Source: Sedimentisphaerales bacterium
GTDB taxonomy: Bacteria; Planctomycetota; Phycisphaerae; Sedimentisphaerales; SM23-30
Reading direction: 5' to 3'
Length of the DNA: 64,000 bases
Assembly (NCBI GenBank): GCA_963663965.2
Contig: CAXXFK010000032.1
Span: 96,001 to 160,000 of the forward strand
The notes under the pieces are model-generated. The model saw only the letters and a program-made list of their open reading frames with translations, ran no database searches and was not told the DNA's origin. This document shows, piece after piece, positions 1 through 64,000 of the stretch. The stretch's first letter is position 1. The number at the start of each line of letters is the position of its first letter. The position numbers and the translations under genes were made by a program.

Positions 1-1626
1 CTCTTCAACCATAATATTGCGTTTCTTACAATAATCATGACAATAGCAGTAATAGCGAGCCGCCTGAATCTGGATCTCATCACTCTTCTTCCGGCCCCTG
101 GCGTTATTATAAGCCGCATTCAGGAAATTGGCGTACTGAATCACATTCTTGTCCAGATCGTTCGCTATTTTAGTTACGGCCAGTTCTTTTAATTGGGTTT
201 CCAGATCAATTTTGTCCCCAGGCTTTACTGAGGCGTTTTCGTCAGGACTGGTCTTGCCATCGGCTGTGATCATATAACCGCTGCTGCCGTATTTTATCGT
301 AAAGGGAACAATCCTATCGAGAAGTTCCGGCTTGCTGTCCTTTTCATAGGTTCCCTTTTTGTAAAAAGAATAGGATAATTCGATCACGCCCATATCTTTA
401 GAATCCACTTTAAACTGGGTGATATCTCCTGTCACTTGAAAATCACAGGCGCTTAAATCGGCATTTTCTGAACCATCCAGAATAACGAACTGCCTCATGT
501 TGTTACTGGTAATTCTCCCTATCACATGTTTCGTAAGATACCGGCCTAAGCCGGATTGGTCATCATTATTTACTGTCTTGAAAACATCAATACCCAGTTT
601 TTCAGGGATTTGACTCTCGATCGTACCGACTGCAGCAAAATAAGCTTGCTCCATCTTTTGATCATTGAATCCCTTATTTTTGGGGACCAATCCGTCGTTT
701 TCATCGTTCATAATAAGACGAGCCCGGGTCAGATCCAGATAAGTGCGTGCGATATCACCTTTACTGACTGATTCCCCCGCCCGCTCCAGATAATGATTGA
801 TCGCTTTTGTACGATCAAATTCACTACGATCAATCGCCTTTTTCCTGATCATTTCAAATACGGCAAAATACTCCTTTTTTTCCATATGATCATTAAATTG
901 AGTATCGAATTCTTCTACGCTATCTTCAATTGCTTTTTTCAAATCCTCAACACAACTCTTACCATCAATCTGCACATCCTTAATTTGATTTATTTCTTCC
1001 ATCAGTTTTTCTAAATTTTCTCGATCTGTATCAGCTTTGAATTTATTGATCTGTTCTTGATAATAGTCTTTCACTGCTTCACACCAACCCTTAATGTTTT
1101 CAGGCTTTTCCGATGGCTTCTGCCAACCGAGTTTTTTGTCAAGAATATTATGGGCTTCCTTCCACTTATGGGTTGCCATTGCTACTTCATACTCAGCTTC
1201 ATAGCTATGATACTCCTCTTCTTTTTGTCCTTTTTTACCTTTGAATGCTTGAATTTTATTTTGCAGTTTTATTGTATCGCCATACTTGTTTTGGCATTCT
1301 TCAAGGGTTGCCAATGCCGTCTCATACTCTGATAATGTTGTGGGAGTTTCCATTCCCTGGATGACCAAATCAGCAATACAGTCAGTGGCATAATCGCGAT
1401 TTTTCTGCTTTTGCATATACTCCGTATCATGAACCGACCAGCCAGACGCTTTCATGTCCTCCATACAATTACATAATTTATTGTAATTGCTTATCCAGTC
1501 TTCCAGAGAAGCATTGTCGGCCTTCGTAATAACATCGATATTCTTGCAACTGGTCGGTAAAGATTTGCATCCCGCCACGATAGCCAGTAAGCAGGTTATA
1601 ACCATGAGTCTGAGAGTCATTACCAT
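1..1626 (-). CDS. TPR-like lipoprotein, partial (runs off the left edge, absent from the ORF track); paralog of 17512..19347
   Basis: ATG at 1626 with AAGGAG 9 nt upstream; N-terminus MVMTLRLMVITCLLAIVAGC has a lipobox; frame open in the segments I translated; C-terminal IQIQAARYYCYCHD resembles IQYAALGYYYCLHD of the 17512 protein. Confidence 0.8.
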   Translation of the reverse strand, partial: MVMTLRLMVITCLLAIVAGCKSLPTSCKNIDVITKADNASLEDWISNYNKLCNCMEDMKASGWSVHDTEYMQKQKNRDYATDCIADLVIQGMETPTTLSEYETALATLEECQNKYGDTIKLQNKIQAFKGKKGQKEEEYHSYEAEYEVAMATHKWKEAHNILDKKLGWQKPSEKPENIKGWCEAVKDYYQEQINKFKADTDRENLEKLMEEINQIKDVQIDGKSCVEDLKKAIEDSVEEFDTQFNDHMEKKEYFAVFEMIRKKAIDRSEFDRTKAINHYLERAGESVSKGDIARTYLDLTRARLIMNDENDGLVPKNKGFNDQKMEQAYFAAVGTIESQIPEKLGIDVFKTVNNDDQSGLGRYLTKHVIGRITSNNMRQFVILDGSENADLSACDFQVTGDITQFKVDSKDMGVIELSYSFYKKGTYEKDSKPELLDRIVPFTIKYGSSGYMITADGKTSPDENASVKPGDKIDLETQLKELAVTKIANDLDKNVIQYANFLNAAYNNARGRKKSDEIQIQAARYYCYCHDYCKKRNIMVEE

Positions 1627-1643
1627 ATTATTATACTCCTTAA

Positions 1644-4577
1644 TTAAAAATTAGTTGTCTCGCGAACCAGATCATACAACGCCGTAAATGGCACCCGCAT
1701 CATAACCCGAAATCCCGTATACGGATATTTGCTGCCGGCAGATACCTCGTTTTTCAGAATGTTAATCATTTTCCCCCGGTCATCCGCATAGCTCCCTCCC
1801 GCTTGTATCGCCATAACACTAGCCGCAGAGCCATTCAGGTCACTACTTCCCGGGCTATCGCTTTCTACCCATTCGGCCACATTGCCCATCATATGAAAAA
1901 GCCCCCACGTATTGGCATAACGAAGTTCAGATGGATCGACCGGTTTCGGCCCAACCAGATCTTTCTGATTCGACCAGCAGTCACCCTGGACAACGATACC
2001 CGGCGCCTGGTTACATTGATAAGCATACTGCCATTGCCTCAGACTGGGTAAGCCGCACTCGCAACCATACCCGATCTGTTTCTCCAACCTGTGGCAGAAT
2101 TCCCGGGCTTCAAAGAATGTCATATTCACCACCGGGTACCTGTTATATGCGGACAGATTATCACCTGACAGCCAGGCCACTCCATCCCGGGGCATTATCC
2201 CCATAAGTAGCTCCCATTGTCTCCTGGTCACCTCAAAGCGGCTGATAAAAAACCATTCGCGCTCATCCGCGCTTCCGGTTCCTGTGGACCGGGCTATTTC
2301 CACCAGTTCCATATCCCCTATTTCGATAATGGAACGTAACCCATTATCCTCCCATATCCCCCGCTTGACCCTCAACGCGTCTGCATGACTGCCATCCAGT
2401 TTTAGCATCAAATGAGCCGCCTTAATTCGTTTTTGGGGATCGGTTTCACCCAGCAGAGGATGGATCTGCCTGATTAAACTTTCCTTGAGTTGATTAATTT
2501 TATCGACATAATAAGCTCCATCCTGGCTGAATTGTCCGACGAATTGTTGATAGTTGCCGATCAATTGGTTCAAACCATCCAGATCCTTCTGGTCTTTTAT
2601 CTGGCCTTCAACTTCTCCGATCCGTTGATTAAAATCGCTCATTCGCTGCTCATGATTCAAACGTTGCTCGGTTTGGGCAATAAGCTCCTGCAACGGCTCT
2701 CCTTCATAACGGGCCAGTCTGGGTATCGACTCTATGACCGCCGTATCCATTCCATCCAGTAACTGAATCGCCTGACGCAGCCGTACTTTCGCGCCCTCAC
2801 GATCATCATCCAGACAGGCGCGCGCCCGCTCATAGCCGGCATTCGTGATGGCTTCATCCGCCTCCAGCGCTTTCAATCCCGCCTCACAGCAGGCTCGCCG
2901 AAAATCCAGGTCTTTAATATACTGTATATGTTTTCCCAGCAGTGGCTCTGGTATTTCTTTGGTATATTTGGCGGCATGCACTTCCTTGACATCATCACAA
3001 ATTCTAATGAATGATTTGAGCGTATCAGACTCGCTGATATCATTTTTAGGCAGATTATCCAGTTCCTGCTTCCATAAGGCCGCGCTCTTCTTGAACATAC
3101 TGTCAGATAAAGTTGCGATCACACAGTTCAAATATTTATAGTTCGGATATTTGCCAAGAAATTCATAAACATTGTTTATCACTATCTCCAGTCGATCTAC
3201 TTTACCGCCATCGGTTGTAATGTTTTCCAGATTATTACTGATATCTTTAAATACACTATCCGCATGGATATTCTCTTCTATGACATTCAATAATGAAATG
3301 ACCTGAGGGCGCTTGGTATAATTTGGACATTGCTCCAGGATAAAATTCAAACTGGCTTTTGCCTGATCATAGGCATCCCGGTAATAATCTTCCCGCCCCT
3401 GACGATAAAGCCCGTCCGCACGCCATTCCTGATAAGAACGAGTCAACTCCGCCCGGTTAAAAAATAATCCCGCCAGCATAATCCCCAGGATAAACGTACC
3501 GATCGTCCGCAATACCTTATGCGAGGGTTTGGCAACCGGGGTAAAGTCATCCGAATCATGCGTATCCCAGCTGTCCGATGAGGTTTCGGACATCAATGGC
3601 TTAGGCTCCTCCACTGGCGCTTTTTTATTATCCGCCTCCTGAGCCGGCGGTTCCGGCGTGCTCTGCATGCGCTTATAAGCCTCTAACAGCAAATCCACCA
3701 GTTCCCGCGCCGAACCCGGACGCTCCAGCGGCTTTTTCGCCAGCGCGTAGCGCAGCGCCCCGTTGATCTCTTCATTGTAACCATCAATCGGATCCGGCTG
3801 TTTATTCTTGATTTGCTCGCGCAAATCGCCCCGGTAAAACGGCGGATGCCCCGCCAGACACTCATACATCAACGCCCCGAAGGAATAGATATCCATCAGC
3901 GAGGTCGGCTGCTCGCCCAGCAGTTGTTCCGGGCTCATATACGGCAGCGTCCCCGTCGCCTGCTCCTTGCCCGTTACCCGCGTATAGGTGTCTTTCAACT
4001 CCCGCGCGATCCCGAAGTCCAGAATCTTGATCTGATATCGATCTCCGTACACCATGACATTGGATGGCTTCAGGTCGCGATGCAGAACATGACAGCTATG
4101 GGCGTAATCCAGCCCGATGGCGATCTGGCGGCCCAGGTAGATCGTATCGCTCAACCCGAGTTTACCCCTGGTCTTCTTCGCCAGGATCTGTTCCAGGGTT
4201 CGTCCCGGAATATACTCCATCACGATAAAATACTGAAACCCATCGGTATGCATATCGTATAACCGCACAATATAAGGATGGGTCAGTTGCCGCGTGGTCT
4301 GGGCCTCCTGCTTCAAACTCTTGATCGCCCTGGGGTTACTGGCCAGCGTCGGCGGAATAAATTTGATCGCCACCTGCGCCCCTTCCAGCATATCATCCGT
4401 GGCCAGATAGACCATCCCCATTCCCCCTTCACCCAGCTTGCGCAAGATCCGGAACCGGTCTGCCAGCAGTTTGCAGGCATCACCACCCTCCGTCTTCACC
4501 GTGGGCAATCGGTCCAGCGTATGATAAACATCATCCAGATCCTTCTTTAACAGATTTTTATTCGGGAATTCTACCAT
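1644..4577 (-). CDS. Hanks-type Ser/Thr kinase with TM helix, TPR-like helical region and C-terminal FGE-sulfatase-like domain
   Basis: LGEGGMGMVY, VAIK, HRDLKPSN, DFG and YMSPEQ motifs; TM segment IGTFILGIMLAGLFF; FEVTRRQW, WGLFHMMGNVAEWV, GGSY and GFRV; start moved to ATG 4577 after the upstream stop. Confidence 0.92.
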   Translation of the reverse strand: MVEFPNKNLLKKDLDDVYHTLDRLPTVKTEGGDACKLLADRFRILRKLGEGGMGMVYLATDDMLEGAQVAIKFIPPTLASNPRAIKSLKQEAQTTRQLTHPYIVRLYDMHTDGFQYFIVMEYIPGRTLEQILAKKTRGKLGLSDTIYLGRQIAIGLDYAHSCHVLHRDLKPSNVMVYGDRYQIKILDFGIARELKDTYTRVTGKEQATGTLPYMSPEQLLGEQPTSLMDIYSFGALMYECLAGHPPFYRGDLREQIKNKQPDPIDGYNEEINGALRYALAKKPLERPGSARELVDLLLEAYKRMQSTPEPPAQEADNKKAPVEEPKPLMSETSSDSWDTHDSDDFTPVAKPSHKVLRTIGTFILGIMLAGLFFNRAELTRSYQEWRADGLYRQGREDYYRDAYDQAKASLNFILEQCPNYTKRPQVISLLNVIEENIHADSVFKDISNNLENITTDGGKVDRLEIVINNVYEFLGKYPNYKYLNCVIATLSDSMFKKSAALWKQELDNLPKNDISESDTLKSFIRICDDVKEVHAAKYTKEIPEPLLGKHIQYIKDLDFRRACCEAGLKALEADEAITNAGYERARACLDDDREGAKVRLRQAIQLLDGMDTAVIESIPRLARYEGEPLQELIAQTEQRLNHEQRMSDFNQRIGEVEGQIKDQKDLDGLNQLIGNYQQFVGQFSQDGAYYVDKINQLKESLIRQIHPLLGETDPQKRIKAAHLMLKLDGSHADALRVKRGIWEDNGLRSIIEIGDMELVEIARSTGTGSADEREWFFISRFEVTRRQWELLMGIMPRDGVAWLSGDNLSAYNRYPVVNMTFFEAREFCHRLEKQIGYGCECGLPSLRQWQYAYQCNQAPGIVVQGDCWSNQKDLVGPKPVDPSELRYANTWGLFHMMGNVAEWVESDSPGSSDLNGSAASVMAIQAGGSYADDRGKMINILKNEVSAGSKYPYTGFRVMMRVPFTALYDLVRETTNF

Positions 4578-4590
4578 GACACACCTGCTA

Positions 4591-5190
4591 TTATCCGTTG
4601 GTTTCCTTCTTAAGTTTCGTTTCGATTTCACGCAGCATCAAGTCAATATGATTCTCGGTCGCGCTGGCCTGACCTTCCGCCTCCCGCCCAATCAATTCAT
4701 CGATCTGTTCGATCCCCGGCAGACCATCATCATCCGGTTCATAATCCAGCGTACTGCCGCTGACCCGGTCCAGCACCATATTCATGGTCCGGTCCATCTG
4801 CCGGGCGTTGGCCATCGCCAGATTCAACTCTCCGATCGTCTTGGTCAGATCGATGTTCTTGAACACCGACGCGATCGATTTGGTCGCCGCCTGCAATCCC
4901 TTGGCAAACTCGCCATAACTCTCGATCCGCTCCTTCGTCTGCACCATCGCTTCAAACGTCAGCAGCGCGCTCTCCAGCCGCCGCCGCTCGGCCATTGTCT
5001 GCAATAGCAGCTTCGCCAGCTTCTGATAATTCTCCGGATCCCCGATCTGGCGTGCCCGCACTGCTTTTTCGCAGTAGCCCCGCTCATGCTTCTTCAACTC
5101 CTTGATACGGCGCCGGTGCAAATCCAGCACATTCTGGATCGCCAGATCCCGTTCCAACTGCTTCTGCTGCTTGCTCTTAAATAATCCCAT
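4591..5190 (-). CDS. Snf7/ESCRT-III family protein (Vps2/Vps24/CdvB-like)
   Basis: 199 aa, all helical; amphipathic start MGLFK; basic N-half and acidic C-half; pattern G-x8-AKxLxxT...S-x4-A-x6-TK...MD-x4-MxxD follows recalled CHMP2/Vps2; C-terminal MIM1-like helix IDLMLREIETKLKK; adjacent to a Vps4-like gene. Confidence 0.8.
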   Translation of the reverse strand: MGLFKSKQQKQLERDLAIQNVLDLHRRRIKELKKHERGYCEKAVRARQIGDPENYQKLAKLLLQTMAERRRLESALLTFEAMVQTKERIESYGEFAKGLQAATKSIASVFKNIDLTKTIGELNLAMANARQMDRTMNMVLDRVSGSTLDYEPDDDGLPGIEQIDELIGREAEGQASATENHIDLMLREIETKLKKETNG

Positions 5191-5242
5191 TAAATAAACT
5201 CCTGTATCAAGTTTGCCTGGTTGTCATTTTGCCGGTTATCCA

Positions 5243-6406
5243 CTAAGACACCCCGTTCCCCCACCTCTCAAACCGTTCCAGATCCTCACCTCCCGTTCCC
5301 GGCCGGATCCGCTCCAGCGCCGCCTCCAGATCTGCCACCCGGATCGCTTCCACCTTCAGTTCATAACTCTCCAGCGCCACCCGGCCCGACTCCGCCACCC
5401 GCGCCAGATCCGGGTTCGCCCGCGAGATCATCCGCCGGATCAGTTCTTTCCCAATCTGCTCCAGCTCCCGGCCGCTATAACCCTCCGTCCGGGCAGCCCA
5501 CTCAGCCAGATCGCCCTCAACCTGATACCCCCGCCGGGTCAGCAGCAACTCCAGAATCGTCTCCCGCGCCGCTCCATCCGGCAGATTCACATACGATAGC
5601 TTGCCAAACCGCGACAGCACCGCCGAATCGATCAGCCACGGCTTATTCGTCGCCGCGATCACCAGCACCAGCCGGCCATCCGACTTGCTCTCGAAGCCAT
5701 CCATACTGGTCAGCAATTCCGCCAGCACCCGCCGTTCAGCGCCATCGGCCCGCCCATCCCGGTCCGGCACCAGCGACTCAAAATCATCCAGAAAGATCAC
5801 CGATGGATGCATCCGCGCCGCCAGTTCAAACACCGCGTTAATCAGCTTGCCCGACTCGCCAAAATACTTGCTCAGCAGATCGCTCACCTTACACGAAAAA
5901 AACGTCGCCTCCAGCCCTTTCGAAATCGCCGCCGCCACCAGCGTCTTGCCCGTTCCCGGCGGGCCGTACAGCAGCAGGTTGGCATGCCGCGGCAGCCCCA
6001 CCCCCTCCGGCCGCTTCGCCAGCGCCAGTGCGAACGTCTCCTTGATAAACTGCTTGATCTCATCCAGACCCGCGATATCTTCCCAGCCAACCTTCGCCTT
6101 GCGGATCAACTGCCGCGCGTTCTCAAAATAACCCGCCTCCTCCGGCCCCACCGCCGCTTCCACATCTCTATCCGCCCCATCCGCCTCAGTATCCTCAGCC
6201 GAGCCTCCCGCGCGCAACTGCTCCGCCAGCTTCTTCAGCTTCTCCGCGTCCGCCAGCCGCCTGGCCCGCACCGATTCGCTCACCGCGCTCCTGGCATACC
6301 GGGCCATCAACTCACCCGCCCGCGCATACCGCACCGCCGCCGCCTCACCCTGACCCGCCGCCTCCAGCGCACGCGCCTCCACCAACACCCCGTTCCAACT
6401 GCTCAC
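5243..6406 (-). CDS. Vps4/CdvC-like AAA+ ATPase with N-terminal MIT domain
   Basis: MIT-like N-terminus (ARALEAAGQGEAAAVRYARAGELM); VGWEDIAGL, LLYGPPGTGKT, SDLLSKYFGES, AATNKPW, TEGYSG; C-terminal EDLERFERW helix as in Vps4; single AAA domain, no TM. Confidence 0.88.
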   Translation of the reverse strand: MSSWNGVLVEARALEAAGQGEAAAVRYARAGELMARYARSAVSESVRARRLADAEKLKKLAEQLRAGGSAEDTEADGADRDVEAAVGPEEAGYFENARQLIRKAKVGWEDIAGLDEIKQFIKETFALALAKRPEGVGLPRHANLLLYGPPGTGKTLVAAAISKGLEATFFSCKVSDLLSKYFGESGKLINAVFELAARMHPSVIFLDDFESLVPDRDGRADGAERRVLAELLTSMDGFESKSDGRLVLVIAATNKPWLIDSAVLSRFGKLSYVNLPDGAARETILELLLTRRGYQVEGDLAEWAARTEGYSGRELEQIGKELIRRMISRANPDLARVAESGRVALESYELKVEAIRVADLEAALERIRPGTGGEDLERFERWGNGVS

Positions 6407-6511
6407 CGGTTACACCACTCAAATCTACCATAAAATTCTAATTTCCTTGTTCTAAAAGTCAGGCTTTTCCAAAGTACTATCCAAATTCCATCCATCTCCC
6501 ATCGCATTACT

Positions 6512-7149
6512 GAGGTCCAAAGGACCGCCAGTTCCTAGCCGGGGGCGTCAGCCCCCGGAAAACGAGCTCCCCCCACACAACAAGCCCCGGAGGGGCGACA
6601 GAATTAATCAAAAATATAACGCTTATCATATTCCACTCCATGTTTATCCAGCAACTGGATCAACTCCGTTTCATAACTCATCACCTCATGATGCGCCTGC
6701 TGGCCGTTGACATAATCGACAACCTTCTGCAAACCGGAATACGAAACCGTAAACGACGAATACCCTGTTTGCCAGGCAAAAAACGAACAGCCGCCATCAG
6801 TCTCTTTATACCATTTCGAGGAATTGGCTTTCACATCTCTGACAAAATCAGCCAGACACTCTGCCGGCTTCAGTTTCGCCACCAGATGAATATGGTCCGG
6901 CATACCATTGGCAGTAACCAAAACCTGACCTCGATTCCTGACAATCCCGCCAAGATAATCACACAAGCGCGGAATCGTTTCAATATTAATCAATCGCCTC
7001 CTCTCTTTGGTCGAAAAGACAATATGATAATATAACTGAGTAAAAGACACTAATAATATCCTTTCGCCCTTTCAGGGCTTTGTTTTATTCTACTATCCTG
7101 TCCCGGGGCCTCACGGCCCCGGCTAAAAACTCGCGGCCCGTCGGGCCTC
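6512..7149 (-). mobile_element. IS200/IS605-family (REP-associated type) element: tnpA flanked by ~90-bp imperfect inverted repeats built of hairpins
   Basis: Arms 6512..6601 and 7061..7149 are imperfect reverse complements, e.g. aagccccggaggggcgacag versus the reverse complement of ctttcgccctttcagggctt. Confidence 0.8.
6604..7050 (-). CDS. tnpA: Y1 (HUH) transposase, IS200/IS605 family
   Basis: YHIVFSTKER, HUH motif DHIH, LADFVRDVKANSS, FAWQTGY, catalytic YVNGQ. Confidence 0.92.
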   Translation of the reverse strand: MSFTQLYYHIVFSTKERRRLINIETIPRLCDYLGGIVRNRGQVLVTANGMPDHIHLVAKLKPAECLADFVRDVKANSSKWYKETDGGCSFFAWQTGYSSFTVSYSGLQKVVDYVNGQQAHHEVMSYETELIQLLDKHGVEYDKRYIFD

Positions 7150-7230
7150 TCCAATGGACGATGTTATTTTCATGTCAATTGACAGATCACATCTTCATTT
7201 CAACAATCATTTTTTTCTTAAAATCACAAT

Positions 7231-7344
7231 TCCCAAAGAACTATCCAAATTCCATCCACCCCCCATCGCACCACCGAAGCCCGAAGGTCGAAGATCCGCC
7301 TCAGGAGGAACCGCCAGTTCCTAGCCGGGGGCGTCAGGCGTCAG
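7231..7344. repeat. Variant REP-like palindromic repeat (copy 2)
   Basis: ccaaagaactatccaaattccatcc...gaagcccgaaggtcgaagatccgcctcaggaggaaccgccagttcctagccgggggcgtcaggcgtcaga, nearly identical to 7830..7944. Confidence 0.85.
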
Positions 7345-7418
7345 AGTCTTTATTGTATTTTTCAATCACACATTTCCAAAGAACTATCCAAACTCCATTC
7401 ATCCCCCATCGCACTCCT

Positions 7419-7632
7419 GAGGTCCAAAGGACCGCCAGTTCCTAGCCGGGGGCGTCAGCCCCCGGAAAAAGACTCCCCCCACACAACAAGCCCCGGAGGG
7501 GCGACAGAATATTTATTCATTTCTTTCAATCTCAAACAAAACGCTTTCGCCCTTTCAGGGCTTTGTTTTATTCTACTATCCTGGTCCGGAGCCTCACGGC
7601 CCCGGCTAAAAACTCACGGCCCTTCGGGCCTC
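7419..7632. mobile_element. Non-autonomous (empty) copy of the tnpA element, REPIN/MITE-like
   Basis: Both arms of 6512..7149 are present almost unchanged, separated by 36 nt (7508..7543) instead of tnpA. Confidence 0.85.
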
Positions 7633-7829
7633 TCTAATGGCTAGGTTATTTTTAGCGCTATTGACGCTTATCATGCACATTAAACACAAATCAAGAACAC
7701 CTCTTATAACTATCCATTCCATCCTTCTTCTAAAATAACAAATCGCCAAAACACTTCAAATAACCAAATCTCCTCATCATCATTTCATATACAGAAATGA
7801 TGAAACTTCTTTTTCTTATAATCTCATAT

Positions 7830-7944
7830 TTCCAAAGAACTATCCAAATTCCATCCATCCCCCATCGCACACCTGAAGCCCGAAGGTCGAAGATCCGCCT
7901 CAGGAGGAACCGCCAGTTCCTAGCCGGGGGCGTCAGGCGTCAGA
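7830..7944. repeat. Variant REP-like palindromic repeat (copy 4)
   Basis: Near-identical to 7231..7344; followed by hairpin ggcccgaagggcc. Confidence 0.85.
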
Positions 7945-8095
7945 ATAAAAGCACGCTCCCATCTCAAGGCCCGAAGGGCCGAAAGATTTTCCCTTTCGCC
8001 CTCCACCCAAATATCCCTATTATCAAAAAAACTTCTATTCAATTTTTCATACTCCAGGGGACCTACCCCCTAGCCCCCCAAAAAGAGTAACCAAA

Positions 8096-10297
8096 TCAGT
8101 CCAGACCTCCAACGCACAACACCCGAAAACCTAAATCGCGGCAGACAGGGATGATCCAGTAGCGATTGGCGGTGCGGCAGCTGATTTCACCATTGTTCCA
8201 ACTGCCGCCGCGCAGAACACGGCGGGCGCCACTGGTCGGCCCAATTGGATCACTAGCTGGACTTTTACTGTAATAATTCTCATCATACCAGTCCAGACAC
8301 CATTCCCATACATTGCCATGCATATCATATAATCCCCAGCCATTCGACTGCTTCTGGCCCACTGGATGAGTCTTACCACCACTATTGTCATCATACCAGG
8401 CATAATTACCCAACTGGCTCACGCTATCACCAAAACTATAGTCTGTTTTCGTTCCAGCCCTACAGGCATATTCCCATTGCGCTTCCGTTGGCAAAGTATA
8501 AGTCTTTCCTTCCAACTCACCTAACTTCTTACAAAATGCCATGGCATCTTCCCAACTCACACTCTCCACCGGATTGTTATCACCTTTAAAACTACTGGGA
8601 TTCGTCCCCATCACTTTTTCATATTGGGCCTGGGTCACTTCATACTGTCCCAGCCAGAAGCCCTTCGTAATCTTCACCTGATGAACCGGCTTCACATTAC
8701 CCTTTCCATTATGACTCCCCATCATAAACTCACCCGGCCCGATCCACACCAGTTTCATGCCGATACGATTGGTCATCAAATCACCCGGTTCGGGCCCATA
8801 GTATCCAGCAATTTTCTTATATAATGACAACGCCTCTAAATGTCCCGGTTCCAATTTTAAAAGTTCATCCAGCGCCTTAAGGGCCTCTCTTCCATCAGTC
8901 TTATTATCCTTAGCGCGCGCCAAAATTAACAGCCTGTCAATCTTTTGACGAACAATAATTTTTTGCGGCCGCTGGATTCTTTTCGTTTTCTCTTCTATCG
9001 CGTCCAGCATGCGGCTCAATCGCCTGGCCGGCTGACTGCCATTGGCCACGCCGGCAATGGCGGCTGATATCTCCCGGTCTTTATCATCCAGATAGTCAGC
9101 CGCTTCTTGCCGGGCCTTCACCATTGCCTCGGCAAATTGATAGTCTTCCAGTCCAAGCTCTTCATCCAGGTACATCTCCCATAACGCTTTCAGATCAATA
9201 AAGACACCAGACTGACCGGTTCCAGATGAACTTGATTGCGCCTCGATCTGAAAATCCCGCCAGTATTGACGCGCCTTTTCGAGATCTTCACCACTCAGGC
9301 CGACCGCGATCGCCAGCGGCATCCGTCGCGCGTTTTCTGACGCGTCCAGTCGCGGTTGCGGGATATGCTCCCAGGCCACGGAGGGCTTGTTGCGGACTAT
9401 CCAGCGGCGCACGCCATCAGCCACATATTGATTCAAGGTGCCCACTGTGACAAAGCCGCCTTCATCCGCCTTCGCCTGTCCGCGTAAACCCTGCAATAAA
9501 AAATGGGTAAATACCCCATAACCGCTGTCGGGGTCTTCATAACTGAGTTGACCAATGCCGCAACTGGTCAGGGTAATCTGGCCCCGCCCGGCGGCAAAGG
9601 CTTTCATAAAGGCTTCACTCATCGCCGGCCCGGCGCCACCCGACTTGCTGCGGCCCACCCGTTCCCGGCAGGCGTCCAGAATAACCATCTTCTTGCCCGC
9701 CCTGGATTCACTGATGGTATCGGTCAATATCTTGGAACGCAGGGCCGTATCGCTCAGATAGGCGCGCAGACCATCGGACGGCATGATATAAATGCTGTTA
9801 TCATCTTCAAAGCCATGTGAACTGACTGATACGATTACCAGGTCTTCACCGGATACCGGCATGCGGGTGGCAATAATCAGTCCATTCAGGATATCGCTTT
9901 TAGCCGCGTTTTTCAATTCCGCGCCGGCAGCTTTCAATCGCCGCAACTGCTCTACGGCAACCGGCAGGGTTGGCTGACCGGACAGACACAAAATACAGTT
10001 ATTGGCCGGAATCAGTTTCAGCTCTTCTACGAAAAGATACGCCTGACTGACCGCGTCATTCACCGCGCAATTTAATGAGGCCAGACTCGAATCTTTGGTA
10101 AATTCATTAACTCCGACAAATAGTCCGGCGCTATTACTCCTGGCCAGTGGAGTAACAGCCTGGAGTTCATTTTTTGGTAATTCCACTACCATGAGTGCTT
10201 TGGATCGATCTGACTCTGTATCGGCATTCACAGCGAATAGAAGCCAATGATTCAGTATCAACAATGCTGCTGCAAACCATAATTTCTGAGATCGCAT
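8096..10297 (-). CDS. Secreted caspase-like (peptidase C14) protein with C-terminal FGE-sulfatase-like domain
   Basis: Signal peptide MRSQKLWFAAALLIL; SSHG and LDACR catalytic His/Cys; YEVTQAQY, LPTEAQWEYACRAG, WGLYDMHGNVWEWC, RGGSW, GFRV. Confidence 0.9.
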   Translation of the reverse strand: MRSQKLWFAAALLILNHWLLFAVNADTESDRSKALMVVELPKNELQAVTPLARSNSAGLFVGVNEFTKDSSLASLNCAVNDAVSQAYLFVEELKLIPANNCILCLSGQPTLPVAVEQLRRLKAAGAELKNAAKSDILNGLIIATRMPVSGEDLVIVSVSSHGFEDDNSIYIMPSDGLRAYLSDTALRSKILTDTISESRAGKKMVILDACRERVGRSKSGGAGPAMSEAFMKAFAAGRGQITLTSCGIGQLSYEDPDSGYGVFTHFLLQGLRGQAKADEGGFVTVGTLNQYVADGVRRWIVRNKPSVAWEHIPQPRLDASENARRMPLAIAVGLSGEDLEKARQYWRDFQIEAQSSSSGTGQSGVFIDLKALWEMYLDEELGLEDYQFAEAMVKARQEAADYLDDKDREISAAIAGVANGSQPARRLSRMLDAIEEKTKRIQRPQKIIVRQKIDRLLILARAKDNKTDGREALKALDELLKLEPGHLEALSLYKKIAGYYGPEPGDLMTNRIGMKLVWIGPGEFMMGSHNGKGNVKPVHQVKITKGFWLGQYEVTQAQYEKVMGTNPSSFKGDNNPVESVSWEDAMAFCKKLGELEGKTYTLPTEAQWEYACRAGTKTDYSFGDSVSQLGNYAWYDDNSGGKTHPVGQKQSNGWGLYDMHGNVWEWCLDWYDENYYSKSPASDPIGPTSGARRVLRGGSWNNGEISCRTANRYWIIPVCRDLGFRVLCVGGLD

Positions 10298-10351
10298 ATC
10301 ACTACTCCATATCCATCCCATCAGTCTGGGACACCTCGATAACGTGACAGC

Positions 10352-10981
10352 CTAAACGCCTTCTTCCTTCTCCATCTCCTCCTCCACCTTAAACACCTTC
10401 TTCTCAATATCATCCCACGCCCGCTCATCCAGTTCCTGGCCGCCCGCCTCTTCCATCGCCGCCATAATCTTTTCGATCTCCGGATCGACTGTTTCCACTT
10501 CGCTATCCCCTTCACCCAATATATCCAGCAGCCGCCGGCTCTGCGCGTCCCCCTGCTTGCTCTTCACCTTGACATCCAGCATGAATTTCTCCAGCGCCTC
10601 CGGCTCCACCGAACTGATCATCCCCCATAGCCCCTCGCTCTTGAGCAGGTTCTCCCGCTTCTTGATCTGCAACAGTTTCCCCGTCACCATAATCTGCCGG
10701 CTGACAATTGTATTAGCCTTCAACACATCCTTCACCTCATCATCCACCTGCTTGATCTGAATCGCCATCGACTGCCGTTCGATCGTACTGGTTTTCTTGC
10801 GCCCCTCCTCAAACAACGCCCGTTTCTTCGCCTCCAATTCCCGTACCTCCTTGATAAACCCATCCTGAACGGTTTGTAACCGGATCTTCTCATTCTCCAG
10901 CTCATTCGTACTCAGCTTCTCGATCGCAACCAGTTTCCGGTTCCCGCCAAACAATCCCGCTAATTTATTCAACATGTTCAT
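10352..10981 (-). CDS. Second ESCRT-III/Snf7-like helical protein
   Basis: ~209 aa coiled coil; amphipathic start MLNKLAGLFGG; basic core and acidic tail; IEKLS-ELENEKIRL, KKRALF-EG and GLW...VEPEALE resemble recalled Vps4-linked euryarchaeal ESCRT-III proteins; AAGGA upstream of ATG 10981. Confidence 0.65.
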   Translation of the reverse strand: MNMLNKLAGLFGGNRKLVAIEKLSTNELENEKIRLQTVQDGFIKEVRELEAKKRALFEEGRKKTSTIERQSMAIQIKQVDDEVKDVLKANTIVSRQIMVTGKLLQIKKRENLLKSEGLWGMISSVEPEALEKFMLDVKVKSKQGDAQSRRLLDILGEGDSEVETVDPEIEKIMAAMEEAGGQELDERAWDDIEKKVFKVEEEMEKEEGV

Positions 10982-11039
10982 AACGCATTCCTTCGTCATC
11001 TGGTTTATGATTAATGTAGTTGTAACCATTTAAACACTA

Positions 11040-11801
11040 TCACCCTTCCACCCTCCGCTTAATCACCATCCCCACCTCCTTAATCTTCACTACCGTCAAC
11101 CGGTGATCCTCCTCCGCCAGCTTCCGCGCCACTTTTTCCACCAGCCCAGACTCCCAGTAATGCTCCAGCGCCAGCTGTTCCAACCCGGCAAACTCCCTCA
11201 CCCGCAATTCATGAACCATCGCGTCACGACAGGCCGCCTCCCGCTCCTGCCGGGTTAAACCCGAAAAGATCGGTACATGACGCAGTATCAGTTCCTGTTT
11301 CCTATCCCAGACCAGCGAGGTAATGTCCGGCCCGATCAATATCGGCAGCACCCGTCCTCCCGGCCAGCCGCTGCCCGGCGGATCGTTAACCACATAATCC
11401 CGCGCGCCCTGATTCCACCCCGTCGGGCTATACAATCCCAGTATCAACGCCTCATTCGCCATTCCCAATGACTGCTCCCGTTCCTTTAATAATGTATGTA
11501 AATCACCCTGGCCCATCGGCTCATCATACCCACCATCAGCCACCAGCAGGTCATACCTCAACACCACCTTCCCAGCCAATTGTACCCCCGGCAGACTCTC
11601 CCCAAACAGTTTCTTTACCGGCGCCAGCCGTAATCCCAACTCTTTCCCCAAAGGGTAACGCGCACATAACTCATTACGCAGCAACTGGTTATTCGTCAGT
11701 TTGCGTAAAATAGCGATCCCATCCCCCTCCCGTAACTGGATTCCACCGGCCAGATCAGACAGATTCGCCCGCAACCGGCTGATAAACTGCTCTTCCTTCA
11801 A
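11040..11801 (-). CDS. Hypothetical ESCRT-locus protein with C-terminal winged-helix-like segment
   Basis: 253-aa ORF; alpha/beta core with ILGLYSPTGW; C-terminus LEQLALEHYWESGLVEKVARKLAEEDHRLTVVKIKEVGMVIKRR fits a helix-turn-helix-wing pattern; TTG start with weak RBS. Confidence 0.6.
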   Translation of the reverse strand: MKEEQFISRLRANLSDLAGGIQLREGDGIAILRKLTNNQLLRNELCARYPLGKELGLRLAPVKKLFGESLPGVQLAGKVVLRYDLLVADGGYDEPMGQGDLHTLLKEREQSLGMANEALILGLYSPTGWNQGARDYVVNDPPGSGWPGGRVLPILIGPDITSLVWDRKQELILRHVPIFSGLTRQEREAACRDAMVHELRVREFAGLEQLALEHYWESGLVEKVARKLAEEDHRLTVVKIKEVGMVIKRRVEG

Positions 11802-12101
11802 TTTGAATAGCTCAGTATCCAGTTTAATATATCCTTATCAATTAAATTGTTTCATGTTTTCTGCACAAAGAGCGCTGGTCTTCAATCAAACCAGCTATTT
11901 CCCCTTTTTCCATCCTTATCTATTCACTTCTCGATCACCAATCTTGCCAATCATTTCTCCCACTCTCCTGAATCCAGCTCCCTTAAACCGAGCAAAAATA
12001 TTCATAATGTACTTTAATTAAATGTCTTACATATTTCATATATTCACTGTTTCTCTATGACCGCTTGTTCGTCATTTACCTAAATTTGCCTTCTTTTCTT
12101 A

Positions 12102-12266
12102 ATTTTACACCCATTTCTAAAAAAAGCAATAAAAATGTTGTATTTCATTATATGACATAAATTGCCCAATTATAACACTTTAATTCTCTCTAATACTCCC
12201 ATATGGAAACAAAAGGTAATAAAATCCAATAAAAACATTTGCATTCCCGCTTCGCCGTGTCATAAT
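12102..12266. promoter_or_regulatory. Candidate divergent sigma70-type promoters
   Basis: AT-rich intergenic region; minus strand TTGCTT-16-TAAAAT (12129..12102); plus strand TTGCAT-16-CATAAT with TG extension (12239..12266). Confidence 0.35.
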
Positions 12267-12320
12267 AGCTATAGTGAAAAAATTAATTTCTTTTAAAACC
12301 CTTTTAATGGAGGTATCGCA

Positions 12321-13028
12321 ATGAAAACCAAAGTAACAATCCTGGCAGCAATCGCATCCAGCCTGATGGTGTTTCTGCTCGCCGGATGCGGTTCAAAACC
12401 CGCATCTAAAACCCAGACAACCGTTTTGCCCTCCGACGACCAGGCATCGTTAATGATGGCCGAGGGCATGATCCGCGAATCGCTGTTCGACAGCGCTCTG
12501 GCCGAGTTAAACAAGGTCACCAATAAGTCCGGTAGCAATTACCACTATCTGGTGGCCCAGTGCTATCTCGGTCAGGACAATACCGCCGAGGCCTACACCC
12601 ATATCGAACAGGCCCTGCAGAATAATCCCAACAGTTACCGGAATCTGTCAGTATTGGGCCAGATCCGGTTCCTGCAAAAACAGTACCCCCAAAGTGCTGA
12701 AGCCTATCGCCAGGCGCTCAATTATGCCGCCAATGATGAAGTTCGCAGCCAGTTGCAGTACAACCTGGCCATGACCTGCATGGCGGCCGGCCAGTTTACC
12801 CGCGCCGATGAACACTTTCAGGAGTACCTCAAGCATCAGAACTACGTCACCAACGATGACAAAATGACTGCCGGCGCCATCGCCTACGCCGTGGGCGACC
12901 ATAAACGCGCCTTTAATTACTGGAAAGACCTTTCCACCGATGACAAAAACAAAATCCTCGTCTCCGTACAAAGTGAATCCGAACAATATCAGAATCTCGT
13001 AACCTCCAGTGAAGTAGAAAGGTGGTAA
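12321..13028 (+). CDS. TPR lipoprotein
   Basis: GGAGG RBS; lipobox LAGC; TPR patterns AEAYTHIEQALQNNP and SAEAYRQAL. Confidence 0.85.
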   Translation: MKTKVTILAAIASSLMVFLLAGCGSKPASKTQTTVLPSDDQASLMMAEGMIRESLFDSALAELNKVTNKSGSNYHYLVAQCYLGQDNTAEAYTHIEQALQNNPNSYRNLSVLGQIRFLQKQYPQSAEAYRQALNYAANDEVRSQLQYNLAMTCMAAGQFTRADEHFQEYLKHQNYVTNDDKMTAGAIAYAVGDHKRAFNYWKDLSTDDKNKILVSVQSESEQYQNLVTSSEVERW

Positions 13029-13033
13029 TCACT

Positions 13034-14023
13034 ATGAAACGCTCAATAACAATTCTCACACTCGTTATCTCTGTAATCGCTCCGACCGCTCTGTTCGCGC
13101 AGTCGACAGTTGAAGGAACCGGCTACCTGCCCAAATTCGAACCCAAAAGCAACATGAAAGTTTTGGAGGAAAACCTCAAAAAGACCGGCGAACTGGCGGA
13201 CCTGCTCAAAAATGGCAACGACGAACTCAGCGAAGCCGTTAAACAGTACAAAGACAACCGCCAGCCGGATACCAAGGCCCGCGTCTACAACCTCCTGGGA
13301 GAATTAGCCAATAAAACCGTCACTCAGATCGACAACATTGTTTCCAACAAAGACCGCATGAAAGACGGCATGCTCGAAATGAACTATAAAATGGCCAAAA
13401 TCAAGGCCTCGCTGGATGAACGCAACAACGCCTTCTCCCAGCACGACAAAACCATCCACCAGGAAGCGGACGAACTGAAGAAAGAAATGCAGGATCTGGC
13501 CCGTCAAATCAAAAATGATCCGGAAAACCAGGAACTCCGCTTCCAGTTCCGCAGCAAACTGATCAAACTCTACCACCTGGACAAACGCTTGAAAACCATC
13601 CAGGCCCACAAACGCCTGAATACTACTTTCGGCGAACAACTGGCCAAGATCGACACCTTCTTCCGTGACATGAATCAGAACATGGATCATTTCGTGATGA
13701 ACCTGAAAATCCAGAAGCAATCGCTTATCGAAGAAATCAAACTGATCCAGTATTCCGCCGAACTCAATGACTGGCTGCTGGCCCAGACCGGTGACAGTCA
13801 ATCGGCCTTCGCCATGATCGGCAAAATCAAGGACCTGAGTTCCGCTCTGAAACAGTTTGAAGTCGCCACCGACGCCATGATCTGCATGGATGACATGAAT
13901 GAAATCATCCAGACCCTTCCCGATGTCAGCGATCTGCTGGGTGAATCCAGCGGTCTCAACCTCAATGATCTGGATAAAATGATCGATACTTTCGCCAATA
14001 TGGATGTCACTGCCAGCAAATAA
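13034..14023 (+). CDS. Secreted long coiled-coil protein
   Basis: Signal peptide MKRSITILTLVISVIAPTALFA; heptad-rich K/E/Q/L body. Confidence 0.8.
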   Translation: MKRSITILTLVISVIAPTALFAQSTVEGTGYLPKFEPKSNMKVLEENLKKTGELADLLKNGNDELSEAVKQYKDNRQPDTKARVYNLLGELANKTVTQIDNIVSNKDRMKDGMLEMNYKMAKIKASLDERNNAFSQHDKTIHQEADELKKEMQDLARQIKNDPENQELRFQFRSKLIKLYHLDKRLKTIQAHKRLNTTFGEQLAKIDTFFRDMNQNMDHFVMNLKIQKQSLIEEIKLIQYSAELNDWLLAQTGDSQSAFAMIGKIKDLSSALKQFEVATDAMICMDDMNEIIQTLPDVSDLLGESSGLNLNDLDKMIDTFANMDVTASK

Positions 14024-14061
14024 TGATAGTAATATTAACCTACCTTCTCAAGGAGATAGCC

Positions 14062-14727
14062 ATGAAAAAATTCAATACCTTAATCGTTCTGATCGTAACC
14101 CTCGCCGGCATCGGCGCGTTGCAGGCCCAGGAAACCCAATCCGGCTCGCTTATTCCCGAACTCAATAAGACGAATAACGGCGAAACGTCACTGACCAATG
14201 CCATTGAACCAATTCAACAATATTATCAACAACTCGGTTGAAGGCGAATACGACAGCCTCAAACAGAATAACGAGTACAACAAACAACGGATCGTCGAAC
14301 TGCAAAAACAAATCGAACTCAAAAACAAAGAGCTCGAAATGATCCCTCAGATCGTCAGCCGCCAGTTTGATGAACTCATGCAGCTGTACGCCAACGCTTC
14401 TCAAAAAGAAAAGAACAAGGCCGCCGAAGACCTGCACCAGCGCTGGCAGATGCGTGAAAAAGAAATCCAGACGGAACTGAAAATGCTCAACGAACAATTG
14501 TCGCTCGCCCAGACTCGCGAAATCGATTCCAACCAGGAAATGGCCCAGATCCGGATCAAGTCAGCCATTGAGAAATATCAAACCTGAACATCCCGGAAGA
14601 ACCGGCCGCGAAACCCGGCCCCGCCGGCCCCAACGAGCCCTATCAGATACTCATGGATATGTCTACCCGGCGTAAACTCGCCCAGATCCAGATGTTCTGT
14701 CCCATCAAAGTCAAAACCATTCTCTGA
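14062..14727 (+). CDS. Secreted coiled-coil protein, apparently split by two frameshifts
   Basis: AGGAG then ATG 14062 and signal peptide; removing one C at ~14209 joins ORF 14198..14587; adding one A at ~14581 extends it to TGA 14727. Confidence 0.6.
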
Positions 14728-14764
14728 TTATTGCAAATTCTCGCCCAGGAAAGGATATGGTATC

Positions 14765-15346
14765 ATGAAAACGCTACTTACACTCACAGGCAACATCGAT
14801 CCGATTATGGCAGCCCTCTTTCTCTTGTCGGTTATTTGCCTGGCGGCAATTCTGGATCGATTCCTCTTTTGGCTCTGCTCAGGACTTCGTTATCGTCGCA
14901 TCGATACGGAATTGTTTGGCCCCACTGAACCCGGCCGCCGCCTCTTATTGCAGCGTCTGCAAAACCGTAGGAACCTCCATTTCACTGAAGCGGTTATGGT
15001 GGCCGGGCTTCAGGAGCCCCATAGTGTAAGTCGTCTTCATCAGGCTGCGGGAGAACAGATCGAGTTGATGTCCAGGCGACTGGGCACGCTCGATCTGATC
15101 GCCCGTATCGCCCCCCTCGTCGGGATTCTCGGCACCGTCGTCGGCATGTCCCGCAGCTTCGGCGGCATCAGCGCCATTGTCACAGCCTCTCCCGACGCCA
15201 TCAGCCAGGGCATCAGCCTGGCCCTGCGTACCACTGCCTGCGGCCTGGTTATCAGCCTGGCAGCCACCATTGCCGCGGTCACCTTCCGCAAAAAAATCCG
15301 TCAGGCCTCGCTGGATATGGGGAGGATTATCTGTGAATTCGAATAA
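14765..15346 (+). CDS. exbB: MotA/TolQ/ExbB proton channel family protein
   Basis: IAPLVGILGTVVGM and ISLALRTTACGLVIS. Confidence 0.88.
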   Translation: MKTLLTLTGNIDPIMAALFLLSVICLAAILDRFLFWLCSGLRYRRIDTELFGPTEPGRRLLLQRLQNRRNLHFTEAVMVAGLQEPHSVSRLHQAAGEQIELMSRRLGTLDLIARIAPLVGILGTVVGMSRSFGGISAIVTASPDAISQGISLALRTTACGLVISLAATIAAVTFRKKIRQASLDMGRIICEFE

Positions 15347-15824
15347 TTCCAATCCGACTTTCGTACCGTTTGGCGCAAACCTCGCCGATAATACGGCCTC
15401 GGCGGATCTCACCCCGATGCTCGACACGATCTTCCTGATCATCCTGCTGCTCTTGTCGACCCTGATCAACAGCACCATCGTCAGGGGATTCGAAGTGAGC
15501 CTGCCCGCCGTCAACGGAGAAATGGCTGTCCAGAAAGAACAGGACCGCATCGAAATCTCCGTGGATCAGACCGGCCAGGTCTATATCGGCAAAGAGATCA
15601 TTTCACCCAATGCACTGGCCACAACGCTGTCTGATCAAGCCCGGCAATCACCCGATGCCCGCATCTTCCTGCGGGCCGACGATTCAGCCAACTATGGCCG
15701 TGTCGCCCAGGTTCTCAACCTGATCTCCAGACACATGCCGGGCCATCCGCTTGTTATTATCGCCGAACAGGCCGCCCATCCAACCGCCACTACCCAACCC
15801 CGAAAGGAGTCCGATCAATCATGA
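15333..15824 (+). CDS. exbD: ExbD/TolR family protein
   Basis: GGAGG then GTG 15333; DLTPMLDTIFLII with conserved Asp; LRADDSANYGRV. Confidence 0.88.
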   Translation: MNSNNSNPTFVPFGANLADNTASADLTPMLDTIFLIILLLLSTLINSTIVRGFEVSLPAVNGEMAVQKEQDRIEISVDQTGQVYIGKEIISPNALATTLSDQARQSPDARIFLRADDSANYGRVAQVLNLISRHMPGHPLVIIAEQAAHPTATTQPRKESDQS

Positions 15825-16847
15825 AAACTCGATGGATCATATGTCTGATACTCTCATTAGCTGTACATGCCGGCTGGTTATTTTACCAGAACATTAAGAC
15901 CTCCCAGGCGCCCGACCAGTCTCTGGCCCAGTCTTTAGCCAAAATCCAGTTGCTCATGCAAACCATACAACAGCAAGCCGAACCGCCGGCCCCAATCGAA
16001 TCCAATGCTCCGGAAGAACCAACCCAGGCACAAAACGAACCACAACCCGAACTAACCCCCGAAATGGACACCGTCATTCCCGAAGAATTGAAATTCAAAC
16101 CCAATTTAGAGGAAGGAGCTCTCGCAGAAAATGAAACCGAACTACCCCAACCCATCGAACCAGAATCCGAATCCGTCGCATCCCAGCCAGAATCCCTCCA
16201 GCCAGCCGCCGAGGAACTTGTGGATCGAATACCGGCTGAAACAATCCGCCCGCAAACGAACGATAATCCTGAGGAACATCAGGTTTTTCGCCGACGATTG
16301 CTCCAGGACATGGACGAAAACTGGCAAAGCATTCCAGACCTTAATACAAAAATTCCGGACCTTGTTCAACTGCCTGATATCGACCGTCATTTCGGTATTG
16401 TTCTGATGGCCTACTGCTTTAAAGACCACAAACCCTCTGCGCCCTTCCTGGTCTTCGATCGTGAATCCGGGGCCTTCGTTCCCAACGATACCCTCGACTT
16501 CTCACGCTTTTCCAATCGCATGAAGGAACGATCCCTCACTCCCGATCAGCAGCAGCAGCTCCAGTGTCGGAAAGAAGCCAGCCAGATTACCTCGCTGACC
16601 AAAACCGTCCGGCTTGATCCCGGTCGAAACCGACCGCTATTTCGCCGGAAAACAGATCGCCGCCATCCGCCAGGCCGGTGTATCACTCGACAAAGTCGCC
16701 GCCACCAACGGCCACTACGAACTAAACTGCTCCGGCGGCTACAGCCTTATCATCGATACCGTGCATACGACCGATGGTCAATTAATCCCTGTCCAGGATG
16801 AAGAAGTCGTCTATTCCAAAGCGCAGTCCGTTTGCCAGAATATTTGA
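15821..16847 (+). CDS. TonB/TolA-like membrane-anchored protein, one apparent frameshift at ~16610
   Basis: N-terminal TM with SLAVH (S-x3-H motif of TonB/TolA); Pro/Glu-rich linker; removing one C in gtccggc joins the 16614..16847 frame. Confidence 0.7.
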
Positions 16848-16868
16848 TCTTTCTGAAAGGAGCTTACC

Positions 16869-17456
16869 ATGCCACGTTATGTCTATTATTTCGCCGCAAC
16901 GTTAGCCGTTTTGATCGCCCTGTTATTGATCACCGAAAGGTGCCCCGGTCAGTCCATACCCGCCACGGATAAACTGCATGCCGCCTTTCTGATCGAAGAC
17001 CACACTCCATCCGAAACGGTACTCGACAAAAACTACGACGACCAGTCACTGCTGCACCTTATGCAGGCTGAATCCCATCGCTTCAATCGGTATGACGTGC
17101 TTCCATTCCAACCCCTGCTGCTACAATACGACCGGGAACTGATTGACAACGCCGTGTTCGAACTTCTACTAACTGAAGATCTCGCCTACACCATAGACCG
17201 CCTGCGCCAGATGGACAACGACCGTTACCGCCTCTCTGAATTCTGCCGGCTCGCCCGCCAGAACCAGATCGACTGCCTGATCGTCATCACTCTCACCAAG
17301 GGCTCCAAAACAAATGAGTATCGCTGCGACTACCTCGATACCGCATCCACCCAGTGCGTCCGCTATGACACGGTCACCATGACCAGAAACGAATCTCAGG
17401 CCACCTTGTGCCGCCAACTGACTCGCACACTCTGGAAACTGGCGCCCAAAGAATAA
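16869..17456 (+). CDS. Exported hypothetical protein
   Basis: AAGGAG RBS; hydrophobic N-terminus; alpha/beta segment RLARQNQIDCLIVITL weakly recalls CsgG/FlgO-type domains. Confidence 0.65.
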   Translation: MPRYVYYFAATLAVLIALLLITERCPGQSIPATDKLHAAFLIEDHTPSETVLDKNYDDQSLLHLMQAESHRFNRYDVLPFQPLLLQYDRELIDNAVFELLLTEDLAYTIDRLRQMDNDRYRLSEFCRLARQNQIDCLIVITLTKGSKTNEYRCDYLDTASTQCVRYDTVTMTRNESQATLCRQLTRTLWKLAPKE

Positions 17457-17511
17457 CCCCCCGGCCACGTGAAAGTTCACGTGGCCCTTCTGGTTCAGGC
17501 GCCGGGCCCGC

Positions 17512-19347
17512 CTATTCGGTCAGTTCTAACAAAGCCAGCTGCTTCAGCGTCAGAAAATCCTCATCGGTCGGCAACACCTTATCCGGATCATGCAAACAAT
17601 AATAATACCCCAGGGCCGCGTACTGGATCGCCAGTTCCTTCTCCTGCCGTCCCTGGTGATACCGGACTTTGTCCAGGTAATAACGTTGACGGGGTTCAAA
17701 GTAATCCATACACCAATTGACCACCTTTTCCACAACTTCCTCTTTAATTTTCCTTTCAACATCCAGCATCGTCTCTTTCTCCTCTAATGGGTCTTCTTTG
17801 ATTCCCGCCACTTCAACCGCATCCTGATAGGTATCATCTATTTTGCATGGGGCTTTGAACTCCTCGCTTGCTACTACCCGGTCTTCCTCAGCTGAATACA
17901 AACGGGGGATTACTATTATCAATCCTTCCAGATGCTTCTCTCCCGCCTGATATTTTATTGTTTCAAACCGTTCTTTCTTTTTGCTCTTTTCAGGAATATA
18001 CGGCCATCTGGTCTGATCGGCCCCATGGGTTGCCAGCATCAGATCATATTGGGGATTGGGCTCTTCATCGACTAACTTGACGACGGCCGTTTTGTCGACA
18101 ACTTTACTATTATCGCTGGTTACAAAATTCGTTACATTCCCAAAAATGGCATATTGATGATTCAGTAAAACCACCGTTTTAACTAATCCGTTCTGATTGA
18201 TATCAAATCTCGGCTTGGTCGGCTCATCAATATGAACTCCATAGGGCAAACGCTTTGTCAGGCGGGCGATAATGGAGGCAGTGATTTCCTTGCCGATATC
18301 CGATTTATCTTTGGGTGATTCAAAGTCCGCGACCCCGATTTTCACCTTCAGCAATTCTTGCATCCGGTCTTCACAAGCCACTTTAAGTTGATCGATTTCT
18401 GCGTCTTTCGAATTGATCAGATCCGCTTTGGCCGACGCGACATAAGCCAGATAATCATGAGCTTGCGCCTGTTCCTTATAGCCCAGATTTTTATAATATT
18501 CCGCCCCGTCCTTTTGTATCCGCGCGTACAGATCATCGCAATTGCCCACCTTCACCTGATGGAACAACACATAAGCGCTGTAATACTGCTTATTCTTCAG
18601 GTAGGCCTCCAGTTTGGCTCGCACCGCCTTTTCCGTCATCGCCTTTACCTTGTTCACGATGGGATCGGCGACTGTTTTCACCGGGACCGGATCTTCCGCC
18701 AGCCACTTCCCAAGGGTCTCCTGCGCCAGCGCGTATTGTGCATTATCACAATTCGACTGAATCGTTTGCATATAATGCTGATCCCTGGCCTGAATAATTC
18801 CGGTGCGTTGCTGAACCAGGCCCTGATTCTCTGTATCGATGGCTATCGCCTGGGCAATCGCCGCGTAGCCGGCCTGCCAGTTGCCTTCCGCTTTCATGGT
18901 CTGCGCCACCGTCACATACTGGTCGCGCGCCTCTTTCAGCTTAACCAGCTGACTTTCATACCGCGACAATACTGCCGCGATTTCTGCCTTGCCATTATCG
19001 TAACGAGCTTTGGTTTTCAACAGGGTAATCGCGTTCTGATGTTCCACCAGGGTTTTGCCATCTTTCATCAACCGTTCCGCCTGGGCGACGGTCGCGCCGG
19101 TAATTTTGTCCTTTATCAAATCGATCTGCAATTGGACCTTCGCTTTCTCCGCTTCGCCCGAAAACGGTGCGCCCTGAACTTCATTCAAGCAGATCGTCAG
19201 CGAGTCCACCGCCTTCTCCCATTCTTCCGCCTGGACAAACGCCTCGCCATCCAGACAGGACTGGGGCTTCTGACATCCGGTCGAAAAACTGAAAACGACC
19301 AGTCCCGCTGCCAATAAAACCAACTGCCATCGATTACGATTTTTCAT
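17512..19347 (-). CDS. TPR-like lipoprotein with C-terminal alpha/beta (CsgG-like) region
   Basis: Lipobox FSTGC; TPR-like helices; KIGVADFES strand; paralog of 1..1626. Confidence 0.8.
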   Translation of the reverse strand: MKNRNRWQLVLLAAGLVVFSFSTGCQKPQSCLDGEAFVQAEEWEKAVDSLTICLNEVQGAPFSGEAEKAKVQLQIDLIKDKITGATVAQAERLMKDGKTLVEHQNAITLLKTKARYDNGKAEIAAVLSRYESQLVKLKEARDQYVTVAQTMKAEGNWQAGYAAIAQAIAIDTENQGLVQQRTGIIQARDQHYMQTIQSNCDNAQYALAQETLGKWLAEDPVPVKTVADPIVNKVKAMTEKAVRAKLEAYLKNKQYYSAYVLFHQVKVGNCDDLYARIQKDGAEYYKNLGYKEQAQAHDYLAYVASAKADLINSKDAEIDQLKVACEDRMQELLKVKIGVADFESPKDKSDIGKEITASIIARLTKRLPYGVHIDEPTKPRFDINQNGLVKTVVLLNHQYAIFGNVTNFVTSDNSKVVDKTAVVKLVDEEPNPQYDLMLATHGADQTRWPYIPEKSKKKERFETIKYQAGEKHLEGLIIVIPRLYSAEEDRVVASEEFKAPCKIDDTYQDAVEVAGIKEDPLEEKETMLDVERKIKEEVVEKVVNWCMDYFEPRQRYYLDKVRYHQGRQEKELAIQYAALGYYYCLHDPDKVLPTDEDFLTLKQLALLELTE

Positions 19348-19635
19348 AAATAAACCTCTCAATCATAGTATTTTCCTTGGAATCAAAAACTGTCTTATTG
19401 ATTATTGTCATTTTATTCAGAAACAATCTTACTGTTTCAATCAACGTCAAAATCAAGCCTCTGAGTCTTCTTAACGCTTATCCATCCCGATCGATCGGGA
19501 TTCGTGGTTCACTTCCTGGGTGTTTTCTGAGTGGCTTCGCTTTGTGTGAGATATTTTCTTATCGGGTGGCGGCTTGACCGCCCTGAGCTCATTCGTAGTT
19601 CTGCTATAACAACTGCTTACCGGCGTTCCTCCGCG

Positions 19636-21546
19636 TCATTCCATCTCCCTCTGACAATCCACCACCAGCACCACCCGAAATCCAAGATTGTCACTGCTGC
19701 CTTTTGCCGGCACCCCCCGCCGGGCCGCCGACCGGCACAAAAATGGCATATCGCGCCAGGAACCGCCTCGCACCACCCTGGTCGTCCCCTGCGTATTGAG
19801 CGGATCGACAGCGGTCGCGTCGCTGTAATTCCCAAAGGAATCTTCACACCATTCCGCCACATTTCCGTGCATATCGTACAGCTGCCAGCGGTTCGGTTTC
19901 AACGCCCCCACCAGACCCGGCGATTTGACTTTAAGGGGATAGCTGCACCGGCAGATCTGATGCACGCCGCTCATATTGTCATTCCCGTTATTATAGGCCG
20001 TATATCTCACCTTTTCATTGGGCTTCTCTATGGTGGCCCGGCACGCATATTCCCACTCTGCCTCGGTGGGCAATCGATAAGTCCGACCTTCCACCAGCGA
20101 CAGCTTGCTGCAAAAGGTTTTCGCCTGATCCCAGGTAATATCTACGATCGGAAAATTGGGGTCCAATTGTTTATAGGTGCTGGGGTTCGTCTCCATCAAA
20201 CGTTCCCACTGCCCCTGGGTTACCTCACAGGCGCCGATGAAAAACGATTTCGTCAGGATAACTTTATGACGGGGCCGCTCACTCTCATCATGCCCTTCCT
20301 CATTGCTGTCACTGCCTTGTAGAAAGGTCCCCGGCTGAACGTGAACCAGCTTCATCCCGATCGAATTCACATAAGTCGGCATCGAACAGATATCAAACAT
20401 AAGCGCTCGCAATTCCGCTGTCTTTTGAATCGCCCGCTCTCTTTGCTCGTTATATGGCGTTAATCGGTCCGGTTCCGCCGGCAAGGATTTCATTTTCGCG
20501 TTTAACTCACCGATCGCTTCTTCCTGAACGGCCAGAGCCAGTTCCAAATCGTTAACCGGCTGCCAGTCTGGCCGGCGGTCCATCTCAACTTCGATCTCGT
20601 CCAGACGCTGCGCTATCGCACCCAGATGACTTAAGACCGTATCCCACGGATCCCGGTTGGCAAGAATCATCTGACCGCTCGTATACCCCCGCAAGATCGG
20701 GGTCTGTTCTTTGCCATTTGCCAGACACCAATTGGCGACCCCTTCGACCACATAGCCAAACAATTCATGGACTGTCACCTTGTGATCCTTATTGCCGTCC
20801 ACCTCCATATCCGCCATTCCCGCCAACCCCTTGATCAACTCCGCCGTAAACACTCCCAGCTTTTCGGCATCATTCTCGTAGGATAACTGGCTGGCATCAC
20901 AACTGCTCATGGTCAGAAAACCGGCCTTATCGAAATTACGGCTGATATTATCCGCCGCGCTGGAACTGGCATCGGCATCCTTGCCCCCGCTGTGACAGGC
21001 ATCCAGGATTAACAGCCGCTGCTTGGCCGCACTGGTCTCCAGTAACTCTTTGACCAGCGACATGGCGATCATCTTAGTCGTGTCTTTGCCATCCGCCGCA
21101 GTATCCAGGGGTAACAGATAACCGGTATTGGTCCCATGCCCGGAATAATAGACAATCAGCAAATCATCCTTTTTCACCTTCCCGGTTATGGCAGTCAGTC
21201 GGTCCCGGATATTTGATGTTATCGGACTATTTACCCCCTCCGAATCGTCCGTCATCACAAAAACATGATCCGATTTAAATCCGACGGTTTTCAAACACTC
21301 AGCGAAATGGGTGGCATCGTTGCAGGCATATTGTAACTCAGGCACTTTCCAATTCTTATAATTCAATCCAATCACAATCGCCCAGCGATCCCCGATCGCA
21401 CCGCCATTATTATCCGGGGGCACAATCTCAAACTGCTTACCGGCTGGCGACACTCCGGACTCTTGCGCCCACACAACCAGACCTGACATCAGCACAAACA
21501 AACTGATCCACACCTTAACGGTTCTCATTTTAATCGATCCAGCCAC
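19636..21546 (-). CDS. Secreted caspase-like (peptidase C14) protein with C-terminal FGE-sulfatase-like domain
   Basis: Signal peptide; RWAIVIG, YSGHG, LDACHSG; LPTEAEWEYACRA, LYDMHGNVAEWC, RGGSW, LGFRVV. Confidence 0.92.
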   Translation of the reverse strand: MAGSIKMRTVKVWISLFVLMSGLVVWAQESGVSPAGKQFEIVPPDNNGGAIGDRWAIVIGLNYKNWKVPELQYACNDATHFAECLKTVGFKSDHVFVMTDDSEGVNSPITSNIRDRLTAITGKVKKDDLLIVYYSGHGTNTGYLLPLDTAADGKDTTKMIAMSLVKELLETSAAKQRLLILDACHSGGKDADASSSAADNISRNFDKAGFLTMSSCDASQLSYENDAEKLGVFTAELIKGLAGMADMEVDGNKDHKVTVHELFGYVVEGVANWCLANGKEQTPILRGYTSGQMILANRDPWDTVLSHLGAIAQRLDEIEVEMDRRPDWQPVNDLELALAVQEEAIGELNAKMKSLPAEPDRLTPYNEQRERAIQKTAELRALMFDICSMPTYVNSIGMKLVHVQPGTFLQGSDSNEEGHDESERPRHKVILTKSFFIGACEVTQGQWERLMETNPSTYKQLDPNFPIVDITWDQAKTFCSKLSLVEGRTYRLPTEAEWEYACRATIEKPNEKVRYTAYNNGNDNMSGVHQICRCSYPLKVKSPGLVGALKPNRWQLYDMHGNVAEWCEDSFGNYSDATAVDPLNTQGTTRVVRGGSWRDMPFLCRSAARRGVPAKGSSDNLGFRVVLVVDCQREME

Positions 21547-22118
21547 CAGATCACCTCATTAATATTCGAATCCAGGCTTTCATTCCTTATTGGGCTCAGG
21601 CATTTTATCCGACAGCAATAGCCCACTGTCATAGTAAATTTTATTTAATAAATGCCGGCTGCTCCTATAGGCCTCAAAATAAAATTTTATCCTAACATCC
21701 CAACGCTTAACTTGCAAGAAAATATCCAGTTTCGATTTTTACCCGGGTTGGATGCGGTTGAAATTTTGACTTGTTTAAACTGAAAATCGTGTTAAAATAG
21801 ATGAATAGTTATCGGTTTTGGCTCAAAAGTCATTGTATAGATAGTTCTTGGCCTCGGATTGGGGATCCTTTTGGCAACCCCATATCCTGGACCCGCCTTT
21901 AATATAAATATTAAATATTATTATTGTAGCACTGCTTATTATGCTAAATAATTTATCTGGCGCTCGAAAAGAGATTATTTTGATTTACTTTGTCCCCGAT
22001 AAACTGCCCGCCTTATGCTCCCCAGGTCTTCAGGTTTGTATGCGGCTACTCACACTTAATGAGTATTTCTAATAGGCGCGCTCAACTATAAAATTTCGTC
22101 TATCAGTGAGGCATAATC

Positions 22119-25100
22119 ATGATAAAGTTTAAATCTTTTGATTTGTATTGGATCATATCTGTCTGCATTGCCTTATCCTCACTCGCATCCGGAGCCATTA
22201 TCTACGTAGATGACAATGCGCCCGGTTCCAATAACGGGACCTCCTGGGCCCACGCCTATCGCTCATTACAATCGGCCCTGAATGCGGCGACTTCGGGCGC
22301 CAATATCTGGGTAGCCGCAGGGACTTACAAACCGTCCAGTAGCGATCCGGCAGTCAGCTTCACCCTGAAAAACGGGGTCAAACTCTATGGAGGTTTCGCC
22401 GGAAACGAACCGTCGAACTACAATCTCAACCATCGCGATCTCGAGAATAATGTCAGCTTATTATACGGCTTGCTGGGGAGCAATACCTACTCCTACAATA
22501 TTGTATATGCCGGCGGATTGAGTGAAGCAACCGTATTGGATGGATTTGAGATTCAGGGCAGCGTGGCTCAAGGCAGTGCCGCCGCCCAGCAGTGCGGCGG
22601 TGGCATCTACTGCAATAACAGTTCAATGGTCATATCGAACTGCCGCTTTACCTTCAATTCGGCCCTCGATAAAGGGGGCGCCATCTACGTCAACGGCAGT
22701 AACAGTCCCAAAATCAGAAATTGCCAATTCATGTTTAATACCGGCATCAACGGCGGTGGTGCGATTTATGTCTATGGGGTAAATTCCAATCTTGAGATTG
22801 TCAACTGTGAGTTCATCTTTAATATGTCCCATCGATACGGGGCCGGACTCTACCTGTATAACAGTAGCGGCACCATTGCCAACTGCGCCTTCGGGAAAAA
22901 CCGGGAATACGACGCCGGTTATCACTCTTACGGCGGCGGCATGATGGTGCACGCCTATAATAACACCTGGTTTTACAGCATGACCATTCCGGTCAATATC
23001 ATCAACTGCTCGTTCTATGGCAACAGCACCAATACCGCAGGAGGCGTGTATGCCCAGTCCGACTATGCCGGTTTTCTGGGCTCAACCTATCTCAATTTAA
23101 ATATTCTGAATAGTATCATCTATAACAATCCCGGCGGTGAAATCGCCCAGGTCCAGAATGGCGCCGGAGGAATCACCCTCAATGTGCAATGCTGTGATGT
23201 CAAGGGAGGCTATAGCGGATTGGGAAATTTCGATACCAATCCCCAATTTATCGATACCTATTCGGATGATAGCGACTATGAACTCGATTTACGCTTGAAA
23301 TACTATTCACCCTGTCTGGACCGGGGCGATAATGCCTATGTACTCTCCGGTTACAACGATACCGATCCCGATGGCCACAATCGGATACTGGATGCCAACC
23401 GTGATGGTCTGGCGGCTGTGGATATCGGCGCCTATGAATATGTCGATGGCGGTCCCAGAACCATTTTTGTCAACGCCTCGGCCGCCGGCGGCGATGGATT
23501 GAGCTGGCCCCAGGCATTTCGTTATCTCCAGGATGCCCTGGGAGCGGCCCTGCCTGGTGATACTGTCTGGATCGCCAAAGGCAGTTACCAGACAGATCGG
23601 GGCAATGGCATATCCGCCGGTGACCGAAACAGTAATTTCCTCCTGAAAAATAATGTCAAATTATACGGCGGCTTCGCCGGTTATGAAGATCCCGCCACCT
23701 TCGATCTGAACGCTCGTGATTTCACTACTAATGATACCCGGTTGCATGGCAATATCGGCTCCTCAGCGGTATCGGATAATGCCTATCATGTGCTTCAGGT
23801 TGCCGCCAACGCCCAGGCGGTGGTCGTGGACGGCTTTGAAATTGCCGGCGGTAACAGTTCCAGCGCCTCCAGTCCCGGCGACCGGGGAGGCGGTATTTTA
23901 ATCAACAGCAATGCCAGAGTCGATATTCACAACTGTATTTTTGTCTCCAACCAGGCCGACCGCGACGGAGGCGCCCTGTATAGTTATTCCGGCGCCCTGC
24001 TCGATATCCGCAACTGCGTATTCGAAAATAATTACGCCCATAATTACAGCGGCGGCGCGATCTATGTCAATACCATCAACAGCGCGTCATTAATTCTGGG
24101 CTGTATCTTCAACGATAATCAGGTCGGCGGCTCATCCTACGGTGGAGCCGCCATCACCAACGCCTCAGCCAGTTATTCAATCATTAATTGCGTATTCCTG
24201 CATAACACCGCCGGCTACCTTGGCGGCGGGATTTACAATCACATATCATCGCCAGACATCATTAATTGCACTTTCAACCTTAACCAGGCCGCCAACGGCG
24301 CATCGATCTACAATTACAATTCCTCTCCCCATATTTATAACTCCATTCTCTGGGGCAACACCGCAACCACGTCCGGTCTGGAACTGGAAAATGCCACTGG
24401 CAGTGCTCCAGTGGTCACCAGGTGTAACGTAGCCGGCGGCTATGCCGGCGAAGGCAACATCGACGCCAACCCCGGCTTCATCGGCGCCACCTACCGAATT
24501 ACCCGCAGTTCGCCCTGTGTGGATGCCGGTAACAACACCCTCATACCCGGCGACATCCTGCAGGATATCGAAGGGAATCCACGCTATATCGACGGAGACG
24601 GTGATGGCAACGCGATCATCGATATGGGAGCATTTGAAACCTCAACCCGGCTGCATCTCTTCGTTAATGACAATGCCGCCGGCAACAACGACGGCGCCAA
24701 CTGGACCGACGCCTTCACCTCGCTGGCCGACGCTCTCACCCTGGCCGAAGGCGGCGACACGGTCTGGGTAGCCGGCGGAACCTACCAGACCGATTTCATC
24801 GCCGGCGCCAATACCGGCAATAAATATCTGAGCTTTGCCATCCCCAACGGCCTCAATCTCTACGGCGGTTTCGCCGGCAATGAAGATCCGGCCGGTTTCG
24901 ACCTGTCAACACGAGATTTCGTTACCAACGAAACCATCTTAACCGGTGAAATCAACGATCTGAACAGTATCGAAGACAACGCCCTTCATGTCCTCAAAGC
25001 CGAAAACCTTTCCGCCGCAACCATGCTGGATGGCTTCACCATTACCGGCGGTTATGCCGACGACGATGAATCAGACAATCTCTGGAGTCGCGCCGAGGCG

Positions 25101-28100
25101 GTGGACTGTATTGCGCGGACTCGGCCCTGTTGATTGCCAATTGCAACTTCATCGAAAACACCGCGCTGGAAAACGGCGGCGGACTCTATTACATCGGTGA
25201 CACCATACCAACGCTGTCAAATTGCCGCTTTATTCTTAATCAGGCCCGCTGGTGAAGGCGGCGGTGCGTATTTAACCTTCCAATCCCCTCTCGCCCCGGA
25301 TATCATCAAATGTGAATTTATCGCCAACCACGCCGAAACAGCCGGCGGCGGTTTATCCCTCTTCTACAGTAACGCAAACCTGACCAACTGCCTGTTCAAA
25401 AACAACACCACCTCCGGCAACGGCGCGGGTCTCTATAACACGATCAGCTCACCAACCATTCTCAACGCCTCCTTCTATAACAACCAGGCAACCGGAACCG
25501 GCGGAGCCATATATAACGATACCTCCTCGTCCCAACCCAGCCTGCTCAATAGCATTTTCTGGGACGACAGCCCCGATGAGATCGCCGGAGCTGGCGAAGC
25601 AACCGCGCAATATTGCGACATCAAGGGCGGCTTCGACGGGCATTGGCATCATCAATAGCGATCCACAGTTCATCAGCGCCGAAAACCTGACCCTGCGCGC
25701 CGTCTCGCCCCTGTATCGATCAGGGCGTCAATGACTGGATACCCGATTCTCTCCAAACTGACCTGGCCGGCCGTCGAACGAATCCTCGACGGCAACCGCG
25801 ACAAGGTCAAAGTCCGTTGACCTGGGTGCCTACGAAAGCGATATCGTCTCATCCCTGCAACGGGAAGTATGGGTTGATGATGACTACAGCGCCGGCGGCC
25901 TCAACGATGGCCATCAATGGGGGATCGACGCCTTCGATAATATCCAGGATGGGATCAACGCGATTAATCCGGCCGATCCAACCGATTTGAATCTCTGGCC
26001 CCTGCCCGGCGTGGTCAATGTATTGCCTGGCGCCTATTACGAAAATATTCAACTGAAACGCTTTGTCCAGATTCACGGGGCCGGCGCGGACACAACGACA
26101 CTCGTCGGCCTCGGCAACAACTCAGTTATAACCGCCCAGACCGTCACAGAAACCACCATAATCCGCGGCCTGACGATCACCGGCGGCACCGGCCGCGAAA
26201 TCGATGATGGCTGGGGAACGATCACCCGCTACGGCGGCGCGGTCTTCTGTTCCAGTATCGGTTCACCGACATTCATCAACTGTGTCTTCTGCAACAACAG
26301 CGCCGATTACGGCGGCGGTATCTACACCATTTCCTCCGCGCCCAACTTTATCAACTGCACCTTCTCTGACAACAGCGCCAATGAAAAAGGAGCCGTTATC
26401 TACAGTACCCTGGGATATAAACCCACCTTCACCAACTGTATTCTCTGGGACCAGCCAACCGCCCCCGTCAAGGAAATCGAATACGACTGGTATGAAGCCG
26501 CCCCCCTCGTCACCTGTTGCGATGTCTACCTGGAAAATGCCTCCAGTTCCTATTTCGGCGCCGGCAATATCAATCAGGATCCCCAGTTCACCGACACCGG
26601 ACCGGGCGGATTCCACATAAGCAATTCATCGCCCTGTATCGATGCCGGTTATAACGGCGCCATGTTCCTGCCGGATACCGATTTCGAAGGTCAACTTCGG
26701 GTATGTGATGGCAATTTCGATCAGATCCCGGTCTGTGATATCGGTGCGGATGAATTGATACAATCGGGTTACGTACCACCTGCCCTGGTTTGGGTGGATG
26801 ATAACTGGGCCGCAACAGCCATCATCGGAGCAGACCCGGACGGTCCCGGCCCGGCCGAACGGTTTGGTTATGATTCGTTTGGCACGATCCAGGAAGCCAT
26901 CGGCGCCGTCGCTCCCGGCGGCACGGTTCGCGTTCTGGCCGGCGCTTATGATGAACGTTTATATCTGCGCTCCGGCGTTGCGGTCATCGGTGCCGGCATA
27001 GACCTCTCCATCATCGATCGCAACTACACCGATACCGGCGCCACTTTTGTCTTCACCAACGCCGACACCCGGCTGGAAGGATTCACCCTGAGCCGCTGCA
27101 AAGGATCTCTCGATGGCGGCGGGGCCATCTTTATGCTGGGCGCCGATTCCACCATCGCCAACTGCGCCCTCCGGGATAACCAGGCGGACGCTTTCGGCGG
27201 CGGCATGCGCTGCTGGTTTTCCAGCCCGCTTATCTACAATGTCGAGTTCACCCGCAACCTGACGGGATTAAACACCCAGGGCTATGGTTCCGGTCTCAGT
27301 TGCCGCGAATCAACCGCCATGGTAGTCAATTGCATCTTCACCCGAAACGAAAAAGGCGCCGGCGATCACGAACATTTCGGCGCCGCAATTTACAGCGAAC
27401 TCTCCACCTGCACCATCCTGAACGGCACATTCTACCGCAACACAGCCAATTCCGGCGGCGGCTCGGTCTATAGCGGCCTGGAATCAGACCTGACCATCAC
27501 CAACTCTATTCTCTGGCGGAATCTGCCTGATGAAATTGTCAGTTCATCGGAGAAAACTACCGTCTCATACAGCAATGTCTATCAAACTGCCGGCCTCTAT
27601 CCCGGCGACGGAAACATCAATGCCGATCCCTTGTATACCGACGCCAACAACGGCGATTTCCGGTTAAAGGTCGGGTCGCCCTGTATCGATACCGGTCTGG
27701 ATGCGGCGGTCCCGATCTGGCTCACCTGGGATTTCCAAGGGGATCAGCGCAAGTTTGATTATCCCGAAGTCCCCACCCCGGACCATGCCCAATCGGTCGA
27801 TATGGGCGCCGATGAATTGGTGATACACGCCCTTGATGTCACCACCGCCCCACTAACCGACTTAACCGACATCAGCGCCCTGGGCGGCGGTTCGGTTTCC
27901 AGCCCCGTTACGGTGGAGGTAACCGAACGGGGACTCTGCTTTAACACCATTGGCAATCCCACCATCGCCGACGAAACGGTAACTGCCGGCTCGGGTCTTG
28001 GCGATTTCACCGCCCCACTCGACACCCTCACCCCCAATACCACCTATTATGTCAAGGCCTACGCCATTCAGTCGGACCTGGTCTTCTATGGTGAATCGAT

Positions 28101-29667
28101 CACATTCAAAACACATGGCCCCCCGCTCATCACCACCGACGAAGTCACCGATATCGACGCTACCCAGGCCCTCTGCACCGCCACGATCACGGATGAAAAC
28201 GGAGCCGCCATCAGCGAACGCGGCATCTGCTGGAACCTCTCCGGCGATCCGGATATCAACGATAACATTATTTTCGACCAGACCGACACCGCCCGGTTCA
28301 GCTGCCACATAACCGGCCTCGATCCCAATACTACCTGTTATGTCCGCGGATGGGCCTCAAATGCCTGCGGAACCGGCTACGGGACCATCCTGGAATTCAC
28401 AACCTCAGAATTTCCCACTACCGTCTGGGTGGATGATGACTTCTCCCCCGACCCGGCCGACAACGACGGCCATACCTGGCAGTTTGATGCCTTCAATAAT
28501 ATCCAGCAGGCCATCAGTGCCGTCAATAAACCCGGCGGCGCCGTTCATATCAATCCGGGCGTCTATTACGAGAATATTCTTCTAACCAACGATGAATCCC
28601 TGCTTTACAACGACCTCCAGTTAATCGGCGCCGGCCCGCACAATACCATCATCGACGGCGGCTGCAACAACCCCGTTTTGACGTTACAAGCCGTATCCTC
28701 CTGCACCATCCAGGGCCTCACCCTCCGCAACGGCAGCGGCCGCAGCCTCCAGGATAACCCCGATCTCGCCGAAGAAACCTACGGCGGCGGTCTCTTCCTG
28801 GCCACCAGTTCTCCTGTTGTTCTCGACTGTATCTTCGAACAGAACTCCGCCACTGTTCACGGCGGCGCGATTTTTGGTTTCCTGGGCTCCTACCCCTTTA
28901 TCAACCGCTGCATCTTCCGGCACAACACCGCCGGACTCTATGGCGGCGCGATCTGTAATTATGCCGCCATTGTCACCGGAGATCAGGCCCCCGAAATCAG
29001 CAATTGCCTCTTTACCGACAATCAGGCCGTGTTCGGCGGCGCCATTGCCAATGATAATTCTTATTTCGTCACGATCAACTCCTGCACCTTCACCAGCAAC
29101 CATGTCGTGCCATTGCCCGGCGTCTATGAAAACAACACCGGCGGCGCGCTCTTCAATGCCGCTTCCCTGGTAAATCTCTACAACAGCATCATCTGGGCCA
29201 ACGACCCCAACCAGATCGAAAGCGCTGCCGGCAGTATCACGACCGTCCAATATTGCGATGTCCAGGGTGGCTACGGAACCACCGAAGATCACAACATCGA
29301 TCTCGATCCCCAGTTCACCAGTCTCGACTCCCTCCAGCCGGCCCCCGGCTCGCCGGTTATCGACGCCGGCAATAACGACCTGATCCCGGACAATATCACC
29401 ACCGACCTGACCGGCTACGACCGGATCGCCGACGGCAACTGTGACAATACCATCCTCACCGATATGGGCGCTTACGAACTCAACTTCGCCCGCTCCGGCG
29501 ACTGCGACGGCGACTGCGATATCGACCTGGCCGACTTCGACACCCTGTCCAACTCCTGGTACGATGACACCTGCAACGATTGCCCGGCCGATATCAACGA
29601 TGACCAATCCGTCGACCTGATAGACCTCTACATCCAGGCCGCCAATTGGCTGCTGGGAGTTCAATAA
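22119..29667 (+). CDS. Giant (~2,500 aa) secreted parallel beta-helix repeat protein with choice-of-anchor-Q-like motifs, two FN3-like domains and a C-terminal dockerin/EF-hand-like tag; six apparent indels at 25090-25815
   Basis: Signal peptide; GGAI/FxxN repeats; repeated SPCIDAG...DMGAYE; ERGxCW...PNTTYYV; terminal GDCDGDCDIDLADF...DINDDQSVDLIDL; repeat motifs continue across the frame breaks. Confidence 0.8.
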
Positions 29668-29800
29668 AATAGAGACTGAATAAAGACCGCTTAAGGATTC
29701 TGCACCCGCTGCTCATGAAAATGGGAGAGTTTACCCACACGGTTTTATCTTTTAAACCATTATGCGTCAATATCAATAATTATCACACTGGGCGTATCTT

Positions 29801-30277
29801 CTAATCTGGTGAATACTCACTCTCCACCACCACCCCATCTCTGGTCTTGAAGATAATAGCCGTACAATTCCCCGCTTGCTGAGACATCAGTGAGACATGA
29901 ATCCTGTTCTCCTCTTCAGTAATCCTGGGAAGCACAAAACCGCTCCCATCATACGCCTCTGTCACAACCCGCTCAATGGCATCGGCGGGCGTCCCCACCG
30001 GGATCCTCAACCAGGCCGCCCGCAGAATCCGTTCCGAAGGAGCCGGCAGCACGAAATTCGCCGCCAGTACCCCAAACACCACCACCCCAACCCAGATGGC
30101 CTGTTGCTTCTTAATACTCGTGGCCCATACCCCATAGAATAACAGAGCCGCCATAACACAAAACAATAAATACCGATAAGTAAACGCAACAACCCCCATC
30201 CACTGGTCCAGACCATATACGAACCATACCACAAAAGCAAGCAAACCAGTTAATAACACAACCAGGAACGTTTTCAT
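29801..30277 (-). CDS. Membrane hypothetical protein
   Basis: Three hydrophobic helices, then a small soluble domain. Confidence 0.7.
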   Translation of the reverse strand: MKTFLVVLLTGLLAFVVWFVYGLDQWMGVVAFTYRYLLFCVMAALLFYGVWATSIKKQQAIWVGVVVFGVLAANFVLPAPSERILRAAWLRIPVGTPADAIERVVTEAYDGSGFVLPRITEEENRIHVSLMSQQAGNCTAIIFKTRDGVVVESEYSPD

Positions 30278-30605
30278 ATCAAACACCTGACAAGTTTTCT
30301 TCTGTATTCAACTCTGATATTATATAATTCTTTATATAAGAACAGGTATTCCATTTAAACTTTGATGATTATATAAAATTACTTCCCTGAAGTCAAATCT
30401 ACCTTTTTCAGTGACGCTGCCCCAACTTTCACATCTCCGATCTAATTTCCTGCTGTAATTGTGAATTTTCATTTTGGCAAAATTTTATCTTGAATGGTAT
30501 ACCGTTTACGTTTGAAAATACCCGCTGGGCCGTAAAATAAGTCTTTTACGAGTCATTACTTATGTTGCGAGCGACCGGGCATTCCATACCCATTGGGTAT
30601 AATAA

Positions 30606-31184
30606 TCAAAACGGCCTGATTTCACCCCAATGCGCGACCGGCTTCGCCTGACCACCAATCCTTGCCGCGCGATAGGTGGTAATGAGAAATTCTCTAGATG
30701 ACTTATCTTCTCCCCCCTGGGATAAAACCAACGAAATCCGCATCAAACCATCGTATCGATTGTAATCCTCAACGGTCACTTCTCTATGGTTTCGATCATA
30801 AAAATAAAATTGCAATTCCTGTATTGTTCCTCCAATCATCTCCATCTCCCCGCATCGTCCATAATACAGATTCCCATCACAACCGGTTCGACAAATCTGA
30901 ATATTGCCGGCGCTATCTCGAAATCGAATAAATCCCATCCCATCACGGGAATTCCTCACTTCCAGCACTTGCGCGATACGAGACAACTGGGTATATAAAA
31001 AGTCGCGCAGCAATCGCTCCTTTTTATCCATACGATCGGCTGCTGTTGTCATCGCATCCACGGATGATATCATGCGCACTGGAGGCGCGAAAACCACCCA
31101 TAGCACCCAAAAGATGGCAATCCCGATGATCGTTTCAATCGGCGTCCATGAATGATATTTAACTTGACCAGACCGCCATGACAT
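30606..31184 (-). CDS. Minor pilin/pseudopilin-like protein
   Basis: Degenerate prepilin motif S-WTPIE followed by a hydrophobic helix; directly downstream of a pilin-like gene. Confidence 0.5.
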   Translation of the reverse strand: MSWRSGQVKYHSWTPIETIIGIAIFWVLWVVFAPPVRMISSVDAMTTAADRMDKKERLLRDFLYTQLSRIAQVLEVRNSRDGMGFIRFRDSAGNIQICRTGCDGNLYYGRCGEMEMIGGTIQELQFYFYDRNHREVTVEDYNRYDGLMRISLVLSQGGEDKSSREFLITTYRAARIGGQAKPVAHWGEIRPF

Positions 31185-31196
31185 GATTGGATTCCT

Positions 31197-31538
31197 CTAT
31201 TGCCAATGAGTACAACCGACGCGATGGTTCTTGGAATTATAGTAATAGTTCCCTCCCAAAGGGCACCTGAGCGGACCATCAGGAAAAAATTCACTGGGGC
31301 GCTCTGGAGTCCCCAATACGCGAACTATCCACTCGCTTTCGGTTAATTCATGATCCGCCTGGTTCGCTTCCAATAATTGACCGGTGGCATAATCCAGCAT
31401 TTCCAAATTGGTCGCGCAACATTTTTTATCTCCATTACTGGCGCTTTGGGCCAGTTTGGGTATTGATATCAATGCGATAGCAATTAGAAAAATGCCTGTG
31501 ATCAGTATTTCCAGATTGGATAAACCCTGGTTTCTCAT
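31197..31538 (-). CDS. Type IV pilin/ComGC-like small protein
   Basis: MRNQG-LSNLEILITGIFLIAIALISIP prepilin-like start; CATNL and CPLGGNY...CTH cysteines. Confidence 0.7.
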   Translation of the reverse strand: MRNQGLSNLEILITGIFLIAIALISIPKLAQSASNGDKKCCATNLEMLDYATGQLLEANQADHELTESEWIVRVLGTPERPSEFFPDGPLRCPLGGNYYYNSKNHRVGCTHWQ

Positions 31539-31568
31539 AGCCTGACAATCGGCCCATCCGTATTTTGA

Positions 31569-31790
31569 TTAATGGGTTATCCCGATAGCCGTCTGATTAT
31601 CCGGTTGCATGGGTGGATTTCGGTATTTCTCGCTTTTTTCCACGGCTTGCAAACAGCACCAGATGGCCGCTTTGGTCTTCGCGTCAATCTCTTTATCTTT
31701 CAATAACAGATTGGCTTCATCAATGAGTTTTTTTACATAATCTGGACCAAATCTCATTGGGGGCTCTCCCTTCTTGGCTTTGTAATCCAA
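31569..31790 (-). CDS. Small hypothetical protein
   Basis: Short ORF collinear with the pilin-like genes; may start at the internal ATG (MRFGP) after GAAGGGAG. Confidence 0.45.
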   Translation of the reverse strand: MDYKAKKGEPPMRFGPDYVKKLIDEANLLLKDKEIDAKTKAAIWCCLQAVEKSEKYRNPPMQPDNQTAIGITH

Positions 31791-32241
31791 AGTATTATTT
31801 CAGTCACTATCGTTATACTCGACACAATCAACCACCCAATTTAAGATTAAACCCAATCCTGATCCGATAACCCCGTTTCTTGCCACTTTATCGGACCTCT
31901 TACCGAGATAGATTCTTTTAGCCCGCCGATAGCCATCCCGGTTGCCTTATGAGATATCACATTAAATGCTCAACCTGTTTCAGGAAATTGACAGATGTGA
32001 TTCATAAAAAATACCTGGAAAATTATCAAGCGAACCTTACCGTACCAGAAACAAACAGATAGCATCAATGCATTCTGTACCTGGCGGATGAAGGAATCAT
32101 GTTATTCCGCCCTGACCGATACCTTGAATCGGATGGACAGAAAAATCCTGAAACAATAAGAGCGCCAGTCCTATTGATTTTCGCAGCGAGTCTGCGCGAT
32201 AAAGCAGCAGCAAGGCCGTGATAGTAAACTCCAATTGGTCT

Positions 32242-33549
32242 CTAGGTTAACTTCAGTAAGCCGGGCAACCAGGTTGCGAGTTCCGGTATATAGGTACATA
32301 TCAGCAACGTGATGATCATTGCGGCATAAAAGGGAAGGATATGCTTCATGACCTTTGTCACGGATGTTTCAGCGATACCACAGCCCAAAAACAGGCAGGT
32401 GCCAACCGGAGGCGTACATAAGCCAATGCAGAGATTCATAATGATGATAATCCCGAAATGCAAAGGCGAAATGCCGAATTGTTTGACGACCGGCAAAAAG
32501 ATGGGTGTAAAAATCAATACGGCCGGTGTCATGTCCATAAAAGTACCCACCGCCAGCAAAATCAAATTGATGATTAATAAAATAATGACCTTATTATCGC
32601 TCAAACTTAATAATTGCGCCGTAATCGTCTGCGGCAGATTCTCTTCCGCCATCAGCCAGCTCATCGCCATACTGGTCGCGATCAGTAAAAACACGACAGA
32701 GGTCATCACGCCGCATTGCAGAAAGATCCCCGGCAACTCTTTCAATTTGACTTCTTTATAGATAAAAGCCAGAATCGCTGCGTATAGAACAGCGATAGCG
32801 GATGCTTCCGTGGCAGTAAACCATCCCAGCAAAATTCCGCCGATTACGACGATGACCAATCCTAACGCAGGCAAGGCGCCCAGGAATCGGATAAAGCCCT
32901 CTTCAAAAGAGAAAGACTCACCCTTGCCATAATTGTGTTTGACGGAGATGAAACCGCTCACCAGGATCAAACCCAGGCCCACTAAAACACCTGGCAATAC
33001 GCCGGCGATAAATATTGCCGCGATGGAGACGATTCCGCCGGTCGCCAGAGAATAAACAATCATCACATTACTGGGAGGAATCAACAAACCCGTAGTGGCC
33101 GCCGTGACGGTCACTGCAGCATTAAAATCCCGATCATAGCCCATTTTGTTCATCAGCGGGACCATAAATCCACCCACCGAAGAAACGGCGGCCGCCGCGG
33201 ATCCACTGATTGCGCCAAACAGCATACAGGTCACGATATTCACAAAGGCCAGACCGCCTTTGAAACGCCCTACCAGCACATTCGCGAAATCGATCAACCG
33301 GCGCGCAATACCTCCATGTCCCATAAACAAACCCGACAAAATAAAAAACGGAATGGCCAGCAGGGAAAACTCATCAATTCCCGTCGCCATCTTATGCGCC
33401 ACCGCCACAAAGGCCGGCATCCCGCCATACATCAGATCAACAACGAGCATGGCCAGTACGGTCGCAATTCCCATACAGAATGCCACCGGGACGTTCAACA
33501 CCAACAACACAATAAAAGTTACAATCAGCACTAATACGGCTAATGACAT
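32242..33549 (-). CDS. dctM: TRAP transporter large permease
   Basis: LLAIPFFILSG, FGAISGSAAA, LLIPPS, GLCTPPVG. Confidence 0.93.
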   Translation of the reverse strand: MSLAVLVLIVTFIVLLVLNVPVAFCMGIATVLAMLVVDLMYGGMPAFVAVAHKMATGIDEFSLLAIPFFILSGLFMGHGGIARRLIDFANVLVGRFKGGLAFVNIVTCMLFGAISGSAAAAVSSVGGFMVPLMNKMGYDRDFNAAVTVTAATTGLLIPPSNVMIVYSLATGGIVSIAAIFIAGVLPGVLVGLGLILVSGFISVKHNYGKGESFSFEEGFIRFLGALPALGLVIVVIGGILLGWFTATEASAIAVLYAAILAFIYKEVKLKELPGIFLQCGVMTSVVFLLIATSMAMSWLMAEENLPQTITAQLLSLSDNKVIILLIINLILLAVGTFMDMTPAVLIFTPIFLPVVKQFGISPLHFGIIIIMNLCIGLCTPPVGTCLFLGCGIAETSVTKVMKHILPFYAAMIITLLICTYIPELATWLPGLLKLT

Positions 33550-33550
33550 A

Positions 33551-34081
33551 TCAGACTTCCTTACCTGAATCGTTTGAGTTGGTACCGCTATTCGTGTCTT
33601 GAACACGCTTCAAGGCGTTCAGTCGTTCAGACAATCCCAATAAAGAATACAAAACCATAAAACTTCCGCTAATCGGCACCGCCAGATAAACATAGCCCAT
33701 TTTCAATTTCAATGCCGGGGATATCTGACCCAGATCGAAAATCGTTTTCACCAGATCGATCCCTCCATAAACCATGACCAGGGCGGAAAACAGCGCGATA
33801 CAGATAAAAACAAAGACTTCCGTTCCAATCCGGGTTCGCTGAGGCAGTTTACTGACGAAATAATCGATGCCCAGATGAGCGCCCCGGCCCAAGGCGACGG
33901 CGCCTCCCAGCAACGCCACCCAGATTAATAAGAAAGTGGCCATTTCTTCCGTCCATTTACTGGGGGATCGCATGATAAAACGAGTGAATACCTGCCACAA
34001 TACATCCAGCACCAGCACCGCCACTGATATCATCAACAGCACTTCCAGTATTTTATCCAGAATGAGTTTCAATTGCTTCAT
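33551..34081 (-). CDS. dctQ: TRAP transporter small permease
   Basis: QVFTRF...WTEE...HLGID; four TM segments. Confidence 0.92.
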   Translation of the reverse strand: MKQLKLILDKILEVLLMISVAVLVLDVLWQVFTRFIMRSPSKWTEEMATFLLIWVALLGGAVALGRGAHLGIDYFVSKLPQRTRIGTEVFVFICIALFSALVMVYGGIDLVKTIFDLGQISPALKLKMGYVYLAVPISGSFMVLYSLLGLSERLNALKRVQDTNSGTNSNDSGKEV

Positions 34082-34085
34082 GGTT

Positions 34086-35069
34086 TTAATGTACCTCTTG
34101 TATTTGTTCGATCAACTGACCGATTTCCGTACCCTCAAATTCTTTCCAGATGGGTCGGACCGATTCTCGAAAAGGTTCTTTATCGGGATAAATAACTTCC
34201 ACACCCTCCGCCTTCACCGCTTCCAAATCCGCTTTTTCCGCCTCCGCCCACAATGTGATATTGTAATCAACCGCTTCTTCAATCGATTCAGTCAATATCT
34301 GCTGAAATTCCTCGGATAACTCGTCCCATACCCGGGTACTCATTAATAGCATATCCGGTAAACGCGTATGTTCATCGAGACTGTAATAGTTGCAGATTTT
34401 ATAATGCTGACTGGTCTTATACGAAGGCGGATTATTCTCCGCGGCATCCACAACGCCCTGATCCAGCGACGTATAAAGCTCACCCCACGCGATCGGCGTC
34501 GGCGATCCCCCCATGGCGTCAATCATTTTTGTGGCCATCACACTTTTCATCACGCGTACTTTCAACCCCTTTAAATCCGCCGGAGTATTAATGGGCTTTT
34601 TCGCATAGAAGCTGCGCGCGCCCGCGTCAAAATAACACAATCCTTTCAGACGATAATTAACCCCCGCTTCCAATAACGCCTTCCCGATAGGTCCCCGGGC
34701 CACTTTCCAGAAATGTTCGGCATCCCGAAAAAGATACGGTACCCCAAAAACCTTCAACTCTGGTACAAATCCCTCCAAAGGCCCGGTTGACGTTTTGGTC
34801 ATGGCCAGATAACCCAGTTGCAATGCCTCGATACATTCTTTTTCAGTACCCAGTTGCTCACTGGGATAAATCTCCACAATTAAACGGCCGCCTGATTTCT
34901 CCTTCACCCGCTCAGCCATAAACACCATCGTCTTATGGACCGGGTGTTCCGTATTCAAACCATGGGCCAGTTTCAGAATTCGCTCTGCTTTGGCTTCTTC
35001 TTGCTTCTCACAACCCACTGCTAAACATAATCCCATAAATAACAATAAGATAAATAAATATCGATTCAT
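34086..35069 (-). CDS. dctP: TRAP transporter substrate-binding lipoprotein
   Basis: Lipobox AVGC; DLKGLKVRV; ELYTSLDQGVVDAAEN. Confidence 0.93.
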   Translation of the reverse strand: MNRYLFILLLFMGLCLAVGCEKQEEAKAERILKLAHGLNTEHPVHKTMVFMAERVKEKSGGRLIVEIYPSEQLGTEKECIEALQLGYLAMTKTSTGPLEGFVPELKVFGVPYLFRDAEHFWKVARGPIGKALLEAGVNYRLKGLCYFDAGARSFYAKKPINTPADLKGLKVRVMKSVMATKMIDAMGGSPTPIAWGELYTSLDQGVVDAAENNPPSYKTSQHYKICNYYSLDEHTRLPDMLLMSTRVWDELSEEFQQILTESIEEAVDYNITLWAEAEKADLEAVKAEGVEVIYPDKEPFRESVRPIWKEFEGTEIGQLIEQIQEVH

Positions 35070-35276
35070 AATATCCTGCTCGATTATTACCTGATTAAAT
35101 TATCTCAATACTCGATATAATTGACTTACAATACTGCATAACTTTATCAACGTCAAGTTTTTATCCAGAAATACTCTCCCTCACATTGACTTTGATTTAT
35201 GAAAAGGTATCATTAATCATAATAAACGATAATAACCCTGTTATTGTTTCATGTTTTTATTACCCAGGAGGACCCG

Positions 35277-35762
35277 ATGCGTCATTCTTCAACATTGTTC
35301 CCAATTCTCATATTATATCTTATTGTCATCATGGGTTGTTCTGCCCCGGACTCCGATAAGACTGTCGAAAATCGCCTTAAACGTGATAATGATCTTTGGG
35401 TACAACGCCAGATCGAAGAGGATGGTTTATCGGTGACCCTGTGGAAAAAAGATTTCTCAGAACCGGAAAAAGGACAGGATAAGATTGACAATCAAATCAA
35501 ACTTATTTCTTTGCTGGAATCAAACCTGGATTCCAATCGACAAAAATTAATTGAATGGGAAATACAATCTCCTCCTGATAAGGCGATGATCGAACACTAT
35601 CGCCGGCTGGTTCGCAGCCAGGAGATCCAACTGGCGCGCGAACGGTCAAAATTGGCGGAATTACAGGGAAAACAATCGGTATTCGATTCTTCTTATAATC
35701 ATTCCGGTTCCGACTGGTTTGATCAGCATGCGAATGAAGACAACCGGGATTCCCGCCGCTGA
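35277..35762 (+). CDS. Hypothetical coiled-coil lipoprotein
   Basis: GGAGG RBS; lipobox IMGC. Confidence 0.7.
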   Translation: MRHSSTLFPILILYLIVIMGCSAPDSDKTVENRLKRDNDLWVQRQIEEDGLSVTLWKKDFSEPEKGQDKIDNQIKLISLLESNLDSNRQKLIEWEIQSPPDKAMIEHYRRLVRSQEIQLARERSKLAELQGKQSVFDSSYNHSGSDWFDQHANEDNRDSRR

Positions 35763-35790
35763 GGCCTTGCCCTGATTATTGAAATACCAG

Positions 35791-36294
35791 TCACCGGTTG
35801 ATAACCTGTACCTGATTAAGCCTGATCCTGCCGTTGTCAAATGTCACTTGAGTGACCAGGCCCTGGGCCACACCCGGATCTTTGGGACATTTCAACTCAA
35901 AGCGATAACATTGGGTAGTTCGGTCCCAAAGGGCTTGATTGGCTGATACGGCGCTCAAATCAAACAGTTGAACACCCTCAGATTCATATCGTTGCGCGTT
36001 TCGAACATCATTGTTGATACCGGATTTATAACGGTATAATTCAAAGCGGAATTGCCCCAGGGCTTTTATGGAATCTCCAAACGCATCCCGAATCTGCACA
36101 TAAACCAGCAATTTCAATTCCTCTGTCGATTGCGACCCACCCTCATTTTTCACGATTCGGCTAAAAGAATTCTGAATGATCGCCTCTGCCGGCCAGATGC
36201 AGTCAGCGCCTTTAACCGGAGGTTTGTTTGACCGTGATGGGCATCCCATCAATCCTGTCATCAAAATAAACAATAGTGCCATCCGACTATACAT
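35791..36294 (-). CDS. Hypothetical lipoprotein
   Basis: Lipobox LMGC; overlaps the ribBA stop. Confidence 0.7.
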   Translation of the reverse strand: MYSRMALLFILMTGLMGCPSRSNKPPVKGADCIWPAEAIIQNSFSRIVKNEGGSQSTEELKLLVYVQIRDAFGDSIKALGQFRFELYRYKSGINNDVRNAQRYESEGVQLFDLSAVSANQALWDRTTQCYRFELKCPKDPGVAQGLVTQVTFDNGRIRLNQVQVINR

Positions 36295-37519
36295 GACGCA
36301 GATTATGCCCCATTTTGGTTCGCTTGGTTTTCATATAACGCCGGTTGTTATCATTGGGCTCTATTTCGATGGGAACCTGTTCCTCAATCGCAATGCCATA
36401 GACGCTTAATCGCTCCGTTTTAACCGGATTATTTGTCAACAAACGAATCCGCCGTATTCCCAGGTCGCGGCAAATCTGCGCGCCAAGTCCATAATCCCGT
36501 TTGTCGGCATCATATCCCAGCCATTCATTGGCTTGCACCGTATCCATGCCGATGTCCTGCAAACGATACGCGCGCAGTTTGGCGGCCAGTCCGATACCGC
36601 GCCCTTCCTGACGCAAATAGATTATTGCCCCAAGTCCTTCTTTCTCGATTTGCCGCATCGCCTCATGCAACTGGCTGCCGCAATCGCAACGTCTTGAGTG
36701 AAACACATCGCCAGTCAGGCATTCACTGTGAACCCGGACCAGCACGGTTTGGTCCGTTTCAATCACTTTCCCATCTGGTCCAATCCGCCCGATATCTCCT
36801 TTACAAAGCGCCAGATGCGTTTTATCGTCCACCATGCTGTCATAACTGATGAGTTTAAATATGCCGCAATCGGTTGGCAAGTCCACGATATCCGTTCGTT
36901 GCACCAGTAGTTCCCGGCGCAAGCGATATTCAATCAGATCGGCTATGGTAGCTATCTTTAAATCATGTTCTTTGCAAAATTCAATCAATTCAGGCACTCT
37001 GGCCATCGTGCCATCGTCATTCATAATTTCACAAATCACACCCGCCGGTTTCAATCCAGCCAGGCGCGCCAGATCGACAGCGCCTTCCGTTTGGCCGGCC
37101 CTTACTAATACCCCACCATCTCTGGCGCGCAATGGGAACATATGGCCGGGACGAACCAAGTCACTTGGCGTACAATCCTCTTGCATGCATTGCAGGATTG
37201 TTCTGGCACGATCTGCTGCCGATATGCCCGTGCTGGTTCCTTCACGGGCATCGATCGTGACAGTAAAAGCGGTTTGTAACAACGCAGTATTATTCACAGC
37301 CTGTGCGTATAAATTCAGCTCATCACAACGCTGCTCGGTCATGGGCAGGCAGATCATCCCCCGGCCAAAACGGGCCATAAAATTAATGATTTCCGGCGTT
37401 ACCTTCTCTGCGGCACAAACCAGATCCCCTTCGTTCTCTCGGTCCTCAGCGTCAACCAGAACGACCATTTTCCCTTCTTGAATATCTTCAATCACTTCTT
37501 CTATTGAATTAAAACTCAT
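36287..37519 (-). CDS. ribBA: Bifunctional DHBP synthase / GTP cyclohydrolase II
   Basis: [50 protein letters not shown]. Confidence 0.96.
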
Positions 37520-38223
37520 TTTCTATTGACACCTTCTATGTCTCTTGCCTTCAGCATCCGGTTACAACTTCAAGCCACCTAACTGGTTATTATTATGCGT
37601 CTTAACCATATAACGTTATATCGTAGCCAATTATTATAGCAAATCCGCCAGCCAAAATAAAACCTTATTTAATAGACTGCCATAAAAGCAAATTAGCACC
37701 TCCATCTAGCTTTACTTCGGTTTGAAATCCAGTTATACCCAATGGGTATGATAATTCCCGATCGCTCGCAAGATAAGTTTTTACTCGTGTAGAACTTATA
37801 TCACGGTCCAGTGGGCTTTTCAATGGTAAGCAGTTTTATTACTCCATAGGTCACCTCCAGTCGCCTGAGATACCCATCAACATACGATTATCTGAAATGG
37901 AAAAAATCCAGATAAAATGATCCCAAACCTTTTCCTATCAGGTTCCGGTTATTGGAACTTTTTATGTCCCGCATGAAATCCAACTCCCCAAGTCTCTGTA
38001 TATCAATATGATACACAATATTACCCCAAAAGGATAATGGGCAATAGGACGGTATATTAAACAGTTATTTTATTAACAAAATGACAAATGCCTGATTTCA
38101 AAATTAAAAATAGCCGCTGACCAATCGGACTCCATTAACCTAAAATAAAATGCCCCTTGACTTTACGATTTCAAGAGGTTTAATGGTATTCCTTATTATT
38201 TAACTAAACACAGGAGATTTTTT

Positions 38224-39003
38224 ATGCAAATCAAGAAAAGTTTACTTAGTCTTTGTGGCTTACTTTTTGTAGGCGGATTGATCGCTGCCACCCAGTCCTG
38301 GCCGGTTCATTCCATGGAACGCCCAAATCCGACTCCCATCACCCCCGGAAACGAAGTTGGCGCCGCTCCTTCTGATGCCATCGTATTATTCGATGGATCT
38401 GATCTTTCCAAATGGGCCAGCACCAAAGCCAACGAAGATGCGGCCACCTGGAAAGTGGAAAATGGCTATTTTGAAGCCGTCCCCAAAGCCGGCAGCATAA
38501 CAACACGTGACAGTTTTGGCAGTTGCCAGCTTCATATCGAATGGCGTACCCCTACGGCAGCTGAAATGACTGGTAAGACCGGACAAAACCGGGGCAACAG
38601 CGGCGTTTTTCTAATGAGCACCTACGAGATACAAGTGCTCGATTCCTATACTGAGGATAATTATAAAGACAACAAAACTTATGCCGATGGCCAGGCCGCT
38701 TCGGTTTACGGTCAGAATCCGCCCCTGGTGAATGCCTGCCGAAAGCCCGGACAATGGCAAACTTATGATATCGTTTTCCATCGCCCCATCTTTGATGGTA
38801 ACGGCGCCGTTACCCGCCCTGCTACTGTGACAGTCTTCCAGAATGGTGTTCTGGTTCAGGATCATTTTGAGATAACTGGCGCTACTGCCCATAAACAAGA
38901 GGCCACGTATCATTCCCATCCGGATAAACTGCCGATTCAACTTCAGGATCATGGCCAGCCTACCCGTTTCCGTAACATCTGGATTAGACCCCTGGCGGAT
39001 TGA
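38224..39003 (+). CDS. DUF1080 (3-keto-disaccharide hydrolase-like) secreted protein
   Basis: LFDGSDL, GNSGVF, YEIQVLDS, LQDHG, FRNIWI. Confidence 0.9.
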   Translation: MQIKKSLLSLCGLLFVGGLIAATQSWPVHSMERPNPTPITPGNEVGAAPSDAIVLFDGSDLSKWASTKANEDAATWKVENGYFEAVPKAGSITTRDSFGSCQLHIEWRTPTAAEMTGKTGQNRGNSGVFLMSTYEIQVLDSYTEDNYKDNKTYADGQAASVYGQNPPLVNACRKPGQWQTYDIVFHRPIFDGNGAVTRPATVTVFQNGVLVQDHFEITGATAHKQEATYHSHPDKLPIQLQDHGQPTRFRNIWIRPLAD

Positions 39004-39083
39004 AACCCTGATCCAATGTAAATACCCGATTAGATAGCCAGAGAATTCAGACCTTCTCTCTTGCTATAAAAATTAGTCAGACC

Positions 39084-39116
39084 AATTCAGGGCACGGTTC
39101 GCGTGCCCTGAATTTT
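39084..39116 (+). terminator. Hairpin, probable intrinsic terminator
   Basis: 13-bp perfect stem aattcagggcacg/cgtgccctgaatt followed by a short T run. Confidence 0.55.
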
Positions 39117-39147
39117 ATCCCTCAAAATAGAAAGTGAGTACTTCATC

Positions 39148-40245
39148 ATGAAAGTTCCGTTGCTCGACTTGACATGCCAGTATAAATCTCTCCAATCCCA
39201 GATTGAACCGGCGGTTATGGCGCTGATGGAAAGCCAGTTATTCGTGTTGGGTAAACCCGTTTCCGAACTGGAAAAGAACCTGGCAAAATACCATCACTGC
39301 AACGCTGCCGTGGGTATGAGCAGCGGAACGGATGCCCTGATCGCCTCTTTGATGGCTTTCGATATCGGCCCTGGTGATGAAGTCATTGTCCCCACCTTCA
39401 CTTTCTTCGCCACCGCCGGCTGCGTCCATCGGGTTGGAGCGACACCTGTTTTTGTTGATATTGATGCCGACACGTTCAATATGGATCTGGCGGCCTTCGA
39501 AGCGGCCATTAACTCCCGCACCAAAGCCGTCATCCCGGTTCACCTTTTCGGCCAGATGGCGCCCATGGCTGATATCATGGCGATCGCCCGTAAACACAAT
39601 ATCAAAGTGATCGAAGATTCCTGTCAATCGATCGGCAGTGTCCAGAATGGAAACTATACCGGGCAACTGGGCGATTGCGCCTGCCTGAGCTTCTACCCCA
39701 GCAAAAACCTGGCGGGTTTTGGCGACGGCGGCATGGTGCTTTGTAATGACGAAGCTTATGCCCAGAAACTCCGCTATATCCGCATGCACGGCGAAGACAA
39801 ACGCTATTATCACAGTATGATTGGCGGCAACTTCCGGTTGGATGCCCTCCAGGCCCTCGTACTCGACATTAAATTACCGCACCTGGATAAGTGGGTAGAA
39901 CTTAGAAAAAGACACGCAGCCATTTATGATCAAATGCTCTGCCAGGAGGTCACTACCCCTGTCATTATGCCGGGCAATACCAGCGTTTATAATCAATACG
40001 TAATACGTGCGCCTCGGCGTGATGAATTGCAGATGCACCTCGCCGAAAACGAAATCGGCTCAGGGGTTTATTATCCTGTGCCGCTCCACCTGCAGGAATG
40101 TTTCAAGCATCTGAATGGCAAACCGGGTGATTGCCCCATCGCCGAAAGAGCCTGTCTCGAAGTGCTCGCCCTGCCGGTCTATCCCGAACTGGCCGATGAA
40201 CAAATTGAATATGTTGCCGAAACGATCAACCGATTCTATCAATAA
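39148..40245 (+). CDS. DegT/DnrJ/EryC1/StrS family PLP aminotransferase
   Basis: SGTDAL, GDEVIVP, IEDSCQ, SFYPSKNL, GDGG. Confidence 0.93.
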   Translation: MKVPLLDLTCQYKSLQSQIEPAVMALMESQLFVLGKPVSELEKNLAKYHHCNAAVGMSSGTDALIASLMAFDIGPGDEVIVPTFTFFATAGCVHRVGATPVFVDIDADTFNMDLAAFEAAINSRTKAVIPVHLFGQMAPMADIMAIARKHNIKVIEDSCQSIGSVQNGNYTGQLGDCACLSFYPSKNLAGFGDGGMVLCNDEAYAQKLRYIRMHGEDKRYYHSMIGGNFRLDALQALVLDIKLPHLDKWVELRKRHAAIYDQMLCQEVTTPVIMPGNTSVYNQYVIRAPRRDELQMHLAENEIGSGVYYPVPLHLQECFKHLNGKPGDCPIAERACLEVLALPVYPELADEQIEYVAETINRFYQ

Positions 40246-40387
40246 ATGTAAATTAATTGTAATTCGCAATGAATGGATTTGAATGGCCGTTTTGCCTGTC
40301 AGACAGCGTGTCCTTTTATAAAAAAGGCAAAATACATTGAATTCCGATAATTCGTTTATCTATTTTGCCTGTTACGGTTGATCAGGA

Positions 40388-41662
40388 ATGAGCGATACCA
40401 ATCCATATTCACAACCGGCTCCTGCGCGTTTGCATCATAACGCCGCATGGGCAATTGTCGGAAATGTCTTCTATACTCTCGGACGAGTAGCCGTAATCAG
40501 CCTCTTGGCCAAAGCCTGGCCTTCCGATCAGGTCGGCGAGGTTATTTTTGCGTTATCGGTGGTCACCCCATTATCATTCCTGATCAACATGGAAATCCGC
40601 TCTGTCTATGTCACCGATGCCGCGCATACCATCCAGCCGGGTTTGTGCCTGCACACCCGCCTGCTTACGAATTCGTTCTTTATCATCGTATTAATCCTCC
40701 TGAGTGCCTTTTTCTTCTTTCACGACGGCATTTTTACTGCAACAATTATCATGATGTGCGGTCTGTTGCGTATCATGGATTCCTGGGCCGATATCTACCT
40801 GGGAGTCATGCAGAAAAACGAACAGATGCGTTTCTGGTCCTGGTCACAAATTATGAAGACCTCTCTGGTGGTAATCTGGGTATGCCTCATGTGGGTATGG
40901 AAGGTCTCGATTCTCTTCCTGCCGGTTGGCTGGACCGTATGCACCGCGGTCATAATCTGGTTTTATGACCGCCCCACTGCCGCACGGCTGGCCAACCTGA
41001 GCCTGATAAGCCATCGACAGCAGATCAAGCAATTGCTGAGGAAGGCGCTGCCGCTGGGAATCTTTGTTACGACGACCAGTCTCAATATTTCCATCGCCCC
41101 GATTATTATCAATAAACACCTCGACAAGAGCCAGGTAGCCTACTATGGCGCCATGATGATGTTTATCAGCGGCATGTGTGCTATCCAGAACGGTTTGAAC
41201 CATTCGATTTTACCCCGCCTGGCTGGCTATTTTCAAAATCAACGGTTCAAATTCTGGCAGCTGCTGGGAATTGTCATTGCCTTATCCTGGGCCGCTTTGG
41301 CTCTGGTGATTGTAAGCGTCTGGTGGCGGGGCGAATGGATTCTGAAGGTCTTTTTCAAGGCCGAATATGCCCAGCAAGCCGACATTTTTTTATTAATCAT
41401 TATAGGAGGATGGCTGATTCTTACCAGTATGATCCTTGGGGATGCGATCATCGCCGCCCATCGCTATCAGAGTCGAATGATTGCGGTGATTCTCGGCTTA
41501 CTGATCAATACCCTGATCTGCTGGTTCGGCATCCCCAGCCATGGACTTTATGCCGCCGCCTGGGCCGGCATTGCCTCACCGGCTGCGGTCAGCATTTACT
41601 GCCTCACAGTGCTTATCATAACGAGTCTGGATAAGTCCGCTATTCATACACGCCCGGTTTAA
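40388..41662 (+). CDS. Polysaccharide biosynthesis export protein (Wzx-like flippase)
   Basis: About 12 TM segments; NAAWAIVGN start; LLRKALPLG; follows a sugar aminotransferase. Confidence 0.8.
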   Translation: MSDTNPYSQPAPARLHHNAAWAIVGNVFYTLGRVAVISLLAKAWPSDQVGEVIFALSVVTPLSFLINMEIRSVYVTDAAHTIQPGLCLHTRLLTNSFFIIVLILLSAFFFFHDGIFTATIIMMCGLLRIMDSWADIYLGVMQKNEQMRFWSWSQIMKTSLVVIWVCLMWVWKVSILFLPVGWTVCTAVIIWFYDRPTAARLANLSLISHRQQIKQLLRKALPLGIFVTTTSLNISIAPIIINKHLDKSQVAYYGAMMMFISGMCAIQNGLNHSILPRLAGYFQNQRFKFWQLLGIVIALSWAALALVIVSVWWRGEWILKVFFKAEYAQQADIFLLIIIGGWLILTSMILGDAIIAAHRYQSRMIAVILGLLINTLICWFGIPSHGLYAAAWAGIASPAAVSIYCLTVLIITSLDKSAIHTRPV

Positions 41663-43949
41663 CCGGCATCGCCATGGCGCCATTTGGCAATAAGGTCATT
41701 AATTTCTCTAAGGTGCTGGGTACCTTTTCCTGTTTATCCAGTTCATTCGCAAAAGTCACAACATTATTCGACATACTCCGATAAAGTTCGCCGCAATGGA
41801 TCGCTCGATTGCCCCCGATAAAATTCTGGTCGGCCGGCTCACCCATTAAAAATTTAAGCATGGGATAACGACGTTGCCACTCCTCGCTTTGCCAGGGCGT
41901 GGTTTTCATATTATTTGAAATCGCCGAATGATTCGCCAGCATATCCAGCCACCGTTTCTGACCCCAGCCGCTATGGCTGAACATCAGCGGGCAGTCGACA
42001 AACAGATTGTTCTCAACAAAACTATGTTTTCCTCCGTGAATCTGCACGCCGCCAAAACGGCCACCCCCGACTCTTTCAAAAATATTATCATTAATCATGA
42101 ATCCGCTGATCGCGTCATCCAGACGCACCCCCGCCACCATACCATGTCGCCCTTTAATGTCATGAAACCAGTTCCGCCGGATGACATTGCCTCTCAATAC
42201 CGGATTTCCCCAGGTATCGAACACCCCCTGGTCATCCGATTCGCTCACGCAATCAAAAAACTCATTGAGTTCAAACACCGATTCACTGCATCCAACCCGA
42301 ATCGCACTGCTGGGAATCTCGCTGAACCGGTTATGCCGGACGCGCAAGCCCATACCATTCGCTACCAGCGCCGGGGTATAGGTCCGGTCAATCCGTGAGA
42401 GGTCTCTAATCTGACAATTTTCTATAATTGTCCCGGAGGGAATCAGCTTTTGCCAGTCACCACTATTCACGACCATCCCGCCACGCCCCATATGCTCAAT
42501 TTCGACCGAATGCAGCAGATGACCTGATCCGCCATTAATAATCACGCCATCACCGCTGGCTGCCCGAATGGTACAATTCACCATTGTGATATGATCGCAA
42601 TCATTGAATATGATGCCATCTCCCCGAATATACTCTAAGTCTAAATCGCAAACAGTTAGATAATGACATTGCTTGGCCGTCATAACCGGACCAAACGCAC
42701 TCAAAACACAAGCATCTCGATCGAATCCATCCGGTGGCAGCAGCCGGATAACCTGATTCGCAATATCCAGATGATATTCACCCGGCTGATCGATTTCTGA
42801 CAATGCGTTGAGCGCGTGCCATTGACTGTCTTTAAATCCGTAATTATTCAACGGGGGTTCCAGTTCGATCTTTCTAGCAGCCTTATCAATTCTCTTCACT
42901 TTCTCATACGCGTCCGCCCACTGATAGCACCAATAACCATGTAACCACAGATCTGTCTCATCCGCCCAGCGTAATGGGCGATCATCACTGAATCCATCCA
43001 AAGCCAGTCCAACATCCCCCTCATTGGGCCAGCGCGCCATCATTTGCGCCTTTCCCTGATAAAATAACTCGGGAACTCGTAAATTGGAGGTCCCCTCAAT
43101 CCCGTGCTCGCGTCGCTGGCTGGAAAAACCACCCAGAACCAGTTCATCGATTTGAGGCAATCCCTGCTCCTTGAGCGAAACCCTGAGAACTTTACCCCGC
43201 ACCGATTCCGGCAACCGCTCCAATATGGCAGGATCCGATTCAATCTGCCATCGCGTCAAAGCGATCCCTCCTGATAGAGTAATTCTTCTTTGAGATGACT
43301 CCCCCCGGATAACCAATGGATTCCGCTCCGTGCCACTATCTTCATTAGTCAATTTAATCGTCTGCGGTACTGAAAATTGGTCGCCTTTCAGAACGATTTC
43401 TATGGCCCCTTCAGTAAGCGTATTACTCTTTCGCATGTCTCTGATCCGGTTTAATGCCTCGTCAACCGTAACGAATGGCTTATGCAGGCTGCCATCTCCT
43501 CCCTCTTTCTGATTCATATCAACATAGCACTTCAATGCGGTTTTGGTGCCGGCCACCGGTTTAGGTGTCCGCTGCCAGCTGGCCGGTCGTTTTCCGGCCA
43601 GCAAATCTTGCAACTCTTGAATCCACAACCGGTCGTGTTCCGGTAAATATTCCAGATTCTTCAATTTCCCGATGGCCTCCAGGCACGCTGATTTATCTCC
43701 GGCCTGATAAGCAGTAATTGCCTCCCGGGTTAATATCAATGGCCGAAACCATTCTGAAATCGCCTGATTACCGGCCAGCGTACGATAGAGATGGCTGGCT
43801 TCAACAAATTTACCCTCTCTTTCCAATTGAGTGGTCTGCATAAACACCTTTTCTGAATCAGTCATTTCTGACTGCCCCCAGATGGTACCGGCCCCGATTA
43901 AGATAAAAATGCTAGATAGATACCAATGACGGAAGATATAATTTTTCAT
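41640..43949 (-). CDS. Secreted right-handed parallel beta-helix protein (putative carbohydrate-active)
   Basis: GDGSLHKPF, ARWPN, HGYW-YQWAD, EIDQPGEY, ESDDQG, LDDAISG. Confidence 0.8.
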   Translation of the reverse strand: MKNYIFRHWYLSSIFILIGAGTIWGQSEMTDSEKVFMQTTQLEREGKFVEASHLYRTLAGNQAISEWFRPLILTREAITAYQAGDKSACLEAIGKLKNLEYLPEHDRLWIQELQDLLAGKRPASWQRTPKPVAGTKTALKCYVDMNQKEGGDGSLHKPFVTVDEALNRIRDMRKSNTLTEGAIEIVLKGDQFSVPQTIKLTNEDSGTERNPLVIRGESSQRRITLSGGIALTRWQIESDPAILERLPESVRGKVLRVSLKEQGLPQIDELVLGGFSSQRREHGIEGTSNLRVPELFYQGKAQMMARWPNEGDVGLALDGFSDDRPLRWADETDLWLHGYWCYQWADAYEKVKRIDKAARKIELEPPLNNYGFKDSQWHALNALSEIDQPGEYHLDIANQVIRLLPPDGFDRDACVLSAFGPVMTAKQCHYLTVCDLDLEYIRGDGIIFNDCDHITMVNCTIRAASGDGVIINGGSGHLLHSVEIEHMGRGGMVVNSGDWQKLIPSGTIIENCQIRDLSRIDRTYTPALVANGMGLRVRHNRFSEIPSSAIRVGCSESVFELNEFFDCVSESDDQGVFDTWGNPVLRGNVIRRNWFHDIKGRHGMVAGVRLDDAISGFMINDNIFERVGGGRFGGVQIHGGKHSFVENNLFVDCPLMFSHSGWGQKRWLDMLANHSAISNNMKTTPWQSEEWQRRYPMLKFLMGEPADQNFIGGNRAIHCGELYRSMSNNVVTFANELDKQEKVPSTLEKLMTLLPNGAMAMPVKPGVYE

Positions 43950-44097
43950 GACTAGCCCTTTCGTTTATATCAATAAACAGACGCTCAATGAACAATATTG
44001 CAGCTAAGAAATGAAATAATATACCTGAACCGTATCAAATTAGAAAGAAAAACGTAATGCCGGCAAGTTCCCTGCCATCCTCGATCAGACCAGCCAG

Positions 44098-44343
44098 TTA
44101 TGCCCTGACATCACAACATTGGCCTAAGCCGGAAACCACCGCCCCCATCGTCAACTCCGGTTGTACGCTTCCTTGTTGTGCCACATCCAAAGCGCTATCC
44201 AATAGTTTCAACGCCATTTCTCCCTGCTGTCGATTGGCATCCAGGCTCTTTTTCGCAATCTTAACCTGAATCTGATTACTGACATTTGCCGCAGAAAGCT
44301 GACTGTTCAGGATGTCGCTGTTTATATTACTGATCGATGACAT
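44098..44343 (-). CDS. YjfB-family putative motility protein
   Basis: KIAKKSLDANRQQGEMALKLL and terminal GLGQxxDVRA; sigma28-like promoter upstream. Confidence 0.75.
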   Translation of the reverse strand: MSSISNINSDILNSQLSAANVSNQIQVKIAKKSLDANRQQGEMALKLLDSALDVAQQGSVQPELTMGAVVSGLGQCCDVRA

Positions 44344-44373
44344 AATAACTCTTTGGTTTTCTTTATTAATTAC

Positions 44374-44401
44374 TTATCGGCCATCTCCGCTACAAAGTTT
44401 A
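44374..44401 (-). promoter_or_regulatory. Sigma28 (FliA/SigD)-type promoter
   Basis: TAAA-N16-GCCGATAA on the minus strand. Confidence 0.65.
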
Positions 44402-44501
44402 ACTTAGAAAATCCAAATATCAACACCCATATAACATGCTGCAATAAAAAGACTTACAAGCACAACCCCCTGTGTTTAGCTATTCTCGATTAAATTTCCT
44501 G

Positions 44502-45800
44502 TTAAAAACTATATCGAACACCTGCATAGACATTGCTGTTATCCTGAAATTGCCCGAAGAAGGTATGCGGCTGGTCCCCGCTGAAAATGTTCCCCCCGAC
44601 TTCGTAAGACAGGTGATCGCTCGCCTTATAATTGATATTAGGCCGCAGATACATATCCTGATCGGAGGGTGAATAATATCCGAAAAGACCCAACCGCAAA
44701 TTCTGATTGAGCGCCAGTTTGGTCAATCGCAATGTAATTAAGTGCCTGTTCTCATCCCGGGACGGACCACCCGGCCAGAATTCCTGATATTCACTATAGC
44801 TCATCATATGCTCAACATAATACTGAATCCCGCCTGTCAGATCTTTGACGATTTCCTGAGTATAGCCAGCCAGAAAACGCATCTCTGAGTTATTGATCAT
44901 GGGATCCTCGCCATTATCGTCGTCATCACTACGATAATAGCCATATTCCAGATTGCCAATCCCTTTCAGAATATTGCCTCGCACACTGAAGCCGATCACG
45001 GTAAGATCCGGAAAAATGGCCCGCCCCCCGGCATTCATCCCACCCGGGCTCTTCCAGAATCCCTTATAACCATAAACGGCCAGTTCAATATTTTCGATAT
45101 TTCGATACAACCGGACCGCCAGTTCACTGTCGTCAATCCATTCATCCGGTTTGTGAGTTTGTATGACGGCATTCTCACCGGCAATTTCTCCCATTCCACC
45201 ATTCCAGTAAGAGATGCGCTCTCCGGTGATATAACGATCGGAATCGAATTGAGGCGTGAAAACAATATCCAGATTTACTGATTCGCTGAACAGGCTCACT
45301 TTCAAGGCATCCGAGGGCGCCTTGAGATATTCCGTATCGCGGCCGATAAAAAACGACTGCCAGTCCTTGGGAAACATATCGTTAATAAAGATCAGATCGC
45401 CGGTCCCCCACGTCAGGATTTGCCGGCCAATCCAGAAATCCATAAAATCCGTCGGACGCGCCCCCAAATAAAACTCACGGATATCATAGTCACCTTCTTC
45501 CATAACGCCATCACCATACAGATCGCCCTTGAACTTGAGATCCGCATCACCCAGGTAAGAAGCCAGATCCAGTTGCAAACGGCTTTCCAGTAACGAAAAA
45601 TCCTTTTCATTACGGTCGCTGGTCACCCGATACCCGGCCCGGTTATCCCAGTAACCATGTATGGTTGGAATCAAGTCTTCTACCCAGCCGGGCAGAGACT
45701 GACGACTGGATTCCTCCTGGGTATCATCCTGAGCCTGCAAAGACATGGTAAATAGACTGACTAAAACGAATGCGACTAGGGAGTAACAATACTTCTTCAT
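44502..45800 (-). CDS. Outer-membrane beta-barrel protein (DUF1302-like)
   Basis: Signal peptide; GRQILTWGTGD; alternating beta strands; terminal YSF. Confidence 0.75.
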   Translation of the reverse strand: MKKYCYSLVAFVLVSLFTMSLQAQDDTQEESSRQSLPGWVEDLIPTIHGYWDNRAGYRVTSDRNEKDFSLLESRLQLDLASYLGDADLKFKGDLYGDGVMEEGDYDIREFYLGARPTDFMDFWIGRQILTWGTGDLIFINDMFPKDWQSFFIGRDTEYLKAPSDALKVSLFSESVNLDIVFTPQFDSDRYITGERISYWNGGMGEIAGENAVIQTHKPDEWIDDSELAVRLYRNIENIELAVYGYKGFWKSPGGMNAGGRAIFPDLTVIGFSVRGNILKGIGNLEYGYYRSDDDDNGEDPMINNSEMRFLAGYTQEIVKDLTGGIQYYVEHMMSYSEYQEFWPGGPSRDENRHLITLRLTKLALNQNLRLGLFGYYSPSDQDMYLRPNINYKASDHLSYEVGGNIFSGDQPHTFFGQFQDNSNVYAGVRYSF

Positions 45801-45874
45801 AAAGCTTCCTCACGCCTGGATGTCTTCTTTTATCTTCAACGAAATGCCTATATTTACCCTGCAAATTTCTGCTA

Positions 45875-46693
45875 TTAACGCCTGGCCTCCCTGGGGGGCT
45901 TGCGTAAATAACGCTCGGTGAAAATATCTTCCAGCTTAATATTATATTGAACCTCACTGAATTCCATTTCCGTAACACTTTCCGTCTTCAAATCACTCAC
46001 CTTGGATTTCATAACCGTCGGGAATTTCTCCTCACCCACGGTGATGGTCTCAATCTTCAAGGATTCAACAATACGATATTTCTTATCCTGACTGTCATAA
46101 TATTCCATCTTCATGGGAATAAACGTCTGGCGATCGATAAAAACATCAAAATACTTGAACTCCACGGTATCCGGTTTCAACGGGGTGTTGCGAACCACGT
46201 AATATTGATCGGTGGTCTCTTTCAGTTCATGTTTGTCCTCCAGCAGACTGCGCCCGGACACATCCTCGTACAGGAAGTCCGACCCGACAAAGCTGGTCCG
46301 CTTGTCACTGGCTGCGATACGTTTGACCAGATCCAGATTCGGCAGATACAGCCAGCGGTCATCATCTTTTTTGGGATCCGTATGCTTATGTACCATAAAC
46401 ACCATACCGCGCACATCCGCCGGGCGGTCAAAATAAACATAATACTTCTGATCACCGCCATCCTGGTCATCCTTCCGCAACACGACAAACTCCCGCTCGC
46501 GCGTCCTGCCCTGTTTGTCCTTGATCGTCATCTTGACCTTCGCCTTGCCATCAATGCCCTGATAATAACTCATGAAATTGGCTTTTTCGATGATCTGATC
46601 GACTGTTAATGGTCCGTCATTCTCTTGCGCTGCTTGAACCGTTAAGGCCCCGGTCGCCACCAACAGGGATAGGATTGCCAATCTTGTTTTCAT
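45875..46693 (-). CDS. Outer-membrane lipoprotein-sorting (LolA-like) protein
   Basis: PADVRG, DDRWLYLP, VKRIA, FVGSDFLYED. Confidence 0.85.
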   Translation of the reverse strand: MKTRLAILSLLVATGALTVQAAQENDGPLTVDQIIEKANFMSYYQGIDGKAKVKMTIKDKQGRTREREFVVLRKDDQDGGDQKYYVYFDRPADVRGMVFMVHKHTDPKKDDDRWLYLPNLDLVKRIAASDKRTSFVGSDFLYEDVSGRSLLEDKHELKETTDQYYVVRNTPLKPDTVEFKYFDVFIDRQTFIPMKMEYYDSQDKKYRIVESLKIETITVGEEKFPTVMKSKVSDLKTESVTEMEFSEVQYNIKLEDIFTERYLRKPPREARR

Positions 46694-46796
46694 AATGTAC
46701 CTCACATTTCACGTAGAACGAATTCTATTCTTATCAAGCCTCGAATACAGTTAACTTAAACGGATACTTTTTAATAATATTGCATAAAATGCAAAA

Positions 46797-49661
46797 CTAA
46801 ACAGATTCCGAAGAATTCTCAATTCCCCCCTTTTGACTGTCAATCAATTTGCAGGCGTTACGACGCGATAACGTGCCACAAATCAAACCTAATACCGGCA
46901 CCAGCGCCAGACTGATCCAGGTGAGTTTCGTTACTCCCAGGTTCCAGTACTGATGCAGATTAATCGCGATGAGCGCCACAGTGGCAATGGAAATAATTAA
47001 ACAGGAACCACAATTACAGGTGACCGTCTGCACTTTTTCACTGGCTTTAAATAGCCAACCTGACATAATCCGTATGAGTGCCGGTAACACCAGCATGGTC
47101 GCGACTCCGGAAAGCGCCATAATCGCACACAGAAAGATGCCCACGGTCTTGTAAGGAACCAATGGCGCTGCCAGCAACGGCAAAAAGCCAATGGCAATCA
47201 CCAGCACATTGCGGCTGATCGCCCGGGCCGGCTCGCCAAACATTTCACGATTGGCGGCCTCCCAGTTGCCGTGCTGACGATACGCCTCGCGGGACCGTTC
47301 CAGAAAATGAATGGCAAAATCAACCGCCATCCCCAGGGTCAATGCGCTCAACACCGCCACGGGCATATCGTAATCCTTGCCAATCAAGCCGATAATACCA
47401 TAAATCACCGCAATGGTAATCGTCAGCGGAATCATACACAACAATCCCCACAAGGGCGACCGGAACAGAATTGCCATCATAATAAAGACCACCAGAAAAC
47501 TGCCCATGAAGGATTGCAGCATGCCCGTGACCATCTTATCCTGCCAGATGACATTGATATAGGTTAAACCCGCCCAGTGATGAGCCAGTGGCGCCGGGGG
47601 CGTATTCTTTTTGAAAAACGTTTCTACTGCGGCAACCACTTTTTGCATATCCTTATTGTCGCCGCTGGTCAACTGGATCCAGATATTGGCCTTATCGTAA
47701 TCCGGTGTTACCAGATGCCATAAATCCTGCGGCCGGTGACTGCCCTGGTATTGTATCAGCGTCTCGCCCACAGCCTGCAATCGATCGGGTATCTGATAAT
47801 TCTCTGGTTTGCCGTCAATGAGCTCCTGGTTAACTTTCTTAACTACATCCACCACAGAACTTGATTTTCCTACCACATCTAGATCTTGTAAATAGTGTTG
47901 CAGTGATGCAATATACTGCAAAACATCCGGACGCTTGAAAAGTTTCAATCTCTCTTTTTCCAGGCCGATAAAAGTCAATATTTCATCCAGGGCATCAAAT
48001 TCCACATCCGAAGCCCCTTTCATGACAGCCTCAATCTGATCATTAATTTTCTCAAACAGTTGATCAACAGATTCTGCTCCCCCTGCCTGTTCGATCATAC
48101 CAACCAACTGGGCCTGGTATTTGGCCAGCTCCGGGTAATCCCCTTTGAGGGTTCCGATTTCTGTCTTCACTTTCTCTTTGAGTTCGCTTGCCAGCCTGGA
48201 TACCGACAGATCACTGCCTGATCCTTCCAGCACCAGGTACGCCATATACGTACCGCCAAAATGATCATTCAATACCTTATCCGCCACCCGGATCGGATGG
48301 CTGGGAGCAAACCATTTGACCGGATTGTCATTAATCTGGATTCGGCTGATTCCGTATACCGAGATCCCGACCAATACCACAAATACCGCCAGGATCGGCT
48401 TAGCGCCCTTGTAAACCCACTGCCCCAACCCATGCAGCCAGTTTGACATCACGGATGGTTTCTCATCATGATGAGCGGCCAGACCAAAATTCTCCAGCGA
48501 TTTGTCTTTGATAAACATGACATAGGCTGGAACAAATACGATCGTTAATACCCATGCGATCATAATCCCGATACCGACAAACAGTCCAAAAACCTGCACC
48601 GGCGGGATCGGGGTCAAAGCCAGGGACAAAAAGCCGGCCGCCGAGGTCAATGAAGTGTAAAGCATCGGTACAAATAAGCTATCCATTACCTCCAGTATCG
48701 TAGCCTTCTTCCCTTTCTCCCTGGTATAACGATCGAAAAATTCCGATAAGATATGCACCGAATCTACTACCGCAATCGGCATCAGAAATATCGGAATCAT
48801 TGAGCTCATGATATGAACCGGGTGGCCAAATCCAATCAACAATCCCATCGTGGAGATCACTGATACCATTGCCACGATCATGGGCGAAATAATCAGTACC
48901 AGCTTACGGAAAAACAGCAGCATCAGGACAAAAATCGTCAGCATGGCTAATGGAGCCGATATCGCCATCTGGATAAACATCTCCACCCCGAAGGTATCCT
49001 CCGCTACCGGCAATCCCGTAATGTGATATTCTTCATCACCGGAAAATTCGGCGATTTTCTTATTTAAGGCGGTATAAACCCGGTAACTCAGAGCTTTGCT
49101 GGTTAATGGCAAATACAGACACAGCGCCTTGCCGTCTTCCGAGACCAGAGTGCCTTTTAAAATAGGATTCGATAACACCCGATCTTTAATTTCTGCGGCC
49201 TGTTCCGCGGTATACGGGGGCTTGCCCATCAGCCACTCGAATTTAACAAATCCGGGACTGTCTCCCTGTCCGATATGATCCACCATACTGGGCGCAATGA
49301 TATCCGCCTCGATAACACCAATCGATTTATCCGGATTCTCCGGATCATCCCATTGCAGTTCAGTAGCGGCAAAATCCGCTAACTGGTAGACTTTTTCAAG
49401 TGAAGCTGGATTAAAAACACCTTCCGGATCATGCTCGTTTACGATACCCAGCACAACCATATCGCTTAAGTCAAACCGTTCTTTGTTCTCATCATGAAAT
49501 ACCCTGACCGGTTCATCTTCCGCCAGCATATTTTCCGGATCGGTATCCACTTTGATCATCGGTATCATAGCCCCGGTGATCACCGTAAACAGGACCATCA
49601 GCCAGGTGACTGTTTTGGGATGCCCGATAGCGATACCGGTTATTTTATGTTTAATATCCAT
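46797..49661 (-). CDS. MMPL/RND family transporter
   Basis: Two TM bundles with IAVVDSVH and GMAVDFAIHF; large periplasmic loops. Confidence 0.9.
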   Translation of the reverse strand: MDIKHKITGIAIGHPKTVTWLMVLFTVITGAMIPMIKVDTDPENMLAEDEPVRVFHDENKERFDLSDMVVLGIVNEHDPEGVFNPASLEKVYQLADFAATELQWDDPENPDKSIGVIEADIIAPSMVDHIGQGDSPGFVKFEWLMGKPPYTAEQAAEIKDRVLSNPILKGTLVSEDGKALCLYLPLTSKALSYRVYTALNKKIAEFSGDEEYHITGLPVAEDTFGVEMFIQMAISAPLAMLTIFVLMLLFFRKLVLIISPMIVAMVSVISTMGLLIGFGHPVHIMSSMIPIFLMPIAVVDSVHILSEFFDRYTREKGKKATILEVMDSLFVPMLYTSLTSAAGFLSLALTPIPPVQVFGLFVGIGIMIAWVLTIVFVPAYVMFIKDKSLENFGLAAHHDEKPSVMSNWLHGLGQWVYKGAKPILAVFVVLVGISVYGISRIQINDNPVKWFAPSHPIRVADKVLNDHFGGTYMAYLVLEGSGSDLSVSRLASELKEKVKTEIGTLKGDYPELAKYQAQLVGMIEQAGGAESVDQLFEKINDQIEAVMKGASDVEFDALDEILTFIGLEKERLKLFKRPDVLQYIASLQHYLQDLDVVGKSSSVVDVVKKVNQELIDGKPENYQIPDRLQAVGETLIQYQGSHRPQDLWHLVTPDYDKANIWIQLTSGDNKDMQKVVAAVETFFKKNTPPAPLAHHWAGLTYINVIWQDKMVTGMLQSFMGSFLVVFIMMAILFRSPLWGLLCMIPLTITIAVIYGIIGLIGKDYDMPVAVLSALTLGMAVDFAIHFLERSREAYRQHGNWEAANREMFGEPARAISRNVLVIAIGFLPLLAAPLVPYKTVGIFLCAIMALSGVATMLVLPALIRIMSGWLFKASEKVQTVTCNCGSCLIISIATVALIAINLHQYWNLGVTKLTWISLALVPVLGLICGTLSRRNACKLIDSQKGGIENSSESV

Positions 49662-49693
49662 ATCGTTATGCTCCTTAGATAATCTCGTGTTTG

Positions 49694-50170
49694 TTAATCC
49701 TCGATAATACCCTTTAACATCTGCTTCTCCTCAGCGACAACGGCCCCACCCATCACGCGGGCGATATTCCCACCAAAGAGCTTCGCCATCAATGCCATAT
49801 TCATCTCCGAAAACCAGACCCCGCCATGATCATCCTCCCAGACCGCCATCGTACAAGGCATCAAGCAGGAAATGTGCCTGTCCGTCGTTAAAACCTCTTT
49901 CGCATACTGTGGTTTACATAACTTAACCAGTGATACCCGGGGTTTGAACTCTACATTATGCTTGGCCATGGATTGATTTAAATGCCAGACCTCTTTGGCT
50001 ACCCAGCCATTGTCTTTGACCGATTGCTCCAGCCGGTTGACTGTTTCTTCAAATCCAAGCAGGCTCTTCTTCTTGACGATCATCATTCCCGGCATGAGTT
50101 TTACTACCAGAACCCCGCAAATAACAACGCCTGCGACAAAACCGATTACCAAAGCCAGATAGGGATTCAT
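49694..50170 (-). CDS. DUF302 domain protein with N-terminal TM
   Basis: FEETVNRL, LCKPQYA, LMPCTMAVWE; AAGGAG before ATG 50170. Confidence 0.8.
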   Translation of the reverse strand: MNPYLALVIGFVAGVVICGVLVVKLMPGMMIVKKKSLLGFEETVNRLEQSVKDNGWVAKEVWHLNQSMAKHNVEFKPRVSLVKLCKPQYAKEVLTTDRHISCLMPCTMAVWEDDHGGVWFSEMNMALMAKLFGGNIARVMGGAVVAEEKQMLKGIIED

Positions 50171-50243
50171 GAGCGATCTCCTTGAGCTCTTCGTTATCTT
50201 TATGTATTTGTACACTTTATTTCGATCATTTCAATATAAATTT

Positions 50244-50564
50244 TTATAACGTCTCTAATGTTTTTTTGATGGTCTCCACAGTCTGTATCCCCGTCATTTT
50301 ACGTAAGACATGACCATTTTTAACAAATACCAGCGTTGGAATGGCTCTCACCCCAAATTGTGCGGCTAATTGAGGATTTTCATCGACATCCACCTTCCCG
50401 AACACTGCCTTTTCGCCCAGCTTGCTGGCGGCTTCTTCAAATATCGGCCCCATGGCCCGGCAAGGACCGCACCACGGCGCCCAGAAATCGATGACCGCAA
50501 GCGACTCTTTAATTGCGTGACTGTAATTCTTATCGTTTAATTTTCTGACTTGTTCTGTTTTCAT
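50244..50564 (-). CDS. trxA: Thioredoxin
   Basis: DFWAPWCGPC and IPT cis-Pro motif. Confidence 0.93.
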   Translation of the reverse strand: MKTEQVRKLNDKNYSHAIKESLAVIDFWAPWCGPCRAMGPIFEEAASKLGEKAVFGKVDVDENPQLAAQFGVRAIPTLVFVKNGHVLRKMTGIQTVETIKKTLETL

Positions 50565-50618
50565 GGTATTTCTCCTGTAATAGAGTGATCAATTTATTAA
50601 GTTTACACCTATTAACAA

Positions 50619-50634
50619 AGCAATATCTATGCCA
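50619..50634 (-). promoter_or_regulatory. Sigma54 -24/-12 promoter
   Basis: TGGCATAGATATTGCT, GG-N10-GC. Confidence 0.75.
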
Positions 50635-50850
50635 CTAGAACAAAAACAACCCATAAATTTCACAAGATATTATATTATAGATAGTTATATATAGTCAAAA
50701 GTGAGACAGATAAACAACCACCATCTGGACAGCCGATGAGTATGCGCATACATCACAGAAAAGAGTATACAAAACTAGAAAGTTTACACAAATAAGATCT
50801 TCCAGAAAGTTCTCTAACCTTTTAAAAGATCGCTCGAACCGGCTTTTCCT

Positions 50851-51693
50851 TTACTTCCCTTTGGAATCTTGGGGTTCTCGAAATACTCTTACATAATCGA
50901 TGATATACTTCTGCGGGAAAATTGAATCATCAATCTGACGGCCCCAACTGCCGCCCAATGCCAGATTGATCAATAAATAGTGTGGCTGGTGAAATGGATT
51001 ACCCTCTCCCTCTCCCGCTTTGTTCAGCATAAATGTGTGATATTTATTGTCATCGAAATAAAAATCGATTCGTTCCTGATTCCATTCAATGGCATACACA
51101 TGAAATGCCTGATATGGCGCTGGAGTGGTTATTTTCCCCCCATTCGATGCGTGTTTACCATCCAGCGAATAATGGGTTGTTGCGTGCACTCGATTGGGAT
51201 CGTGACCGACATATTCCATAATATCAATTTCTCCGCATCGGGGCCATCCGACCTGGTCATGATTTTCCCCCAGCATCCAGATCGCCGGCCATACCCCTTT
51301 GCCCTGCGGCAGTTTGGCCCGCACTTCAATGCGTCCATATTGCCAACTCTCAATATGTTTGGTAATCAGGCTGGCCGCCGTATATTCAGCGTATTCACGC
51401 TGGGTTTGCCATCTATCTGATCCGGGCTTGTATCTGGGATTCTTATAACGCTCTTTCCGCCCCTCAATAATCAAAAAACCATTTTCAACCCGGGCATTAG
51501 CCAATCGTCCCCGGGTATAATATTGCATCTCCTCATTGCGTACGAAACCCACTTCATAATCCCATTTCTTCTGATCAGGTAATCCCTGATAATCAAATTC
51601 ATCCGACCAGATCAATGCCCAGTCAGCAGCGCTGCCAAGGGTTATCCCGACACAGAATCCCAGCAATACAACGATAAACATTACTTTTTTCAT
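50851..51693 (-). CDS. Glycoside hydrolase family 16 (laminarinase-like)
   Basis: WSDEF, YGRIEVRAKLP, WPAIWML, catalytic EIDIME. Confidence 0.93.
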   Translation of the reverse strand: MKKVMFIVVLLGFCVGITLGSAADWALIWSDEFDYQGLPDQKKWDYEVGFVRNEEMQYYTRGRLANARVENGFLIIEGRKERYKNPRYKPGSDRWQTQREYAEYTAASLITKHIESWQYGRIEVRAKLPQGKGVWPAIWMLGENHDQVGWPRCGEIDIMEYVGHDPNRVHATTHYSLDGKHASNGGKITTPAPYQAFHVYAIEWNQERIDFYFDDNKYHTFMLNKAGEGEGNPFHQPHYLLINLALGGSWGRQIDDSIFPQKYIIDYVRVFREPQDSKGK

Positions 51694-51888
51694 GATTGTC
51701 CTGTTCTTTATATGGCGTTTATAATCATCCCTTTAAACCACATCATAATAAACTTCAACTGACATGTCAATTCGTCATCCCATCACCGGAAATATCCCTC
51801 GCCTTAAACCTGAAAAAAGGATTTTATGCCTTTCAGTTAGAAACGCCTGTTTTTAAAGGGGGGACATAAAGGTGAAAAACCAACCGTT

Positions 51889-52539
51889 TTAGTTCAATTC
51901 AAATTCCGCAGCGACCGGCAAATGATCGGAAAATACAAAATCCAGCAACTCAAAGCGCTTTAATTCAAACTCCCGGGAATAGTAGATATGATCTATACAC
52001 CAGAATCCATTGATCATTGGCCAGGAAGCCTTAACCCGTTTGCCAGATCGACATTCAGACATACGGCCACAGGCCTTGAGTGCGTGTAATTCCTTTTGGC
52101 GATGCGATGCATTGAAGTCCCCAGCCATAATCAGGGGTTCCTCGTGTATCCGTGGAAAATGACTTAAAGCTAGTAATTGGCTGTTTCTCTTTTTGTAACG
52201 GTTAAAAGTCCACGGCGCGGAGGTATGAATGGCCGCCAGCTTGAAGCCTCGCCCGTATTCAATCCGCATAATCCCCTGAGGGCGCCCCTCAAAGACCCCT
52301 TCATTAATCTCCTGATAATCAGATATCGGGTACTTGCTGTACACCACCAGACTGCCTACCGGATTGGGCGATACCGATTGTTGATAATCATAATTGCCCA
52401 GTAGCTCCTGGACCTGATCAATCTTCCTATCCGGCATCTCGGCAAAGATCAACACATCCGCATCTTCTTGCTTTAAGGATTCCACGGCCCAGAAAAGCCG
52501 GGGATTTAAATTCCAGATATTCGAAAATATGATCTTCAT
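51889..52539 (-). CDS. Endonuclease/exonuclease/phosphatase family protein
   Basis: GDFNA, IDHIY, SDHLPV. Confidence 0.88.
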   Translation of the reverse strand: MKIIFSNIWNLNPRLFWAVESLKQEDADVLIFAEMPDRKIDQVQELLGNYDYQQSVSPNPVGSLVVYSKYPISDYQEINEGVFEGRPQGIMRIEYGRGFKLAAIHTSAPWTFNRYKKRNSQLLALSHFPRIHEEPLIMAGDFNASHRQKELHALKACGRMSECRSGKRVKASWPMINGFWCIDHIYYSREFELKRFELLDFVFSDHLPVAAEFELN

Positions 52540-52721
52540 CTATAATATTTATTGGCTGATGACTGGAGTGATCTTAGATTAATTCACTGGAGGAATGTCG
52601 CTCTCTCGCTTACCACTTCACTGCATTGCAATATTATACCTGATAAATACGATTTTAGCAACTCCCATAAGCGCCACTTTTCAGACAATATACACATAAT
52701 CCCTTTTACAATAATAGATTA

Positions 52722-52922
52722 TCAACATTCTGCCGCTTCCATAATCGGCTCCAGTAATGCGACCTGATTAATGCAGGTCAGAATTCTGTCGCGTAATTCT
52801 TTATCGGACATCCCATATTTACGCCCCAACTGCATAATTTGTTCACGTAACGGGCTGGATAATAACATAAAGTAGATATCCTCAGCGAACTTGCCTGTTT
52901 GTAATCCTATTACCAATTCCAT
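52722..52922 (-). CDS. Small hypothetical protein
   Basis: AGGAG RBS before ATG; 66-aa ORF. Confidence 0.5.
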   Translation of the reverse strand: MELVIGLQTGKFAEDIYFMLLSSPLREQIMQLGRKYGMSDKELRDRILTCINQVALLEPIMEAAEC

Positions 52923-53115
52923 AATATTTGCTCCTGATTATTTCAGCTTATCATTAACATCAGTACACTCATAATGAATGACAGTGATAAATCCAAAACA
53001 TTACAGCAAATATCGTCTTTTACACGGTTTTGACACGCAACCGATAGATCCCCCAATATCTCCGAAACAACCACACAATCCATAACCCACACAATCACAA
53101 TTAGTTAAACATCAT

Positions 53116-54060
53116 TTATCCATCAACAATATTCCAGAACAACTCAGGATCAATCCCCTTTTGAACCAGCCAGCGTTGTATCATCTGACTGGCCATAGGG
53201 AGCGAATTAGCCAGTTCCCAACGCCCGGTCTTTCGTAAAGTAACCAATCCAAGATACATTTCCCGACTCCAGAGCATTTGATATTGATCATCTACGATCC
53301 TGATCTGCTCACGAGGCATAGACTCGTCCGCACCAATCCAGCGAACAGTCGCAATCTGTGGATGACCTGGATAATTCTCGAGGTCCTTTGGAATGTCACC
53401 ATTAGCAATGACCTCAAAGGGCTGTAAACTTACCCGTCCTCTCTTAAAACCCGCCGGTTCCATAATCGGGTAAGTAAATTCTATTCCATCTGTACTATTC
53501 GCTTCCTGCCCCAAACGAACAAAAAGATCAAATAACGGGGGCGGAACAAGATTCATCGGGACTAACTGATCGGCCAATGGAATCAGATAACCGGGAGAAT
53601 AATTCGAATTGGCGGTTAATACCCCATCTTTATAGCTGAATGCCTGCTCTAATTTCAATCCGCTTTCGATACGGACTTCTGAACTGGTCCAGATCCGCAT
53701 GTCATCCCGAATAAAACAATCTGATTCTCTCTGACGTCCGATATCGGTCATGAAAAAATATTCGCGTATGCGATAACTGACCTGATCACCCTGATCCCAG
53801 ATCGGTTCCTGATAGAGCACGTCAAATCCCACAACACCCTTTTCCGATTCGATCAGGTACATTCGCCCAAATACTTCGCCTTTAAAATAATAGGTTAACT
53901 TTCGCTTCGAAACTTGTTCAATGATTTCCGCGCCTTTTAAACGCATACGCTCCCGGCCGGACCGCGAATAAACCATCCACCAGGCAGCCCCCAGACACAT
54001 AATCAGCAACAAAGCCAATACGATCGTGGTACGAGCAGCCAGGGCTGTTTGTTTATGCAT
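53116..54060 (-). CDS. Membrane-anchored hypothetical protein
   Basis: N-terminal TM and long open frame; start uncertain (54060 or 54108). Confidence 0.65.
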   Translation of the reverse strand: MHKQTALAARTTIVLALLLIMCLGAAWWMVYSRSGRERMRLKGAEIIEQVSKRKLTYYFKGEVFGRMYLIESEKGVVGFDVLYQEPIWDQGDQVSYRIREYFFMTDIGRQRESDCFIRDDMRIWTSSEVRIESGLKLEQAFSYKDGVLTANSNYSPGYLIPLADQLVPMNLVPPPLFDLFVRLGQEANSTDGIEFTYPIMEPAGFKRGRVSLQPFEVIANGDIPKDLENYPGHPQIATVRWIGADESMPREQIRIVDDQYQMLWSREMYLGLVTLRKTGRWELANSLPMASQMIQRWLVQKGIDPELFWNIVDG

Positions 54061-54242
54061 GACTTCATTGGGACGATAAACGCTGTTTGTCGGGCCTTTA
54101 TCTAACATAAGATCATTGTATCCTGTCCGGCCGAAATATCAACATTTTTAACTGACTTGATCTTGATCCCTCATAATCAAATAAATTCATATCCAATTTA
54201 TTGGCAATAAATTATGATATTCATATGCATTATTATCCATAA

Positions 54243-55748
54243 TTATCGCTTGCTGAGAAACAGAGACTCCCAGTCTGGCTGATCATGTTTTAGCAATAAT
54301 TCACGAATTTTTCGTGATTCATCAAAATTATTGAGCGCCAGTTGAGTTTGCGCCAGACCAAATAATGCCACTTTGTTCTGAGGATCGGCAATTCGGCACA
54401 ACTCATATTCCCGGGCGGCCAATTCGTAGTTCCCGTTTTTGTAATAAATATCCGCCAACTCTAAACGTGCCGATAAATTTTTGGGTTCCATATCTAATGT
54501 CGCTTGTAATGACATGATTGCTAATTGCCATTCTCCACGCATGCTGTACAAGCGGCTCTTGCGATAGTAATAATGACTGTCTTTTTGCAGGGGTTCAACC
54601 ACAACCTCCTTTTCTTCCGGGGCATTGGGATCAACAACCGAGATGCATATTTCATTGCCAACCGTTGCCTTTGGCGCGCCTGATATTTGTTTCTCATGAT
54701 CTTCAAGGGCTTCCTGGTGATTGGCTTGATCATCTTTTCTGAGACAAATCTGACTTGCTACCAGAATTCCACCGGATTCTCCATCATTTGCGCTTATTGC
54801 ACCCTGAAGGCGACACGGTTCATCTCTTTTTCCGCCCTCCTGAACCGAGACCTTCGTTTGGGATGTTGTTGATTGAAACCCTGTCCCACCATCCAATTCG
54901 ACAGGAGGTTCCTCTGATAACAGTTGATGTCCATTGGGATCTGTCAAGAGGAGACCTCCGAGGGGCTTGACCTCAAAAAAATCCGTATAAGCATCAGCCG
55001 TTCTCCCCGCCCGATCCTTGATTTCGATAATGATCCTGATGGATTCACCTGCCGCCGATACGGGTATTCGCCAATACCGGGTTCCACTGGCAGAACACCT
55101 TTCTCCGATAATCCTGCGAGGAGATGAATCGTGTGATGGTTTGGATTCCCAATAAATCGTCACCGGTTTATCGGACAATTGCGCGTCGAATCCCACCCAG
55201 CTGAATGTGAACGTGCTGCCGACTTCCTGTTGCCCTTCTATTGGGTCATGCTGTAAATAAATACTCGGATCTGTCTGGTCAAAAAACAAAGCTATCTGCG
55301 GCTCAACGCAAGCCGGAATGACCCCGGGTGACCTGGCGGACTGGCTTTTCGCTGGATCTAAAGGGATTGAACGCAAACCGTCTGAAGTAACCGCAATGAT
55401 TAGTAGCCGGTAAAGTCCATCTGACGGAGGCGTAAATAAGACAGGTGACAATTTGTCATTGTCATAACCATAAAACCGCCAATCATGACTCTGGCCAGAC
55501 TGATACCATATCTCGATATGGTCCGGGTGACTGAATGGGCCATTAAAACGATACTCAATATTTACCGATGATCCCAGTATGACACAACTTCCCTCTGGCG
55601 GTCCCTCCTCCCCCTTTAAACTCATGCCTTGCCCCCAAAGATCGATACTTACTGCCAATAAACAAATGATCCAAATGACAATAGGTCTGTTACAAAAGCT
55701 GTTACAAACTTGATAATTATATGCAAAATCAGGATTTCGGCACTCCAT
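54243..55748 (-). CDS. Exported beta-rich protein with C-terminal TPR repeats
   Basis: Hydrophobic N-terminal stretch; C-terminal ARLELADIYYKNGNYELA and ALFGLAQTQL TPRs. Confidence 0.7.
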   Translation of the reverse strand: MECRNPDFAYNYQVCNSFCNRPIVIWIICLLAVSIDLWGQGMSLKGEEGPPEGSCVILGSSVNIEYRFNGPFSHPDHIEIWYQSGQSHDWRFYGYDNDKLSPVLFTPPSDGLYRLLIIAVTSDGLRSIPLDPAKSQSARSPGVIPACVEPQIALFFDQTDPSIYLQHDPIEGQQEVGSTFTFSWVGFDAQLSDKPVTIYWESKPSHDSSPRRIIGERCSASGTRYWRIPVSAAGESIRIIIEIKDRAGRTADAYTDFFEVKPLGGLLLTDPNGHQLLSEEPPVELDGGTGFQSTTSQTKVSVQEGGKRDEPCRLQGAISANDGESGGILVASQICLRKDDQANHQEALEDHEKQISGAPKATVGNEICISVVDPNAPEEKEVVVEPLQKDSHYYYRKSRLYSMRGEWQLAIMSLQATLDMEPKNLSARLELADIYYKNGNYELAAREYELCRIADPQNKVALFGLAQTQLALNNFDESRKIRELLLKHDQPDWESLFLSKR

Positions 55749-55993
55749 TGCCAGGTTCCATCTTTCATTTTTTTGATTGGAATTTAAACAGACTATCCAT
55801 CAGTTCCATATTTATTATCGGATTATAGGACCTGAATCTTTGCCTTTTTTTATAAAAATTATGGAAAAGATGATAAAAAATTTGCCCGCTTTCCATTTAT
55901 TTTGCATTTTTAAATAGAATTTCCCTGTTTCGCTTGTCTTGGCTCGCTTAACGATTAGCCACTGACCTTTAAGAAAGGAATAATCATAAACAG

Positions 55994-56953
55994 ATGAACA
56001 ATACAATCCCCAGTCAAATTGCTAATGATTTTTACAAAACCCTGTTGGATAATATCTTCGATGCGGTCTACATGGTGAATAATCAGGGCATCATTGTTTA
56101 CTGGAACGACAGTTGTGCGCGTTTGACAGGCTTTGGCTCAGAAGAAATGGTTGGCCAGTTTTATCAGGACACCCTGTTTGGTAGTACCACCGACGGACAT
56201 CCAGATAACTATAATGGGATCGATATTGCGCTGACTACCGGAATGCCTGGAACATGGAAGGGCCAGATTTGTCGTCGCAATGGTCAACGTCTTCCAGTCG
56301 AATCTCATGTGTCTCCAGTACGTGATCATAATGCTGATACAATTGGAGTGGTCGCTGTTTTTCGTGATATTTCTGCCCATGTGGCCCTGGAAGACGCTCA
56401 TCGCAAAATGCTGGCAACAGCCAGACTTGATCCTCTAACCGGACTGCATAATCGACTTTCGATCAACGAAATACTGGGAGTCGAACTGGACAGGGCCTCC
56501 CGTTACAATCAACCATTATCCGTTGTGATCGTTGATATTGATCATTTTAAACGTTTTAATGATAATTACGGCCATGAAACAGGCGATATTATCCTGAAAA
56601 ACGTGGCCGATGTATTTTTTAATAATTTACGTAAGCCGGATATTGCCGGACGCTGGGGTGGCGAAGAATTTATTATCATTGCTCCAGGCAGCGATGCCAT
56701 CGATGCGGCTCGCATGGCGGAACGGTTGCGCAAATTTATCCATGACGTTCATACCCAACATTGTGCAGATCAGGTAACGGCCAGTTTCGGGATCGCCCAG
56801 TATTCACACGGCCTGATGCGCGATCAGTTAATCTGCCTGGCTGACCGGGCAATGTATCAAGCCAAAAATGGGGGGCGAAATCGTGTAGTGGTATCTCGTG
56901 AGGATGACGACCTGCACATCCTGCCCGACTATGAACATAAACCAAAACTATAG
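55994..56953 (+). CDS. PAS-GGDEF diguanylate cyclase
   Basis: PAS/PAC; DPLTGLHNR, DIDHFKRFND, I-site RKPD, GGEEF. Confidence 0.94.
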   Translation: MNNTIPSQIANDFYKTLLDNIFDAVYMVNNQGIIVYWNDSCARLTGFGSEEMVGQFYQDTLFGSTTDGHPDNYNGIDIALTTGMPGTWKGQICRRNGQRLPVESHVSPVRDHNADTIGVVAVFRDISAHVALEDAHRKMLATARLDPLTGLHNRLSINEILGVELDRASRYNQPLSVVIVDIDHFKRFNDNYGHETGDIILKNVADVFFNNLRKPDIAGRWGGEEFIIIAPGSDAIDAARMAERLRKFIHDVHTQHCADQVTASFGIAQYSHGLMRDQLICLADRAMYQAKNGGRNRVVVSREDDDLHILPDYEHKPKL

Positions 56954-57051
56954 AACAACTTAGATCATATTTCTTAAAAAAGAATAAAAATTCTGTTTTT
57001 ATATTTGACTCAACCTGTGATTTTTGATAAAAAGTTTAGCTCTTCAACGAA

Positions 57052-57126
57052 GGCCCCTTCGTCTAGCCAGGTCTAGGACACAGGGTTTTCATCCCTGCAA
57101 CACGGGTTCGAATCCCGTAGGGGTCA
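57052..57126 (+). tRNA. tRNA-Glu (anticodon TTC)
   Basis: Acceptor GGCCCCT/AGGGGTC; anticodon arm caggg-ttTTCat-ccctg; T arm GGTTCGAATCC; CCA not encoded. Confidence 0.96.
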
Positions 57127-57134
57127 TTTTGACC

Positions 57135-57167
57135 AAGCCTCTTCAATCAAATGAAGAGGCTTTTTTT
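57135..57167 (+). terminator. Rho-independent terminator
   Basis: aagcctcttca/tgaagaggctt stem plus T7. Confidence 0.85.
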
Positions 57168-57442
57168 AATTCGATTAGCATCAATCACGATCCCCTGATC
57201 CAGCCACCCGCCTCCTGGTATATTCGTTAAAACCGGTGCTGAAATTCCCTCGATAATTCCCTGGTCCGTATCGATACCATAAATGATTGAAATGCCCGTT
57301 TGGTATAAATTCCCAAACCAGCTATCGGACCTTTATAAATAAAGTTGGCCGGGACTATGAATAAAAATCCACAGCCCCAGCCACCGTCAAATAAAGGATA
57401 TTGCGAAAGCACCCTGGTATACAGGGTAAAAATACTCAAACT

Positions 57443-58855
57443 TTAACAATCGTAATACAAATGAAATTCAAATGGATGCGGCCGAAGCGCCATTGGGCTC
57501 AATTCTTCATCCCGTTTCCAGGAAATCCATGACTGAATCAATTCTTTACTAAAAACCCCGCCTCGTGTCAGGAATGCGTGATCGGCTTCCAATGCGTCGA
57601 TGGATTCTGCCAGCGAACCGGGAACTTTGGGAATATTCTCCAGATCGGCGCCCTTCAGTTCATAGATATTCTTATCCAAGGCCTTGGGCAATGGCAGATC
57701 CGACTCAATCCCATCGATCATGGCCATCAGCATCGCGGGCCATAACAGGTAACCATTGGCAGTTGGGTCCGGACAACGGAATTCGACCCGCTTGGCCTTG
57801 GGGCTATTACTGTACATGGGGATGCGGCAGGCCGCCGAGCGGTTCCGGGCGCTAAGCACCAGATTGACTGGCGCCTCGAATCCCGGCACCAGACGCCGAT
57901 AACTGTTGGTCGTGGGCGCGCCGAAAGCCAGGATGGCCGATGCGTGCTTGAGAATACCGGCGATCCCCTTCAACGCCGTTTCACTCAATCCGGCATAACC
58001 CTCGCCCGCCATCAGGGTGTTGCCCCCCTTCCAGATGGAAATATGGCTGTGCATGCCCGAACCGTTATCATCAAAAACCGGCTTGGGCATGAAGGTAACC
58101 GATTTGCCGTTGCGGCGCGCAACATTTTTAATCACATATTTGTACCACATATACTGATCGCACATCTTGGTCATTTCCGCGAATTCCATATCGATCTCGC
58201 TCTGACCGGCGGTCGCGACCTCATGATGATGCGCCTCAACCCGGATTCCCAGTTTCATCATCTCATAGACCATCTCACCACGCAGATCGTGGTAGGTATC
58301 GGTCGGACTGACCGGGAAATACCCGCCCTTGTAACTGGGTTTATAACCAAGGTTCGGCTCCTCAAAGCGCGCCGTATTCCAGGAACCCTCGACGGAATCG
58401 ATTTGATAATAGCCGGTGTGCTGATTCTGTTCATAGCGGACTTCATCAAATATAAAAAATTCGGGTTCCGGACCGATAAAACAGGAATCGGCTATTCCGG
58501 ATTCTTTTAGAAACTGTGCGGCTTTCCTGGCGGTAGTTCGTGGACACTTGCCATAAGGTTCGCGTGTTTCAGGGTCGACAATATCTGCCAGCACGCTGAC
58601 TGTCGGTTCGGCAAAGAACGGATCGATCACGGCAGTATTCGGATCGCATACCGCCAGCATGTCCGATTGATGAATCTCCTGCCAGCCGCGAATCGACGAT
58701 CCATCAAAACCCAGACCGTCACTGAAAATACTTTCATCCAGTGTTTGGACTGGATAGGAACAGTGCTGCCAGGTTCCCAGTAAATCGCAGAATTTCAGGT
58801 CCACCATTTTTGCGCCATTTTTGTCACAATATTCGAAAAATTCTTTGGGGGTCAT
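57443..58855 (-). CDS. glnA: Glutamine synthetase type I
   Basis: GFDGSSIRG, HHHEVATAGQ, FMPKP-DNGSGMH, NSYRRLVPGFEAP, RVEFRCPD; adenylylation-site-like KNIYEL. Confidence 0.97.
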   Translation of the reverse strand: MTPKEFFEYCDKNGAKMVDLKFCDLLGTWQHCSYPVQTLDESIFSDGLGFDGSSIRGWQEIHQSDMLAVCDPNTAVIDPFFAEPTVSVLADIVDPETREPYGKCPRTTARKAAQFLKESGIADSCFIGPEPEFFIFDEVRYEQNQHTGYYQIDSVEGSWNTARFEEPNLGYKPSYKGGYFPVSPTDTYHDLRGEMVYEMMKLGIRVEAHHHEVATAGQSEIDMEFAEMTKMCDQYMWYKYVIKNVARRNGKSVTFMPKPVFDDNGSGMHSHISIWKGGNTLMAGEGYAGLSETALKGIAGILKHASAILAFGAPTTNSYRRLVPGFEAPVNLVLSARNRSAACRIPMYSNSPKAKRVEFRCPDPTANGYLLWPAMLMAMIDGIESDLPLPKALDKNIYELKGADLENIPKVPGSLAESIDALEADHAFLTRGGVFSKELIQSWISWKRDEELSPMALRPHPFEFHLYYDC

Positions 58856-58993
58856 CGATTTAACTCCTGTGTTAAAAGGTTAAATTTTTGCACCGGCAAG
58901 GCGCGCCTGGAAAACTTCAGGGCTTCCTTTATTATCATTTTCGTATTCGATGGCTATCACATAACGGGCCTGAAAGGGATCGGGCCGAATCGC

Positions 58994-59338
58994 CTAAATC
59001 GCCTCACCTCCGGTTTCCCCAGTTCTGATTCGAATGCATTGTTCCAGATGGGTGACAAATATTTTGCCATCACCAATACTGCCCTGATCACCATGACGAG
59101 CCGATTTCAATATCGCTTGGATGGTTGGCTCGACAAAATCATCATTGCAGGCGATATCGATCCTGACTTTGGGAATCAAGGCCGGCACAACGGCCTGCCC
59201 ACGATATAAATCGACTTCCTCTGCGCGGCCGCGACCTGTGCATCGGCTTACGGTAATGCGATAAATCTCGGCTTTGATCAACTCCTCCCTGACGCCATCC
59301 AGTTTATCCGGCTGGATAATTGCCGTTATTAATTTCAT
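58994..59338 (-). CDS. glnB: P-II nitrogen regulatory protein
   Basis: MKLITAII, LYRG, PKV, IGDGKIFV, IRIRTGETG; glnB versus glnK naming is by context only. Confidence 0.9.
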   Translation of the reverse strand: MKLITAIIQPDKLDGVREELIKAEIYRITVSRCTGRGRAEEVDLYRGQAVVPALIPKVRIDIACNDDFVEPTIQAILKSARHGDQGSIGDGKIFVTHLEQCIRIRTGETGGEAI

Positions 59339-59406
59339 AGACAAGCCCTTAATCAGGTTTATCTGGCGAATTTAGCTGGCATTCTAAAGACACCTTTATT
59401 TAACAA

Positions 59407-59422
59407 AGCAAATCGCATGCCA
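59407..59422 (-). promoter_or_regulatory. Sigma54 -24/-12 promoter for P-II/glnA
   Basis: TGGCATGCGATTTGCT, GG-N10-GC. Confidence 0.8.
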
Positions 59423-59673
59423 GTCAATATTTTAAAGCGATTATGCGTTTTTACGCTCAGATTCATACCTTTGACAGCTATGGCTAAAATACCATGCAAC
59501 AATTCTGTTTGAACACTCTGAAGCACAACATATTTGTCAGGCCTCCATTTCCTCTTCCTGTGGGATTCAAGGGTTTGTTTCCGTTTATTGTTTCAGGGTT
59601 CTTATACCGGCCGCAGCATGAGGCGGTTTTATCCACCCTGCTGCAGCCAGTAACCTGCTTACGGTTTATCATA

Positions 59674-60999
59674 TTAATTCAAGTTCAGTAAACCATAGCC
59701 ATGTTCACCATGCAAACTATGGTCCATACCGGCCTTTTCATCATATTCGTTTAATCGGAATCCAACCGTTTTTTGAACAATAACACAGATCACCAGAGTT
59801 CCGATGGCCGCCAGAACGATAGTGACTGAGATCCCTTTTAACTGCACCAGAAACTGATCCAGTGCCGACCAGGCTCCTGTTGAACTGAGTTCCGCCGCCT
59901 CGTTCATCCAGCTTTTTCGCACAAAAAACGATAATAATAAGACTCCCATTCCACTGCCCACCCCATGAATTCCAAAACAGTCCAGACTGTCATCATACCC
60001 AAACCGCTCCTTTAATTTCAATGCGTAATAACACAATAATGCGGAACACGCCCCCATAATCAGGGCGCCGGTGGGCTGCACAACGCCGGCGGCGGGTGTG
60101 ATGACCACCAGCCCTGCCAGTATTCCGGACACAAATCCCAATGAAGTCGCCTTTCGAAACTTGATCGCTTCAATCAGCATCCAGGTTAACGCGCCGCTCG
60201 CGGCGGACACCTGGGTCATGGTCAGGGCCCTGGCAGTATCTAATCCGCTATGAATGGTTGATCCTGCATTGAAACCAAACCAGCCGGCCCAGAGCAATCC
60301 GGCTCCCATCATGGTCATGACCAGATTATTGGGATGCATGGCTGTTTTTGGATATCCGCGTCGCGCTCCCAGGAACAACGCGACGACCAGGGCGCTGACC
60401 CCCGCCGAAACATGGATCACCAGGCCGCCCGCCAGATCGATCACGCCATTGGCCCCGCTGTTATACAACCAGCCGTCAGATCCCCAGACCCAATGACACA
60501 ACGGACAATAGACCAGAATAAACCAGAGGCAGATAAATAAACTGTAGCCGCGGAAATAAACCCGCTCTGCCAAGGCGCCCGCGATCAAGGCCGGGGTAAT
60601 AATCGCGAATTTACCCTGAAACATAGCCAGAACATATTCCGGAACCCCGTTAACTATGGAATCGTCAATCCCCCTGAGACAGAAATAATTCCAGTCCCAG
60701 CCGATAAATCCACCCAGAATATTCTTTCCAAATGCCATCGAATACCCGCAGATCATCCACAAAACGCCAATCAATGCCATCGCGACAAAGCTATGCATCA
60801 TCGTTCCCAAAACATTTTTCGTCCTCACCAGACCGCCATAAAACATGGCAAGTCCCGGCACCATCAGCAATACAAAAGCCGTGGATGTCAACATCCAGGC
60901 TGTCGTTCCCGTATCGACATCAGACCCATCGTTCGCGTAGACACCGCTGGTCAATATCAATAATAACACCAGGGCCTGGAATAAATGCAATTTCTTCAT
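59674..60999 (-). CDS. amtB: Ammonium transporter
   Basis: GLAMFYGGLVR, FAIITPALI, DLAGG-IH, WFGFNAGS, DDSLD-FGIHG. Confidence 0.95.
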   Translation of the reverse strand: MKKLHLFQALVLLLILTSGVYANDGSDVDTGTTAWMLTSTAFVLLMVPGLAMFYGGLVRTKNVLGTMMHSFVAMALIGVLWMICGYSMAFGKNILGGFIGWDWNYFCLRGIDDSIVNGVPEYVLAMFQGKFAIITPALIAGALAERVYFRGYSLFICLWFILVYCPLCHWVWGSDGWLYNSGANGVIDLAGGLVIHVSAGVSALVVALFLGARRGYPKTAMHPNNLVMTMMGAGLLWAGWFGFNAGSTIHSGLDTARALTMTQVSAASGALTWMLIEAIKFRKATSLGFVSGILAGLVVITPAAGVVQPTGALIMGACSALLCYYALKLKERFGYDDSLDCFGIHGVGSGMGVLLLSFFVRKSWMNEAAELSSTGAWSALDQFLVQLKGISVTIVLAAIGTLVICVIVQKTVGFRLNEYDEKAGMDHSLHGEHGYGLLNLN

Positions 61000-61181
61000 G
61001 CAATCAATCCCTTTAATTCCATAAGTCCAGACCGGTTGCGCAAACCGTACGATATGCAGTACGCGTATCGACACTGATACTGTCATCGCACGGCGATTGA
61101 CTCGCCGGCTGTATTCCGTTTATAGGTTCTAGGCCGGCTTACATACCGGCTGCCTGTTGGTTCAATAATGGCCGATCAGGA

Positions 61182-61197
61182 AGCAATAAATATGCCA
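61182..61197 (-). promoter_or_regulatory. Sigma54 -24/-12 promoter for amtB
   Basis: TGGCATATTTATTGCT, GG-N10-GC. Confidence 0.75.
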
Positions 61198-61704
61198 CAA
61201 TAACCCAACTCAATTCACAGAATTGTCGGCATCATCCCCAATAAATAGATATGACCTATCCAATTACAGGCCATTGCCACATTATCCCAGAAATGATCAA
61301 ATCGGAGGGGTCTCCCTTGGTTTCATAACAGATGGGAGTGCATAACTCTTTTATAAACACGAAATTATCTAAATACTCAGCCAGCGGCGGTTCTGAACCG
61401 GTGCCTGATATTTTTGTTCCTCAATGGCAAGGCAATCGTTATCGTTAGCTGATAGGAATGACATTCTGACAATATTTTCACACAAAACAAAATGGTCAAC
61501 TTTGACAAATTATGCACACTGTTTTCATTAAACGAATCCATAGAACGCTACATATTTGTAGTGCTTTGCGTGTTCACAACATTTATGTCACAGCCATGAA
61601 TGAACGTTTCTGTTCGCTAAATCTGGTATTTACCGGTTCTGTTTCTTCTGATTATTTATCAATATCTGCCAGTCCAAACTGTTGTTTTCGCTGCCAGTCT
61701 ATAA

Positions 61705-62049
61705 TCATATCGCTTCTCCGCCAGATTCGCCGGTTCGGATGCGAATACATCGCTCTAAATTGGTAACGAATATTTTTCCATCGCCAATCGTTCCAGCCTC
61801 CCCATGCCTGGCGGCTTTCAGAATGGCATCAATCGTAATGTCAACAAAATTGTCATTGCACGCAATATCGATGCGTACTTTTGGGATTAATGCGGGAACG
61901 ACTGTTTGTCCCCGGTATAGATCGGTTTCTTCGGCCCGCCCCCTTCCGGTACATCGACTGACAGTAATACGATAGATCTCGGCCCGTACCAGGGCTTCAC
62001 GGACTTCATCAAGTTTATCAGATTGGATGATAGCTGTGACAAGCTTCAT
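61705..62049 (-). CDS. glnK: P-II nitrogen regulatory protein
   Basis: P-II motifs; immediately downstream of amtB. Confidence 0.9.
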   Translation of the reverse strand: MKLVTAIIQSDKLDEVREALVRAEIYRITVSRCTGRGRAEETDLYRGQTVVPALIPKVRIDIACNDNFVDITIDAILKAARHGEAGTIGDGKIFVTNLERCIRIRTGESGGEAI

Positions 62050-62080
62050 AATTTTATTCCTGCTTTAATTAAGTTTTGAT

Positions 62081-63364
62081 TTAATTCAAATTCAATAATC
62101 CATAGCCATGCTCACCATGCAAACTATGATCCATACCGGCTTTTTCCTGGGATTCCGCCATTCGGAAACCCACCGTCTTTTCTAATAGGATACAAAGTAT
62201 CAGGGAGACTACTCCGGCGTACGCGATACTGATTAAAACCCCTTCCGTCTGATACCATAATTGCTGGGCAAATCCGTGTACCTCAACGGATTCGGGTCTG
62301 AGGAAAAATGTCAGCCCGATTGCCCCGATAATTCCGGCAATCCCATGAATACCAAACACATCCAGAGTATCGTCGTATCCGAGTCGTGATTTGATCAGAA
62401 CGGCGCCATAACAGAAAAACGCGGCAATGGTCCCCAACGCGATCGCGCCGATGGGCGGCACATCGCCGGCCGCCGGTGTAATGGCAACCAGGCCCGCAAG
62501 GATACCGGAAACCAATCCAAGACTCGTGGCTTTTTTATGATGAAAGGCCTCAATCAACATCCATACCAGTGCCCCGGTAGCGGCGGCGATCTGGGTCACG
62601 GTCAGGGCCTGGGCGGTTTTCAATCCGCTGGATACCGAACTGCCGGCGTTAAATCCGAACCAGCCCACCCAGAGCAGACCGGCGCCCATAAGTGTCATGA
62701 CCAGATTATTGGGATGCATGGCCGTTTTCGGATACCCCCTGCGAGCGCCCAGATACAAGGCGATAACCAGACCCGCGACACCCGCTGAAATATGAATAAC
62801 GGTTCCTCCGGCAAAATCAATGGCTTTACCCGTTAAAAAACCGCCGCCCCACACCCAGTGCGCCAGCGGATTATAAACCAGTAAACTCCATAATGCGATA
62901 AAGATACAATAGGCTTTGAACCGGACACGTTCCGCAAACGCCCCGGCGATCAAAGCCGGAGTAATAATCGCAAACTTACCCTGGAACATGGCGAATACCA
63001 GGGATGGGATTCCCAGGTTTTCATCAATTTTTGAATCCAGCCCTTTCAGGAATAGCCAGTCACTGTTCCAGCCGCACCAGCCATGGCTATCACCAAAACA
63101 CATGGCATAACCACAGACGGCCCATACCACACCAATGATGGCCATCGCCGCGAAACTGTGCATCATCGTCCCGATAACGTTCTTGGTGCGAACCAGTCCA
63201 CCGTAAAACATACCCAATCCCGGCACCATCAATAAGACCAGTGCCGTCGAGGTTAGCATCCAGGCGGTCGTACCGCTGTCACAGGCCACCTCATCGGCGG
63301 CAAATAAAGTTGACGTACATAACAAAAATAATAAACCAGACAAAACCAGCTGTTTTTTCTGCAT
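62081..63364 (-). CDS. amtB: Ammonium transporter
   Basis: GLGMFYGGLVR, DFAGG-IH, WFGFNAGS, DDTLDVFGIHG. Confidence 0.95.
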   Translation of the reverse strand: MQKKQLVLSGLLFLLCTSTLFAADEVACDSGTTAWMLTSTALVLLMVPGLGMFYGGLVRTKNVIGTMMHSFAAMAIIGVVWAVCGYAMCFGDSHGWCGWNSDWLFLKGLDSKIDENLGIPSLVFAMFQGKFAIITPALIAGAFAERVRFKAYCIFIALWSLLVYNPLAHWVWGGGFLTGKAIDFAGGTVIHISAGVAGLVIALYLGARRGYPKTAMHPNNLVMTLMGAGLLWVGWFGFNAGSSVSSGLKTAQALTVTQIAAATGALVWMLIEAFHHKKATSLGLVSGILAGLVAITPAAGDVPPIGAIALGTIAAFFCYGAVLIKSRLGYDDTLDVFGIHGIAGIIGAIGLTFFLRPESVEVHGFAQQLWYQTEGVLISIAYAGVVSLILCILLEKTVGFRMAESQEKAGMDHSLHGEHGYGLLNLN

Positions 63365-63452
63365 ACCTGTGGTTCCTTTTAATTTTAAAGAGTATTCCGT
63401 TTGATAACTGATGCCTTCAACATCAAGAGATATTCTGTGCAGAAATACTTTT

Positions 63453-63468
63453 TGCAAATGATATGCCA
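63453..63468 (-). promoter_or_regulatory. Sigma54 -24/-12 promoter for amtB-glnK
   Basis: TGGCATATCATTTGCA, GG-N10-GC. Confidence 0.78.
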
Positions 63469-63814
63469 AAAATGGAAATGAATGTCAAATACTGGATAAG
63501 CAGCTCATTCTCATAATAGCCAAATAAACCATAAGTAACCAATAATTAAATAGTTACAAATATTCAGTGCGAGCCAGAAACAAAGAAACAATTTTTTCAT
63601 AAACGAAAAAACCCTTTACCCCACCGGCCAGCAACAACATATTTGTCTTTATTATCCTTCGAATTACACAAATGTAAGTCATTCTCATAAAATCAAAAAA
63701 AACCAGGTCCATAATGGATACCTGGCGTTTTGAATTGGCGGTTTTACCAATTCGTTTTATCTATACTCTCTCTCAATTTCAAAAAAAATAATGGTGCCAA
63801 ATTTATTTGATTAA

Positions 63815-63844
63815 GCGTGCCCTGTCAGGTTGGACAGGACACGC
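63815..63844 (-). terminator. Hairpin downstream of the third P-II gene
   Basis: gcgtgtcctgtc/gacagggcacgc stem on the minus strand followed by TT. Confidence 0.45.
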
Positions 63845-63935
63845 AAACGGAATTAAAGGGAACCGTCAGGCCAGAATTAGAGGCACATGTGGTTTTTGCG
63901 GAGTTCCTGAGGTTCCCCTCCACAGGTCAACATCA

Positions 63936-64000
63936 TCAGCCGATCGCGTCATTGCCTTCTTCGCCGGTTCGGATACGAATACACCGTTCCAGGGGCATGA
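63936..64000 (-). CDS. Third P-II protein, C-terminal fragment (absent from the ORF track)
   Basis: Reverse complement reads MPLERCIRIRTGEEGNDAIG-stop, the P-II C-terminal signature. Confidence 0.85.
   Translation of the reverse strand, partial: MPLERCIRIRTGEEGNDAIG

Follow-up and report, generated by a model that had tools for sequence, protein, structure and literature searches.

The window, the whole stretch of 64,000 nucleotides from a Sedimentisphaerales bacterium analysed here, encodes a Vps4-like MIT-AAA ATPase (P0001, 5243..6406, 387 aa from a GTG start according to the open reading frame and its translation), which probably represents the Vps4 (ESCRT-IV) branch of AAA proteins in bacteria and drives a bacterial module, conserved and ESCRT-III/Vps4-like, as its motor. 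This gene and the features described below are located on the minus strand unless stated otherwise. Across genomes the ATPase is associated with ESCRT-III (Snf7-family) genes: of 301 genomes sampled from the phylum Planctomycetota, 45 have the ATPase and 59 have the Snf7-like gene. Every one of the 45 also belongs to the 59, and in 42 the two genes share a contig. In all 20 Planctomycetota loci, among them that of the window, a Snf7-like homologue lies beside the ATPase, as it does in one locus from Chloroflexota, a phylum in which 2 of 201 genomes have the Snf7-like gene.

Current accounts confine the pairing of Snf7-type ESCRT-III with Vps4 to archaea and eukaryotes. ESCRT homologues are said to be 'not in bacteria' in the accessible part of PMC10936438, and the accessible part of a 2025 review (PMC7619361) states that a Vps4-like ATPase 'appears absent in bacteria'. 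We found no report of a Vps4-Snf7 pair in Planctomycetota or Chloroflexota in the literature covered, most subscription journals lying outside this coverage. A strictly linked bacterial pair of Vps4 and Snf7 would change the reconstruction of ESCRT origins and would make systems of only two to four genes available for study in vitro.

Domain architecture and motifs of the ATPase

The first 66 residues of P0001 (6209..6406) are predicted to form a three-helix domain of the MIT fold. In the AF2 model the N-terminus consists of helices 3-16, 20-39 and 44-65, with block-mean pLDDT values of 93-96 across residues 11-60. When this part of the model was compared with known structures using Foldseek, the first 16 matches listed were all MIT domains (SKD1/VPS4, MITD1, katanin p60, NRBF2), and 13 of these 16 superimposed with an rmsd of 1.2-2.0 Å over 64-71 columns (TMt 0.27-0.80); the E-values of the MIT matches were only 0.1-0.5, and none of the 371 matches reached 0.001. 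A profile search against the PDB with the N-termini of 11 family members returned MIT chains of VPS4A/B as 8 of 11 matches (best E=0.0021). The Pfam MIT model did not match P0001 and matched two of 11 relatives. The N-terminal MIT domain of Vps4 and CdvC therefore appears to be present in P0001 at the level of the predicted fold only, and the three-helix MIT-like N-terminus noted by the sequence-only reading is confirmed at this level. It is followed by an acidic linker (residues 67-100, 6107..6208) which is predicted to be disordered, pLDDT falling below 50 from residue 69 and amounting to 43-46 in the blocks from residue 71.

P0001 contains a single classical AAA domain (PF00004, E=2.4e-37, residues 144-273) with Walker A and B motifs and an aromatic pore loop 1. 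From the sequence and the alignment of relatives we located Walker A GPPGTGKT at residues 148-155 (5942..5965), pore loop 1 SKYFGES at residues 179-185 (5852..5872), Walker B VIFLDDFES at residues 203-211 (5774..5800) and the second region of homology (SRH) DSAVLSRFGK at residues 260-269 (5600..5629). The linker, the single AAA domain with a TNxPW motif (TNKPW, residues 253-257) and the variants SKYFGES and AVLSRF (residues 262-267) had all been noted before from the letters alone and were recovered here. For the Vps4-type terminal helix claimed at the same time the outcome is mixed. The lid domain and C-terminal helix (residues 290-387, 5243..5539) resemble AAA_lid_3 and Vps4_C, both weakly: Vps4_C scores 19.4 bits on the terminal helix, under its cut-off of 21.3, and among the best 120 relatives listed PF09336 is precomputed in 4. 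The only PDB matches of the last 98 residues are the katanin chains MEI-1 and KATNAL1 (E=8e-5); we read the helix as putatively of the katanin/Vps4 type.

The motif variants are shared by the relatives of P0001. SKYFGES occurs in 19 of the 23 bacterial rows of our phylogenetic tree, with tyrosine at the position of the tryptophan of archaeal Vps4; Asgard and TACK rows mostly read SKWLGES or close variants. The Walker B motif carries DD in the subclade of P0001 and DE in most other bacterial rows. The SRH is of the short form without 'PG' and has a single arginine (R266), with Ser265 at the first finger position, and the triplet S265, R266 and F267 is unchanged in all 15 relatives aligned. Because of this invariance and the frequency of SKYFGES we regard the variants as signatures of the whole clade and not as chance. 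Sorted by clade, the SRH reads LS--RF in bacteria, RR--RF in Asgard, xR--RF in TACK and R(R)PGRF in Halobacteriota and CDC48; the short form sets the P0001 clade together with the Asgard and TACK rows apart from CDC48, PAN, FtsH and Halobacteriota. Since serine occupies the first finger position and Walker B has DD in place of DE, the ATPase activity of P0001 could be altered.

A family-typical N-terminus, MVDLSGVTGEQLER (MVDLSGV...), can be translated from 6390..6431, out of frame with the main ORF in this assembly. It is 64-71% identical to the N-termini of the homologues at two related loci, L157 and L156, and its frame differs from that of the main ORF by a single additional G within the run 6388-6391. 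The contigs of three sequencing runs leave 5981-6439 uncovered, this G run included.

The Snf7-type partner and the conserved gene set

P0122 (4591..5190, 199 aa), encoded 52 bp downstream of the ATPase, is a putative ESCRT-III protein of the Snf7/CHMP3 type, as judged from its PF03357 family and a CHMP3 profile match. Alone it scores 19 bits against PF03357 (cut-off 27.3, E=0.0012), and 15 of 18 family members match this model at E<=0.01 (best E=5.8e-7); among the close homologues listed the domain is precomputed in 16 of 57. None of the 18 members matches PspA_IM30 (PF04012). A PDB search with the single sequence returned only a designed repeat protein, and the family profile was needed to retrieve CHMP3 (E=2.1e-6), then CHMP2A and Snf7, and weakly CdvB and CHMP1B (E 0.08-0.8). 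The alignment to CHMP3 spans positions 1-170, from an N-terminal MGLF motif to an acidic EID..I segment. In the AF2 model (pLDDT 80; helices 7-49, 52-109, 116-145 and 160-198) P0122 is predicted to adopt the ESCRT-III fold, with a long alpha1-alpha2/3 hairpin, alpha4, alpha5, an acidic tail and a terminal helix; the top Foldseek matches were CdvB2, CHMP2A/3, Asgard ESCRT-IIIB and CHMP1B (E 0.09-0.25). The family has a conserved C-terminal amphipathic helix, which in P0122 fits about 4 of 6 positions of what we take to be the MIM1 consensus. Complex prediction between MIT residues 1-78 and the tail of P0122 (residues 150-199) gave a score of 0.02 and no verdict. In relatives the Snf7-like domain is also found fused to FtsK and RuvB-like motors.

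Further genes surround the pair. A corresponding gene set was found at locus L157 (60% identical), where genes for a P0124-like protein, a P0123-like protein, the ATPase, two kinases, the Snf7-like protein and a caspase-FGE protein are present. In the window, the ORF 1644..4631 (995 aa, although the protein probably starts further in) encodes a Ser/Thr protein kinase (Pkinase E=4.8e-48) that carries an FGE-sulfatase-like domain as a fusion (FGE-sulfatase E=1.6e-12), and homologous kinases lie beside the ATPase in L157. In family f58 a Kdo-family kinase is located between the ATPase and the Snf7-like gene. On the other side of the ATPase a caspase-domain protein of 741 aa is likewise fused to an FGE-sulfatase-like domain (8096..10321; Peptidase_C14 E=3e-10, FGE-sulfatase E=1.6e-49), and its full-length homologue, 33% identical, closes the L157 locus. 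Between this gene and the ATPase we found an IS200-like/REP-associated tyrosine transposase (6604..7050; Y1_Tnp E=1.1e-22, NF033573 above cut-off). It is surrounded by a REP-like field of repeat families and inverted pairs (6459..7990, no strand assigned), which includes four Acido-Lenti-1 elements (RF01687; 6513-6558 and 7420-7465 on the minus strand, 7103-7148 and 7586-7631 on the plus strand) with 42-47 bits at a gathering score of 37.

Two additional conserved partners follow. P0123 (10352..10981) is helical with an acidic tail and in relatives is encoded directly upstream of the ATPase; it is 75% identical to L157:8247-8870 and also occurs in the Chloroflexota locus L001 and in L086, L089 and L090. 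A reading of P0123 as a second ESCRT-III protein is not supported: hhalign against the P0122 family gave a probability of 2%, and nothing relevant was found in PDB or Pfam. The sole lead towards Snf7 was an ESM-Atlas match at rank 27, to a cluster with Snf7 in 16% of its members. P0124 (11040..11801) is 44% identical to L157:7421-8224, and in L001:59-1294, which bears an HTH, the C-terminal portion is its homologue; P0124 had no match in Pfam or PADLOC and no family was found for it. In the subclade of P0001 the module would accordingly also comprise P0123, P0124, Hanks-type kinases and the caspase-like protein, the latter and some of the kinases being FGE-fused. These proteins point to a response to stress, damage repair or conflict that is regulated by phosphorylation, and less to a housekeeping role.

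Phylogenetic placement and competing explanations

We calculated a maximum-likelihood tree of the ATPase from 75 rows and 286 columns (IQ-TREE, LG+C20 PMSF). Eukaryotic sequences (Vps4, katanin, spastin) and those of Thermococci, Methanococci and Thermoplasmata are not part of it. A search of genome contigs with general ATPase patterns (GPPGTGK) had yielded 78 loci, mostly CDC48 or PAN, of which L001, L002, L003, L024, L042 and L057 were useful; a metagenome scan gave 2 loci. A Vps4 superclade is separated from CDC48 D1/D2, PAN and FtsH with a support of 100/92. Within it the P0001 clade (100/100) comprises 24 rows, namely 23 bacterial ones and one fragment from a Methanophagales MAG, and is united with Asgard Vps4 and TACK CdvC (99/96). 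These three clades form a trichotomy, and the stem of the bacterial clade measures 0.9 substitutions per site. The tree places P0001 inside the Vps4 family and separates it from CDC48 and the other AAA families. The CdvC equivalog model of NCBIfam (NF041006) scores P0001 at 159 bits (158.3 in the genome search) with a cut-off of 650, and we assign P0001 to a bacterial branch of the wider Vps4 family outside this equivalog.

Six Halobacteriota Vps4 rows, with the classic RRPGRF region, fall in a sister clade, and a tree constrained to unite them with the bacterial clade is worse by 31.1 lnL units and is rejected (AU p=0.0021). The second AAA paralogues of the bacterial loci L001, L024 and L042 group with the euryarchaeal clade (100/96), as does the other paralogue of the source genome (L099 on contig C18, a TPR-AAA protein followed by a TPR protein of 416 aa). 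The Methanophagales fragment (L003), whose motifs read SKYYGES and IMSRF, lies at the base of the bacterial clade. Its neighbors are MazF, TldD and TrmI, no ESCRT-III gene is among them, and a search with the P0122-family profile detected no Snf7-like gene in its genome.

With regard to the origin of the pair, we give roughly even chances to one ancient cross-domain transfer of Vps4 together with ESCRT-III, in either direction, and subsequent spread among bacteria. Such an origin is compatible with the explanation of the function as an ESCRT module. It agrees with the monophyly of the bacterial clade inside a group with TACK and Asgard Vps4, with the patchy occurrence of the pair (ATPase in 45 of 301 Planctomycetota genomes, Snf7-like gene in 2 of 201 Chloroflexota genomes) and with the archaea-to-bacteria transfers of VPS4-like ATPases inferred in the accessible part of PMC11237479. 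On the other hand, the bacterial, TACK and Asgard clades branch as a trichotomy, the transfer may have run either way, and the Snf7-like family is sizeable, with 625 clusters at 50% identity matching its profile at E<=0.001.

In the source genome itself the gene appears to have arrived more recently. The ATPase gene has a GC content of 64.5% (GC3 0.776) in a genome of 48.6%, where just 2 of 2479 long ORFs reach such a GC content. Among 251 genomes of the class it was present in one, the source genome, and in none of the 250 class-mates. Based on the GC content, the absence from the class-mates and the adjoining IS200-like element, the gene looks recently acquired from other bacteria. The module would then be an accessory one, horizontally acquired from bacteria and later split by the IS200-like insertion.

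This accessory character also bears on a different functional reading, namely that the genes form an anti-phage or conflict system with the AAA protein, the kinases and the caspase-like protease as sensor and effector and the Snf7-like protein as membrane-acting effector or protector. The patchy distribution, the atypical GC content and the adjoining insertion sequence speak for it, as do the caspase-FGE and kinase-FGE genes conserved in the subclade. Furthermore, just upstream in L157 we found a reverse transcriptase (best matches to the RT and DRT types of PADLOC), a second AAA protein and a caspase-WD40 protein, and PADLOC IetA models match the ATPase at 4.3e-37. However, the matches to IetA/TRIP13 and PD-T4-6/mad6 cover generic AAA and kinase cores only, P0122, P0123, P0124 and the caspase-FGE protein match no PADLOC model, and in the f58, f26 and f87 branches no caspase accompanies the pair within the 1.5-kb flanks inspected. 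We consider a conflict system rather improbable. A known anti-phage system was rejected in the PADLOC comparison, its specific components finding no counterpart beyond the generic AAA and kinase cores.

It is very unlikely that P0001 belongs to the ordinary AAA ATPases of bacteria, be they CDC48-like, FtsH-like or, in the words of some annotations, 'katanin-like', with a helical N-terminus by chance and no role in an ESCRT process. Such a view could draw on the NCBIfam models, as CDC48 (165 bits) and PAN (159 bits) score P0001 like CdvC, on the raw-score best PDB chains, which are VAT/CDC48 with spastin and not Vps4 as the best single-AAA chain (173.6 bits), and on the name 'katanin p60', which is included among the JGI names of the best 120 of 1929 relatives. 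Against this stand the split from CDC48 D1/D2, PAN and FtsH in the tree, the combination of an SRH of the short Vps4/TACK/Asgard type with a predicted MIT fold, and the Snf7-family neighbor, which co-occurs in 45 of 45 genomes.

A recent direct transfer from a euryarchaeal (Thermococci-type) ESCRT locus into the source bacterium is hardly credible: the accessible part of PMC10936438 does describe Ser/Thr kinases in many euryarchaeal 'Main'-clade ESCRT loci and a Vps4 in Thermococcales, the pair of the window is likewise followed by a kinase, and L003, which has SKYYGES and IMSRF, is basal in the bacterial clade, but the best 120 of the 1929 P0001 homologues bear four organism names which are all bacterial (Sedimentisphaerales, Phycisphaerae, Planctomycetes, Chloroflexota), the clade holds 23 bacterial rows on its stem of 0.9 substitutions per site, the sampled euryarchaeal Vps4 keep RRPGRF in a sister clade and their grouping with the bacterial clade is rejected, and L003 has no ESCRT-III gene beside it. 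The cross-domain transfer from such a locus had been the inference of the sequence-only reading, for which a nesting of P0001 within euryarchaeal Vps4 would have been support; in the tree, where Halobacteriota represent euryarchaeal Vps4, it does not nest there, and the donor part of that claim is not supported. What survives is membership in the Vps4 family and kinship to archaeal, namely TACK and Asgard, Vps4. Likewise the closest homologues do form a broad bacterial clade, as the same reading would have it for its own refutation, but this clade is kin to archaeal Vps4 and not unrelated to it. Taken together, the rejected Halobacteriota grouping, the acquisition from bacteria and the TACK/Asgard kinship do not support euryarchaeal donation and support archaeal kinship.

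Proposed function and comparison with known systems

By analogy with Vps4 and CdvC, P0001 would form a hexameric ring. Its MIT domains would bind the Snf7-like protein at the amphipathic helix conserved at the C-terminus of the latter, and pore loop 1 (K180-Y181-F182) would pull subunits through the ring. Membrane-bound ESCRT-III-like polymers might thereby be disassembled or remodelled with ATP. Planctomycetota have elaborate membranes and, to our knowledge, no FtsZ. In this phylum membrane scission, the formation of vesicles or the repair of membranes, independent of FtsZ, are candidate functions of the pair. A bolder version of the ESCRT reading is that Planctomycetota and scattered other bacteria own a genuine ESCRT-III/Vps4 membrane-remodelling machine with a CHMP3-like filament, an MIT-bearing Vps4-type motor with a one-arginine SRH, control by kinases and the two partners P0123 and P0124, a machine that would date back to the divergence of TACK from Asgard Vps4. 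We put this forward tentatively, as a possibility that may well not hold. If true, the pairing of Snf7 and Vps4 would not be an archaeal-eukaryotic invention, and the fusions of Snf7-like domains to FtsK and RuvB-like motors would tie the machine to chromosome clearance at a closing membrane neck.

Among bacterial systems, PspA/Vipp1 with PspF is comparable in that a polymer of the ESCRT-III superfamily is encoded beside an AAA+ protein and has a role in membrane stress. In contrast to it, P0122 is of the Snf7/CHMP3 type, PF04012 being found in none of the 18 members. PspF is an activator of sigma-54 and not a relative of Vps4. We did not find PspA in the source genome (94.6% complete).

The accessible part of PMC11237479 describes bacterial VPS4-like ATPases in which a TPR-6TM neighbor displaces snf7, with Opitutus ACB74714.1 as an example. 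Like P0001, these are bacterial ATPases with MIT and a Vps4-type domain, Planctomycetes are among their phyla and an archaeal origin was inferred for them; unlike in the type described there, the Snf7-type gene is kept and strictly linked to the ATPase of the P0001 family. The paralogue L099 of the source genome, with its TPR-AAA protein and the 416-aa TPR protein, may belong to the type described in that part of the paper.

Euryarchaeal 'Main'-clade ESCRT systems consist of Vps4, ESCRT-III, arCOG09748 and arCOG08177, often with a Ser/Thr kinase and phosphatase (accessible part of PMC10936438). As far as described there, they share with the present module a core of Vps4 and ESCRT-III accompanied by protein kinases and extras of unfamiliar families. 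They differ in that the Halobacteriota Vps4 sampled has RRPGRF and falls in the sister clade, its grouping with the bacterial clade being rejected (p=0.0021), although these 6 rows may not be of the 'Main' clade.

With the eukaryotic meiotic clade of AAA proteins (Vps4, katanin p60, spastin) P0001 shares a single AAA domain, a predicted MIT-type N-terminus and a putative C-terminal helix. Spastin is its best single-AAA PDB chain (173.6 bits), and in the PDB the last 98 residues match katanin exclusively. Unlike in that clade, no beta-domain was evident in P0001 on informal inspection, and the SRH has one arginine instead of two or three.

Archaeal CdvC/Vps4 with CdvB/ESCRT-III, as found in TACK and Asgard, combines the same single AAA domain, predicted MIT-fold N-terminus and putative C-terminal helix with a short SRH without 'PG' and an adjoining Snf7-family gene, and shares a joint clade (99/96) with P0001. 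P0001 nevertheless belongs to a separate, almost wholly bacterial clade with a stem of 0.9, has tyrosine for tryptophan in pore loop 1, serine at the first arginine finger and, in its own subclade, a DD Walker B, and scores 159 bits in relation to the CdvC equivalog cut-off of 650. In contrast to archaeal Cdv, no CdvA or ESCRT-I/II genes were seen with the bacterial pair, which is instead accompanied by the extra partners P0123, P0124, kinases and the caspase-FGE protein.

Domain architecture and gene start of the ATPase

The minus-strand ORF 5243–6406 translates from a GTG start into an ATPase of 387 residues (P0001). Pfam recognizes a single AAA domain (PF00004, residues 144–273, E = 2.4e-37) together with a weak match to the AAA lid, and Vps4_C scores 19.4 bits, slightly below its cut-off of 21.3. 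Partial matches to the NCBIfam models for CDC48 (165 bits), CdvC (159 bits) and PAN (159 bits) all remained far under the cut-offs; the CdvC alignment spans residues 11 to 325. For the C-terminal 98 residues katanin chains were the sole PDB matches (E = 8e-5). The sequence-only reading had described an MIT-like N-terminus, an acidic linker, a single AAA domain and Vps4-like motifs in this ORF. This observation is confirmed: SKYFGES (179–185), TNKPW (253–257), AVLSRF (262–267) and the acidic linker were all found, and the N-terminus is treated below.

The N-terminus conserved in the family (MxVDLSG..., here MVDLSGV...) is encoded at 6390–6431 on the minus strand in a different frame from the main ORF, the two frames being parted in this assembly by one extra G in the G4 run 6388–6391. 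In the alignment of relatives V-D-L-S-G-V-L is near-invariant at the extreme N-terminus. The protein starting at GTG retains almost the whole of helix 1.

A profile was built from residues 1–100 of 11 family members. When PDB was searched with it, VPS4A, VPS4B and SKD1 MIT chains accounted for 8 of 11 matches (best E = 0.0021) with all three helices aligned, and the Pfam MIT model matched two of the 11 members, the ATPase studied here not being one of them. By sequence, membership in the MIT family is weakly indicated. AlphaFold2 applied to the alignment predicted helices at 3–16, 20–39 and 44–65 (block-mean pLDDT 93–96 for residues 11–60) followed by a disordered linker. When this model was compared to PDB using Foldseek, the top 16 listed rows were all MIT domains (SKD1/VPS4, MITD1, katanin p60, NRBF2, yeast Vps4), 13 of them with an rmsd of 1.2–2.0 Å across 64–71 columns; the archaeal CdvC MIT (2w2u) appeared further down. 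The domain is small, and E-values of the MIT rows were 0.1–0.5, with none of 371 matches reaching 0.001. The predicted structure supports an MIT fold.

A Snf7-like gene accompanies the ATPase

A 199-aa ORF (P0122, 4591–5190, minus strand) lies 52 bases downstream of the ATPase and matches Snf7 weakly (E = 0.0012). Its 57 close homologues, 63–71% identical, are annotated as hypothetical, 16 of them carrying a precomputed PF03357 match; organism names among them are Planctomycetes, Planctomycetota and Sedimentisphaerales. In an 18-member alignment across the family, Pfam Snf7 matched 15 members (best 5.8e-7) and PspA_IM30 none. The profile of this alignment found CHMP3 in PDB at 2.1e-6, then CHMP2A and Snf7, with CdvB and CHMP1B weak (E 0.08–0.8); the alignment with CHMP3 extends from its N-terminal MGLF motif through the acidic EID..I segment. 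An AlphaFold2 model of P0122 (pLDDT 80) shows a long hairpin and subsequent helices as expected for ESCRT-III, and its top Foldseek rows were CdvB2, CHMP2A/3, Asgard ESCRT-IIIB and CHMP1B, all weak (E 0.09–0.25).

The same profile matched 625 cluster representatives among 1.84 billion at E ≤ 0.001 and 358 at 1e-10. Among these matches we noticed longer relatives with an N-terminal Snf7-like domain (representatives P0394, P0428, P0447, P0457, P0432 and P0453): four proteins end in an FtsK/SpoIIIE motor and two in a RuvB-like AAA+ domain, one of the latter with an additional NERD nuclease domain. The FtsK/SpoIIIE and RuvB-like fusions are hints that ESCRT-III-like polymers of this type might be connected with DNA handling.

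At E ≤ 1e-60 the ATPase was matched in 45 of the phylum's 301 sampled genomes, and in 20 of the 20 loci listed, including the one studied here, a P0122 homologue adjoins it in the same orientation. A Chloroflexota locus shows this arrangement too. Snf7-like profile matches were found in 59 of the 301 genomes, comprising all 45 ATPase-positive ones; in 42 of these the two matches share a contig and fall inside a span of about 6 kb. Snf7-like matches in the other 14 genomes come without an ATPase match at the strict threshold of E ≤ 1e-60, and at least two of them are located at the ends of contigs. Of 201 Chloroflexota genomes 2 were found to contain the Snf7-like gene, counting the genome on which the search was centred.

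Phylogenetic position and history of the ATPase

For tree inference we used the region from the AAA domain to the C-terminus. From 99 candidate rows 24 were removed beforehand (four second-AAA fragments, one PAN-type row and redundant CDC48 D1/D2 domains), leaving 75 rows and 286 columns (IQ-TREE, LG+C20+F+G4 PMSF). All MIT/single-AAA proteins form a superclade (100/92) apart from CDC48 D1, CDC48 D2, PAN and FtsH. Within it, a 99/96 group unites in a trichotomy Asgard Vps4 (97/97), TACK CdvC (100/99) and a 24-row clade (100/100, stem 0.9). The 24-row clade contains the ATPase, 22 further bacterial rows and, basally, one fragment from a Methanophagales MAG. In this MAG, where the gene sits at a contig edge, and in a Rhodospirillaceae MAG the clade member is solo, with no Snf7-like gene nearby and none found genome-wide by the Snf7-like profile; the archaeal member may have arrived from bacteria by transfer, or may reflect misbinning.

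The sister group (100/96) consists of six Halobacteriota single-AAA proteins, bacterial second AAAs from three loci and a TPR-AAA paralogue from the ATPase's own genome. Among seven scanned neighbours of Halobacteriota loci one matched Snf7 (4.8e-4). The TPR-AAA paralogue (contig C18, locus L099:1033–3666) is a 454-aa protein with TPR repeats instead of MIT, followed by a 416-aa TPR protein; on a long branch, it groups with Halobacteriota Vps4 (98/95).

The sequence-only reading had proposed transfer from a euryarchaeal ESCRT locus. A Vps4-type ATPase with archaeal kin, TACK and Asgard, stands; judged by the clades sampled, the proposal of a euryarchaeal donor is wrong. Constraining the bacterial clade with Halobacteriota Vps4 made the tree 31.1 log-likelihood units worse (AU p = 0.0021), a grouping that was that reading's prior hypothesis, with the constrained rows chosen once the tree was known. 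The second region of homology (SRH) agrees with the topology: it has no 'PG' insert in the bacterial clade (LS--RF), Asgard (RR--RF) and TACK (xR--RF), and R(R)PGRF is found in Halobacteriota, second bacterial paralogues, CDC48, PAN and FtsH. Pore loop 1 of the bacterial clade has Tyr in place of Trp, the first arginine-finger position is Ser (invariant in 15 of 15 relatives), and Walker B in the ATPase's own subclade reads DD, not DE.

The genome itself is bacterial: its EF-Tu exceeds the bacterial cut-off, and all nine organism-named matches of ribosomal protein L1 belong to Sedimentisphaerales/Phycisphaerae. In this genome, 94.6% complete, neither FtsZ (TIGR00065, E ≤ 1e-5) nor PspA (PF04012, E ≤ 1e-3) was found. 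The ATPase falls into a five-row subclade (100/100) in which two of the members bear the names Sedimentisphaerales and Phycisphaerae. This subclade is nested among Chloroflexota-type rows (97/97 for the 13 rows) and apart from the eight rows of other families of its own phylum. Among 251 genomes of the class it was matched in this one only. Its GC content is 64.5% (GC3 0.776) in a genome of 48.6%, a level reached by only 2 of the 2479 ORFs that are at least 1 kb long. Tree nesting, restricted presence, atypical GC and an adjoining IS200-like element together point to acquisition from other bacteria.

The wider gene set and comparison with described systems

In the window the module comprises P0124 (11040–11801), P0123 (10352–10981), a caspase fused to an FGE-sulfatase-like domain (caspase-FGE, 8096–10321), the ATPase, the Snf7-like gene and then a kinase-FGE fusion (1644–4631), with an IS200-like transposase and REP-like repeats (6459–7990) between caspase-FGE and ATPase. 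The same set in different order is found on a metagenome contig (L157) whose ATPase is 60% identical: on one strand follow P0124-like (44%), P0123-like (75%), ATPase, a kinase with zinc ribbons, kinase-FGE, Snf7-like (67%) and caspase-FGE. Directly upstream on that strand (L157:1657–7215), in what is possibly a separate defence-like cassette, are a reverse transcriptase whose best PADLOC matches are RT and DRT UG17, another AAA of the Vps4 superclade, an ORF of 175 aa and a caspase-WD40 gene. In the Chloroflexota locus, too, the pair is flanked by P0123-like and P0124-like genes, and in other loci a second AAA lies downstream. In family f58 an ORF of about 264–281 aa separates the two genes in 9 of the 20 loci; the one scanned is a Kdo/WaaP-family kinase. 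P0123 was considered as an ESCRT-III relative and no tie was found; the search with P0124 gave no family match.

Further features of the window were noticed. A second caspase-FGE-sulfatase fusion (636 aa, 19636–21546, minus strand) lies about 9 kb from the first. Rfam gave four matches to Acido-Lenti-1 (RF01687) within 6459–7990 at 42–47 bits (gathering score 37); since they form inverted pairs around the IS200-like/REP-associated tyrosine transposase gene within repeat units of about 100 nt, Acido-Lenti-1 may be a REP-like hairpin of this transposase family and not a free-standing sRNA. Tandem ammonium-transporter genes (59674–61086 and 62081–63469, minus strand) near a glutamine synthetase gene (57443–58855) are an ordinary nitrogen-assimilation context.

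In the literature searched, including PMC8382908 and PMC6952346, we did not find this Vps4/Snf7 pair described for Planctomycetota. PMC10936438 places ESCRT homologues 'not in bacteria' and describes euryarchaeal ESCRT clades with kinases and a solo Vps4 in Thermococcales; according to PMC7619361 a Vps4-like ATPase appears to be absent from bacteria. PMC11237479 reports VPS4-like ATPases transferred into bacteria including Planctomycetes, where a TPR-6TM gene displaces snf7, and also certain Snf7/PspA-AAA+ associations. Of greater interest here is that bacteria have a conserved Vps4/Snf7 module, and that further partners belong to it.
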